A DNA stretch of 64,000 nt from Microbotryum violaceum (GCA_001244265.2 CDLV01000006.1:2728001-2792000); one strand, 5' to 3'; positions 1-64,000 are shown, counted from the first letter of the stretch. Numbers and translations are program-made. The notes: generated by a model not told the origin, from the sequence alone.

Positions 1-566
1 GGAAAAAGAAGTTCCGAGATGCAAGGGGCTATGACCGAAGCCTCAATACTCTAAGGAAAGGTCCGTACCTACTTGCCGAGCACAACAGGAGCCTATTGGT
101 AGCTTTGGAAGGTCACATGTCCTCCGTCGGCCCATGATGGTCATTCCTACGTATACCTCAGACCCGTCAACTAATAAAGAATCGGACAACGCGCATTATC
201 GAGTCAAACAAGGAGTCGAATATCGAGTCAAAAAAAAAACAAGTTCTGCTGCTTCAATTTGTGACATCCCGTGACTCGTCGTCCCCTCCACTGGCGGTAG
301 ATAGGGGTGCCGGCTGAACGACCCGCTTTGCGACTCCGCTCGGCTATTCAGCAATGATGTGGTTCAGTGGTTTTCATGGCAACTCAAAGCTTGCGACGAA
401 GGTCCTCGGGCATAGTTCCATGGCTGGTCGTCTTTATGCTACATTGCTCGATCGAATCTGTCCAGCCTTCATCGGATCTGTCGGGACCCGTTGAGCTCCC
501 TTACATACGAATACGACAAACGCACTTGATACGACAAAGCCGCGCCCACAATCCCTAGACTATCCG

Positions 567-1552
567 TTATGCAAATTTGACACCGTCGCCATCCTCGCCT
601 ACGCCTCGGAATACTTGACACTTGCCCTGCCGAGCGAGGATCTCGAGCGCTTTGCGTAGGATCGTCTCGTGGAGTTGATAAAATTCTGAAGTGAATGAGC
701 GACGGTTTGGTTGGGTTAGGTGTCAGGTGCGACCGGGACTACGGGTTAAGGGTATCGGAACCTGACCTACCGGCGGTTTCGACCTCGTTCGCCTCGGTCA
801 ACTCCCAGAATGTCATGATCGAATTGGTCAAGCCTTTGTCCTTGACCTGTAAACAAAAATGGAATGAGTCATACTTTCCATTCGTTCTCGATCTAGATCC
901 CTGCGACGCCATGCCTTACCCAAGTATAGATCGCCAGAGCCCATTCGTCCGAAGTCTTCCAGTACACCAAAGCCCCCGTTGGAAGTTGCCCTTTCAGAGG
1001 TTTGGTATCGTATTCCGCTGTTCCCGAGGAGGTCATGAAGTTAAAGATAGCCCGTAGCATGGAAATATTGACGCGGCCTGTTACGAGAGAAGGCAGAGGA
1101 TCCGTAGGTGGGGGTCGACGGTGCGGTAAGCGGCACCTCCCTCCACCAACGCTCGCAGGGCACGTACGCTTTATGGCTGTGTTGTTGAACAGTTCGTGCG
1201 TACATGTCGCTTCCGAGATGTCGAATCGGAATATGCGGTGATGGCGTGCGTAGGCGAGGATCAAGGTCGTCCATTGCGACCGTTGGTGCGACCATGTCGA
1301 TTCAGTAGGTTGTTGACTGCAGAAAGCGTTTGATTGAATATCAACAGAGTTTGATCGATGTGCAGGACATCTAGTTACTCACGTGAAGAAGGGAGGGAAC
1401 GAGTAAAGCGAGGGAAACACGAAGCCGGTCGAGGTCGTCATTGGCTGCAGCGACAGCTTGAGCGACTCTCCTTTCGATCCTCTAACTCCATTCGATGATT
1501 TGGTGGCCAGTGATGAGCCCCCCGTCGATGATGCGGTTGGCTGTGTCTGCAT
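567..1552 (-). CDS. VPS25: ESCRT-II subunit Vps25 (multi-exon)
   Basis: Manual splicing across GT-AG introns gives ...FVFPSLYSFPPFFT / QQPTESTWSHQRSQWTTLILAYARHHRIF...LFNNTAIKR...LVYWKTSDEWALAIYTW / VKDKGLTNSIMTFWELTE / EFYQLHETILRKALEILARQGKCQVF...DGDGVKFA*. This matches the Vps25 hallmarks (FPPFFT, W..P.EW...IY.WV, terminal GVKF). ATG at 1552, TAA at 567-569. Confidence 0.92.
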
Positions 1553-1659
1553 GGTGCGGTCGCTAGCTAGTATGAGGTCAAAGATGAGACGAGCTGGAAC
1601 GGAGCAGACCGACGCAGGAACGCTCGCATCGGCCGACTCTTTGCGATCGTCGCTTATTT

Positions 1660-4430
1660 TCGCAAAATGAAGGCGGAGGTGTGCGCCAGAAACATGTCCA
1701 GATGTTTCACAGAACTTTACAAAGAGTTATCGAAAGCTTGCAGCTGAAGGGCTGATGAAGAGGGTTGACCTATCCACGTCTTTCAGAAGCCGAAGCACAT
1801 CGCATAGTAATAGATCGGCGGCGATCTACTTCACACCATTCCACACTTGAGTCGGTCGTCTTCAACACGTGCATCTGAATCTTCTTACCCGCCGCATCGG
1901 CCGCTCTCTGATCCTGAGACTCATTTTTCGATTTCGTCAGCTGTCCATCCTGTAGTGACCGAAGTTGATGGTCCTCGGAATAGATCGAAAAGGGGGCACT
2001 GCTAGTGTCTTCCAACTCGACTGGTGAGTTCATTGAAGGACGTTTGGGGGCCGTCATTGTTTCCAGAAAGTTGGTTGGGAAGCTGAGAGAAGTTAACTCA
2101 GACCTCAAAGAGTGGAGTCGGGCTAGACCAATTGCGGTGGGGCGAGTGAGCCTCTGTCCTGGGGGTACGGTGCGATTTGATCCGGTGGCCATGGGGGTGG
2201 ATATTTTCATTGTCGCGCGAGAACGCGCTTCTTCTAGGATGTCGTGGCGGGCGTTGACTGCTCACAGACGAGATGAATATCAGTACCTGAATATTAGTAC
2301 CCGTAATTTTGAATGTGGATAGGCGAACACTGACAGGTATGGAGAATGCAGAGCACATACACGCTTGCAATGATGATGGTAAAGAACGTCCAAGCCTGCG
2401 GCCATTACCTAAACGTGTAATAGCCTCTTTTGCACAAGCTGAGTGTCTACGACCACGCACCTGCCCAGTCGATGTCGTGATCTCGAGAATTGCCATGATC
2501 GCCGAGATAAGTGCCGGTGGAAGACACGTCGCGATAGACTGAGTCGCCAAACGGAGCAGCATGTAGTCGAGCCTGGCACGAGGAAATCAGTGGATGTCAG
2601 CCTCTCGTCAGACGGCAGGCTAAGTTGTCTCGAGTGACTCACTGATCCCCGACCGCCTCTTTTCTCGTTCGAAGTAAGAATACTGAGCAAGTCAGGGATA
2701 GGTAAATGTTCGTGATCTGCGCAAGCAGCACGACTCAGTTGTGGAAGCGGACCCATGGTAGCGGTTGCGGCGGGCACTTACGCAATTACAGAACGCCCAA
2801 GGTGGAACCCAAGGTTGTGCACGATCTTGGCTCCCTCCCGGCATTGGATACTTGACTATGCAAAACATGTGGGAAAGAGTTGAGGTAAGAGCTCAGAACT
2901 CGGATTCTGGTGCATTTACGCAGTCTGGCGATCGAGGAATGAACTGACCCCTTAGGGCGGCGTAGATGATGAAGAGGATCGTCGACCACAAGGTCCCGGC
3001 TATGGCGATGGCATTAGGGACGAGCCTTTTCTTCGATATCTGACCATTAAGAAGGAGTTCAGTCCAAGAAAATTAAGGTCTCCCTCCAGAAGCGATGGAG
3101 GCCGGGGGAGAGGTTCGGTTTGGGCCAACTCACCGACCAAAGTTGATGGCAAAGATACGACTGGGACAATGTCACCGGTATCTGGCTGATGATGATCGAA
3201 GTGAGGGTGGGCCATGGAAGAGCTCGCTTATTGTGTCGGTAGGAAGAAAGAGAGCCTGAAAGCAAATTAGCGGGAAGAAAAGTCAGTTCCGTGTCTTGAA
3301 CGGTGAATCTTCAGGGTGTCTCACCGTTTCCCACATGATCTTAATGTTCAAGCTCGACTTGCACCACAGAATCAAGACGGAAAAGGAGACACAAACTCTG
3401 TACCATCCCCCAAAGCAAGGAAACAAGAATCATAGCCCCCGATCGTCAGTCAACTCCGAGCAGCGGAAAACGACCTCGAAAAAAACACCGTCTTGCGCGT
3501 GCTAACTTTACTAACTTTACTATGGTGGGGTCCCTCGAGCCGCGAGAGAAGTAGGTAACTGCTTTCGCGGTGATCATTCCCAAGAGAAACAATTCCGTAA
3601 AATAGGCGACGATGGATGGACCTTGTTTTGAGGGGGGTTAACCACCACAGAGTCAGGACGTCACGTGAATGGTCAGTGCGATGCCTGAGTGGGGTCGCAC
3701 GCTTGAGGAGTTGAGACTGTCGGCACGTCGACATCAGGCAGATCGAACAAGGCGATAGCCTGGAGACCGTCTCGTTTGTCGTTGATGCCAAAACTAACGC
3801 CGTTGAAATGAGTCGTCTTGTACTCACCCATACCCGGTATGGAAACCCTCGCAGCGTCGAGCCCGGCTTGCGAAGGCTGAAGCCAGGTCGCCGACGACAT
3901 CGTCGCGATCGCGCCCCGTTTCGGCGGCTGGGATGCCGAATTCGGCTCCTTGAAGTCTGTTTGGTAAAAATGCCCCGTTCTGCCGCACCAACGAAGTGAC
4001 TGATTTGCGAGCAATCAAAGAGTGTCGCAAGATAGTGAGCCGTTTGAATTTGTTGTTGGATCACACGGTTCAACAGGTTTCGCCACCACAGTGCTTGAAA
4101 GGACCGCCACAGTTATCGCTAGAGCAGGAAGCAAACTTGCGGAGCTCAGTGCCTGCATCGCCAATCTCGGCCATTGGATGCCCTCCCTCCTCCATTGGAT
4201 CGAAAGCCGAACTCATATAAATGCCCGAGCGGGACGACAATAGCCGAGATGTGGGTGGGGGCACCCCGCGTGCTGATCGTGCGGCTTAAAGAATAGCCTC
4301 AGGGGGCCCGCGATGACGCTTTTAGAGCGCCGTGTGACTTCTGCCGCTTGTCAGGTACGCCATTGGGGCTTACGGTTTCACCGCTCGGTCTCGGTACCTC
4401 GGTAAATTCTCCCATGATTCAGGAGTGGAT
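1660..4430. repeat. Segmental repeat unit, copy A (left-truncated)
   Basis: Collinear direct similarity to ~5115-7832 and ~16240-18880, e.g. shared gtaatagatcggcggcgatctact and gggtccctcgagccgcg. Confidence 0.9.
1770..3900 (-). CDS. Multi-pass membrane protein, DUF6534-like family, copy A (possibly intact)
   Basis: ATG MSSATWLQPSQ... followed by a GTGAGT donor. Later exons read AYFTELFLLGMITAKAVTYFSRGSRDPTIVK, TCLPPALISAIMAILEI and ASVYVLCILHT/LNARHDI, then a polar tail (ORF 1770-2210). The 'G....Yf....D...K' N-terminus and terminal 'Y...L..LN.R' resemble basidiomycete DUF6534 proteins. Middle exons not fully resolved. Confidence 0.55.
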
Positions 4431-4713
4431 AATACTCTATCGGTCTTCGGAATGGTCGAAGAGCGGAAGGTGTTCGGAAGTGCTTTCTACGTCAATAATC
4501 CGCCGTTTTCGGATGCTTCATCGAGTCAACGGGCCGACGTAATGCCATTGCTTTCATAATAGTGTTCTGGACCACTGAATGCCGAGCCGATATCATATCC
4601 GGCGTCGATGTCGGCCTGAGAGGTCATTTTGGACTTTGTTTGCGATTGGGCGTTTCAAATTCTAGTCGACCGGGGTTCTAACGAAGGGTGATCATTTAGG
4701 AGAGCGACAGAGC

Positions 4714-7700
4714 AAGAGACACTTCTGATACCGAACTCTCAACAGAAAGCAAACTTTTGATAAGGCCTAATATCACTATCCAGTATGCGGCCGACATAAC
4801 TTCTGGCCTACTTCAGCGTTGAAGGCGTTGGAGCGTGCGAGCCGGTACCGGTGGCCTCACCTAGCTCACCCTCCTTCCCTTCTCCCAGCTGAGCCGCTTG
4901 AATGAGTTGCCTTAGGAATGAATTCGCGTGGTTCGGTGTCCATCTTTGGGGGCGGAAGCTCTGCCAAAGCTCTTCGATGAAGACGAGAGATTCGAGTTTC
5001 TTTGGTTACTTCCGAGCGATTATCCGAGCACGTCCGAGGAGACGCCGTTGTCCGTTGAGGAGGACGAGTCGAGATGGTGTAAGCGAGTTGGCCGACTTGC
5101 GATCGTTGCTTATTACGGCAAAGTGAAGGCCGCGGTGTGCTCCAGAAACATGTCCACATATTTCACACAATTTTACAAAAAGTTATCGATAGCTTGCAGC
5201 TGTAGACTGATGAAGAGCGTCGACCCTTATCCGCGCCTTTTAGTAGTCGAAGCAAATGGAATAGTAATAGATCGGCGGCGATCTACTCCACATCAATCCA
5301 CCCTTCGGTCCCCTTCAACACCTGCATCTGAAACTGTTTACCCGCCGCATTGACCGCTCTCTGACCCTGAGAGCCATCCTTCAATTTCGGTAGTTGCGCA
5401 TCCTGCAGCCACAGAAGGTGATGGACCTCGGACTCGATCGGAAAGGAGTTTCCTGCCAACTGAACCGCCGTTTCCGTGGGGTGACTCGGAGGTTTTGGGG
5501 CCGTCATTGCGTCCTAGAGGTTGGTTGGGAAGTTGAGAGGATGGTTTGGACTTGGGGGAATAGGTCTGGGTTAGTTCAACTGCTTTTGAGTTAGTGAGCG
5601 TTTGTACTGGTGCTTCAATGCGACTTGGTCCGGGGGTCAGGGGCGAAGGGTTCTTCATTGTCGAGCGAGAGCGTGCTTCCTCCCGGATCTCTTGGCGGGA
5701 GTTGACTGCTCATTGAGTGGACATGTATCAGTAGCCTTAGTTCTGAATGCGGAGAGAGGCGAACACTGACGTGAATGAAGAATGCAGAGAACATACACGC
5801 TTGCAATGATGATCGTGAAGAACGCCCAAGCCTGCCACGATTACCCAACAGAGAATTAGCCGCTGTTGCACAAGCCGAGTGTCTATCTATAAGTACGCAC
5901 TTCCCCAGTCGATTTCACGATCTCGAGAATTGCCATGATCGCCGACATGAGTGCTGGTGGAAGACACGTCGTGATAGACAGAGAGGCCAAACGAAGCAGC
6001 ATGTAGTCGAGCCTGGCACGAAGACTCGATCGGCATCAGCCTTTCGTCAGTGGACAGATTAGTTTGTCTCTAAAAACTCACTGATACCCGACCGCTTTCT
6101 TTCTCGTTTGAAGTAAGTAATATGTGGAAGCCAGGGATAGGTAGATGTCGGTGAACTGCGTAAGCAGCACGACTTGTTGTCAGTGATCGCGAGCTCGGCG
6201 ACTCGGGTACAAAGACCCATAGCAGCGGTGGCGGGCACTCACGCAAGTGCAGAACGCCCAAGGTGGAATCCAAGCATGCGCACGATCTTTGATGTCTCTC
6301 CGTACTGGATACTTGACTGGCCACCAAGTATGAGACAGCGTGGGGCGGTGAGAGCTGAGACCCTGGTGTATTTGCGCAGTCTGGCGCTCGAGGAACGAAC
6401 TAACCCCGGAGGATGACGTAGATGATGAAGAGTATCGTCGAACACAATGTCCCAGCCATGGCAATGGCGTTAGAGAGCAAATGATTCTTGGATATCTGAA
6501 CATTACGAAGGAGTTCAGTCCACGAGGGCACGCTCCAAAAGCGATGGAGGGACTAAATTCAGTTTGGGCGAACCCACCGACCAAAGTCGATAGCAGAGAT
6601 ACACCTGGGACAATGCCACCGGTATCTGGCTGATGCTGAGCGAAGTGAGGAGGGACCATGGAAGAGCTGGGTTAAGGTGTCTGTAAGGGAGGAAGAAGGC
6701 CTAGCAGAAGGGCACGAAGAAGCGCAAACAAAAGTCAGCTCCGTGTCTTAAATTGTGAAGCTTGCGGGTGTGCCTCACCGAGTTCCATATTGTCTTAATG
6801 TCCAAGCCCGACTTGCACCACAGAATCAGGACAGAAAATGCAACACAAACTCTGTACAATCTCCAAAAGCAAGGAGTCGACGAGTCAGCCACGAGAAGCG
6901 GAAAACGGCCTCGGAAAAACCACCGTGGTGCGCGCGCTGACTTTACTATTGTGGGGTCCCTCGAGCCGCGCGAGAAGTATGTTACTGCTTTCGCGGTGAT
7001 CATTCCCAAAATAAACACCTGGGTAAAATAGGCGATGACCAATGTATCTTTTTTTTGACAGAGGTAAATACCACACAGTCAGGACGTCATGTGAATGTCA
7101 GTGCGATACTGAGCCGGGCCTCCCTCGCTTGAGAAGTTGAGACTGTCGACAAGTCGAGATCATGCATATCGCACAAGGCGACAGCTTGGGGGACCGTCCC
7201 GTTCGCCGAATACTAACGCCGTTGAAATGAGTCTCGTTGTACTCACCCAGAAACGGTTTGAAAGCCCTCGTGGCGTCGAGCGTGGCTTGCGGAGGCTGAA
7301 GCCAGGTTGCCGACGACATCGTCGCGATCGCGCCCGGTTTCGGCGGCTATGGGATGCCGAGCTCGGCTCCTTGAAGTCTGTTTGGTAAAATTGCTCCGTT
7401 CTGCCGCCCCGACGAAGTGACTGATTTGCAAGCAGTCAAAGAGTGTCCCAAAATAGTGAGCCGTTTGGAATTATTGTAGGATCACACGGTTCAACAGGGC
7501 TCGCCACCACAGTGCTTGAAAGGACCGCCACAGTTATCGCTAGAGCAGGAAGTAAACCTGCATCGCCAATCTCAGCCATTGCCTGCCCTCCCTCCTCGAT
7601 TGGATCGAAAGCCGAACTCATATAAATGCCGGAGCGGGACGACAATAGCCGAGATGGGGGTGGGGGCACCCCGCGTGCTGATCGTGCGGCTTAAAGAATA

Positions 7701-7832
7701 GCCTCAGGGGGCCTGCGATGACACTTTTAGAGCGCCGTGTGACTTCTGCCGCTTGTCAGGGACGCCATTGGGGCTTACGGTTTCACCGCTCGGTCTCGGT
7801 ACCTCGGTGAATTCTCCCATCATTCAGGAGTG
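4714..7832. repeat. Segmental repeat unit, copy B (~3.1 kb)
   Basis: Begins caagagacacttctgataccgaactctcaacag, as does copy C; collinear with copies A and C. Confidence 0.9.
5227..7319 (-). pseudogene. DUF6534-like membrane protein, copy B (frameshift and premature stop in C-terminal exon)
   Basis: Paralogous to copy A: MSSATWLQPPQ..., IAYFTQVFILGMITAKAVTYFSRGSRDPTIVK, LNSRQEI. The tail that is one ORF in copy A is split over two frames here (ORFs 5338-5658 and 5283-5507). Confidence 0.55.
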
Positions 7833-8169
7833 AATTAACGCATCGCGGGGCGGCGACCAGTCCCTGAACCTCCACTGCAGTGCCCTGTATAAAGTTACAG
7901 TCACACTCACACAACCATGGCCCGAGTATAGGCAGTACCTCCTACTTAGCCGAAAGTGAATAACCACCACAAGACAAGGCTAGAGACTCTAACGACAAAT
8001 CCACATTTCGTTCAAGAGCCAACCGCGCGTCCGGAGACTTCACGATCCTTGTCGGCGGCCTCTGCTCCGAAGTCATTGACGCCGTCGCCTGCGCGTGAGG
8101 CGGACTCATGTTCGGCTGACGAGCCCTGCATGTACGCAGTCGAACCTCTACAGGAGTACGAGCTAGTAT

Positions 8170-9000
8170 CTCAACTGCGTGTTCCTGGCTGGGATCAGAT
8201 TCCAGCTTTATGGCCTGCTCCCATCGCTGAGGCGGATCGGGCTTTACGGCCTGCTCTCATTCCCGAGCCTTGTGTGCCTTTACCGCCAGCGCTGCCTCAA
8301 CTTCCTCGTTTTCAACGCGGACCATGGTGAGTTTGCTCCTATTCCTTTACCAGCTGGCGGCCCGTTGGCCGAAGGGGTTGAAGACGAAAGAGGAGCCTAT
8401 CGATCATTGACGCGAGGAGGCTGTTGAGGCTGTTAGCAGTTACGAAGACGACGACCCTGCGGAGCGTGATCCGCCTCACTACCTCCTGACGATGGTCACG
8501 AGTACCGCCTTATCGTGTCGGTCGCACCCCGGGCCAGCTCGAGAACATTAACGAGGGCAACACTATACCGGTTCGCACGCGTGCTCAGCGTCGCGTCCCC
8601 GCCCTCAGTATCGTGTCCACGCGCAAGGTTCTTCGTCGTGAACCAGAGCTCATCGCTTCGGTTTCCACTCGTCATCCACCGCTTCCCAAGACCTTCAAGG
8701 ATGCGGTGGCTTCGCCCGAGGCCGAGTCCTGGTACGCTGCGTCGGCCAAGGAACTTAACTCCATGGGCTTGCACAAGGTGTTCAAGCTTTCGAGTCCACC
8801 TACTGGGGCTCGTACCCTGGGCTATCGTTGGGTGTTTACTCGAAAGGAAGACGCCGAGGGCAACATCATCAGCTACATGGCTCAGCTAGTCGTCCAAGGC
8901 TTTGCTCCACGACTGGGGATCAGCTACAGAAAGACGCTTGCTCTTGTCTCGTCGATCACGACGATCTTGTTCGTCGTCCGCCTTTGTGCCGCTCGCGGAC
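8170..9000 (+). mobile_element. Degenerate Ty1/copia fragment (post-integrase region and N-terminal reverse transcriptase)
   Basis: ORF 8613-9077: PKTFKDAVASPEAESWYAASAKELNSMGLHKVFKL...LGYRWVFTRKEDAEGNIISYMAQLVVQGF, the start of a copia RT (RVT_2). Sequence differs from the element at 10.2-15.5 kb. Confidence 0.85.
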
Positions 9001-10239
9001 TGGTCCTGACTTCTCGGCGTCGCTGCCTCTTTTCTATCGGAAGTCTATCTTCCGCGCTCGCATGTTTTCTGCGTTAGTTGTCAGTGACTGTAAAACGCAA
9101 GAAACCGAAACCGGCAGTAGTGAGCCGGTATAAAAGGTGTCGTTGCGATTTGCAGGCTTGAACTCACTACCATGAGCTTCGGTGCTCGACAAGTCAATAT
9201 TCAGCTCGGCGTCCATTGCCGAGCGCTTGACAGGGGAGGCGATGACCCGCTTGGACTGAGTTGGACGGTCGGCGGGGGCGTGGTCTGGCATGTCATCTGC
9301 CGCACATCAGCCAAGGAAAGTACATCAGGCACATGCAATATGCACAAAAATATGTATTCAAGAAGTATTCACGTCGTTCTGGTGGTGCACGCGAATCCTG
9401 AGGGGCACGAAGTTTGGGCGCCCGTGCCGCTGCATTTGCCGGAGGACCTGTCCCCTCAAGTGCGAGCCTCGACGGTGCAGACAAGCGCACACAGATCACC
9501 TTCACGGAGGATGGTGTGTGCAAATCGCCCGGGCTGCCCATGGAAAGTCACGGGGAGTGGCGTCGGAGATCCTTCGGCGCACTTGCGACCGGTAAAAAGC
9601 CCCTCTCGGACATCCGCGTAAAATCGACTGTAATCGGGCAGGTCAAGAAGGTTCTCCCAAGCGGTTCGCCCCCTGTGCAATTTCCCAATGACTGCAAACA
9701 CGCTTGTCAGCCCAATCATCAGATCCTGGAGCCTACAAAAGCAAAAATGCAAATTACTACTTACACCTTGGGGATGATTAACTGGTGGTGGATGAAGACC
9801 ACCTGCGGCTTCGCCGTTAGGTTTGGCATGTTGACTTCGATCGCTGGCCGGGCCGGGTGAGGATGAGAAAGAGGAAGGAGTCAGGTTTCTGCAACGGATT
9901 CAGATATCAGAGGTACCACGGCTTACATTGGCCGTTCCCCAAGTTCCACGTCGTTGCCGCATGTTCAGAAAACAAGCATCGCAACTCGGACTCTATGCCC
10001 TGAGTCGCAAGCGCCTCGGACGTCACGAGCTCGAGGCCGATCTCACGGATCAAATGCTGCGGCTGCTGTCTTTCCGGCGGCAAGTGCTCGCGACTGAACA
10101 TACAAACGTGGCTCAACCACTCCAACAATCGTTTCACCTTCCCTTGCCTCACAATCATCGGTCGACACTTGTCTAGTTCGGTCAAATCAGCTTTAGCGCC
10201 GCAAAACAATACGCACACGCTGTCGGCTAATTGCTCGAC
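9000..10239 (-). mobile_element. Probable highly decayed Helitron-type remnant (DUF6570-like segment)
   Basis: CVLFCGAKADLTELDKCRPMIVRQGKVKRLLEWL resembles the 'V.F.G...P..VR..KV...L.WL' motif upstream of Helitron_like_N in fungal Helitron proteins. Bases 9000-9075 recur inverted at 15530-15705. Confidence 0.45.
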
Positions 10240-10422
10240 TGAGTTGATGTGTTGTGAATGAGGATTAGCAGGAAGGCGGCTATCGGTTATTTGAGTAGAA
10301 GCGCGCGTTTGTTTAGTGAAGCCTGGCGATGCGCACCAACCGTTGTCTTCTCTCCACGGTTAGATTACACGCTCGTCAGGTACGTACATCTAGCATTACG
10401 GCTACTATCATATGTAATTACA
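10240..10422 (+). repeat. 5' LTR of the copia element (boundaries approximate)
   Basis: tgagttgatgtgttgtgaatgaggattagcaggaaggcggc...gattacacgctcg is repeated at 15382-15517; this copy continues to ...gtaattaca. Confidence 0.85.
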
Positions 10423-11381
10423 TGGGTCGAGCGCATCGCCGTCGACAAATGGCTCACACAAGGAGAGGGCGTCGAGCTTCGCTGAGCGCATGAAATCGTC
10501 CGAAGCGCGACCGAGATCCTTATCGAGCGCGGCCCACAGATCGTGCGTGGCGTTGGCTTTGACGCGGGCGAAGGTGGACTCCCCCAAGCATACGATTAGC
10601 GTGTTGCGCGCTTGCGCAAGGGCCTGGTCGAGAGCGTCAACATCCTGACGGTACAATCGAAGTTGGTTGCGATAGGTGGCCACATCGTCTACCCGGTTGT
10701 CGCCCTCCAAGCGTCCAAGCGAGTGAACTCGGACTGCAAAGGCTCGGGGCCGACGTCTAGAGCACCGGTGACGTGCTTGAGGCGGCCCTCGCCTTTCAGG
10801 ACGTTCTGCAGTCGTTCCCTGCCAACACCCTTATTTGGTAGCGTCTGTATTGCCGCAAGGCACAGATCCGCACGCAGAAAAGACGCGGCGCATATCCAAG
10901 GTGGCGAGTCCCACGGCTGACCACGTCAGTCTGATGGGCGACCTATACGGCAAAGTCGACGCCACCAATTGGGGTGTTGGCAGGGAACGACTGCAGAACG
11001 TCCTGAAAGGCGAGGGCCGCCTCAAGCACGTCACCGGTGCTCTAGACGTCGGCCCCGAGCCTTTGCAGTCCGAGTTCACTCGCTTGGACGCTTGGAGGGC
11101 GACAACCGGGTAGACGATGTGGCCACCTATCGCAACCAACTTCGATTGTACCGTCAGGATGTTGACGCTCTCGACCAGGCCCTTGCGCAAGCGCGCAACA
11201 CGCTAATCGTATGCTTGGGGGAGTCCACCTTCGCCCGCGTCAAAGCCAACGCCACGCACGATCTGTGGGCCGCGCTCGATAAGGATCTCGGTCGCGCTTC
11301 GGACGATTTCATGCGCTCAGCGAAGCTCGACGCCCTCTCCTTGTGTGAGCCATTTGTCGACGGCGATGCGCTCGACCCATG
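10421..11381. repeat. 410-bp inverted repeat (arms 10421-10830 and 10972-11381, 141-bp spacer)
   Basis: 10421-10830 reads as the reverse complement of gag 10972-11381 with no mismatch found by eye. Identical peptides appear on opposite strands in the ORF track (10408-10710 minus vs 10969 plus; 10612-10920 plus vs 10831-11190 minus). Confidence 0.97.
10836..10845 (+). promoter_or_regulatory. Putative primer-binding site (initiator tRNA-Met type)
   Basis: TGGTAGCGTC differs by one base from the Ty1 PBS TGGTAGCGCC and lies just upstream of the probable gag ATG at 10934. Confidence 0.6.
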
Positions 11382-14300
11382 GCTTGCGAACTTCAACCGG
11401 TTGTTTGAGGACCTCGTCGCCGCCCACGTCTCCCGTGACAAAGCCTATCAACGCGCCAGGATCGACGGCACATCGTTTACCCAGAGCGATTTCGACAAGT
11501 GGATACCACCGCCCGCGCTGTCCGAGGGCGTTCGCATGGACCTCTTGAAGGCTAGGATGCCGAGGAACCTCGTGACGGTCATCGACTTCATCGGCACGCT
11601 CCCATTGCTCGAGCAAGTTGAGGGCGCGATACGTAGGGCCGCACTTTCCTCGAGCCAGCAGACCGAGCCCATCGCGGGGGCATTGGCGGCACGGGTGCAG
11701 TCTCGGAGTCAGCCAGCCTCGGGTCGTCCTCGCTCGAAACCCTCGGGTCGTCCTTTCGGTACCTCGGCGCCTCCCTTCCTTCAGGCCTCGAGGGTGCCCG
11801 GCCTCAAGGAGAGGTGGCCTCACGGGATCTCGCACGCTGGTCGCCTGAAACTGGGTCGGATGCAGTGCAGAAGGTGCTACGAGCAGGGACATCTTGGCGA
11901 CGAATGCACGGTGCCCTCGGCAGAGGTCTCTCGCCGCCGCATCGCTGTTCTTGCCAAACACAACATCACCATTGGCGCGGCCGACGTAATGGCGCTCGTC
12001 GCCGTCGACCGTGCACCCGAGGCTCAGCTCGAGGACGAGGCCTACGAGGGATACTTTGTCGTCGGCGTACCCAGTGGTGACGACGACATGGCGCTGTACC
12101 TGAGCGACATCCCGCGCTACTTGCTTGATTCGGGTGCGACCCGCCACATGACGACTTGCCGGGACCTCCTCATCGACTTCAAGCCCTTCACCACGGAGCG
12201 CGTCCGGGTCGTCGGCGCCTTCAACTCCAGTGCCATGGCGACCGGTACGGGCACTCTCCGGTTCGGTGTCGACGAAGCGTCCATCGAGCTCCACGACGTC
12301 CTCCTCGTCCCCGGTCTGTCCGCCGAACTCGTCTCTCTCGCCGGCCTGATGAAGGACGGGTATGAGCTATCCAACGAGTGCGACGCGGTTGGGAAACATA
12401 CCGGGATCGTGATCTCCAGCGCGACCTCCTGCCTTTCCTTCGCCCTCGATCGCAACCACTACGTGCTTCAGGCAAGTTCTCACCCACCTCGGGCGGATCA
12501 CCTGGTGCTGACTGCCACCACCTTGCCTACAGACGTAGTGCTTTGGCATCAGCGCTTGGGTCATCCTTCTTGGGGTCGTTTGGTAGAGCCTGTTAGGTCG
12601 GGTCAAATTCCACTCGACGTAGCCGCTGTAACTCCGGATCAGATTCGCCTCCTCGATCAGTGCGATGCTTGCTGCGCCGGCAAAACCGTCTCTTGCCCAA
12701 ACCGGGAACCCGCGAGCCACCCCGTGGACGCACCTTTCTCCCGTGTCTTTGCCGACGTGTGGGGTCCTTCCCCTGTGCCCGCACTTTCGGGTGCTCGTTA
12801 CCTCTGCGGCATCACGGACGAGTTTTCGCGCTTCCGCTGGGATCGCAGCATCCGGCTCAAGAGTGACTCGGCAGCCGTCCTTCAGGATTTTGTTGCGATG
12901 ACGAAGACCCAGTACGGGGGCCAGGGCGTCACGACGCTGCGCACGGACAGAGGGGGCGAGTTTGTGAACCACAGGCTCCGGGATTGGCTCGCCGCGCGGG
13001 GCATTTTCCACGAGCTCTCCACAGCGTACGAGCACGGCCAGATGGGCGTTCAGGAACGCAGCTGGCGAACGATCTTCAACTCCGTTCGCGCCTGGCTCCA
13101 TCGCTCGGGACTGCCTCCCACACTTTGGGATGAAGCGGCGCACGCCGCGATCTACGTCATAAATCTGCTCCCCTCCTCGCCGCTCCAGCAGCGCACCCCA
13201 GACTCTGTGCTGCACGAACCCTCGGACCCGGTCACGGACACCCGCCGCCCCCGCCTTGACCGTGTCAAGACCTGGGGCTGTGCCGCTCACGTGCCGCTCG
13301 CTCCCGAGCCACGTCCCAACAAGCTGGCCCCGCGATCCCGCCTCTGCTACTTTGTTGGCTACTCCTCGCGATCCAAGGCCTGGCGCTTCTTCGATCCGGT
13401 TCGCAACAAGGTCTTCGAGTCGTCTCAGGCCAGGCTCTTTGAGGACCGTTTCTTTCCCGCTGCGGTGAGCCCTGCCATGCCTGCCATCCCTGTCGCGGTC
13501 GGTTTGTCTTACCCGCCCGCGCTGCTTGGCATCAGTTCCGACGCTGCGCCCCCTGTCGCCGAAGTGCCGGCCGTGGCTCCCGCTGCCGCCGCTCCGCCAC
13601 CCGTTCCGCCCGCGCTCGCATTTTCGAACCCTGGCCCGATAAACGCACCGCCCGATGGTGATCGCTCCACCCGGACCCGTCGTCCGCCTGACTACCTCGG
13701 ATTTGCTCACGCGGCACAGCATTGGGAGTTTGCCGAGCACGCGGCCATCCAGTTCGATAACTTCGACGAAGGTGACCCTGACACGCAGATGTACTCGTTG
13801 AGGGAGTCTCTGCGCTCCTCGCCAAAGATTGACAGCGATGACACTCCTTCGGTCCAGGCCGCCCTCGCTGGCCCCTTTCGGATTACTGGCTGGCCGCCAT
13901 GTCGGTGGAGGAGGGAGCTCTCACCGCTAAGAACACGTTCTCCAAGCCGGTTCGACCCCCGCCCGGGGCCATTGTCATCGGGAGCATGTGGGTGCTCCTC
14001 GTCAAGCGCAATGCGGAGGGTCAAATTGTCAAGTACAAAGCTCGACTTGTTGCGCGCGGGGACATGCAAAAACGCCGGGGGATGCATATCGATTCGTTCT
14101 CGCCCACAAGTCGAGCCGCCTCCCATCGACTGTTACTCGCCCTCGCCGTCGAGAACAAGTGGGAGACCCGCCAGTTCGACGTCTCGTCTGCGTACCTCAA
14201 CGGCAACCTTGGCGGGACGGAGATCTACATGCGACTACCCGGAGGCGATATCGTGCGCTTGCAGCGCGCTCTCTACGGCCTCGTTCAGGCGGGCCGCGAG

Positions 14301-15410
14301 TGGTACAAGGTCTTCATTGAATAGACCCTGTCCATTGGCTTCACCCGCACCGACAGTGACCATGCCGTTTTCGTTCGCAAAGAGGGGGATCGACGGTCTT
14401 TCCTCTCCATTCATGTCGACGACGGTCTGCTCACGGGTGACGGGGATCTCGATGGCGTGCTTTGTCAGCTCAAGGCTCGGTTCGAAGCTCGCAGCACCGA
14501 CGAAGCTTCCTTCTTCCTCGGCCAGAGCATCCGTCGCAAGGGCAAGACGGGTGCTGCGATCGTCAACCAGGGACATTTCGTCGATGCCATCCTCGAGGAA
14601 CACCACATGGCCAATGCCTCCCCCCGCCACACGTCTCTCGCGGCTCCGTCGACTCTGAGGAATCGCGCTGACTCCGGTTTTGATCCTGCCTCGATCCCCT
14701 ATCGCGCCATTGTAGGCAAGCTCTTATACCTCTCTGGCACCACCCGACCCGACATCGCGTTCGCCGTTTCAAAGGCTACTCGTTTCTGCAACGACTTCAC
14801 AGTGGAGCATTGGGAGGCGCTCAAACACATCCTGCGCTACCTTGTCGGTACCCGCAATTTTGGCATCCGCTATCAGAAGTCCTTCCAGCCTATGTCGGCA
14901 ATCTTGGAGGGATTTGCCGATGCTGATCACGGCGCTGACCCGGTCACTCGCCAGAGCGTCTCGGGCTACGTGTTCATGTGCGCTGGTGGGGCTATCTTTT
15001 GGATCGCCAAGCGACAGACTCTCGTCACCCTCTCCAGTACCGAGGCCGAGTATGTGGCCATGTCATACGCCGCTCGCGAGGGGATTTGGTTACGTCGTTT
15101 GCTTGCGGATCTTGGCTTCGAGCAGACCGCTCTGACTCGTTTGCGGGGTGACAACCAGTTCGCCATCACTCTGGCCAAGTACCCGGCTTTCCATGCTCGT
15201 ACCAAAAATATTGGCATCCACTTTCACTTCATCCGGGACCACATCGCGGAAGGCACGATCGAGATGGTCTGGGTGCCCACGGACACCATGGCTGCGGACG
15301 TCCTCACCAAGGGGCTCGGGACTCAGAAGCACTATCAGTTTGTACACGCGATGGGGCTTATAGATTCATCGCGTGAAGGGGCGAGTTGGTGTGTTGTGAA
15401 CGAGGATTAG
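10934..15410 (+). pseudogene. Copia gag-pol polyprotein, disrupted
   Basis: Gag NWGV.RERLQNVLKGEGRLKHVTG; zinc knuckle CRRCYEQGHLGDEC; protease LLDSGATRHM; WHQRLGHPS..CDAC; integrase DVWGP, RTDRGGEF; RT KYKARLVARG, FDVSSAYLNG, HVDDGL; RNase H ADADHG, SSTEAEY, DNQ. Split over ORFs 10835-11113, 10969-14658, 13899-14324 and 14457-15410. Confidence 0.95.
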
Positions 15411-15517
15411 CAGGAAGGCGGCTATCGGTTATTTCATTAGAAGCGCGCGTTTGTTTAGTGAAGCCTGGCGATGCGCACCAACCGTTGTCTTCTCTCCACG
15501 GTTAGATTACACGCTCG
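15382..15517 (+). repeat. 3' LTR of the copia element (truncated)
   Basis: Direct repeat of the first ~135 bp of the 5' LTR with about five differences by eye; preceded by purine-rich gaagggg (PPT-like). Confidence 0.88.
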
Positions 15518-15561
15518 GACTCATAACCTATCGCAGAAAAGATGCGAGCGCGGAAGTAAAG

Positions 15562-15705
15562 CCTTCCGATAGGTGAGGGTGCACAACGCCGAGAAGTAAG
15601 GACCACAATGTAGAGCGAGTGATAATAAGTATTCCATAACTAACCTTCCGATAGGTGAGGGTGCACGACGCCGAGAAGTCGGGACCACAATGTAGAGCGA
15701 GTGAT
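15562..15705. repeat. Short tandem duplication (~60-bp unit x2) in a TE remnant
   Basis: ccttccgataggtgagggtgcac.acgccgagaagt..ggaccacaatgtagagcgagtgat occurs twice. Confidence 0.8.
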
Positions 15706-15832
15706 GAGAAAGCTCTCAAGAGTAAACAGACGCGCCCAACTTAAACAGATCAAACCCCAATACCAAAGTGACTAATGACTAAACGCACGCGCATCCGCGC
15801 AGATACCACAGGCACAGACACATATCAAATGA

Positions 15833-18800
15833 CAAGAGACACTTCTGATACCGAACTCTCAACAGGAAGCAAACTTTTTGATAAAGGCCTAATATCACTA
15901 TCCAGTATGCGGCCGACAGGATTTCTGGCCTACTTCAGCGAAGGCGTTGGAGCGTGCGACGGTGCGAGGCGGCACCGGCGGCCTCACCTAGCTCACCCTC
16001 CTTCCCTTCTCCCAGCTGAGCCGCTTGAGTGAGTTGCCTTGGGAATGAATTCGCGTGGTTCGCTGTCCGGCTTTGGGGTCGGAAGCTCTGCCAAAGCTCT
16101 TCGATGAAGACGAGAGATTCGAATCTCTTTGGTTTCTTCCGAGCGTTCATCCGAGGACCTCCGAGGAGACGTCGCTGTCCGTTGAGGAGGACGAGTCGAG
16201 ATTGGGTAAGCGAGTCGGCCGACTTACGATCCCTATATCCGCAAAGTGAAGGCGTTGCGCCGGAAACTTGTCCACATGTTTCACACGACTTCACAAAGAG
16301 TTACTGATAGCTTACAGCTGAAGGCTGATGAAGAGGGTCAACCTTATCCGCATCCTTTAGTCGCCGAAGCAAATCGAACAGTAATAGATCGGCGGCGATC
16401 TACTCCACACCAATCCACCCTTCGATCCCCTTCAACAGCTACACCTAAAACTTTTTATCTGGCGCACCCACCGTTATTTGACCCTGAGAGCCATCCTCAG
16501 ATTCCGTCCCCCGCGCATTCTGAAGCGACCGACGACGATGGTCCTCGGAATAGATCGAAAAGGGGGCATCTTCCAACCCAACTCGACGGCCGGCATGTTC
16601 ATCGAGTGACGTTCGGGGGTCATCGTGGCGTCCAGGAGATTTGTCGGTAAGCTGAGAGGATTTGTTGGACTTGAGCGAGTGGAGCCGGGGTAAACAAACT
16701 GAGTTTGAGTCAGTGAGCCTTCGTCCTGAGGCTTGGTGGCGATTCGTTCCGGGGGTCAGGGGCGAGGAGTTTTTCATCGTCGAGCGAGAGCGCGCTTCCT
16801 CCAGGATCTCTTGGCGGGAGTTGACTGATCACAGAATGGATACGTATCAGTACTCTCAAATTGCAATGTGGGGAGGCGAACACTGACGAGAATGTAGAAT
16901 GCAGAGCGCATACATGCTTGCGATGATGATGGTGAAGAACGACCAAGCCTGCGGCCATTACCAACCACCGAGAATTAGCCCCCTCTTGCATAAGCTGCGT
17001 TTCTAGAAGTACGCACATCCCCAGTCGAGGTCGTGATCTCTAGAATTGCCATGATCGCCGAGATGATTGCCGGTGGAAGACACGTCGTGATAGACAGGGA
17101 CGCCAAACGAAGCAGCATGTAATCGAGTCTGCCACGAGGAAATCAGTGGATGTCAGCCTCTCGTCAGACGGCAGGCTAAGTTGTCTCGAGTGACTCACTT
17201 ATCCCCGACCGCCTTCTTTCTCGTTCGAAGTAAGAAAAATGTCGAGGACAGGGATAGGTAAATATCCGTGCACTGCGTAAGCAGCACGACTTGTTGTTAG
17301 TTATCGCGAGCTCGGCGGGTTGGGTACGATGACCCGAAGCAGCGGCGGCCGGCACTCACGCAAGTGCAGAACGCCCAAGGTGGGACCCAAGCATGCACAC
17401 GATCTTGGCCTTCTTTACGTACTGGAGTCATGACTGGGTACGAGATACGAGAAAGCGCGGGACGGTGAGAGCTCAGACCCCGGTGCATTTGCGCAGTCTG
17501 ACGGTCGAGGAATGAACTGACCCCGGAGGCTGGCGTATATGATGAAGAGGATTGTCGAACACAATGTCCCAGCCACAGCGATGACACTAAAGAGGACGTG
17601 CTTCTTGGATATCTGAAAATTACGAGGGAGTTCAGTCCACGAGGGCACGTTCCAAGAGCGATGGAGGGACTATATTGAGTTTGGGCCAACCCACCGACCA
17701 AAGTCGATAGCAGAGATACACCTGGGACAGTGTCACCGGTATCTGGCCGATGATGAGCGAAGTTAGGAGGGACCATGGAATAACTTGCATAATGTGTCTG
17801 TAAGGGAGGAAGATTGCCTAGAAGAAGCGCACGAAGAAGCGCAAACAAAAGTCAGCTCCGTGTCTTGAACTGTAAATTTTGCGGGTGTGTTTCACCAAGT
17901 TCCATATTGTCGTGATGTCCAAGCCCGACTTGCACCACAGAGCCAAGACAGAAAATGCAACACAGACTCTGTACAGTACAATCCCCCAAAGCAAGGAGTT
18001 AAAAATCATATCGCTCGATCGCTAGTCAGCCACGAGAACCGGAAAATGGCCTTAAAAACTACCCGGTAGTATGGGGCGCGTGCTAACTTTACTAGTGTGG
18101 GGTCCCTCGAGCCGCGCGAAAAGTAGGTAATTGCTTTCGCGGTGATCATTCCCAAGATAAATACTTCCGTAAAATAGGCGATGGTCAATGTACCTTTTTT
18201 GAGGGAAGTAACCACCGCAGAGTCGAGATAATGTGAATGGTCAGTGCGATCCTCCCGCGCTTCAAAAGGAGTTGAGGACGTCAACACGTGGAGATCACGC
18301 AGATCGAACAAGGCGACAGCTTGGAGAAGGCCTCGTTCGCCGTTGACGCCAATACTTGATAACGCTTTTCAAATGAGTCGCCCCGTACTCACCTATGAAC
18401 GATGCGGAAGGCCCCGCAGCGTGGGGCCCGGCTTGCGAAGGCGGTTGAAGCCGGGTCGCCGATGACATTTTCGCGAGCGCTCGATGTCCCGGGGAAGCAG
18501 GAAAACAGCAGAGCGCGGCGATTTAGAGGCCGAATTCGGCCCCGTGAAGTCGGTTTGGTAGAATTGATCCGTTCGGCCGCACCGACGAAGTGACTGATTT
18601 GCGAGCAGTCAAAGAGTGTCGCAAGACGGAGACGTTTGAAGTGGTTGTTGGATCACCCAGTTCAACAGGGTCAGCGACAACAGTGCTTGAAGGGACCGCC
18701 ACGGTTATCGCTATAGAGCAGAAAGCAAACTTGCGGAGTTGCCAGCGTCGACCAAATGCCTGGGACGACAGTATCCAAAATGGTGGGCTTTAAAATGGTG

Positions 18801-18880
18801 GGAAACCATCCCGCGTGGTGATCGTGCGCGTTGAAGAATAGGGGGCCCCCGATGACACGGGTTTTTAGCGCCGCCTGTGA
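15833..18880. repeat. Segmental repeat unit, copy C (~3.0 kb)
   Basis: Same start motif as copy B; collinear similarity through ~18880. Confidence 0.9.
16345..18468 (-). pseudogene. DUF6534-like membrane protein, copy C (premature stop in tail)
   Basis: MSSATRLQPPSQ... plus GTGAGT donor; IAYFTEVFILGMITAKAITYFSRGSRDPTLVK. The tail ORF 16445-16777 stops early relative to copy A. Confidence 0.55.
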
Positions 18881-19279
18881 GGCCCGAGCGGCCTCGCACG
18901 CACATGACCAACGACTGAATCTGGACGAAACCCAGCAAACCGAATATTGGACCATTATTAGCCGGTTTTCCCGTTTTGTGTAGTTCAGTCTCGGTTTCCT
19001 CTGTCTCTGGGAGAAGACATTCATTCGGAACCGATCTGAAACAACGAACACAGTCAACAATACCATTTCGAGACGAGTCAATCGGCCGAGTACTCGCAAT
19101 TCCTCTGTAAGGCCACCGGCCTCACACCGCGTGTCTTCTCCACATTTTGCACTGGCGCTTGTCGGGGACTTTACCCGGCGGCGTACGTGGTTACGTAATC
19201 GCTCGCCTGACGTTCTCGTCATCTCGGTGAACCTCGCCTTGACTCAGGAGTCAGGACTGAAGAATACTCAACAATGGTA

Positions 19280-19686
19280 GGCCCAAACTCACTTCGGCCG
19301 ACCTCCATGCACACGCTACTCAAGCATACACCGCAAAGCCCAACTACTACCTCGTTTACTGCTCAGTGACGACAAGGACAAGGAATCAAAGAAGTTCACA
19401 GAGTCGACCCAAGTCATTCGTCTTGAGCGTGGTCATTACGGAACCGCCGCTCCTGTGATCTCGCGCCCGACCTACTAGATGCCAGCAGTAACGACTCAAC
19501 CAGGCCCAAACTCACTTCGGCCGATCTCAATGCACTCCGCTACTCAAGCGTACGCCAAAAAACCGAACTACCTACCTCGTTTCCTGCTCAGTGACGAGAA
19601 GGACAAGGGATCAAAGAAGTTCACCGAGTCGACCCAAGTCCGAGTCATTCATCTTGAGCGAGGTCATTACGGAACCGCCGCTCCTG
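19280..19686. repeat. Diverged tandem duplication (~180-bp unit x2)
   Basis: ggcccaaactcacttcggccga...ggtcattacggaaccgccgctcctg at ~19280-19456 and ~19503-19686. Confidence 0.85.
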
Positions 19687-20850
19687 CACTGCAGCCTTGC
19701 GATCATACCTTCGGACGACGACGGCGGGTGACTCTCGCCGCTCCAAAGCCTCTGGCTCCTTCAAGGGAAAAATCTTCTTCATCGTTCCTTTTGCATGGCA
19801 AAGTCCTGAGCAAAGTACGTCTCCGGCGATCGTCGCGGCAGTTAACTCTCTCTCTCTCTCTCTCTCTCTTTTCCTCTTCTGATCAATGCTTCTATTTCCC
19901 TTCACTATAGCATGACACCAAAACCCGAACTTTCACATCCACGAAATCGGCCTCGAGCTATTTGCCCATTGATGAGGAGGTTGATGAGGAACAAGTGTCC
20001 ATTATCCTTGGCCGCATCAAAACCAAATTCCCCAAAAGACGCAGAAACAATTCGGGACCAAGGGTTAGTATGCTTGTAAGGAAGTGCACAAAAAGGTTTG
20101 AAGCGACAAGATACTGCTTATTGGCCAAATTCGGAACATAATTTGCAGTATTTGGTGCAACACCCTAACCCTTGGTCCCGAATCGTTTCTGCTTCTTTTT
20201 TGGAGAGACTGGGGTCCTCGAGGCGGTCAAGTATGTTGTTCATCGATGGCAAAGAGCTCGAGGCCGAATGCGGCGGATGTGAAGCTTCGGTTTCGGTGCC
20301 ATGCTATATCGTGAAGGGACATAGAAGCTTTGATCAGAAAAAGGAAAAGAGAAAGAAACTGCCGCGATGACTGGAGACGTACTCGTTCCAGACTTTGCCA
20401 TTTAAGGGACTCCTAGAGAAGAGCTCTCCCTTAAAGGAGCCAGAGACTTTGGAGCGGGGAAAGTCGCCGTCGTCGTCCGGCAAGGAGAGAGAAATGCCGC
20501 GACGACCGGAGAGGGTACTTTGTTCGGGACTTTTACCATGCGAGGAATCCATAGAGAAGATCTTTCCCTTGAAGGAGCCAGACGCCTTGGAGCGGGAGAG
20601 TCGCCTTTCACGGTCGTTCGTCCAAAGGCATGGTTGCAAGAGCGGCGGTTCCGTATTGACCACGCTCAAGACGAATGATTTTGGGTCGGACTCACTCTGT
20701 GTATGTCTTTAGTTCCTTGTCCTTGTCGTCGCTGAGGTAGTAAGTTGGGCTTTCCGGGCTACGCTCGAGCAGCGTAGTGCATGGAGGTCAGCCAAGTGAG
20801 TTGGGGCCTGGTTGAATCTTTACTACCATAGCCTAGGTCGAGCGCGATGC
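19460..20850. repeat. Degenerate fold-back (long inverted repeat centred near 20120)
   Basis: Nested inverted matches: ttcgggaccaagggttag/ctaacccttggtcccgaa; cggcctcgagct/agctcgaggccg; ctgatcaatgcttctat/atagaagctttgatcag; tggctccttcaagggaaa/tttcccttgaaggagcca; caaccaggcccaaactcactt/aagtgagttggggcctggttg. Confidence 0.88.
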
Positions 20851-21042
20851 GGGCGAGAGCCTAATTGGCTGCGTTGCCGAGAAATGAGCTTGAAGGAGAA
20901 AGATGAACAGGACTTTCAAACGCAAGTTCATGTGTTCGTGGTCAAGCTAGAACAAAGGCGAGGGTGAAAACAAAGGCTTTGCCTTTCTGGGCAGAAGCCC
21001 GTCTGGGGGTACTGTAATAGGTGGTGGATAATGTAAGGAGGT

Positions 21043-21098
21043 GTAAGGCTCGTGCGCTCGTGCGCTCGAGCCTTACGAGACGAGCGCACGAGCCTTAC
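21043..21098. repeat. 19-bp perfect inverted repeat (hairpin)
   Basis: gtaaggctcgtgcgctcgt (21043-21061) and acgagcgcacgagccttac (21080-21098). Confidence 0.9.
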
Positions 21099-21440
21099 GA
21101 GGTCGGGACGCGCGCGTGGGCACTCTTTGAGCTCTCTCTTCGGCGGCTTAAAGTAGTGTCCAGGTGACTCGGAGACAAGGTGAATCAGAAGGCTTTGTCA
21201 TGGCAGCGACTAACTTAAGAGTGCCCAGTGTCAATCCTACATACTTTCGTCCTCCGATCTTTTGGCCTGAGCCTGAGGAGGTCGGGACGCGCGCGTGGGC
21301 ACTCTTTGAGCTCTCTCTTCGGCGACTTAAAGTAGTGTCCAGGTGACTCGGAGCCATGGTGGATCAGAAGGCCTTGTCATGGCAGCGACTAACTTTAAAG
21401 TGCCCAGTGTCAATCCTACATACTTTCGTCCTCTGATCTT
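21099..21440. repeat. Tandem duplication, 179-bp period, 2 copies
   Basis: gaggtcgggacgcgcgcgtgggcactctttgagc...catactttcgtcctc.gatctt starts at 21099 and 21278. Confidence 0.92.
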
Positions 21441-21941
21441 ATCGTTGTCGCTTCGCGGGGAGTTATCACAGAGATCTGACCGAGAACCGTCGCTGCGATA
21501 ACGCTCGGGACCACAAACATCTAAGTCAAACCACGTGAACTCATCAGTGGTCGAATTCTGAACTTGGCTCAGTACTCTCGACTCTTTGAAGGTCACGGCC
21601 TGAGATCCCGGAAGGCTTGACTGGCAAGACTGGATAGATGGAGATTACATGCGGCGGGATCGCGAAGGGGGAAACCCAAAAGTAAAATTTGAAGCACAGA
21701 CATACACCAAAAAATGAAAACGAGCCGGTCCATTTGGGCCTGCGCACCTATCGACTTGAATACTGTAAATCTGGCAGTTGAGAAACGAGAAAGAGGAAGA
21801 AATGGAAGAGGGGCCTGCCTTGATGCCTTGGCAGTTCCCTCGTTCACTGATCGGGTGTTCGTGCGCCGCTCGTGTTCTCGTGGGCATATGAATAAACTGG
21901 TGGGCGTCTCGGTGGACGGATAGGGCGAGGAAAGTTGTGCT

Positions 21942-23644
21942 TTACTGGGCGCGCGATTTACTGGTACAGATGATAGTAGCCATTAGATCTCTCGAGCGGA
22001 ATGCTGCTCGCTCCGAAAACAACTCACCGGTACTCGGCCTCGGCTTGTACACTCGCCTCCTCCATCTCACCCTGAATGCTAGCGAGCGCCTGTAGCCCAA
22101 GGATTCGAGATCAAGATGTCATCAGTCAGCTCTCAAAAGTCATGCTCCATCCTGCCTGGGTGCGTACCTCAGCAGCTTCGGCGTAAAAGGCTTGTTGGGC
22201 CTTGACGAGAGCAGCGAGGTTCTTGATCGGTTCGGGCGAGTCGAGCACAGAGCGCATCAGGTTGATCGCTTCCTCGGTCGCGTTGACGAGCTTCTCCTCT
22301 GCTGCTTCAACTGAGGAAGATGCAAGGCAGAATGAGTTAGCCTTGGGGCGAGATGCGTGTGATCGAGATGCGCTGTCTAAGGCTGACCTTCGATTCGGGC
22401 CTTCTCCTGCGAGGGTCCACCTGTCGCACTCTTGAGCGTCCCCCGAAGAGCGTCCAATTGGATCCTACCAAGTCACAATGTTTCCCATCATCAGCAAACA
22501 GCTTTTATACATCGACAGCTCACCCTGCCCACACACTTACCTAGCACTCTTGACGTTGGCCCGACTCTTCATCGCGGCCTGCAAGCTCGCATTCAACGTC
22601 GCGGACCAAGGGTGCAAAAAATTCTTTTGGATCTCCTCGTCCTGGATCGTACGCGCGTTACCGATCTTGTCCGAGGTGACGGCGTACGTCTTGAGCACGT
22701 TCGCGAGACGACCGGGGCCGACTTGGACAGCGCCAGAAGCGGCGGCGCGAGAGAGGGCGTGAGGAAGCGTCTTTTGCACTTCGGTTGGCTTGTCCGCGAC
22801 GGAAGGTTGGGGCAAGTTGGTGCCTGGTTCGATATCATGGAATCTCGGCATCAGCTTTGGTTTTTGTTCACACGCAGTCGATGTACTTTTTCTTGCGGGA
22901 CGAACCTTTCGTTGCCGCTGCGGCCCAGCTGGTGAGGTTGTGCGCGAGCGAACCTCCGATTTCGGCGACGGACTCTTGCAGTTGGGTCGGGTAGTCGTAC
23001 GGTCCTTCGTAGGCCTTGGCAACTCGCAACATGTTGATGTGAGCCGTTCTGGGGAAGAGAGAGGGGGGTAAGGATCGAAACAAAAGCAAAAACTGCGAAA
23101 AGCTCCCCACCGATGGAGCTTGATGCGTACCTCAGACCATCGACGCGACGTTCCAAATCGAGGTACTCCTCGGGCAGCTCGGTAATGTCGTCGGCATTGC
23201 CCGAACGTTCCTTTACAGTTTGACTGTGAAAATGATGACGGCGTTCTTATCTTTTAGCGGTCGTTTCGTGAAGTCGGACCCGGATATCATAGCTCACCTG
23301 AGAGTGGCAAAGGATCGGGTGATGGTGCTGCCCGTGTTCTTGAGGTCGACGGACTGGGCCGCGCCTTGCACGGTCGCGCCCGCGGCGGCTGCGGCGGCTT
23401 GCAATGACGCCGATACGGATCTGTGCGGGCGCAGGATCGTATATTCAGTCTTTTGAAAGGTTGATGCGGGATATGTTGGGATAAATTCGCGTCGCCGATA
23501 AGGGTCCAGGACGGTGCTCGCCGTTGAGGTTGAGGTGGAGGTGGAGGTGGACGTGTACCGGGTACGGTTACGGGCACGTACGTCGTCGTGAACAGTGAGT
23601 GGATCGATCTAGAGTGGGGGGTGCACTCACTTCCAAGAGTTCAT
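21942..23644 (-). CDS. GVP36: BAR-domain protein Gvp36-like (multi-exon)
   Basis: Spliced product MNSWK...QTVKERSGNADDITELPEEYLDLERRVDGLR...YDYPTQLQES...KTLPHALSRAA...EVEAAEEKLVNATEEAINLMRSVLDSPEPIKNLAALVKAQQAFYAEAAE...YRKSRAQ*; typical fungal BAR_2/Gvp36 motifs. Confidence 0.88.
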
Positions 23645-24492
23645 AGTGGCTGTAGGTAGTGAGGTGCTTGGGTAGTAGTGAGGTGAGGCTGGAGGATGGT
23701 CCGAAGCGAGACGAGGCACACGATCGGAGGAGCGTCGATTACGTCGCAGGAGGGATGTTGGGGGAGAGCACCAGAGGTACCAGAGCGCGAGTTAGTCGGC
23801 GGCGGTTGAACGACGGTGAGCGTGTGGTCGGGTGTATCGCAGAAGCACGGATCGTCAGCAGAGCGAGTCTCGTCCACGAGCTCAGAGTGACTGTGACTGT
23901 GACTGACCTGGTTGGTGGAAGGTGCGATGGGAGAAGGACCCTTGTTCGTGTCCAGGCAAGAGGGTCAGCGGGCGCGGTGTGTTCGGGCGCGGGAGTCTCC
24001 TGGCCTCTCCTGCACAGTTCCTGCACTGGCACCTCCTGGCACTTCCTGGAGCTTCCCGGCACGGACGGCTGGCCAGGACCCGGGAAAGCTCAGCTCGAAT
24101 GTGCGTCTCGGCAATTTCTGGCCGATTCTGCCTGAGGGGTCGAATCTCTACCTCACGTCGTATATGGGAAGAGTCCCGAAAATATGACAAGTTCAATCTC
24201 AAAAAAATCGCTCCGACTCGGACCGCGTCCCTAAGACCTGCAAGTTGGCGATGACGAACATTTTCATTTTGCTAATCGTGAATTACCGCTTAAAGGACCC
24301 ACCTCCCGACCACGGCTTCCTTCCCCACCCACCGGTGACCTTTCGATTCGGCGCACTCGACACTACCCACACCAGCCAACAAACACCTCGGCGGCAAACT
24401 CTTACTCTGCCATTCGACGATTCGTAGCTGACCTTATCTGCAACATCGAGCCCCCACTCCGTCCCCTCCCCCCACGTCGCACCGACCTCAGC

Positions 24493-26212
24493 ATGGCCGG
24501 CTTTGACTTTGGGAACCACTTGAGGAACTCGTACCTCGGGCAGAGGAACGTTCATCTACCAAAGGTGCGTTCGAGCTTGGCACGCATTGGTCTGGTTGCG
24601 ACTTGACTTGTACGGAGATGATGGGACGCGGTTGGGCTACGAGGGAGGATGACGACGCGTGGTGTTTGCGCGGAGCAGAGGGCGTGCGCAAAATAATGTG
24701 GTATTCACCAACGAACCAAGTGTATACGACAAGCATAATGTTGGCGTCTTCCCTTCCTTGTGCAAGACGGCGGCCCCTTCTTGGCGTGTGCTCACCCACA
24801 TCCACCCTAATCGGCCTGCATCGACATCCACCGCGACTTTCACCAGCAAAAGCTCCATAAACAATCACAAACCGCTGACATCTATCTACTACTCCCATTT
24901 CTAGGCCACTTCGACCGGTACGACGATTGTTGGATGTCTCTTTGACGGCGGCGTCGTCATCGGCGCCGACACCAGGGCCACAGAGGGGTCCATCGTCGCC
25001 GACAAGAACTGCGAAAAGGTACATGCTCGCGAGTTATCTCATTAACAGAGTAGCTGTCGGTTGGCAAGGTGCTTGCGACCGCCACACGATGGCCTGATCG
25101 AGTTAGGGGTGGTGGTGACGCGTTGGCGGCTCCCCACCCTTGTCCTGGCAGCCACGCATTGAGTGTTGCTCACCACCAACCTGTACTCTGGCTCACGTGA
25201 TATAACAGATTCATTTCATCTCGGACAACATCCGATGTGCAGGTGCCGGTAAGTATCAGGGTGGCCCTTCAGCCCTTGAAAGTAGTCAAGCCTCATCCTC
25301 ACGCTGACTCCGTTTCCCATCACCCGCTCCAGGTACTGCCGCCGATACCGAGTTCACCACCGCATTGATCTCGTCCAACATTGCGCTTCATGCGTTGTCG
25401 ACGGGGAGGAAGCCTTTGGTCGTCACGGCCATGACCATGCTCAAGCAGATGCTCTTCCGGTACGTTCTTACTCGTCACACCACTCTGACGGAGCGCCACC
25501 CGGAGCTAGAACTAATCCACCAACCCCCCCACCCCACCCCAAATTCAAAACAGATACCAAGGTCAAGTCGGAGCCGCTCTCGTGCTCGGTGGAGTCGACG
25601 CGACCGGTTCTCACCTCTACACCGTCGCGCCACACGGATCGACCGATAAACTCCCCTACGTGACCATGGGTTCCGGTTCACTCGCCGCGATGGCCGTTTT
25701 CGAATCGGCTTGGAAACCCAACATGACTCGACAAGTCGCTCTCGAACTCGTTTGCGAGGCCATCGAAGCCGGTATCTTTAACGATCTTGGCTCGGGGAGT
25801 AATGTCGATGCTTGTATCATCGAGGCCAAGGGGACGGAGATGTTGAGGAATTATAGGATGCCGAATCAGAAGGTCGACAAGGAGAGGAGTTACAAGTGGA
25901 GGAGGTGAGTCGGACATATCAGAGGCGAAAGATGCTTTGCGTCGGACGAGAATGCTGATGACCGTTTGTCCAATTTGCTGGCTTGCTTGCCTGGGCCTAC
26001 AGAGGAACGACGGCTTACACCAAAGAAGGTACGTCGGGAATATAGGCTGGCGGCCTCGACGTCTGGAATTATACTGACGACTCATGCATCTTTGTCACTC
26101 CACAGAGGTCAAATACCACCTCGTTAAAGAGGAGGTCACCATCGTCGCTGGGGGCAAGGTCGCCGGTCCGGAAGGAACGGGCGCTGCGGCGGGGATGGAG
26201 GTTGATGCTTGA
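24493..26212 (+). CDS. PUP1: 20S proteasome subunit beta-2 (multi-exon)
   Basis: [12 protein letters not shown]...[10 protein letters not shown]...[17 protein letters not shown]...AGTAADTEF...LVLGGVD...[26 protein letters not shown]...[13 protein letters not shown]. Confidence 0.97.
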
Positions 26213-26634
26213 GTAACTTTTCAGTCTGATTGTTCTTAAAATGCAAGGTTTATGAAAACGTGCGTTTGTAGAGGTGGGCGTGCTTGCTAGCGAGTGACGG
26301 CAAGAGAAGATTCAAGACGACGCCGGAGAGGTGGGCGCCCGCGACCGAGTAGTCCGAGAAGGGGTACTCGAGGCAACAGCCAATCCAAGTGTAACCTCCT
26401 TCTTTTTCCTAGGTAGCTTCTGGTGAAGAATGCAGAGCTATGCGAATCTTATTGCCGGATGATGACGCGGCCGTTGACTTTTGACCTCCACATTTCGACC
26501 CCATGCCCGATCGCCGGCGGGAGCAAGGCCGAGTAAGAATTGGCCAGAATTGGGCTTGGCTTGAATCGAAATAACTCCCTTCCTAGTCCCGCCCTTACGC
26601 TTCCCTTCCCTTCCTTTCTCTCCTCCATCTGAGC

Positions 26635-28262
26635 ATGTCCTTTCGCCATTTGTACCATAACCTCCGCTTCAAGACCGTGCTCAAAACCGCTACCGCTACC
26701 ATGATGACGGCCGAATCCCTACCCGTACTCGTTTCCCTCCCCTCCAATCCAAGTTACTCTACCGAACCTCTCTCCGAAGGTGAAACCTACCTTTCGACCC
26801 AACATCATAAAAAAGGAGGCGGTTTCGTCAACCCTTGGGCTTCGTTCAGTGATTTAGGAATGGGTCCTATGGTGTTAGTCAACATGTGGAGGGATTGGAA
26901 GAAAGTCAAGATCCCACCTTTGAAAGAACTCCCACCTTTCGTAGGGGACGTTGATTGGGGTAAAGGGAGGACGGATTGGAAGGATAAGATTAAGGCGACT
27001 TGGTTGGGTCATGCGTGTTATGTCGTCGCGTTTCCGTCGACGGTCGAGGGGGCTAAGAGAGGTCCGAGGGTATTGTTTGATCCGATTTTTAGTCAGAGAT
27101 GTTCGCCTTCGCAGTGTGAGTTGAGAGGAGCACCACTTTTTTTTTTGAGCGTTGAAGTTTTTGAATACCAAAGAATCAGGCGACACTGAACATCTCACTT
27201 CATCTCTACTTAGACGTCGGCCCAGCGCGCGTAACCAAACCCCCTATCGAGCTCTCCCAACTTCCCGAGATCGATGCCGTCATCATCAGTCACAATCACT
27301 ACGACCATTTGGATCTCGATACATTACGTCACATACACTCTTCCCAAGCGCCCGGTTCGGTTCATTTCTTTGCCCCTTTGGGGAATAAGGATTGGTTCAA
27401 GAGTAATATTGGGACCAAGGAAGAAGAAGTGACTGAATTAGATTGGTGGGGGGAGAGAGAGTTGGTTATGCAGATTGGGGATAATGGACAGAAGGAGAAG
27501 TTGAGAGTGGTTTGTACGCCTTGTCAGCATGTGAGTACTGAGCGACTTTTTTGGGCCTGGGCGATCAGAAGTTCTGATGACGCTGGGCTTTCACAGTTTA
27601 CCGGGCGAAGCCCCTTCGATCGTAATGCGACACTTTGGGCCTCCTGGGCCGTCGTCGCTCAAAAGGGTCGCGTATGGTTCGGCGGTGATACGGGATACAA
27701 AGCCGTACCTCGTGGGGCCAACCCTGAGCACGAAGCGGGGTTACCGACATGTCCTGCGTTCAAGGAGATTGGTCAACGTTTCGGCGGTTTCGATTTCGCG
27801 ATGATTCCGATTGGGGCTTATTCGCCTAGGTGAGGGAAGACTGGTGAGAGACTTCTCAAGATGTTCGTGATGGTTAGCTCATAATTTTGAGATGCATTGG
27901 GTTTTGGGCAGGTGGTTCATGTCCCGCATTCATGCCAACCCTAGTGACGCTGTTCATATCCACCAGGACGTGCAAAGTCGTCAATCCGCTCCGATGCATT
28001 TCGCTACTTTCGTACTGACGGATGAAGAGGTACTTTTGTTCGCCATATCCCCAAATGCGACAGCTCACTGACTTTTCCCCGAACTCCGGTCTCGTGATAG
28101 ATGACCGAGCCACCTCGTCTTCTCCGCCAAGAATGCGACAAGCGAGGGATCAAAGAGGCCGAGTTCAGAGTTGGCGGGTTCGGCGAGACCGTAGCGGCCG
28201 AAGCGACGTCGCGCTGCCCAGAACTGGGCGCCGACAATGGTGCGCCCAAGTCCAAGATGTAG
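26635..28262 (+). CDS. Metallo-beta-lactamase-fold hydrolase, NAPE-PLD/Fmp30-like (multi-exon)
   Basis: FVNPW, TWLGHAC, FDPIFSQRCSP, ISHNHYDHLD (HxHxDH), ELDWW, TPCQH, LWASWAV, FGGDTGY, IPIGAYSPRWFM. Confidence 0.92.
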
Positions 28263-28543
28263 GAGCATGTAGGGCTACTAGATTGGAGATAAGAGTCTTC
28301 ATGTGTACCTTACTTTCGTGCGTCCGTGTTTCCAGAGGTACAGAAGGGTCTTGTATATCATGACAGTATGTTGCAAGATTTGCTTCCTTTCAGGTGTTGT
28401 TGCTGTATGCTAGATCGGAGAGGGGAGAGGACTTTCAGAGTTGGGGGACTAGATGAGACAGGGTAAAATTGAGAAAGTGATACAAGCAATTATTTCGCAG
28501 GGGAGAAAGTGAAAACTGGATCATCACGTTGGAGTGTGGTAAA

Positions 28544-31500
28544 TCACTTGGAGTAAGGTGCTCGACTGGCGAGGTTGGTCCCGTCGAAAGCATCCACCAC
28601 CCAGATGCTACCCGACTCGCGTTCAACCCCAGTACCCCACTGTCAGGCATTCGACAAAAAGTCACATCCGTCAGCTCCGAAGCCCACAACATGTGAAAGT
28701 ATCCATTGAACGACTCACCTCCCCGGCATCTTCGAACTCGGTCCCATTGACCCACCGCTTCCACGCCTCGAAAACACCCGCTTCCATATTCCTCACCCAC
28801 CGCCTCGTATCGAACAATGGACTCGTCTCGCGCGTAAGATACAACGTCTTTCTCATGTCCGCCAATTCACCTCGGCCAATTCGTTGTTGCCTCGAGTAAA
28901 TCGATTGAGCAGGGGCGGCAGGGTCAGGGAGGACGTAGTCGTAAGTCAGAGTCGAGGCGAGTTGTAGAGCACGTTTTTCATATTCCTCGTCTGAGGAGAC
29001 GATCATGCGTGGTCCGAGACCGGTCGCGACGGCGATCGAGGCGGCAACTCGGGAAGCCATCTTGTGCGCGTGACGAGGGTAGGTGAGAAGAGGGGTCCCG
29101 GACCATAAGATATCGGCTGCGGTCGTATGCGCGTTGCACTGCATCGCATCAGGCGAGAAAAAGTAGGCTTCAAAGTCAGCAAGATTCGAAGAAGTAGTCG
29201 GATCGGTCTCGCGCACCTCAGTCGTATCCAGGAACAGGTCGGCAACGCGGCCACGTCGAACATGTTCGTTCTGCGAGTAAACAGGTGATCGATGAGCACG
29301 CAAAAAAAGACACTTCGCAAGGATCAAGCTGCGTACCTTGTTGGCCACATCGGTAAAGATGATTCGAGCGGCAACCTCGGGTCCGGCCCACTTGAGCGCC
29401 GTGCTCTTAAGATGCGCTTCGCCTGGCGCGGGGAAGCGCAAGAGCCATAAGATGGAGTTGGGGAATTTAGCGAGGATGTTGAGCCAGATGCGGAAGATGA
29501 AGGGGTCGATCTATGCGATGCATAGATCATGCCACGGATCAGCTTCCAAGGTTCTGAGAGGTCATGACAAATCCCGTGAACGCACCTTGTACAGCTGGTT
29601 CCAATTGGCAAAGATGAAGGTGTCGTCTCGGATGCCGGGGAATAACTCTCGACGCATATGCCATCGTCTAGCCTCCTCGATCGCGTATAGCTCATTGGGC
29701 ATACCCGAGTGCACAAAGGGAGGCTCGCCAACGGTCAAACCGGCGGTTTCGTCTTCGCGCCAAGCTTGCTTGTGGTCCGTCACGAAGTACGAGTGCGGGA
29801 GGTACAGCACTGTGATGGGTGGCAAAGCGATGGTCGGCAACTCTGAAAGCCAACATGTATCATTAACACTCACGTTTCTCCGTGTAGACATAGTCCTCGG
29901 TCATCGCTTCGGGGTCCGGATCACCCTCAAAGTCGGTCGGGCTATCGACCCCCTGTACATCCGGGGAGGCGGCCTTGAGACCGGCGCGCGCGCGCCAATG
30001 GTCACCCGAAACGAGGCCAGGCGGACAAACGATGGGATCTGCAATACGATTACCACTGCATCAGCGCACCCACACATACTTCTTTACTCGAAGTGCAACT
30101 CACCAACGATGAAGTAATCGCACCACCCCGCCGCAAGCGTTCCCGCAAAACCCATGTAACTCATCTGCACCGGTGCCGGCCGCGCCGCAAAGATCTCGTT
30201 CTTCGCACCTTTCGTATACCCCGATAAATTGATCAAGACATGAATTTCGTCGCGGACAATTTGGTCGACGATCTCTTGCGTCGAACGGGCGGAAACGTCG
30301 TAGAAGTTCTGACTTTCAGCCTCGATCTTGAGTCGATAGGGCGAGCGATCGCTCGCCGAGGTCGCGTAGACGAAGATGTTGAAGCAGGTCGTGTCGTGGA
30401 AACCAAAGACACTCTGCATGAGGTGCGACAAAGGGTGGTTGCCGAGATCGCTGGAGACGTACCCGATGTTGAGAACACCTTGAATCGGCGGGCGCGGAGG
30501 GGGAAGCACGAAATCGGGCATCCAGGGTTGGTTGAGGGTCGCACGCGAGATGCTCAAACCGGTACGATGCGAGATGAGTCGAATCTCTCTTGCGCTAACG
30601 GGCAAGGTGAAGCAGTGGAATGGAAGGACGGTTGGCACACCCACGGGAGGTAAGACGGGTGGCAGCATTGGTCGGCGATAACTGACGAGATCCTCGGGCG
30701 TCGGCATGATGCGCAGAGCGGTGGGTGCGGCCGCGATGTTGGGGCCGTAGGTCGAAATGTACCATCGTCGTTGGATGCGGCGCATCAAGCGTTCGACAAG
30801 TCGAATGAGGTACCCGCCTTCGTTGTGAGGGTAGGTCTTGCGGTTTTTGGGGTTGAGGAGAAACTCGAGGCGGAATTTCCAGGTCGACATCGCGTCGCCG
30901 ACTTGTTCAGGCGCCAGCCCATAGATCGCCTGACTGATGATGCGCAGCCAGTGGTCAAGATCTCCGACGGCGCGCAGAGAGCCGGCGCCGTACCCCATCC
31001 CATCGGCGAGCTGTGAGCCAACGAGCGCCGAAATCTGACCCATGTACCCCGAACTGGAGCTGAATGCACCTGCCTTAGCGGGCGGGGCAGGCGCGAGCCT
31101 CGTCTCGTTGTCGACAATCCATTCTTCGTTGACGCCACCGCGGCCAGCCCAGTCGCAGACGCCGCCGAGCGCATTGACGAGCCCACAGGTTGCCTCAGGG
31201 AAGTTGGGGTTCAGCTCGACGGCGCGCTTGTAGTAAGGGATGGATTCTTGGATCTGACCCGAATCCTTAATCGCATTCGCAAGGTTCGCCAAGGCCACGT
31301 CGAATTTGGGATTGCATTCGACCGCTTTCTTGTAGTGCCGGATCGCTTCGGGAAGGTTGCCCATGTCCTTCAGCAACGATCCGAGATTCGTGTACAGGTG
31401 TGGGTGCTTAGTATCAAGTTTGAGTCCGGCGTTGTAGTATCGTAAAGCAAAGTCTTGACCCGACAATACTGAACGGGGTGAAGTTGGAGGGAGCCCCAAC

Positions 31501-34500
31501 TGGGCAGGGGCAACTATTGCCGTTGCGTTGACCGTCGACAGCAGAATTCCGAGATTGTTGCAAGTCGAGGGCGAAGGGTGCAGCGCGAGGGCGAGGTAGT
31601 ACATCGGTAAGAGCAACGATGGCGAGCAAGGGATACCCCCTAGCGTCAGTTTGTTGGCTGGGCCCGACTGAGCAGCCGAGTCCTGGAACACCTTGGCGAG
31701 CGTCAAGAGCATGGTGCTCGTCGTTTGCTTGACCTGCTGGATCGCGGTCGCCTTGCTGGGGTCGTCTATTCCGTCGGCTTCCCGCATCGAAGGAAGTACC
31801 CCTTGAAACTCTCCGAAGATGTAAGGTAGCATCCGGAAAGTCTGCTCTGGAGTGACGAGAACGGCGGGCAAGACACCGCCGCCGAGTCGGAGGAGACCTT
31901 CGACGTAGTGATCGCCGCCTCGCTGGATGATCCCGATGAGGTGGGCAAAATTCATTCTGCCGCGCTCATCGGCTAAACCCAACTTGTGCAGAACATCCCC
32001 GACAGCATGTCGAGACTCTGAAGAGTTTCCATTGAATTGAGCATGCGTATTGAGGACCTTGGCCATGATAAACGCTGCAACAACGAAATCACGAGTCGAG
32101 CATCCGCCGACGGGGTAGATCGTCGTCTGGCTCGCGCGGATCGAAGCTGGAAGTGAGAGCGCCAACTCGATTGCCTTCTCGTACTCTTCCTGCGCTGCAG
32201 CCGCATTATGCACGGCCAGTCGGAGGTTGCCCTTGGCGTACAGCAAATTCTGCAGGCGGTGGACCTGGTTCATCGGGATGCTCTGGGGTAGTCGACGTGG
32301 TCTTTCGAGCTTGCCTTCAGGCGAGGCGTAGGTTGCGATCGCGTCCCTGCTGGGCTCGAACCCGATTGACAGGCCGGATTCGCTGGCAAAGATTTGCACT
32401 TCGACAAAGTTGCACAGCTCAAGCGCCTGTTGATACCTCGGTTCGGTGGCTGGCGCAGGCGCCCCATCTGATCCACCATTCTGGCCTTGTTGAGACGTGG
32501 AAACGGGGTTGCACAAGACCCCGAGCAGGTTTTCTGTCGCGTCCCAATACGTCGGCCGCAGTTTGATCGCTTTCCACCACCATGCCTCCGCTTCCTGCCA
32601 TCTTCCCATTGCGCGCAGTGTCGTGCCAATATTTGACATTGCTTCGACCTTTAAAAACCCCGGACATACGTTTAATCAGCAGAGGCTCAAGTGAACCCCG
32701 AATCAGAACAAAGGACTCACATAACCAGGGTCCTTCATCAACAGCTTCTTGTTGTAGTACAGCGAGCTCTCGTATTCGCCCCGGGTGTAATAGACGCAGC
32801 TCGAAAGTAAGAGCGTCGGCAAATGATCGGGATGTATTTCCTCGAGCGTGTGCAGTAGTGGGAGCAAGTCCGACGAGTAGGGATCTTTAGCGTAGAGTGA
32901 ATGCGCGTAGGAAAGAAAGTAGTCGCGCTTCTCGGGGGTGAACTCGCCTCCGAGATTGACTTGCTCGAGTATTGTCGAGACGGCAGCAGAGGCCTGACTT
33001 ATTGGATCTGCGGCTGAGGAAAGATCTACTGTCGAGTCGGCTGCTGAGGTAGTAGCTCCGGGCTCGGAAGGTGCCGTTGTGGATGGTGTCGAGGTGGGGG
33101 GAGCAGCGATCGTCTCGGGTCTCAACTCAAGGAGATCCAGACCTCCGACATGTGATCGATCCTGAATGTGTTGCGGAACATCCACTCCGAGGTTCTCGAG
33201 CGCAGTGCCTGCAACGCTAGCCATCTCCTTCGCCGCCAACGAATTAGCCGCGATCGCTGCGGCCGCGGCAGCCTGGACATGAATCGCTTGAGCCTGCTCG
33301 GTACCGCCTGTAATCTGCGCCAAGCCGTTCAGCGAGAAGTCGGTCGGTGTAATTGCCGAACTTGTTGATGCCGAAGCCGCCTGGTGTGCAAGATCTGGTC
33401 CTGAAGAAGTGGCATTCTGGGCAACGGGGGATTGCGCAGCGTTTGCGAGACGCTTGACGGCTTCTCTGTGCAATTGAGCAAAGTACCCACTCGCGAGCGC
33501 ATCCAGCTGTCGTTTGTATGTTGCAGCGTAGGCCGAAAGGTCGATGTTGAGAGTGTCTTTCGCTTTCAAGCCCGATGTCGAGGTCGGGATCGATGTCGGA
33601 GACGCACCACTAGCACTCGAGGATCTGGCGGCAGCTTCCACGGCCAAGAGGACCGCCTTTTCCTTGTTCGCCTCGACTTGTTGTCCCACCTGATCGACTT
33701 GCTCCTTCAGAGCCCACCTGGCCATCCGTTTCGCGATGGTCGAGATTTCGCGTTCACTAAACGAAGGTAAGGGAGCCATCGGCGGCCGAGCAGTAGAAGA
33801 TGAAGGGTCGGATACGGAGGAAGGGGTAGTGGGTGCGCGTTTGGCCTGGGCAACGCGCTCTCGTGCGGCTTGGTACGACCAGTCTTCAATGCTTGAGAAT
33901 ATGGGTTTCTTCGATAACCAGCCCAAGGGGCCTTCGCTCGCCGGAGTCGAAGGCGCGACGATGCCAGGAGTCGGCGGCGAGAATACCTGACCGAGCAGGA
34001 GGGGTAGAGCCGGGTGATCGCCGATGGACGTGAAGGGAAGCGACGGTCTCCTCGCCGGAATCTCGGCATTCGGACTGGACTTCGTGCTCGACCCATGTCC
34101 ATTGGGCTCGTTCCCGACCCCATTCTCTCCGCTTGTCGGCTCCGATCCGCTTATTGGGGCGTTGGGTCCGAACAGCTCGGACCCTTCGAGGTCGGGTACC
34201 AGTGCGCTCGGAGACGGCGGAGGCAACGCCATGGAAGAGAGGTACGATGCGGCATCCATCCTGGTAGCGATTCTTCGCTGTTCTGTCGGCGAGTTCGTGC
34301 GGGCGAGGGTGAGCAGTAGGGGTGCCGGCAAGCTAAGGATCGAGGCGACCTGGACAGCAGTTTGCACGACTTGATTCGGCACCGGCTGCGATGCGGGCAA
34401 AACGGGGAAATGGGTCGAGCTTGAGTAGGGGGAACGTAGATAGGTCGGCGAAGGATCTGGTGAGGATGCAGATGGAAGGTCGAACGGAATTTGAGAAGTC

Positions 34501-34981
34501 AAACTCCTCGAAGCAGACACGGCTCGAGCACGAGCAAGATCGAGACGAGGAGGTCGAAATTGCTGGGATTGCTGGGAACCCGTGGTCGAATGAAGTTGTG
34601 AAGGCGTTCCATCAGCTGGCTGAACATCCGTAAGATCCAAGTTTAAGATCTGCGTCAGCTTCTGCGCTGGCTGTTACACCTCCCTCGGAGCAAAGTAATG
34701 CCCGAGAAGAGCGAAACCCAGACTAGACGGACCTTCTGGGGTGCGCCAGAGATTGCAAGTGGAGGAGACGGAGGGAGCGCCTGTAAAGCGGATGTGGACG
34801 GTAACGACGACAAGCTCATCTCGATCTCGGGTCCCGGTGTTGTGGTCTCGCTCGAATTGATGACGGCTGGTATGGGGATCTCGGAGGTCGAGGGCATCGC
34901 GAGGCCGACACCGCCGCCGATCGCCGGTGTTTGGTGGTGCGAAGCGGGCGCGCCCTGAGCGTCGACGTGACTGTCCGACAT
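28544..34981 (-). CDS. OGT: O-GlcNAc transferase (GT41, TPR-containing) with long low-complexity N-terminus (multi-exon)
   Basis: TPRs (e.g. HPHLYTNLGSLLKDMGNLPEAIRHYKKAVECNPKFDVALANLANAIKDSG) and catalytic motifs IGYVSSDLGNHPLSHLM, LINLSGYTKGAKNEIFAARPAPVQMSYMGFAGT, FANWNQLYK, CNAHTTAADILWSGTP, SPLFDT. The start codon at 34981 is tentative. Confidence 0.93.
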
Positions 34982-35753
34982 GGTGGAGCAAGCCGACGAA
35001 ATTGACGGAGCTGAGGGAGAGTGGTGTTACGAATGGTCAGTATGCAGAGTTGGAATCAAGCTTCACGCTACTCGGCGATGAGCTGGGCCCTCCGACTTAC
35101 CCCGCGTGCCGTGAAAGCGGTTAGCTGGTTTGCACAACCGAAGCCGAACGGGTGGTATACGGTAGCTCCCAGCTCAATGTCACTCGAGCGCGCGTCCACG
35201 AACGCCAACGAAAGCCGAGTGGAAAGGGGGCGAAAAGGGTACACGGCACCTGCCGATTCAGCCACTGGCCAGCCGTGGAGATGGCAGCGAGGCGGGAGCT
35301 GAACAAGCTCAACACGGCGTGCCAGACGAGGCGGCAACCGGAGAAAACGAGGGTGGTACCTGGTGGTACTATTAGGGTCGTCAGTCGTGACTTGGCCAGC
35401 GCGGGTAGGCGCGAGTAGGCGCGGGCCCGTCGATGACGGCATCGTCTGGCATCGTCCGGGGCGGGGTCGCGCGCGCGCAGCTGGGCCCTACAAGTTGGCT
35501 CAGGGTTTTGCTGGCCGGAGTGCCTCACGTGGGCGGCTCGGTCTATCTCCTGATCACGGCCCGCAGTCGTCCCCCGCCGGTGCGACGTCGTACCGCTCAG
35601 GTGCCGCCACGCTCAAGCTCCTCTTTCACACCCTACAACATGGCTACACGCCACATTGCCTAGGTTGAAACCCACCGTGGATTTGAGATTCACTGCTTTG
35701 GCCCTCAAGCGATCGTACGGTCTCAGGTCTGACGTGGCCACGCCGACACTGCA

Positions 35754-37580
35754 ATGTCAAAGGCTCCCATCAAGACCAAGGAAGGCAAGACGACTCCCCA
35801 ACCTCCGACCTCTGCAACTTCGTCGCCTTTGCTCCGTACGACGGTGTCATTGGTGCTCTTGCAGCTCTTCTCGCGCCTGTTCTCCTTCTCGCTCAACCAG
35901 CTCTTGCTCCGATCGACTACACCCGAGGCGCTCGGCGTCGCGACGATCGGCTTCGATGTCGCACGTGATACAGGACTCTTCTTTATCCGCGAAGGTTTAC
36001 GTGGCGCCGTCATTGTGCGTCCGCTTTCCGCCGGTCGTGACCTGTCGTGGCGGCGACGTCGATGTGGGGTTACCCCGCACGTGACTCACCACCGTGTCTC
36101 CTCTTCTTCGCCCACAGCGAACCCGCGCGGCGTCTGGGTCGTTTTCGGCCACGAACGAGCAGCTTGTGCAACAAACCCTTCTCCTTCCCGCGTTGCTGTC
36201 ACCTCTGCTCCTCCTGCTGTATCCCCTCTCGGCTCGGGTGCTCACCTCGCCCTCGTTGGCTCGCCCACCCCACTTTTACTCCGCCCTATCCCTCTACGTC
36301 CTCTCGGCCTTTTTCGAGCTCTGGTCCGAACGCGACTACTTGCTCACCCTCCGGCAATGGGAGGCACTGACGTCAAAACGAGTCAGAGTGGAGGGGTTCG
36401 CCGTCGGCGTCAAAGCGCTCGTCACGTTCGCTGTCGTCGCAAGGGGCGGGGAGCGCTGGGCTTTGTTGGCGTTCGGCGTCGGTCAGGCCGCGTACGGCTT
36501 GACCTTGCTTGTCGGCCTACGGTGGTCGGTTCAGAGGATACGAGGGGCGATCCAGGCACCCTCCATCTGGTCGTTGCAGAAACTTGTAGCTCCGCCAACC
36601 GAATTCACCGACATCCAGGCTCCCCCGACGCGTCGTCGCTTCGATCCCGAACTCACCTCCCTTGGCTGGGCCTTAACGAAACAATCCTTCATCAAACAGA
36701 TCCTCACCGAAGCCGACAAGATCGCCATCAGTCAACTCTCGACCAGCCGTGACCAAGGTGGCTACGCCCTCGCGTTGAACTACGGCTCCTTGATCGCTCG
36801 CATCCTCTTCCAACCTTTGGAAGAATCCTCCCGCCTCTACTTTTCGCGGCAACTTTCGACGCGACCTTCGCATACGCTCATGGCGTCGTTGTTACTCTTG
36901 CATACCCATCTTTCCCTCATTTTCATCCTCCTCGTACCACCCTATATCCCAGCATTATTGTACCACCTACTCGGCCAACGCTGGGCCGCCTCCTCAGCAA
37001 CCTCTATCCTGCAAGCCTACTTCTTCTACCTCCCCTTCCTCGCATTGAACGGCATCACCGAAGCCTACTTCCAAGCAATCGCTTCACAAGCCAATCTGAG
37101 GAAAGGTTCTTATTGGATGGGCGTGTGTTCGATTGGATTCGTTGCGGCTGTTGGGGTCGGAACGAGGATGGGATGGGCCGAGCGGGGTTTGATCATGGCG
37201 AATTGCGTTAATATGGCGATGAGGATTGGCTTCTCATTGAAGTTTATTTGGAGGGATGCTAAAGGGGTTGAATGTTTACAGCTGAGGAATTGGACACCTA
37301 GGATACCGACCGTGATCGTGTTTACGGGAGCGGGGTCGATCGTCAGATGGAGTGCGGGGACGTGGGATTGGAAATCGTTGACGGGACTCGTTCGACATGT
37401 TGCAGTAGGCACTTTGGTTGGGTTGGGTTGTCTGGCTTTCACGTGAGTTTCTCTTCAATGATCCTTCTTGTTGAGTTGTTGTTCGAAAGCTAATCCTTTT
37501 CTTGCCCATCTCACAGATTCGTCATGGAACGTCGCCGCGTCGCGAGCTTGTATCAATTGATCAAAGCAAAGTCAGAATAG
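35754..37580 (+). CDS. RFT1: Rft1, Man5GlcNAc2-PP-dolichol translocation protein (3 exons)
   Basis: LQLFSRLFSFSLNQLLLR, FFIREGLR, QSFIKQILTEADK, DQGGYALALNYGSLIARILFQPLEESSRLYFS, YLPFLALNGITEAY. Confidence 0.95.
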
Positions 37581-37626
37581 AGTAAACACAAAAGTGGTTA
37601 CAAATACAACATATCACAGGAGAAGC

Positions 37627-39562
37627 CTATAGGAGAATAAACAACTCGGACGTAGCAGCGACAACGAGACTCATACCCGCAAAAATGACCAAACCGCCGT
37701 ACTTGCCCCCCTCAACTCCGAAGCCGACCGAAGCTTTGACGTGGTGCAATGGGTGAGCGAGCAAGAGGGACGATATTGGAGCCGTTAGGATTGAGCCCAG
37801 ACCGCGGGTGAAGGATATGAGACCAAAGAGGGTCGTGCAGAGGTTTGGGTCGTCCCGCGCGGCGTTGCGAATTACCGCGGCGTAGAGTGAGGTCCAGCCT
37901 CCGCAAGCGACACCGAGGACGAGGGAGAAGATGAGTAGGGGCGCAAGCGAAGTGGCTGTTCGGGATCGAGATCAAATCGCATCAGTCTTTACATTTCGGT
38001 GGCACCCGTTCAAAGTGAGACGCTTAATACGTACAGGTCACACCCCAAAGGATGAAAACGGAGAAAGCACTCGCGGCCAGCGTGATCGCACCAATGACGT
38101 GAGGACTGATCCTATCGCTCAAGATGCCGAGGTAAACTCGCGCAAACACGGACGAGGCATTGACGCAAGCGAGTGTGGCTGATCCGATTTTGTTGGAGAG
38201 CCCTATCGAAGTCGCAAAAGTCGGGAGGTACAAGGTCGGGACGAAGAAACCAAAGGCTTGTGCAACTGAACGGCGAATACAGGACGAAATCGGACACGAT
38301 CAGATTTCGCCAAGAGCTCGTCAAGAATCAGCGTTTGAGGTCTGCTTACTATTGGCGAACATGAAAACCCATAGGTTGGTGTTTCTCCACAAGCTCATGC
38401 GTCTTCTCCTCGTCGCCTCGTTCGAAGCGGGATCATTCTTGGCCTTGCCTCTGGAACCTTTGCCTACGGGGATCCGAGGTCGCAGCCAGGGCATGCTTGC
38501 GCCCAGCAAGGCCGCCGTCAAGACGCTTAGCACGCGCAAGGTCGTCGCAGATCCATACTTGGAGAGTAAGGCTTCGAGAGCGAAAGGGTATAGGACACCT
38601 CCGAGCGCAGTCCCAGCAAAACACACACCGTTGGCGAACCCTCGGCGTTGGACGAACCATTCCGAAAGAAAGGTGAACGTCGCGTAGTAGGCGAGACTCC
38701 CGCCGATGCTGTACATGAAGCCTTGCGTAAGAAGAAGTTGCCAAGCCGTCTTGGCGAACGAGGATAGGAGAAGTGCGAGTACGAGGATGCAGCAACCGAT
38801 TCGGATGGCTAATATCCGGAAGCTCGGGTAAGGATTGAGGAGGAGGGCGACAGGGGGACCTTTTGGGTAGGCATCCCACAGAAAACTTTAGGATGAGCAA
38901 TTGAGTCGTGATCAAGTACTCAACTACTCCTCACCCAGTAGATACATGGTTCCGGATGCGCATGCTCCTACGAGAGGTCTGTTATTATGTGCAAGGTAGT
39001 GCAACGCGGTGAGGCGACCCGAGCGAATCAGCGTCGGTCTGTTTTTTGACTCATGAAGCGGCGAACCAGTCGCATCGCGCACCCCTCTCACAGTAGCTCA
39101 CAGTAGTTTGGCGCCTACGGTCGAGCCATGCACACCTTCCTCCATGTAGTACGACAGAAATACACCGTATGCGCTCGGTAGACCCCAAATTACGGTCTCG
39201 ACGATGAAGGCGACGAAGAGAAAACGGTACGCTTCGGGCGAGCGATCAGCCTCGGGAAGCTGTCCGAGCGATGACGGTGCCGCGCTCTGTCGCTGCAAAC
39301 CTAGTGTCGTGGTCGAGGTCGAGAAGTGGTGCTGGGATAGATCCATCGACTCGAGTTCCATTGGACTGGGTGTCACATCTCCCGGTGTCGAGGGTGTGTG
39401 CAGGCCAGACGAACGTTTCTTGGAAGTGATCTCGTCGTCGCGGTCAAGGTCGTGGTCGTCAGCCCTCGCTTCGATCTCGGGCGAAGGTGGCCACGATTGC
39501 AATTCGGTCGAGTCGACAGCTTCCTGTGTCACCTTGTCGATCTCGGAGCTTCTTGTCTTCAT
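37627..39562 (-). CDS. MFS transporter, monocarboxylate-porter (Mch-like) family (multi-exon)
   Basis: EAYRFLFVAFIVETVIWGLPSAYGVFLSYY; QGFMYSIGGSLAYY..LSEWFVQRRGFANGVCFAGTALGGVLYPF; FFVPTLYLPTFA; ARVYLGILSDR; terminal GKYGGLVIFAG. Confidence 0.9.
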
Positions 39563-40443
39563 GTTGAGCGGTTGTGCGCCACGGGGTGTCGTATGTGCAC
39601 GTCCTGAAGGCGCGAGGCTCGAGGCTCGTCGTGCGGGCGGCACGAGTCAACTCGAGCGAGTTCGACCAGGACCCCCGAAAGCGCAGCCAGAGGCGCATGT
39701 GGAAATATGAGGCGCCGTTGGGGACACAAGATTCGCGCGCCGCGAAAAAGAAAAGAAAAATGCGCGGAGAAAAAAACAGGGGGGCCCTCAACTCCGGAGC
39801 CGGCTGGCTTTTGCTTTGATTGTCTGATGATCAATTCCTCGAAGATCTCGATGTTGATGGAGTAAATGCGGAGCTCGATTTCGCGGAGTACGGTGATGAT
39901 GACGATCAGGCACGCGATCGCGAAGACGGCGATCAGCAAGCCCTAGTAACGGAAGCGGAAGTAGACGATGAACTGCTGGTCGAAGAAGCGAAGGCGCTGT
40001 TCGAAGAGATCCGTGTTCAAGGTTGCGAGTCTGATGCTCTTGAGATTGAGGAGGCGCGGCGGAAGTATTTGGTGGCTGTTCGATGGTCGGAAGAGAACCT
40101 TGCAATGTGATAGCTTTTCAAATTGTACCCTATCGCTCGTTGCCTGGAATTGATGGTCCAAGCTGGACCTCATCCGAGTGACAAAGTGACAGCCGCGCCG
40201 TGTCGCTGATGCGCCGATCGTCTCTGTCTCGCACAAGAGTCAAGATTTGGTACATGTTACAATTTATTGTCTATAGTTGCAATCCAAACTCGCTAGTCTA
40301 CGAGAACGCATGGTTAGTCTCGTGGCCGCGGGGGACGAGAGGTTCGTTCCAAGCGTCGTGGGGAAAAAATCTCCGAAGGCGCGTTCGACAAGGGCGGGGA
40401 AGCAAGGCGAGTGTGAGCGTTTGGAGGTTCGGTCGAAAAGCTA

Positions 40444-42514
40444 CCCGCGGCTCGACCCTCCTCTTCGTCCCGCACCGATCAACAGAATCAGCCCCCCGCG
40501 CGTCATGACAACAAGTCAACCGATCTTGGCATTGCGACACGTATACGAGCCCGCCGTGCAGCTGTGCAGAACGGACAGCGTGGTCAGCGCGATGGCCAAC
40601 TCGACGCTGGGCTCGCCCCACCACCACCTCCGCAAAGGCGAGTGCGCCGGGCTCGAATCGCGCTCAAACCCCTCAAGCCCACGTTTCGATCCGCGACGAC
40701 CTCGGCCCGCAGACGGCCGTGTGCACCCACTGCAAGGCTCGGCACTGGCAACTAGGACCCCCCGTGTTTCGCGTGTTTGGTCGCCTCTACCATCGACTCG
40801 GTGCGCTGATCCCTGCCGTGAATCAACGCCCAGGCTTTGCCCAGACATGGCTGATCGACCCGGCCGAGGCCACCGACACTCGACTTGGACCCGACGGCGC
40901 AGACAGTCGCATGCAACGATCTACTTTGACCAAGCTCGAGTCCATTCTGCGCACCGGCAATCGCTTTGTGAGGGAGTTCGCATCGGCCAAACCTCGCGCA
41001 GGTTGGGATACGGCCAAAGAGTGGGTCCTGCGCCTCTGTCTACCACCTGGCCGAGACCGACGCACCCACAACCTTCCTACGTCAAGCACGGAAATGGCGA
41101 TGCTTATCTGCGATTCCGACACCAACACCGGAGATCGTGGACCGCAAGACCTTATTCTCCAGGTGCACGGTGATCGATGTCCCGATGGTCGGCCCAAGTA
41201 CCAAGTCGTTAGCTCGCTCCATCCGTCTGCGATGCCTCTCCGGTACCCAACACTCTTCGCCGCAGAGGAAAATAGCTCCCACCTCAACACTCCTCTTTGC
41301 GGGTTCCACCAAGCCGGGCCGCCCATCGCCAGAAACCGAGAGCAGATCGACAATGGTGTCCAATTGCGCGAGGTACTTGCCGGTCTCAGTCTGGATGAAG
41401 AAGACGAAGAGGAGGACGATGAGGATGAAGACGGCAAGGAAGACGACGAAGAAAATGATGATGGTGAACGTAAGCGTCTTCGGCTCTTTCTCGGATGTTC
41501 CATTCTATTAAGACGCAAGCACAGACTGACAGAGAGTGTTTAAACATCTAGGACGAAGGTCAAGGAGAAGGGGTCGGGGTGGATCAACCCGGGTCTCGCG
41601 TTCCCAATTCTTTGCATATTACTTGCACGAACGTGACGCCTACTTCTCAATTCCGCATGCCACCCAGCGTCTTTTCCTCTCGAGTTCGTGATCGACGGAT
41701 ACTCCCAAGTCGAGATCGATCGACTCAACTGCATCCGGTTGCATCAAGAAAAGCTGCGCCTCACCACGGCCCAAGGCTTCACCGACGGACGCTGTTGCCA
41801 ACGGCTTGACCCAGGATCAAACTGGACGTTCGATGATTTTGGGCTCGACGTTCACGAATAGCCCGCGCGGGATCACTCGGCGTTGATCGCTCAGCGTTAC
41901 TAAGATGCGATGGCCTGCGTCGTCAAACATGGAAAGCCTTCGCTGTTCATCACGGTGATGTGCAACCCCGAACGGCCGGAAATCAAGGCGGCTGCACGGG
42001 GGCCAAATGAAAAAACATGCAACCATCCGGATATCATTGCAAGAGTGCTTGAAGCCAAGTTGGACCGACTCTGCGACGACGTTTTGGGCAACCAGCAACG
42101 GGCGGCTGTTTCGGCGATGAATGGATAATCGTTTCTTTGCTGTACTCCGTATTGTGTTCTTTTACCTCTGCTCAATCCAATTCTCCTACTATTTTGAGTT
42201 TCATCATTCCGTTAATTCAACGGGTTCCCACTGGTCTACATATAAGATTGCACGACAAAACAAGGTTCTCAGCCGCGCGTGCGCGACGATTTTTTTTTTC
42301 CCCTACTGTAAGGGGATGCCTTACAGAACAGCCCTATAAGTAGCCTCTGAGTAGCTAGAACTGCCGAGTTCTAGTTACTGCTTTTAATGACAGATTGTAT
42401 TTTGTGCACATCAGAGGCGCATATCTTACACCTACAGTCCGGGAGGTGCGGGCGGAGCTCGCAACGACCTTCAATTACGCAGGGAGGTGGGCGCACAGCG
42501 CCCCCGAGCCCTAG
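40444..42514 (+). mobile_element. Helitron, internally deleted, with canonical 3' terminus
   Basis: CTHCKARHW, GPPVFRVFGRLYHRLGALIP..RPGFAQTWLIDP, SLHPSAMPLRYP.LF, DAMACVVKHGKPSLFITVMCNP, PDIIARV (Helitron_like_N region). Ends in hairpin gggcgc-aca-gcgccc followed by CTAG|T (42511-42515). No PIF1 helicase; 5' end not located. Confidence 0.9.
42307..42430. mobile_element. Short solo-LTR-like element with 5-bp TSD, nested in the Helitron tail
   Basis: TGTAAG...CTTACA termini flanked by cctac/cctac; related copy inverted at 56969-57112. Confidence 0.85.
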
Positions 42515-42532
42515 TTATCTATATAAGTCTTA

Positions 42533-42783
42533 CACCGATTAGGCTAGCTTTCGCTTCACGGCTTGTGGGATGTCTAGATCTACCAAGCTTTCTCCGGGCC
42601 AAAAAACATAAAAGCTGCTTTATCGCGTCCGCGCGCTCCAATTCATTTGGCTGGGTTATAGGACCTGCCGATCTGTGGTTAATGGACCTGCCGATCTGTA
42701 TTGCTGCCCCCTCGCCCACCCCGGTACAGTGCACCTCTAGACATCCCACAAGCCGTGAAGCGAAAGCTATAAGCTAATCGGTG
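42533..42783. mobile_element. MITE-like element with long terminal inverted repeats
   Basis: 34-bp perfect IR tagctttcgcttcacggcttgtgggatgtctaga (42545-42578 / 42736-42769), extended by caccgattag/ctaatcggtg. Non-coding interior; TSD unclear. Confidence 0.75.
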
Positions 42784-42866
42784 AATGCGCCTATCAAGAA
42801 GCTTCCCTGTCGAATCTGTTGTAAACCCTCTTGGGTGACATTCCACTCCCCAAAGTACAACCAGGT

Positions 42867-45800
42867 CTATTTCCTCGAAGCTGCCTCAGCCATACTCAAC
42901 TCGATCGCGAACCTCAGATCGTCTTCTTCCCTCCTCCTCATCTCCTCCTCCCGACTCTGTTGGATACTCCTCGTCAAAACCTCGTCCGTAGCCAGATCCG
43001 CGAGGGTTAAAATAGACCCCCTTAACTGCCGCGTCAGCAATGAAGTCCCACCTTGTTGACTTGCCGCGAAGAGCGAGCTTGTGGGTCGAGTGGAAGGATG
43101 CAGAGGTGAAGGACTGCCAGGAGAAGGAGAGGGGGACGTCGATCCGGCCCTGGCAACGACGTTCCAACCTCGATTCGTCGTGATGCTACTCGCTGGAGTC
43201 GCGGATTCGGGACTGATGGTCGGGCTAGCGTTGCTCTTGCTGCTTGGGGTCGGCGACTGGGACCTCGAGCTCGAAGCGACGGGCCAGAGATCGGCACTCA
43301 TGTCCGGGGCAGGTCCGGAGGGAGGATAGCCTCGACTCGTTGCCGAGCCATACGTAGGACCAAGCCTAGGCGAAAGATGTACTTTCGCACGCGGGGACGT
43401 GGATGAAAGATGGTAGGACGAGAAAGAAGGCGACGCGTGTTGAGGTGAGTGGGAGGCCGGGCGCCACGTGAAAGACGTCGAGCGACTCGAAGGTGAAGAG
43501 GATCCATTCGAGAGTGATGACCCTCGCAGCGTGGGAGAAGTTGGGACAGAAAGCGATAGCGATAGTGAAGCACTGAGACTGGGTCTTGATAAGTGATCCT
43601 CGTCGTCGTCGTCGTCATCATCATCGTCCCAGTCGTGCGCCAAAGACGATGACGGTATCCGGTTGCCAAACGATCGGCTGGGTCGTTCGTGATACGCTTC
43701 TGGTGAATCGTCGAGCGATATTCCCTCCATGTCGAGAAGCTCTTCTGGAATGGGCTCAAAAGCCGGCGAGTTGACTCCTGAGCTGGTTGCTGACTCAGTA
43801 AACCACTTCGCCTCCTCTTCCTCCGCCGAGAGTATCAAGGCAAGAGCGACCGCTTCATCCTCAGTCATGTTGTCCAATGAAGACGGTACTCCAAAGTTGA
43901 CGGCGATACGATGCTCGTTCGTCAACCGCTGGACGCGATCGATGTACTCGTTCGATAGCGAATCAATCGACTCTTTGATCTCGGACCTCAGCTCCATCCC
44001 GGACCTGAAGCGTTCCGTCCGAGCCGACATCTTGCCTCCTACGCCAACGACGCCCTTGAGCTTCTTTTTGCCCAGATCGGGCGTGATCCTCCAAGCAAGC
44101 ACGCGACTACCGATTGCTGCCACTACAGCTTCTCGACTTGCTCGGATATGAGAGACACTCCATCGCTCCTCGTCGTTGGCATCGATCTGGCCTGCCGCTA
44201 GCATCCGAGCCGGCATTCGTGGAGCCGTTCGATCCTTGAACGTCCGCAGCAGCGAATGTGTCAGCGCGTCGTAACAGCGGACCGTTCCGTCGAGTGATCC
44301 GACAAAGATCATCGCCTCGGTCACTTCGAGCGCCGTCACGCGGGAATCGGAGGTCAGCGTCGTTTGATGAGGGTCGACCTTGGCATCGGTCGAGTCGACG
44401 TCCCAGTCCCACGTGTGCACTCGGCCTGAAGCGTCGCCAGCAACGACGTATTTGCGTCGACCGAAAGAGCTCGAGCCACCCGGTTGCTGGGTATCCGATG
44501 AGGGGTGGCCGAGCTCAGTCTCAAGCAGTGATGTTGTCGACCCTGCAAGTGAAGCAAGCGAAGCTTTGCTCGAAGACGTCGGGAGATTCTCATGGACGGG
44601 AATCGAAGGGTCGTTAGGGGTGAATCCCGTGACGCGACCTTCTCTGGTCGTCAAGTGAACTAGCGCCAGAGAAGTGGGAGGCTCGTTAAAGTCGAATGCG
44701 AACGCCGACAAATTTCCAAGGTGCTTGAACGGATGCGCAAAGACGACGCGCGCAGGCGGCGACGGTGCTGCATCATCGAACGAGTACTTTAAGAACTCGG
44801 AGCGACCTGTCGCGTGGACCAATAATCGGTGCGAATCATGCAGTGGAGAGTGATCGAAATGAAGGACATCGATTGGGTCTGTAGTGCGTGAATCGAGCTC
44901 GTGGAAGGAGAAAGCCTCGGCCGGTTCTCGCAGGTTCCGGGAATCAAGGTCGATTTTGGTCCAGCACAGCACGGCGCCAGTGCTCAGGCCAAGAGCAATC
45001 GCGGCTAAACGAGATTGCTTACCGCTCCAGCCGGGATCGAAAGCCACTGCGGTCACCTTGGGAGGTACGGATCCGAGTCGTGCATCGTTACCGACGGTCG
45101 CTCGAATCGCCGCGTCGACGCGAGTGGACCAGATTTTGATCGCGGGTGCCATCCGATCCCTCGCATTCGAGTTCGAGCTCACTTGCCAGACGGCGACCAA
45201 CCCATCCTGTCCTACCGAAACGAACACATCGGCTCGAGTCCGTGGGCCCGGCCGACCAAAGGCGAGCGCGACTACATCCGTTCCTTCTCGATGGGCGTTG
45301 TCGATGGCTCTCATTTCACCTCGCTCTCCCACACCGGCTACTACACCTCGGCCAGTCGCTCGACAGCTGACGATCCGGATCGTTCCATCCGCCATACCAA
45401 AGACTATCCGAGTCCCATCGGATGAAATGACCGAGCTTGTAACCGGAACTGACGCAAAGCCGAGCGGGCGACCTAGGTTATCCACGGGCGTGGCGTGTAT
45501 GGTTCCTCGGGTCACCTTACCAGTGAAAGGGATCGAATGAGCGGCCAAACCGAGCTGCTCGGACAAGGAGAGCAATACTGGCGACAGAACCGCGTGCGTT
45601 GTGCGAGGTGAGGATGAACCTGTGGCTACCCCCTGCGAGGAGGGCAGATTAATGTGCATCGATGACAAGGGCCCAATGTTAGGATTGTGGGTCAGAGCTG
45701 GAGTACGAGACTTGCTCCATCGACTGTGAGATGTCCATGAAGAAGTATTTCAGTCGTCGAGAAACGAACTAGACCCAGTCTCATGTCAGCTTACTGCAGT

Positions 45801-46650
45801 AACAAGACCCGACTGCGGTACTCTGCTTTCCAGGACGTCGGTTCGATCCGACGACCCAGCGAAACCGATCCATTCGGCGCGACGAGCCCATAGTACGTTT
45901 CAAAGGCGCTCTGTGTTCAAACAAGTGATCGATCAGCACGAACGCGTTCGAGAGAGATTCGGATTGGGTTGCATCGACGCACTCTCCAGCTCGCTTCGTC
46001 CGAGATGACCTCGTTCCACCTTCGACAGACGAGCTGTGCCGCATGGAGGGATGACGGTGAAAGGTGGGCGAAAACGTGGGATAGTAGTTCGGTAGGTAGA
46101 TGTTGTATCGGAACCGATCTGAGAAAGGTGTAGTCTTGTCAGCAAGTTGACATCAGGGTCGTTGAAGCGGTCTAAGCTGTTCGCCGAGTACGATGTCGCC
46201 GCGGAGCTCGATCGAATGGAGAAAGACATGTTGCAGTGTCCCATAGCTACAAGCTCACCTTGGTGAGAGCGTTCTAAGGTATATTGACTTCAAATGCAGG
46301 GCATTGCCCATGGCCAATCCAAATCTCGAAGGTCGGTCTCGACGTCTCGTTGGTTGCTGGGGCGACTTGGCGGCCCCCACGCACTTCATCCAACGCGGTG
46401 ACCGGTGACGACCTCGACAGTGCACCACGGATGACACTTACCCATAAGCCTTTTTAGCTCTCATCTTACCCTTGCCTCCAGAAGGCCCCGCACTCCTCCC
46501 GAGATACCCATTCGACGTTGGCGTCGAGGCTACGAAGCTCCCAGGTCCACCCGACGCAGACGTTGACGTCGACGACGACGAGTTCGAAGGCCCACCGCCG
46601 AGAGTCCATGATCGAGGACTGTAGGACGTGTCAGGGACGTGGTTGACCAT
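42867..46650 (-). CDS. F-box / WD40-like / UIM protein (Ufo1/Pof10-like architecture, multi-exon)
   Basis: Exon near 45990-46115 translates IQHLPTELLSHVFAHLSPSSLHAAQLVCRRWNEVISDEASWR (F-box; absent from the ORF track). ORF 42867-45668 has WD-like SVGQDGLVAVW, AGDASGRVHTWD and VGSLDGTVRCYD, plus two UIM-like helices (MTEDEAVALALILSAEE, EEDDLRFAIELSMAE). Start codon tentative. Confidence 0.85.
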
Positions 46651-46832
46651 GGTGTGGAGGGATACGGGTAGGCTATGGATTGATCGGGGCCCTGATGGGG
46701 GAGAGGGAAGCTGAGCCAAGGCGCAGAGCGTTGGGAAAGAAGCCAAGAGTGGAACGTGCAGCTTCAGGCGAGGCAACAAGGCGAGCTCCATAGCAACCCA
46801 GTAGCAACCCCCCCCTGAAATGGGCTGATCCC

Positions 46833-46886
46833 GGAGCAGAGGTAAAAGATCGCAATACGAGGTACAGCAAAGGGACGATTATCCAT
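46833..46886 (-). repeat. Small inverted fragment of the Helitron tail
   Basis: Reverse complement atggataatcgtccctttgctgtacctcgtattgcgatcttttacctctgctc closely matches 42121-42172. Confidence 0.75.
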
Positions 46887-48022
46887 AAAGGACAAAAATG
46901 CCCTCGCTTCTTTTCATGAGGACAAAAATGCCCTCGGATTCTCGACTTCTGTAATACTTGATATATCAGCTCACAACCAAGAGGGAATCTTCTTGTAGTC
47001 GTTGTAATCAGCGTTGTATACTCATAATCTCCAGAGATGCCGTGAGAAGTCAGTTATCACGGTCGCAAACTCAGGGGCCTCATCGATCGTCGACGCGTCG
47101 AGGCGCGCGAGTTCGCGAATCGACGTTGGCCACCTTCCGCATTCTCGCCCCGACATCGAAGTCACCACCGACTTTCGACAATGAAACATTCTTTCAAGGA
47201 GGGGAAAAGTCTCTAGAAGGAGATCACAGATGCAGGCTATCGATATGCCCTTGATCACCAGTTTCAGCTCGACGTTCGCAAGTCTGACACGCGTCGTTGG
47301 CACGTCGTGCGCAAGAGTGTCCAAGATCCTCCGTGCGTTTTCTCTGCCACTACTGTTGCTAAAGGAGAAGGCGGTGTTTCGACGATCACTGTCTTCAATG
47401 AAGCCCACGGTTGCCAATCGCTGCAACACACCGGCGACAGCAAAGTTCCCGCTCGCGTGCTTGGCAACGTGATCACCGACAAAGTGATCGACACCCCCTA
47501 CTACGCGCCCAAGGAGCTTCAGAAGAATCAAAAGGGTGTCATTATCATTCCGCCACATTTCCCCAAGCGTACAGGACGTCCGATCAAGCGCAGGATCCGG
47601 GGTGCCGACGAGAGGGCCAAGCGCGACACGATCTGAGGCCTCTGCAAAAGGCCCGGACACAACCGACTTACATGCGATAGATAAACAGACCATTTGAATC
47701 TAAGCATAAGGCGTTGAAAGCGTCAATGTTACTACAAGTTGAAGGCATGCTGGTCTGTTTCATATGGGAATTAACTGCGGTCTATACTCATCGCTCGCTT
47801 TCGACTTGGACTCGCCTCAGTCGCGATGAGGCCCCTGAGTTTGCGACCGTGATAACTGACTTCTCACGGCATCTCTGGAGATTCTGGGTATACAACGCTG
47901 ATCACAACGACTACAAGAAGATTCCCTCTTGGTTGTGAGCTGATATATCAAGTATTACAGAAGTCGAGAATCCGAGGGCATTTTTGTCCTCATAAAAAGA
48001 AGCGAGGGCATTCTTGTCCTTT
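46887..48022 (+). mobile_element. Non-autonomous Mutator-like (MULE) element with ~200-bp TIRs
   Basis: 46887-47085 and 47824-48022 are near-perfect inverted repeats with internal ggacaaaaatgccctcg subrepeats. The interior encodes PPHFPKRTGRPIKRRIRG...TI*GLCKRPGHNRLTC, resembling the C-terminal GRP..R plus zinc knuckle of MULE transposases. No TSD seen. Confidence 0.75.
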
Positions 48023-48720
48023 CGCTATGTTTCGAGGGCATTTTGTGTGTTTTTCTCAAAAAAAAAATCGCCTCCGGCGGGGCTTTCGGGCAGTCCAGTT
48101 CGACCGAGTTCGACCCCTCGACCACGGGATCAGACGAGATCCCGAGTACGCTCTCCCGAACGCGTGCGGCCAGCCGTCATTGACTCACAATCAGCCGACG
48201 CGGACAAGACTTATTACCAATTATAGGGAAAATTGCACACTAAAAATAATGAACAAAGGGTTATTGATAAGCTTACGCGCTGGTCTCAGTTGCGATGATC
48301 AGCGTGATCATCCAGTGGCCGGGCGGGGCGGCCGACATGCGATCGGCGCGAGTTTCTCAAACGGCCGAACCTGACGCCGCGATCAGATGTCGCTCCCATC
48401 TCCCAAACATCGCTGCGGAAGGGACAAATTCCCAGTTTTCTTTTGAGCAAGTTGAGTCGGGCAAAAGAGGAAATTCGATGGGATCGTCTCAACCAGAAAG
48501 CTTAGCTCGCAGAGTTCAAATGCGCAGTTCGATCGGAGGCGAGCTCCGGATCCGAAGTGAGGGGGAGTATCATGAGAGGATTGCAAACGAAGCGAGACCA
48601 GCTACAATTTGGAACGAGGGTGAAGGAAGCAGAAGAAAATCGAAGAAAACAAGAGCAGATTTAAGTCCCCTGGAACCATCATCTTATCCAACACTGAGGA
48701 AGAAGCATTATGCGCGCTGC

Positions 48721-50196
48721 TTAATGCAAGCGCTTGCTATGCGAGCGACGAAGGCGCGCCGAGGTCGCGGGGCTGGAAGCAGCGACGGGAGGAAAGAGTC
48801 AGCACGAGGAAAGTAGGAAAGACATCAGATGAAGAGAAAGCCGGAGGGGAGAACTGACCAGACCGACTTGTTGTAGCAAGCCTTGACGGCGACCTTCTCG
48901 GGGCACTTGTCGGTGAAGTCGGAGCATTGGCCGGCAACACCGTGGACGACTCCGGGCGAGTACTGGAAGCCGTCGAATCCACCACCACCAATCTGGATAC
49001 CGCATTGGTTGCCATCCCAGAAGTCAAACGAGGCGCAGTTCTTGCTCAAGCAGTAGGCGGCGCAGGCATCGATCGAGGCGACTGTGACGGCTGCTTCACC
49101 GTCAGCCGTCGACTGGAAGTCGTCGTAGAACGCCACGGACTTCTTCGTGCAGGTGCTGACAGAGAATTGATCATCGAAGAAAAAATGAGCTAATTATTCT
49201 TTTCAAACCCGAGGGGGCATCGAATGCGAGTGACGATCGGAGAGAAGTGACTCACGGAACAGGGACGTCGGGGACACATTGACCGTCTTTCTTGGAGAAG
49301 TCGGTGTTGCACTCTAAGTCGCACTTGTTGTCCGTGCAGATAGGGGTGCCGTTGCCGTTGGGGCAGCTGGGGCACTTGGTGACATCGCAGGTAGGAGTAT
49401 CGGCAACGCACTCGCCATCGACCTCGCTAAAGCCCGAGTTGCAGTTAAAGTCGCAGTCACCAGAGCTCGTGCAGATCGACTGCGAGTTGGCGACGACGGG
49501 GCACTTGGTTGGATCGCAGACGGGGACGCACTTGCCGTCGACCTTGTTGAAGCCCGAGTTGCAGTTGAAGTCGCACGACTGGTCGTCCTTACACACCGGG
49601 GTGGCGTTGGCCACGACGGGGCACTTGTTGGCGTTACAGGCGGGAACGCACTTGCCGTTGACTTTGCTGAAGCCTGACTTGCAGTTGAAGTCGCACGACT
49701 GGTCGTCCTTGCACACCGGGGTGGCGTTGGCGACAGCCGGGCACAACAACGGCTTGCAGCTGGAAAAAGGGTGAAAATGCACACCGCGCGCGCCAAAGTA
49801 TCAGCCATCATGGGCTTGAAGGGGAGTAGACGCCGAGACGCAAACAGCTACTCACGGCTTCACGCAAGACGAGCCGATCTTGATGGTGCCGCTGAGGCAC
49901 TGGAAGTCGCACTGGTCGTTGGTGCAGAGCGGTAGCGAGTAAGAAGGTTTCGGGCAGTTGAGGGGGTTGCACGGCGGCGTCGTCGGGCATTTTTGGATCC
50001 AGAAGGTTCGCTTGCGAAGACAGAAGGTACGCTTTTCGAGTGACTCGACATCGTCGCGCTTCCAAAGCTTGCCGTTGCAGCAGTACTTGAAGAGGTTGCG
50101 CTTCTCGACGGCCATCTCGTCCGCGGTCAGCGCCGAGGCCGAGACGAAGGAAGTGAGCGCGGGCGCCGCGGCCATGAGGAAAGTGAAGAGTTGCAT
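48721..50196 (-). CDS. Secreted cysteine-rich repeat protein, copy 1 (4 exons, 5 Cys modules plus C-terminal Cys domain)
   Basis: Signal peptide MQLFTFLMAAAPALTSFVSASA; KR sites; modules of the form C..KCP.VAN..P.C....CDFNCNSGF.KVDGKCV; exon 3 CAAYCLSKNCASFDFWDGNQC; last exon CPATSARLRRSHSKRLH*. GT-AG junctions keep frame. Confidence 0.9.
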
Positions 50197-50512
50197 GAAG
50201 ATGCCGTCTGGGGTGTGAAGGTGAAGAGAAAGGAGTTTAAAAGAGCGTGGGTGAGTCGAGCTTAAAGCCCTTGTTGTGGAGGATGAGATGTGAGGAAGAG
50301 AAAGGAAAGAGGGAGCAAAATCCTGCTCGAAGAGTGGATCACTCTGGCTCTGCTGTCACGCGTCACAAGCGAGCTCGGGCGAGGGGCGGACTACCGGCTT
50401 CCGACGCTCGGCGGCAGCAATTTCATAGCGCAGAGCTAATCTCGCCTGTCTCATTCGCAAGGTAAGTCTCACTTTTTTTCCGCCCTTCAAGGAGGAGTCA
50501 AATGAGACCGGT

Positions 50513-50632
50513 CTCAAGACACCGAACCTCAAGACACCGAACCTCAAGACACCGAACCTCAAGACACCGAACCTCAAGACACCGAACCTCAAGACACCGA
50601 ACCTCAAGACACCGAACCTCAAGACACCGAAC
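50513..50632. repeat. Minisatellite (ctcaagacaccgaac) x8
   Basis: Eight perfect 15-bp units; the first overlaps the palindrome tgagaccggtctca. Confidence 0.97.
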
Positions 50633-51659
50633 CAGGACGGTGTGTTTTAAGCGTTGTGAGTGATCGACACCGTAACCCGCCAAGCGGCGGGTGAGACCAG
50701 CGGCTCCACCCCGGCGCTTTGCCAGCTCTGAAATCATCACATCGTCGCACTCATTTCGTACTAACATCGCCCACAGACCCATGCATGATGATCACTGGAA
50801 CACATGACGTGTGCCTAACAATGAATAGTGCAAAACGCTGCCCCGCACTCAAACCACCATCATTGAGTCATCGAGTTGAAGCCGAGTCCGGCAGCTGATT
50901 CACTAGCGTGGTCGCTCGGGTCTGCCTTGTCTCAAGATCTCAGGCCCTCGGCTCGTGGCGGCGGGCGCTCGGGTCGTCTGTCACTCAATGCCCCCGCGAA
51001 TGGAATTTTGCCGCTACCCCAGTCTCGACTCAATTCAAGGTATGAAAAAGACTTCGTGTAGTGGGTGACTTCCTGTTTTCCAACGAATGAGACAAATAAC
51101 TGCTCATTGCCCTGTCGCCTTTTCCCACGCAAGAAAAGGCAAAGATATTCCTAGGTAGGGCAAGAACTCGCGCTTGATTGATATCGTGGCCACGCCGGTG
51201 CCGCTCCACATCATCGTGCGAGCTCTCGTCGAGAGTGCAAAACACACCGCTTTACCCTAAACAGTTACCCTAACTAGTAAAAAAAAAGTGTGAGTTAAGG
51301 AATGTACCTAAAATCGCTGTTTTTAACTAGGTTGCGGCCCTCCAGGCCGCCTTTGGTGGATCTACCAGCATACTGTTGTGTCTGCCGCACCTGCCTGTGG
51401 TGTCCATGTTCCGACCAGAAGTCATGTACAAGTCCTGTGGTGACTTTTGTATTTTCAGCGCCGTTCCAACGAAGCTACAGCACTCCCAGTATTTTCCTTC
51501 TTTTTTTCGCTCACATAAAACAATGCTTCCACTCATATTGCATTTAATGAACCGCAAGCGCGTGGCTTTGCATGATATTGCTTCTACAGCAGAGCTCTGC
51601 CTGACGTGCGAGGCGAGGGCTGGCGTTTGTCACGTGATGCGGTGCGCCGGCGGTGGAGT

Positions 51660-53884
51660 GTCATTCCGGCAGTCGACCAGCGGCACTAGGGGCTGAACAA
51701 CCAATTTGCCCGTATGGCATTCGACCAGCGGCATTAGGGGCTGAACAACAAATCAAACCACGTAAATAATCCTGCGCCACTCCCTCGAACCTTTCCTTTC
51801 TCCCTCTCACTCTCATCCAATTTTGGTGACACTCATTCAAGAACAAACCCTCGCTGCTATGTCCCGGTCCCAAGGTCGCCAGGGACTCAGGGAGGGCCAT
51901 CGCAACCTCGCCAAGTCTTGGGCGCGAGGGTAGCGCCGTACCATGGGCTGCCATGGGCCTGCTCGAGCGCCCGCTGCTGGGCGCCCCGCGGCTCGACCCT
52001 CCTCTTCGTCCCGCTCCGATCAACAGAATCAGCCCCCCGCGCGTCATGACAACAATGCAACCGATCTTGGCATTGCGACACGTATACGAGCCCGCCGTGC
52101 AGCTGTGCAGAACGGACAGCGTGGTCAGCGCGATGGCCAACTCGACGCTGGGCTCGCCCCACCAACCACCTCCGCAAAGGCGAGTGCGCCGGGCTCGAAT
52201 CGCGCTCAAACCCCTCAAGCCCCACGTTTTCGCAGGGCAAGGTGCAGCTACCTCCCCCTCCCCAGCCCAATCTCGAGTATCGGCAGCTTCTTCAAGGCTC
52301 GGATAGCGGTCAGTTGCTCCGTCCAACAACCGTCGTCTGCAGTAGACCCACATGCTGAACTGTGCAAGAATGTTCCCACGCACACAGAAGCTATAGCATT
52401 GCGCGAGAACGCCCGGTCGTACAACAACGCGTTGTCGTTGACTCTGCTCGCTGCTCACTTTGACCAGACTCGACTGGGCATTCTAGGACCTCCCGTGTTT
52501 CGTGTGTTCGGCCGCCTCTATGATCGACTCGGTGCCCTGATCCCTGCCGTGAATCAACGCCCAGCCTTTGCCCAGACATGGCTGATCGACCCGGCCGAGG
52601 CCACCGACACACGACTTCAAGGACCCGACAGCACAGAGACTCGCATACAAAGATCAACGCTGACCAAGCTACAGTCCATGTTGCGCACTGGCAATCGCTT
52701 TGTGAGGGAGTTCGCATCGGCCAAAGCCCGCGCGGGTTGGGATACAGCCAAAGAGTGGGTCCTGCGCCTCTGTCTACCACCTGGCCGAGACCGACGCACC
52801 CACAACCTTCCTACGTCAAGCACGGAAATGGCGATGCTTATCTGCGATTCCGACACCAACACGGGAGATCGTGGACCTCAAGACCTTATTCTCCAGGTGC
52901 ACGGTGATCGATGTCCCAATGGTCGGCCCAAGTACCAAATCGTTAGCTCGCTCCATCCGTCTGCGATGCCTCTCCGGTAGCCACTACTATTTCCTGCAGG
53001 GGAAGATGGCTTCCACCCCAACATTCCTCCTTGCGGGTTCCACCAAGCTGGGCCGCCGATCGCCAGAAACCGAGAGCAGATCGACAATGGTGTCCAATTG
53101 CGCGAGGTACTTGCCGGTCTCAGTCTTGATGACGGAGGCGAAGAGGAGGACGAAGACCGCGACGATGAGGATGAAGACGGCGAGGAAGGGGACGAAGAGG
53201 ATGGTGATGGCGAACGTACGCTTCTTCAGCTCTTTCTCTGATGTTTCATTCTGTCTAAGGCGCAAGCACAGACTGACATTGAACTTTTGAACACCTAGGA
53301 CGAAGGTCAAGTAAAGGGGTCGAGGTGGCGAGTCTCGCGTTCACCATTCTTTGCGCACTACTTGCCAAACGCGACGAGTACTTCTCAATCCCGCATTGCA
53401 CCCAACGTCCCATCCTGGAGTTTGTGATTTACGGATATCCTCCCAAGTCGAGACCGATCGACTCAACACATCCGATTGCATCAAGAGAACCTACGCCTCA
53501 CCACGACCCAAGGCATCAACGGCTTGACCCCGAACCAAATCGCGACATCACGCAGCGATACCAGGATGCGATGGCGTGTGTTGTCAAAGAGGAAAAGCCT
53601 CCGCTGCTGATCACGATGAAGTACGACCCCGACTCACCGGAAACCAAGGCTGCACTGGGGCCGATAGCGCATGCAACCGTCCGGATCTCATCGCACGAGT
53701 GTTTGAAGCCAAGTCCGGCAACAAGCGACACGCAGGCTGTTTCGGCGATGAATGTAAGATGAATAGATTTTGTTTCTTTGCTGTACTTCGTGTTTAACCT
53801 CTGCGCTAATATCATGTAGACTGTTCGATTATCCTGCTATTTTTTGAATTTCATCCTCCGTTAATTTAACGGGTTCCCACTGGT
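51660..53884 (+). mobile_element. Helitron, internally deleted, second copy of the same family
   Basis: ORF 51943-52980: RENARSYNNALSLT...GPPVFRVFGRLYDRLGALIP...FAQTWLIDP...SLHPSAMPLR*, later QRYQDAMACVVK. Collinear with 40444-42234 from ~51985. Left boundary uncertain. Confidence 0.9.
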
Positions 53885-54266
53885 TGTGTAATATGATATT
53901 TAGTGTAAAACGAATGGGGAATATCTCAACATCCCCCCCTTACGACAAGTAAGGGTGTTGCGCAGTGTGTATGAACTCCCCTTTCTTGCCCGATATCGAA
54001 AAAAATGTTACGCCTGGCTGCGCTTCTGTAAGCTCACGAAGGGGAGGAGCGGGCAAGACAACCTATATTCTTGCGGGAACGTCGATGAATGACAAAACGC
54101 TATTTCGGATCAGAAGCAGTGATAAGAAGAATCCAAATAATTTGACTGGGCCATTCGACCAATACGGAGGACTCAGGGGTGGAGCGGTCAAAGGAAGTTT
54201 CACATCTTCATTAGAAGCCAGGAGAAGGAACAAATCATCGAAATTTTCATTGCAAGAAACGGTACC

Positions 54267-54378
54267 ACTCAGAAGAAAAGACTCAGAAGAAAAGACTCAG
54301 AAGAAAAGACTCAGAAGAAAAGACTCAGAAGAAAAGACTCAGAAGAAAAGATAGGGAATAAAAGATAGGGAATAAAAG
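54267..54378. repeat. Minisatellite (actcagaagaaaag) x6 plus (atagggaataaaag) x2
   Basis: Perfect 14-bp units immediately 3' of Cys-rich gene copy 2. Confidence 0.95.
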
Positions 54379-54427
54379 CGCAGTCATGAGAAAGGAATGA
54401 GCGGGAAGGGAAAACTACGCTCAACGA

Positions 54428-56143
54428 TCAGTGCTTGCGGGCCGGGTGAGAGCGGCGAAGACGGGCCGAGGCGGACGGGCTGTAGCGTGCAGACGAGCCG
54501 ACGAAGTCAGATCTCAGGTTTTCAGGGGAAGACGAAGGGAAGATACGGAGCTCAACTTACCAAACCGACTTGTTGTAGCAAGCCTTGACGGCGACCTTCT
54601 CGGGGCACTTGTCGGTGAAGTCGGAGCATTGGCCGGCAACACCGTGGACGACTCCGGGCGAGTACTGGAAGCCGTCGAATCCACCACCACCAATCTGGAT
54701 ACCGCATTGGTTGCCATCCCAGAAGTCAAACGAGGCGCAGTTCTTGCTCAAGCAGTAGGCGGCGCAGGCATCGATCGAGGCGACCGTGACGGCGGGTTCA
54801 CCGTCAGCCGTCGACTGAAAGTCGTCGTAGAACGCGACCGACTTCTTCTTCGTGCAGGTGGCGCTGCGTGAACGGACAAGCAATTGCAGAGGTCAGTTTT
54901 ACTGCAACGGGAACAGCTACCAGCGCGTCAAAGGAAGATGTCAATGAAAGACTTACGGAACAGCCACACAGCTGCCGTCGACGTTCTTGTAGCCAGAGTT
55001 GCACTTCAAGTCGCACTTGTTGTCCGTGCAGATAGGGGTGCCGTTGCCGTTGGGGCAGCTGGGGCACTTGGTGACATCGCAGGTAGGAGTATCGGCAACG
55101 CACTCGCCATCGACCTCGCTAAAGCCCGAGTTGCAGTTAAAGTCGCAGTCACCAGAGCTCGTGCAGATCGACTGCGAGTTGGCGACGACGGGGCACTTGG
55201 TTGGATCGCAGACGGGGACGCACTTGCCGTCGACCTTGTTGAAGCCCGAGTTGCAGTTGAAGTCGCAGGTTCCTGAGCTCGTGCAGACTGACTGCGAGTT
55301 GGCGACGACGGGGCACTTGGTGACGTCGCAGATGGAAACGCACTTGCCGTCGACTTTGTTGAAGCCCGAGTTGCAATTCAAGTCGCACTTGCCAGCGCTG
55401 TTGCAGATAGGGGTGCCGTTGCCGTTGGGGCAGCTGGGGCACTTGGTGACATCGCAGGTAGGGGTATCGGGAACGCACTTGCCGTCGACCTTGTTGAAAC
55501 CCGAGTTGCAGTTAAAGTCGCACGACTGGTCGTCCTTGCACACCGGGCTGGCGTTGGCGACGACGGGGCACTTGTTGGCGTTACAGGCGGGAACGCACTT
55601 GCCGTTGACTTTGCTGAAGCCTGACTTGCAGTTGAAGTCGCACGACTGGTCGTCCTTGCACACCGGGGTGGCGTTGGCGACAGCCGGGCACAACAACGGC
55701 TTGCAGCTGGAAAAAGGGTGAAAATGCACACCGCGCGCGCCAAAGTATCAGCCATCATGGGCTTGAAGGGGAGTAGACGCCGAGACGCAAACAGATACTC
55801 ACGGCTTCACGCAAGACGAGCCGATCTTGATGGTGCCGCTGAGGCACTGGAAGTCGCACTGGTCGTTGGTGCAGAGCGGTAGCGAGTAAGAAGGTTTCGG
55901 GCAGTTGAGGGGGTTGCACGGCGGCGTCGTCGGACATTTTTGGATCCAGAAGGTTCGCTTGCGAAGACAGAAGGTACGCTTTTCGAGTGACTCGACATCG
56001 TCGCGCTTCCAAAGCTTGCCGTTGCAGCAGTACTTGAAGAGGTTGCGCTTCTCGACGGCCATCTCGTCCGCGGTCAGCGCCGAGGCCGAGACGAAGGAAG
56101 TGAGCGCGGGCGCCGCGGCAATGAGGAAAGTGAAGAGTTGCAT
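54428..56143 (-). CDS. Secreted cysteine-rich repeat protein, copy 2 (4 exons, 7 Cys modules plus C-terminal Cys domain)
   Basis: Near-identical to copy 1 in exons 1-3 but exon 2 has two additional modules; last exon CPSASARLRRSHPARKH*. Confidence 0.9.
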
Positions 56144-56968
56144 GTCTTTCGATGCGAGTAGATAAGTATATAGAAATGAGTGTGGTAAGGCTCAGACTAG
56201 CTGAAATCCTGTGTGCCGGAGAACTGGAGGTGGAGTGGGAAGTGGTGAAGAGGAGGAAAAGAAGAGTGCGGAGAAGAGTTCTCGATTAAGTACAGAGCTG
56301 CTTTGGCAAGGGACTGCAAGGGATTTCCGCCTGCCAAGAGTTTAGTTTGCCGAATGATGGGATGTGAAATAGTTGCACGCTCAAGAAGCATCCCAAAAAT
56401 ACACGGGGTCAAGTCGTTAGCCACGCCTCGTGCATGACGGTAGTGGGGAATGAAACTTGCCGAGACAGGAGGGCTTCTCGCTCCGCGAACCCAGCGCGAG
56501 CGCCAACACCCATAGTAAGTGTCTCAACGCTACGCTCGACCCCTCTGTCTCCGAAAAACAGAAACAGGCGTTTTTCAGGTTTGCGGAGATGCTTATGCGC
56601 CAGCTCAGCCTCGATGACCGGCCATGAGATTATCCCGGCAATCTGGCGGCTCTTGAGAAATGTGTCGGATTGAAATTTGGGCTGCCGAGCGCGCAAGCGC
56701 CCGCCGCTACCCCGTGGATTAAATTACGAAGTGTCTCAGACTTGATCCCGACCCGCTGTTCCGGATCCCGTCCTCGGCAGCGGTCACTGCTCGATCGATC
56801 CTTTGAGCACACAAGCCTCTGAGTTGAGAGATCGACGCCGAGCACTGGCCCCTGATTGCCTAAGTGATGTAGTTGGAACCTCTCCCGTGTTCCGGGTCCG
56901 ACTCGGTTCCCGGGCCGCGGATTTTGCGGAAGCGACTTTTAACAAGGCGCCTCTTCCAGGCCTCACTT

Positions 56969-57112
56969 TGTAAGGTGTGCGCCTCTGATGTGCATGAAAT
57001 ACAATATGTCGTTCTTGACCGCTAGGCTAAAAGCAAGTCGTAACTAGAACTCGACAGTTCTAGCTACTCAGAGGCTACTTATAGGGCTGTTTCTGTAAGG
57101 CATCCCCTTACA
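56969..57112. mobile_element. Second solo-LTR-like element (inverted relative to 42307-42430)
   Basis: TGTAAG...CTTACA termini; flanks cactt/cactc (TSD with one mismatch); shares cagccctataagtagcctctgagtagctagaactg with the first copy. Confidence 0.82.
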
Positions 57113-58179
57113 CACTCTGCTTCCACTGCTTTTGCGATCGAGAAATCCCCCTTATCGTACATAATTACAAGCAAGGTCGATCTAAAGTTCGCTTCTGTGA
57201 TCGTATTGGTTCGGCGGGCTTTTGAGGAGGCACTAGCAAGGGGAGGGCATCATGATGGGTGTCTGCGAGCCCACTCGATCGGAGCCCACTGGGAAGCGCG
57301 TAGTCACTACTCGGCAGGCCTGAGGCCTGAGATCCTGAGCTAGCCGCCTCAGCGCCTGAGAGGGCGAGTGATTGATCTCCGCGGAGCGGGGCTCGCCAAA
57401 GTGCCGCCGCCGCCCGTGAGCGCTAGGGCCTGTGGCGCCTGTGATGGAGGGTGTCTCAGCTCGAGCCCCTCAAGGCGGGTCAAGCTCTCGAGGAACAAGC
57501 GTTCGGCCAGCTTTCCCCCGACAACGTTTCGTAGCCCCCCACAGCCCCAATGGTTTCATGTGGTCGCTTGAATTCGAGCTTGTGCTAGCACTACTTCAGC
57601 GACTAATCACTGACTCCTTCACCATAATTTTCGGTCCCGGAAGTCGGCAAGGTGAGAGTGATTCTTGTCCGGGCAACCGGCTTTTTTGGAAACCTTAGCG
57701 GTAATGATTTTGAGTCGCTGGCCCGGCCTTTTTTTAGTCCACGTTTTTCTGAGGGAGAAAATGAGAAGATTCAAGGCGTGTGCACTATAAAAGAGCTAAC
57801 CAATGGAGTAGAGTACGAGTGTAGCGTTTTGCACACGTTCCACCTCGACCGGAAATCCTACCAGTACCAGGCCCGCCGACGCTCCCCCCCCCGCCGGCGA
57901 ATTCTTTTGGGTAAGGACTCGCAAGGATCGGTCGGATGGTGGTTCAGTGGTGGGTTCAGCTGTGATGTGCTCGGGAGTTCGTTGGATGTTTCAATGGGCT
58001 TAAAGAGGTACAAAGTATGCGAACGAGCTCCGTGGGAACGAGCTCAGCCCCTGTGCGACGCAGCACTTCACGCGCGGCGCTCGTACTTCTTTTCGTTCCT
58101 CATGATCCCGCGTCCGAGATTACCGCCTTATATAACATTGTTCATCGAACCCTCACCCATTCCACAATGTGATAATCCC

Positions 58180-58632
58180 CTACGGCCTCGGCCAAACCGT
58201 CCCATCATCCCCTCCCATACCTCCCCCACCACCAAACGCATTCCCCTTCCTCCCCTTCCTCTCCGGTTCAGGCAACTCATAATAACCCGTCCTCGCACTC
58301 CGATCAATAATCTCCCCATCATCATCACTCTCACTCTCCTCCTCCTCATCTTCCTCCTCCTCGTGTTCCCGACCCAACCCCTCAGCACCTTCAGGTCCCT
58401 GCTGCCCAAGTTTAAGGTCACCCATCAACCTCTGTAACGAACTCTTCTTCTCCTTCTCCGAAACGATTTCTCGTTCACGCAAGGTCTTGTTAAGTTCGGG
58501 TAGGTATTCTTCAATGTATTCTTGACGAGCTCGTTGAACCGCGTCAAAGAATTCGGGTATACCTTCACCGGTCATCGCTGAGACTCCTACGGCCTGTGTG
58601 AAGGAAGGTGTTTAGTTGAGATTTCGTTTTTC

Positions 58633-58681
<49 letters not shown>

Positions 58682-59808
58682 CGTTTTTTAAGAACGTAAC
58701 GTACCCTTAAATGTTTATAAAACTCATCCAAAACCAAACTCATCGAATTCATTAAACTATCCATATAACCCCCACTTTCAGCCGCTGAACTACCTTCCCC
58801 ACCATTAGTTGACGATCGACGAGCTAGAAGGGCTTCTTGGAACGCTTCGAAATCGCGCATCCATTCAAGCGCAAAGTGGTGAGGTTCGACGTCGGTCTTG
58901 TTGAAGACGAGGATGAAGGGCAGGCGGGTTTTGTATAGGATTCTGTTTTTGGGGTGGGAATGGAGGGCAGAGGAGGAGGGGGTCAGTTGTTTTTTCTTTG
59001 CGCCAAGCTTTAGTGGTTGTATAGCTGGAAGCCGACTTACGAACACGCATACAACATGTTGCTCATGAAGGTCGCAGGGTTGGTCGTCCTCGGTGTATCG
59101 ATGATGTAAGCTACGCAGGTCGGCAAGGACGATGCCAAAGCGTCGGTGATGATCGCTCCCGAAGCGGACCAAGTGAAGATTTCAATTTGGCCTGGTGTAT
59201 CGAGCAGGACGTAACTGCATACAGTAGGGGAAACAAAGTCAGATGATCGTTCCGCACCACTCGAAAAATGGGGTGGGAAACGTACTCGACCGAACTCTTG
59301 CGCTTATCGACCAATTCCAACACCTGATCAAACTTGGTCGTGAACAGATTCAAGGCGGTCAAGATTCCCCCATTGGGACCGAGGTTGTACTGTTGCATCA
59401 CTTTTTGGTAGTCGACCGTATCGCGGATGTCGATGTTGGCTGAGAAGGGGAGATGACTGACCGCCGGGTCGAGGTTGATCAGATACGGCGGACGGGAGGT
59501 CGAGTGCAGGTAGGCGTTGAGACGTTGGAGAAGGGTCGTTTTACCTGAGCCTGTGGGGGGGGGGTAGAATATGAAGGATGAGTATATGTGTGTGTTTGTT
59601 CATGGAGGGGCGTAGGTGCGAGGTGGGGTCTCCTGTGCGGAGGAGCGTCGGGGGAGCTTCGCAAGCGGCGCTGGGCTGAACTGAACGTACCTGCCATGCC
59701 AATGACGATGATGCCCGTCGCTTTCGCATCTGCACTCGGAGCCGTGGCGGGTGTGGTGGGGGGTGTAGCTTCCTTGGCTTTGCCCTTGTCCGTTGGAGGG
59801 ACGGACAT
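58180..59808 (-). CDS. NPA3: GPN-loop GTPase 1 (multi-exon)
   Basis: [86 protein letters not shown], acidic tail. Confidence 0.96.
58634..58681. repeat. Poly(T) tract (~48 nt) in an NPA3 intron
   Basis: Uninterrupted T run, i.e. poly(A) on the gene strand. Confidence 0.95.
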
Positions 59809-60158
59809 GACGGCGAGTGGGCGAGTGGGCGAGTGGGGGGTGAGTGAGCTGAGTGGAGGGAGGCCAAAGAGTGATGATCGAGCGCGTCAAAGGCGTAAAT
59901 AGTGCGTCGGGTAATGGGCTGGCCGGAGTGCTTGGGCAGGAGTGCTTCAGACTGTTCCGAGCAAGCAAGCCGAACGGAGGCCAGTCGAAACAACTGTTGT
60001 TGACGGGCAATAGGTCCACATGATGTTGTCCAACATGAACGCTCTCCGAGTCGCACCCCCCCGTGATTCTTGGGAGCTCGCGATGAAAACTCATACAAAC
60101 TGCGCTTCATTTAGATGCACGACAAACTAGATCATGTGAAACTATATCAACTTTTCGC

Positions 60159-61214
60159 TTACTTGGTCTCCTCCTGCTTTCTTTCCTCGACCTCGGCCTC
60201 TGTCCGCTCCGACTCTGCCTCAACTGGCTCTTCCTGCTCCTGCTCCTGCACCTGCACCTGCTCCTGCTCCGGCTCCGGCTCCTGCTCCTGCTCCAAGCCC
60301 AATTTAATCTCCCCCTCCAACTCTTTTGCCAACCTCTCCACCTCCTCATCCGTACCTTCCTGCCCAACCTCCCTTCCCTCCCAATCTCCCTTCCCAACCC
60401 CACTAGCCCAACCCAATTCCCTCCTCTTAAAACTCTGCACCTTAACCCCTACCCCCCCCATCGCCTCCTTCCTCAAATAACCCAACCACATCTCCATCAC
60501 TTCTTCATTAGCATCATAAACCTCTACCCTCCTAGCATGAGTTCTTCTCCAAAAATTTTGTTGAGATTTTTTATGAGCGAAAGGTGATCTAGGTACGGTG
60601 ATTAGTTGAGTTTTTAAGGGTAGTGGATGAGGTCCTGAGGTACGTAAACCTAGCGCACGGGCTGAACGGAGAACGAATTGGGTAAAGAAGGTTAGATGGT
60701 GAAGGGAGGGGGTGTAGGAACGTAGAGTTAGGGTCGCGCAGTGAGTCGAAGAGGGGAGGACCGGGATCGGGGAAAAAGGGCTGAGAGCGTCGAGGGGTGG
60801 GTACGAGGGGAATTCGGTGGGAATTGTGGTTGTGCGAGATGGTTTTAATGAGCGTCTGGGTCTGGGTGGTGGGTTGACCAGAGGTAGGGTCAGGTGTCAG
60901 TGATTGCAGAGGAATAGGGAGGAGCAAGAGCAAGAGCGAGAAAACAGATTGGCTTACCTCGTCCAGGTCGGCTCGGACTTGGGCTTGGGTTCAGAGAGCT
61001 CCGTTGAGCTGGATGATGATGAAGAAGCCTCCAGTGTGGCAGTTGTAGAGGATGGTGGTGGTGTAGTATCACTGGGTGCACTTGCACTGGACGGCGTCGA
61101 CTCGAGCTGGCGAATCGCACTCGTCGTTGACAGCGAGGCTGCTCGGCTTGCGGTTGTCAAGAGTGTTATCCTGGCAGAGCTTGCCAATCGAATCATCCTC
61201 GTGGCTTGGAACAT
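60159..61214 (-). CDS. RSM10: Mitochondrial ribosomal protein uS10m (multi-exon)
   Basis: Presequence-like MFQATRMIRLASSAR; RSPFAHKKSQQNFWRRTHARRVEVYDANEEVMEMWLGYLRKEAMGGVGVK (S10 motif); acidic tail. Confidence 0.9.
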
Positions 61215-61400
61215 GACGCCGTTTGAGCAGCGTGCCGGATAAGAGGGGGAAAGAGGGAGAGAGCGGCGTAGAAAACTGGGCGGGCCCCCCAAGTCTTTTC
61301 GCGCTTTCTTGGCCAAGTTTCGTTCCCCGCTCCACTTTCTCACCTACTCTCCTCCCCTTTGCCCTTTCCCCTTTCCCCTTTCCCCTTTCCCCTTTCCCCG

Positions 61401-61442
61401 CCCTAGCCCTAGCCCTAGCCCTAGCCCTAGCCCTAGCCCTAG
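61401..61442. repeat. (CCCTAG)x7 microsatellite preceded by CCCTTT(C) repeats
   Basis: Seven perfect hexamers between the divergent RSM10 and YAF9 starts. Confidence 0.95.
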
Positions 61443-61483
61443 CAACACCCCCTCCCCGTCCGACCGCGTTTCCCCATTGAACC

Positions 61484-62669
61484 ATGTCCCACAAACGATT
61501 ACGCGGTGTATCAGTCTACCGTCCTCTGATTTACGGCAACACGGCCGTCCTTCTCGAACCTGACGAACGCGTCGATACGGACCATACTCATCGATGGACC
61601 GTAGCCGTCAGATCCGCGAATTCACCTACTACACCGAGTAAAGATCCGGCGAATCAGGTTGGGAATGGGGATGATATTGGGTAGGTCCTAAATTCCAATT
61701 TCGGGAGGGAGGGTGGGCTGAATTGGAGTCCAGTCAACGGGTAGCTCAGCTGATCCTGAGTGGGATCGTTGATGGGATTAGGTACTTTGTTAAAAAAGTT
61801 ACTTTCAAATTACACGAGACGTACGCACAACCTTTACGAAGTAAGACTCACTCCGACCCCGAAACGAAAAAAAATCCCCAACACACCCACCCCGCACTAA
61901 AACACCTAAAACACCGCTTTTCCCTCCCCCCTACAGCGCTCGAACGACCACCCTTTCAAGTAACCGAAACAGGTTGGGGTGAATTCGACATCATCATCAA
62001 GATCTTTTTCGTCCATGAAGCAGCGGAGAAACCGATCAGTTTTACGCATCATCTCAAATTACACCCTTGGCCTATCGAACCCTTGTTATTAAAACAACCT
62101 GCTCAAATCGCTATGGCCTCCGCACCTACCACGGGAATGGGTGGAGTGACTACACCTTCTACCACTTCAGGAACAACGGTATTATCGATCGAACAAGTTA
62201 CGACGGATTTAATCGAAGCTTCGGATCAAATTAAAGTTGACCCACCGAGTTTGGTGCTTTCACCCGTTCATTCATGGCAATACGAACAAGTCGTTTTCGT
62301 TGAACCGACGGAAGCTTTTTATTCACTCTTACTGGCGAACGCTCAAACTCCTTTACCGAAGAGTAATCGACATCCGAAATTGTTGGTACATCAGCTGGGG
62401 GGGGGTGGACATTTTGGGGAGTTTACTTTGGATATGGAGAGGGAGGAAGGGGAGAGGTTGGACGAGGCGAGGAGAAAGACGATGGTGGAGATTGACGCGC
62501 TTAGGAAGAGGCTCGTAGGCGGGGAAAAGGAGTTGTTGGGTGAGTTGGAGTTGGCCGCCGAAATACTGGACCATTTGGGATCTCGAGAGATTGACAAGGA
62601 TGCGGTTTGCTCCCAACAGCGATCAAGCAACAGGTTGAACAACTCTCGGCACCGGGCCTCACCGCGTGA
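61484..62669 (+). CDS. YAF9: YEATS-domain protein Yaf9/AF9 homolog (multi-exon)
   Basis: KRLRGVSVYRPLIYGNTA, DHTHRWTVAVR, YFVKKVTFKLHETYAQPLR, PPFQVTETGWGEFDIIIKIFF, HHLKLHPW, VHSWQYEQVVFVEP, C-terminal coiled coil. Confidence 0.96.
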
Positions 62670-63195
62670 GAAACGAGTTGGATCTGTGGGGAGCGAGGTT
62701 TTGGTCTACATGTTGTAATGATACGCGTGAAAACTCTTTCGATAAAATCTGAGGAGGGCCTTTATCGACCGGAAATCGTCGTGTCGCGTGAGCTCGTTAA
62801 GATGACCACCACACCACGAGGGCGGCCACACGCCATCGCCAGCATCGACGAGTTCGGACCCGGTCGCCCGCGCGGCCGTCGGTTGGCCGGCCACCTTCGA
62901 CTCATCTCCAATCTTCTCCAATCTCGCTGCCACGCCCCCTCCGAGAACAAGCGTGAGTCTCAAGATCCGTCTTTACTAGACGTGGGGCGCCTGACTGATC
63001 CTGTTCGTTGCCCCCATTGCTTCACAGTCAAGCCCCCACACTCCAAAAAGAGGGAACAGCGTCTCGCACTTCGCACGACCCCTCTTGACCGGCCACAACA
63101 CAACTTGCTCGTCGCACCACAACCAAGCAAACCTACCACCCACCTCGTAAACCACCACCACCTAGCCACCCCACCCTTCTCTATCTTTGAAAGGC

Positions 63196-63666
63196 ATGCT
63201 CCCCCACGAACTATGTTCGCGCCTTTCGAACGCCTCCGCCTCACGCCATCGATGGGTTCCCTTCACCCCAACCAAACAACACCTCTCCCTCCTCTCCCTC
63301 CTCCTATCCCAAGGATTCATAACCTCCCTATCCCTAGGTTCAACCTCAACTTCTTCCTCTACCCCACCCGATCCAACCACTTTCCACCAAACTAGAATTT
63401 CCCAAAAAAGGATTTGGGCCGAATTAAAATATCGTCAAGAAAGACCGGTTTTAAATAAAATGGAATTGGTTTCAAAACCTTCTAGAAAAGTCGTCTTGGA
63501 TAAGGAGGAATTGAGTAGGTTCGTTAGAGGGAGTAGGGTTAAATTTGTTAGGGGTTTGGGAATGGGTGAAGTTGCGCTTGTTAGGAGTGGGGAGGCGACT
63601 TGGGTTGAGGCTAGAGAAGCTGTGAGGAAAGGTTTGGGTGGGGAGGTTGTTGCTAGAGTTGGCTAG
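63196..63666 (+). CDS. MRPS8: Mitochondrial ribosomal protein uS8m (single exon)
   Basis: MLPHELCSRLSNA...LLLSQGFI...RIWAELKYRQERPVL..MELVSKPSRKV...EAREAVRKGLGGEVVARVG; S8 family pattern. Confidence 0.92.
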   Translation: MLPHELCSRLSNASASRHRWVPFTPTKQHLSLLSLLLSQGFITSLSLGSTSTSSSTPPDPTTFHQTRISQKRIWAELKYRQERPVLNKMELVSKPSRKVVLDKEELSRFVRGSRVKFVRGLGMGEVALVRSGEATWVEAREAVRKGLGGEVVARVG

Positions 63667-64000
63667 GGGTGGAATTTTATAATCTCAAGTTCCAAGGTCA
63701 GAAGACGTCAGGGAGAGAAAAAGGAGAGTCAGCCGAGTGGCGGCTCTCTTCGGAGGGATGGCTTCCCCACGGCGCGGGAAAGGAAGAAAACTTTCATCTC
63801 TATTTCAATCAACGACACTGCATCCGAACGACCAATATCTAAATCCCTCACTCCCCGAATACCAACTCGACCTCATCCACCGCCGGACCCTGATGCGGAG
63901 CCGCCGGTGCAGGTCCGGGACTATTCGGTCCTGCTAACCCCGCTCCACCCACTCCAGCATCCCCACCTTCATCCACCGCGCTCCCACCTGAACTTTCGAG

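Follow-up and report, generated by a model that had tools for sequence, protein, structure and literature searches.

Results

Organization of the locus

The window analyzed here is a single 64-kb stretch of Microbotryum DNA (64,000 nt, 0 N letters) containing a retrotransposon with an inverted copy of part of its own coding sequence. An Rft1 open reading frame (ORF) at 36085-37446 is 100% identical to M. lychnidis-dioicae MVLG_04461 over 83% of its length and 93% identical to its M. saponariae counterpart, indicating that the window derives from M. lychnidis-dioicae or a very near relative and bearing out the fungal host named in the initial annotation. The element sits in a nest of transposon debris that includes a second RVT_2 fragment at 8490-9074 and, on the minus strand, a DUF6570 fragment at 9910-10359, a domain that is presumably Helitron-associated. 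No further copies of the element were found within the 64-kb window.

The 5′ LTR is retained at 10240-10420 on the plus strand, comprising U3-R and most of U5 with the last ∼31 nt absent, as delimited by its direct repeat with 15383-15517 and by contigs assembled from public sequencing runs. The 3′ LTR (15383-15517, plus strand), recognized by the same direct repeat, breaks off after 135 nt, beyond which lies an unrelated high-copy repeat; contigs have loose ends at 15517 and contig depth over 15525-15825 is much higher in the public runs. The two LTRs are 97% alike, with 4 differences over the 135 positions that can be paired (10241-10375 and 15383-15517), and the U3/R part of the retained 5′ LTR is ∼96.5% like normal LTRs of the family, 6 of 173 letters differing from a contig of run X15. 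A polypurine-tract-like GAAGGGG (15375-15381, plus strand) lies immediately 5′ of the 3′ LTR. The primer binding site (PBS)-like TGGTAGCGTC at 10836-10845 on the plus strand, which we take to match the 3′ end of initiator tRNA-Met, is the only exact match in the window and starts 6 nt past the point at which normal LTR sequence resumes. The search of the 64-kb window for tRNA genes found none.

Within ORF 10921-14658, Pfam detects Pol_BBD (aa 400-481), gag_pre-integrs (514-588), rve (604-703) and SH3_retrovirus (775-845), all in frame 1, and RVT_2 follows downstream in 13842-14321 and 14325-15380, in frame 0. The domain order protease, integrase, reverse transcriptase, with a reverse transcriptase of the copia type (RVT_2), is that of Ty1/copia elements and upholds the copia identity proposed earlier. 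The gag-pol sequence beyond the inverted repeat (11382-15381, plus strand), in which Pfam places the protease-region barrel, integrase and reverse transcriptase, is degenerate: indels with respect to normal copies occur at 13797, 13824 and 13880, integrase and reverse transcriptase are not in the same frame, and the latter is interrupted by a stop at 14322-14324. The duplicated segment itself gave no match to any Pfam family, those of Gag included, at E ≤ 0.01. The label gag is used here by position only, for the first ORF after the PBS and upstream of the protease, together with the 14 relatives that share its N-terminal part. These relatives, obtained in a protein search with that part, are all from Microbotryum (11 M. 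silenes-dioicae and 3 M. saponariae) and are 54-96% identical to it.

The gag region carries two lesions of its own. At the position of the first ATG of the family, the window reads GTG (10901-10903, plus strand), so that the start codon is lost, as is evident from both run contigs and relatives: position 10901 is G in the window and A in the contigs of all four runs used here, and among the nine relatives (of 14) in which the N-terminal stretch is present, eight have Met (KM/MA..TADH.SLMGDLYGK) where the window has Val, while in the ninth, P0118, Met lies one residue further upstream (KMVTTT...). The ATG at 10934-10936 on the plus strand, regarded initially as the probable gag start, is in the light of the sequence and the relatives the second in-frame Met; its presence in the loop of the inverted repeat, along with the PBS, holds, but its standing as the first start does not. 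Further downstream, an 8-bp tandem duplication at 11081-11096 on the plus strand, two units of CGCTTGGA, moves gag out of frame 2 into frame 1 and is mirrored in the antisense arm at 10706-10721. This is the frameshift that had been noticed in both arms and placed near 11105. Relatives read ...EFTRLEGDNRVDD... unbroken, joining window frame 2 (from 10934) with frame 1. Combined, the lesions comprise the GTG start, the gag frameshift, a pol frameshift, the stop inside the reverse transcriptase and the truncated 3′ LTR. Judged by its domains and these lesions, the element is a dead Ty1/copia copy of Microbotryum.

Geometry of the inverted repeat

Base-by-base comparison confirmed the mismatch-free 410-bp antisense copy of gag and the 141-nt loop described in the initial annotation. 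Arm 1 (10421-10830, minus strand), which duplicates the 5′ part of gag in antisense, is the perfect reverse complement of arm 2 (10972-11381, plus strand), the original sense segment that is continuous with the gag-pol reading frames; all 410 nt are complementary with 0 mismatches, and pairing ends sharply outside 10421 and 11381. A repeat search with looser bounds returned 10421-10835 and 10967-11381, a pair of 415 nt at a spacing of 131 nt that contains two mismatches only, at 10831 and 10832, and the perfect arms are therefore exactly 10421-10830 and 10972-11381. Three inverted pairs were detected in the 64-kb window, the other two being 199 nt at 97% and 102 nt at 77%, which leaves the 410-nt pair as its sole long perfect inverted repeat. 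A perfect inverted repeat of 410 nt is far beyond what chance could plausibly give.

The loop (10831-10971, plus strand) comprises, from its sequence, the last 5 nt of U5, the PBS, the leader, the gag start codons and the first gag codons. This 141-nt spacer is thus unique, normal PBS-leader sequence, and it is partially self-paired in the predicted RNA fold. The arm is joined bluntly on the left (10420|10421) and through one shared nucleotide (C at 10830) on the right (10830/10831), and ∼31 nt of U5 are missing at the break. When 10830-10835 is compared with 10967-10972, 4 of 6 positions pair and the perfect match at the junction extends over 1 nt, an extent of similarity that chance could equally give.

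Structure of normal copies of the family

The best of 24 public sequencing runs contained 0.42 of the sampled words of the window; no RNA run was listed for this stretch, which has no bearing on its expression. Family structure was derived, at a likeness of at least 85%, from the contigs of four runs (X1, X3, X13 and X15) that stem from related organisms and not from the source strain; X15 is RNA by guess only. Identity between the family and the window copy is ∼97.3-97.8% (other letters at 19/798, 13/509, 32/1477 and 121/4458 positions). Element contigs have depths of ∼760-870 against 57-65 for flank contigs in X1, and of 20-30 against 3.3 in X3, which, depth being no true copy number, gives a rough hint of ∼6-15 collapsed family copies per genome.

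One contig of X15 runs from 15258-15389 straight on into 10248-10420, so that the 5′ LTR reaches 10420. We had considered 10376-10420 as filler DNA, an option ruled out by the normal LTR sequence that this contig contains there. Past 10420, contigs of X1, X3 and X15 go on with normal LTR sequence that is absent from the window, and a loose end upstream of 10830 in X1 is the end of the same missing stretch. A joint from 10379 to 10830 with 3 letters between them is observed in three of the four runs (X3, X13 and X15). Overlap of the loose ends yields ∼31 nt between 10420 and 10830 in normal copies, an interval spanned by no single contig among those listed. The protein models agree with this structure, as those of 7 of the 14 relatives read ...QLTDGWITRSSVSYLVASV... 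across the LTR end and PBS with no arm, while in the window counterpart just M*L (10412-10420) and YLVASV (from 10832) are left, separated by the 410-nt arm. The residues TDGWITRSSVS represent 11 codons, or 33 nt, of which the final 2 nt are window positions 10830-10831. The antisense arm thus stands in place of ∼31 nt near the end of U5, with the final 6 nt of U5 kept. The earlier placement of the arm between the 5′ LTR and the PBS is correct as to position; however, the arm does not occupy an intact LTR-PBS gap, as it replaces the ∼31 nt of U5 and the LTR extends to 10420.

Arm 1 (10421-10829) has almost no contig cover of its own in the four runs, depth in the corresponding bins being due to the LTR and to 10830 onwards. 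Opposite-strand joints of the type 10420/11381 or 10830/10972 do not occur among the 15 of 33 joints listed from these four non-source runs, in which contigs indicate presence rather than absence. A search within the window for the loose-end strings found no empty site.

Source and age of the antisense arm

The 8-bp duplication common to both arms is private to the window, being absent from the covering contig in all four runs (8 letters left out at 11081) and, at the protein level, from the relatives. As the arms are identical and have this private duplication in common, in a family that otherwise differs by >2%, arm 1 must have been templated in cis. A second, nested element was considered as the source of the arm and is excluded by the private duplication together with full arm identity.

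The arms differ at 0 of 410 positions and the LTRs at 4 of 135 (Fisher p = 0.0036), and the chance of zero arm differences at the LTR rate is 4e-6. Each arm contains 30 TCG/CGA sites, none of which differs from arm to arm; in Microbotryum, the RIP-like process is reported to act on TpCpG (PMC5381629). The simplest reading of this identity is that the inverted arm would be a very recent event. Gene conversion can, however, keep closely spaced inverted repeats identical, and the argument from age is weakened because it could have homogenized these arms. The proposal that the inversion is younger than the insertion is therefore backed by the difference between arms and LTRs, with this reservation as to arm identity.

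Arm identity also bears on whether the inverted copy is absent from the genome and arose from read chimerism, gap filling or polishing. Long-read and amplified libraries are subject to fold-back chimeras, a known class of error, the arms show 100% identity, the structure is, as far as was seen, confined to this assembly, and none of the 24 listed runs (best 0.42 of sampled words) matched the source strain. Such an origin would nevertheless need two precise junctions 410 nt apart and a clean 31-nt loss inside a gap-free 64-kb stretch in which no other repeat of this kind is found. Missed-adapter reads give zero-loop palindromes, whereas the loop observed here is genuine PBS and leader sequence, neither adapter nor zero-loop palindrome. 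In addition, a known biological process, fold-back repair, is reported to yield the same junction pattern (PMC7467729). On balance, we consider an assembly artefact unlikely, if still a reading to be taken seriously.

Predicted hairpin RNA and potential for silencing

The RNA fold predicted for 10376-11420 contains the complete 410-bp stem, with a minimum free energy of -1024 kcal/mol, in line with the expectation of the initial annotation that a transcript would fold into 410 bp of dsRNA. Transcripts of either strand that cross 10421-11381 are predicted to pair perfectly over 410 bp around a 141-nt loop, which for the opposite strand follows from symmetry. On paper, the predicted duplex is a substrate for Dicer and the locus is structurally a ready hairpin-RNA gene. 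The required machinery is reported from M. lychnidis-dioicae, in which Dicer (MVLG_01202), two Argonautes (MVLG_06823, MVLG_06899) and also an RdRP (MVLG_02137) were described, all expressed in every condition examined in that work (PMC4469406). Targets would likewise be available: copia elements of Microbotryum have been reported as active and as having undergone recent bursts (bioRxiv 10.1101/2022.08.03.502670), and with normal copies ∼97.5% identical to it, the arm should share about half or more of its 21-mers with them. Our literature search found no study on small RNAs in Microbotryum, and the name Microbotryum has 0 occurrences in an article on fungal hairpin small RNAs (PMC9757828).

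These properties raise the possibility of a working killer allele, in which the arms would be transcribed from the 5′ LTR, or by read-through out of flanking sequence, and Dicer would generate gag siRNAs that silence related copia copies in trans. The structure needed for this and its predicted fold are present, the 5′ LTR keeps its U3/R part at ∼96.5% likeness to normal LTRs, and the close identity of normal copies to the arm, the recent copia bursts (bioRxiv 10.1101/2022.08.03.502670) and the expressed Dicer, Argonautes and RdRP (PMC4469406) are all as this reading would have them; maize Mu killer offers a precedent (PMC3440606; PMC11624286). Conversely, the copy lies within a degraded transposon nest, where promoters are often silent, its perfect arm identity implies that the allele is too young for selection to have acted, and the searches for small-RNA work in Microbotryum returned none. 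We regard a working killer as rather unlikely. By structure the locus is a candidate of the Mu killer type, for which transcription, siRNAs and silencing in trans would have to be supposed; the term killer allele would further imply an effect and perhaps selection, and an incidental scar in a dead copy fits the data as well as a killer allele or better.

Discussion

Origin of the antisense arm

The explanation that we favor, and to which we assign about an even chance, is that the inverted repeat is a young, strain-private product of fold-back repair in a copia copy that was already dead, and that it is an incidental scar. The term incidental expresses a default assumption and not a result, and silencing by the scar is possible, though it would not have been selected for. 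In the proposed scheme, a 3′ end of the bottom strand would be generated at ∼10830, at the U5/PBS border, either at a resected chromosomal break or as a minus-strand cDNA end in the course of reverse transcription. This end would fold back ∼140 nt inward and prime at ∼10972 on its own strand, with very weak homology (1 nt perfect, 4/6 overall). Extension would copy 410 nt of gag, and the new end would join the LTR bluntly at 10420 with a loss of ∼31 nt of U5. The junction pattern would fit the ssDNA-hairpin scheme of fold-back inversion known from yeast. As the fold-back stem is this weak, the junction is no proof of the mechanism.

The two possible sources of the 3′ end have different consequences. 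The right junction lies only 6 nt from the PBS; a random chromosomal break would hardly be expected to fall there, and the placement speaks for reverse transcription. The arm could, accordingly, have been born during replication of the element: minus-strand cDNA would have passed the PBS into U5, snapped back and primed itself on gag, plus-strand strong-stop DNA would have been joined early, at 10420, and conversion since then would keep the arms identical. Self-priming of retroviral minus-strand DNA is established. Strand transfers take place at the U5/PBS border, and it is here, in the final 37 nt of U5, that both junctions fall; by our estimate a random break in the 5.3-kb element would be placed in this manner by coincidence in <1% of cases. 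However, had the arms originated in reverse transcription, they would be of the same age as the LTRs, at odds with 0/410 differences in the arms against 4/135 in the LTRs unless gene conversion has intervened. Furthermore, the parent RNA would have to carry the 8-bp duplication, which is found in none of the covering contigs of the four runs, or arm-to-arm conversion must have occurred later. The literature search returned no relevant precedent for inverted gag copies made by self-priming in reverse transcription. We therefore hold this route to be improbable, more so than any other considered here, and the favored reading continues to be fold-back repair in a dead copy.

Comparison with known systems

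The locus would, from its sequence organization, belong to a kind already known, that of transposon-derived inverted duplications with hairpin potential. The closest parallel is Mu killer (Muk) of maize, reported to have arisen naturally as part of a MuDR element duplicated in inverted orientation and to silence the Mutator family (Slotkin et al. 2005 via PMC11624286; PMC3440606). Of the features that characterize Mu killer, the Microbotryum element shows one, the presence of its own sequence in inverted duplicate at a single locus; in both cases, coding sequence is inverted and duplicated such that one transcript would yield a long hairpin homologous to active members of the family. The two differ in that Muk derives from a DNA transposon, produces a ∼4-kb hairpin RNA by read-through from a flanking gene and resides in a plant that has RNA-directed DNA methylation, with siRNAs and heritable silencing demonstrated according to the same reports, whereas the Microbotryum locus is an LTR retrotransposon of a basidiomycete with internal arms of 410 bp, its own LTR as presumed promoter, and is known from sequence alone.

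A second parallel is EVD (ATCOPIA93) of Arabidopsis, for which an antisense nested self-insertion has been proposed as a possible source of a silencing hairpin (PMC11624286). Both loci combine sense and antisense copia sequence, and in both silencing of the family is proposed and unproven. In EVD the antisense copy is reported to be another, complete insertion, with 1.9-2.6 kb between LTRs; in contrast, the Microbotryum arm is a 410-nt piece copied in cis with a 141-nt loop and a 31-nt deletion, an event of the repair or replication type and not a transposition.

With respect to mechanism, fold-back inversions in Saccharomyces cerevisiae are described as arising from ssDNA hairpins after end resection and as including a 'large-loop' class (PMC7467729). 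A spacer corresponding to the hairpin loop and sequence lost where the break lay are common to these events and the Microbotryum locus; priming from a brief inverted match would be a further parallel. The yeast rearrangements are of chromosome scale and, as reported, need secondary stabilization (PMC7467729), whereas in Microbotryum synthesis would have ended at 410 nt with local rejoining, starting from a pre-existing inverted match of 4/6 nt.

The hpRNA genes of Drosophila and the palindromic loci of the budding yeast Naumovozyma castellii are long-hairpin sources of endogenous siRNAs. They consist of inverted repeats of hundreds of bp that are transcribed into one RNA and cut by Dicer, and many are transposon-related. 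Those loci are defined by their small RNAs and are conserved or fixed, whereas the Microbotryum locus is defined by its sequence, looks private and seems very young.

Significance for the copia family in Microbotryum

If the locus is silent, or an artefact, it is just another scar in a transposon nest. The wider alternative is a natural 'copia killer', in which an LTR-driven gag hairpin would silence in trans some ten or more near-identical, recently active copies, an outcome that we judge quite unlikely. Should it hold, one act of fold-back repair would have given Microbotryum a dominant, heritable means of restraining a retrotransposon burst. How silencing sets in against an active transposon family is an open question, with Mu killer as the classic natural example, and hairpin-forming rearrangements of copia elements are, in the account available, suspected only (PMC11624286). 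Microbotryum combines, according to the reports cited above, active copia bursts, RIP-like mutation and a complete, expressed set of RNAi genes. The private 8-bp duplication and the private base differences of this copy would mark siRNAs unique to this locus. With a fresh hairpin allele set against an active family, the onset of RNAi silencing could thus be watched in a fungus.

Repeat context of the copia element

Three direct-orientation copies of a ~3.4 kb unit were detected by a repeat search of the whole window, spanning positions 1640-7835 and 15952-18734. The copies are spaced by ~3,440 and ~11,120 nt and their pieces are 61-96% identical to each other. The ORFs of the unit have no match to a Pfam family. 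Copies 2 and 3 are separated by an extra ~7.7 kb corresponding to the transposon nest that contains the copia element, an arrangement which argues that the nest was inserted into a local tandem triplication.

Fragments of other mobile elements are located directly upstream of copia. Pfam matches identified a second RVT_2 piece on the plus strand (8490-9074) and a DUF6570 piece on the minus strand (9910-10359), the latter belonging to a Helitron-associated family. Contigs from four public sequencing runs of related organisms (X1, X3, X13 and X15), aligned to the window at ≥85% likeness, indicated that the left flank of copia is itself repetitive in all four runs. Immediately beyond the truncated 3' LTR is a high-copy repeat (15518-15835), where contig depth in X1 and X3 peaks within the stretch compared with the runs, and which includes an 82-nt tandem pair (15562-15628 and 15644-15710). 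This repeat was also detected in inverted orientation relative to 9001-9046 in the repeat search, and contigs jump between opposite strands at 9001/15745 in three of the four runs.

Other repeats and host genes

The repeat search detected a second inverted repeat (46887-47085 and 47824-48022), 199 nt in length, 97% complementary and 738 nt apart, whose two arms might be the termini of a short DNA transposon. A tandem array of the 15-nt unit CTCAAGACACCGAAC is present at 50483-50647 in ~9-10 copies, several of them perfect, and a segmental duplication (48852-49820 and 54554-55767) is composed of pieces 97-100% identical and 5.7 kb apart. Host genes include a TPR and GT41 (O-GlcNAc transferase-type) gene on the minus strand (28671-32675), which is divided between two or more ORFs, probably because an intron interrupts it, as well as genes for Rft1, a YEATS protein, a proteasome subunit, an ESCRT-II subunit and a BAR-domain protein.

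LTR structure and gene models of the family

In normal copies (family members that lack the antisense arm), contig loose ends and annotated proteins revealed an internal direct duplication of ~24-28 nt in the LTR, a stretch resembling 10356-10379 being repeated just before the LTR end. Short-read contigs therefore break at this duplication, giving rise to what looks like a 'skip 450' joint. Several of the gene models in M. silenes-dioicae and M. saponariae begin within the LTR and run across the PBS into gag.
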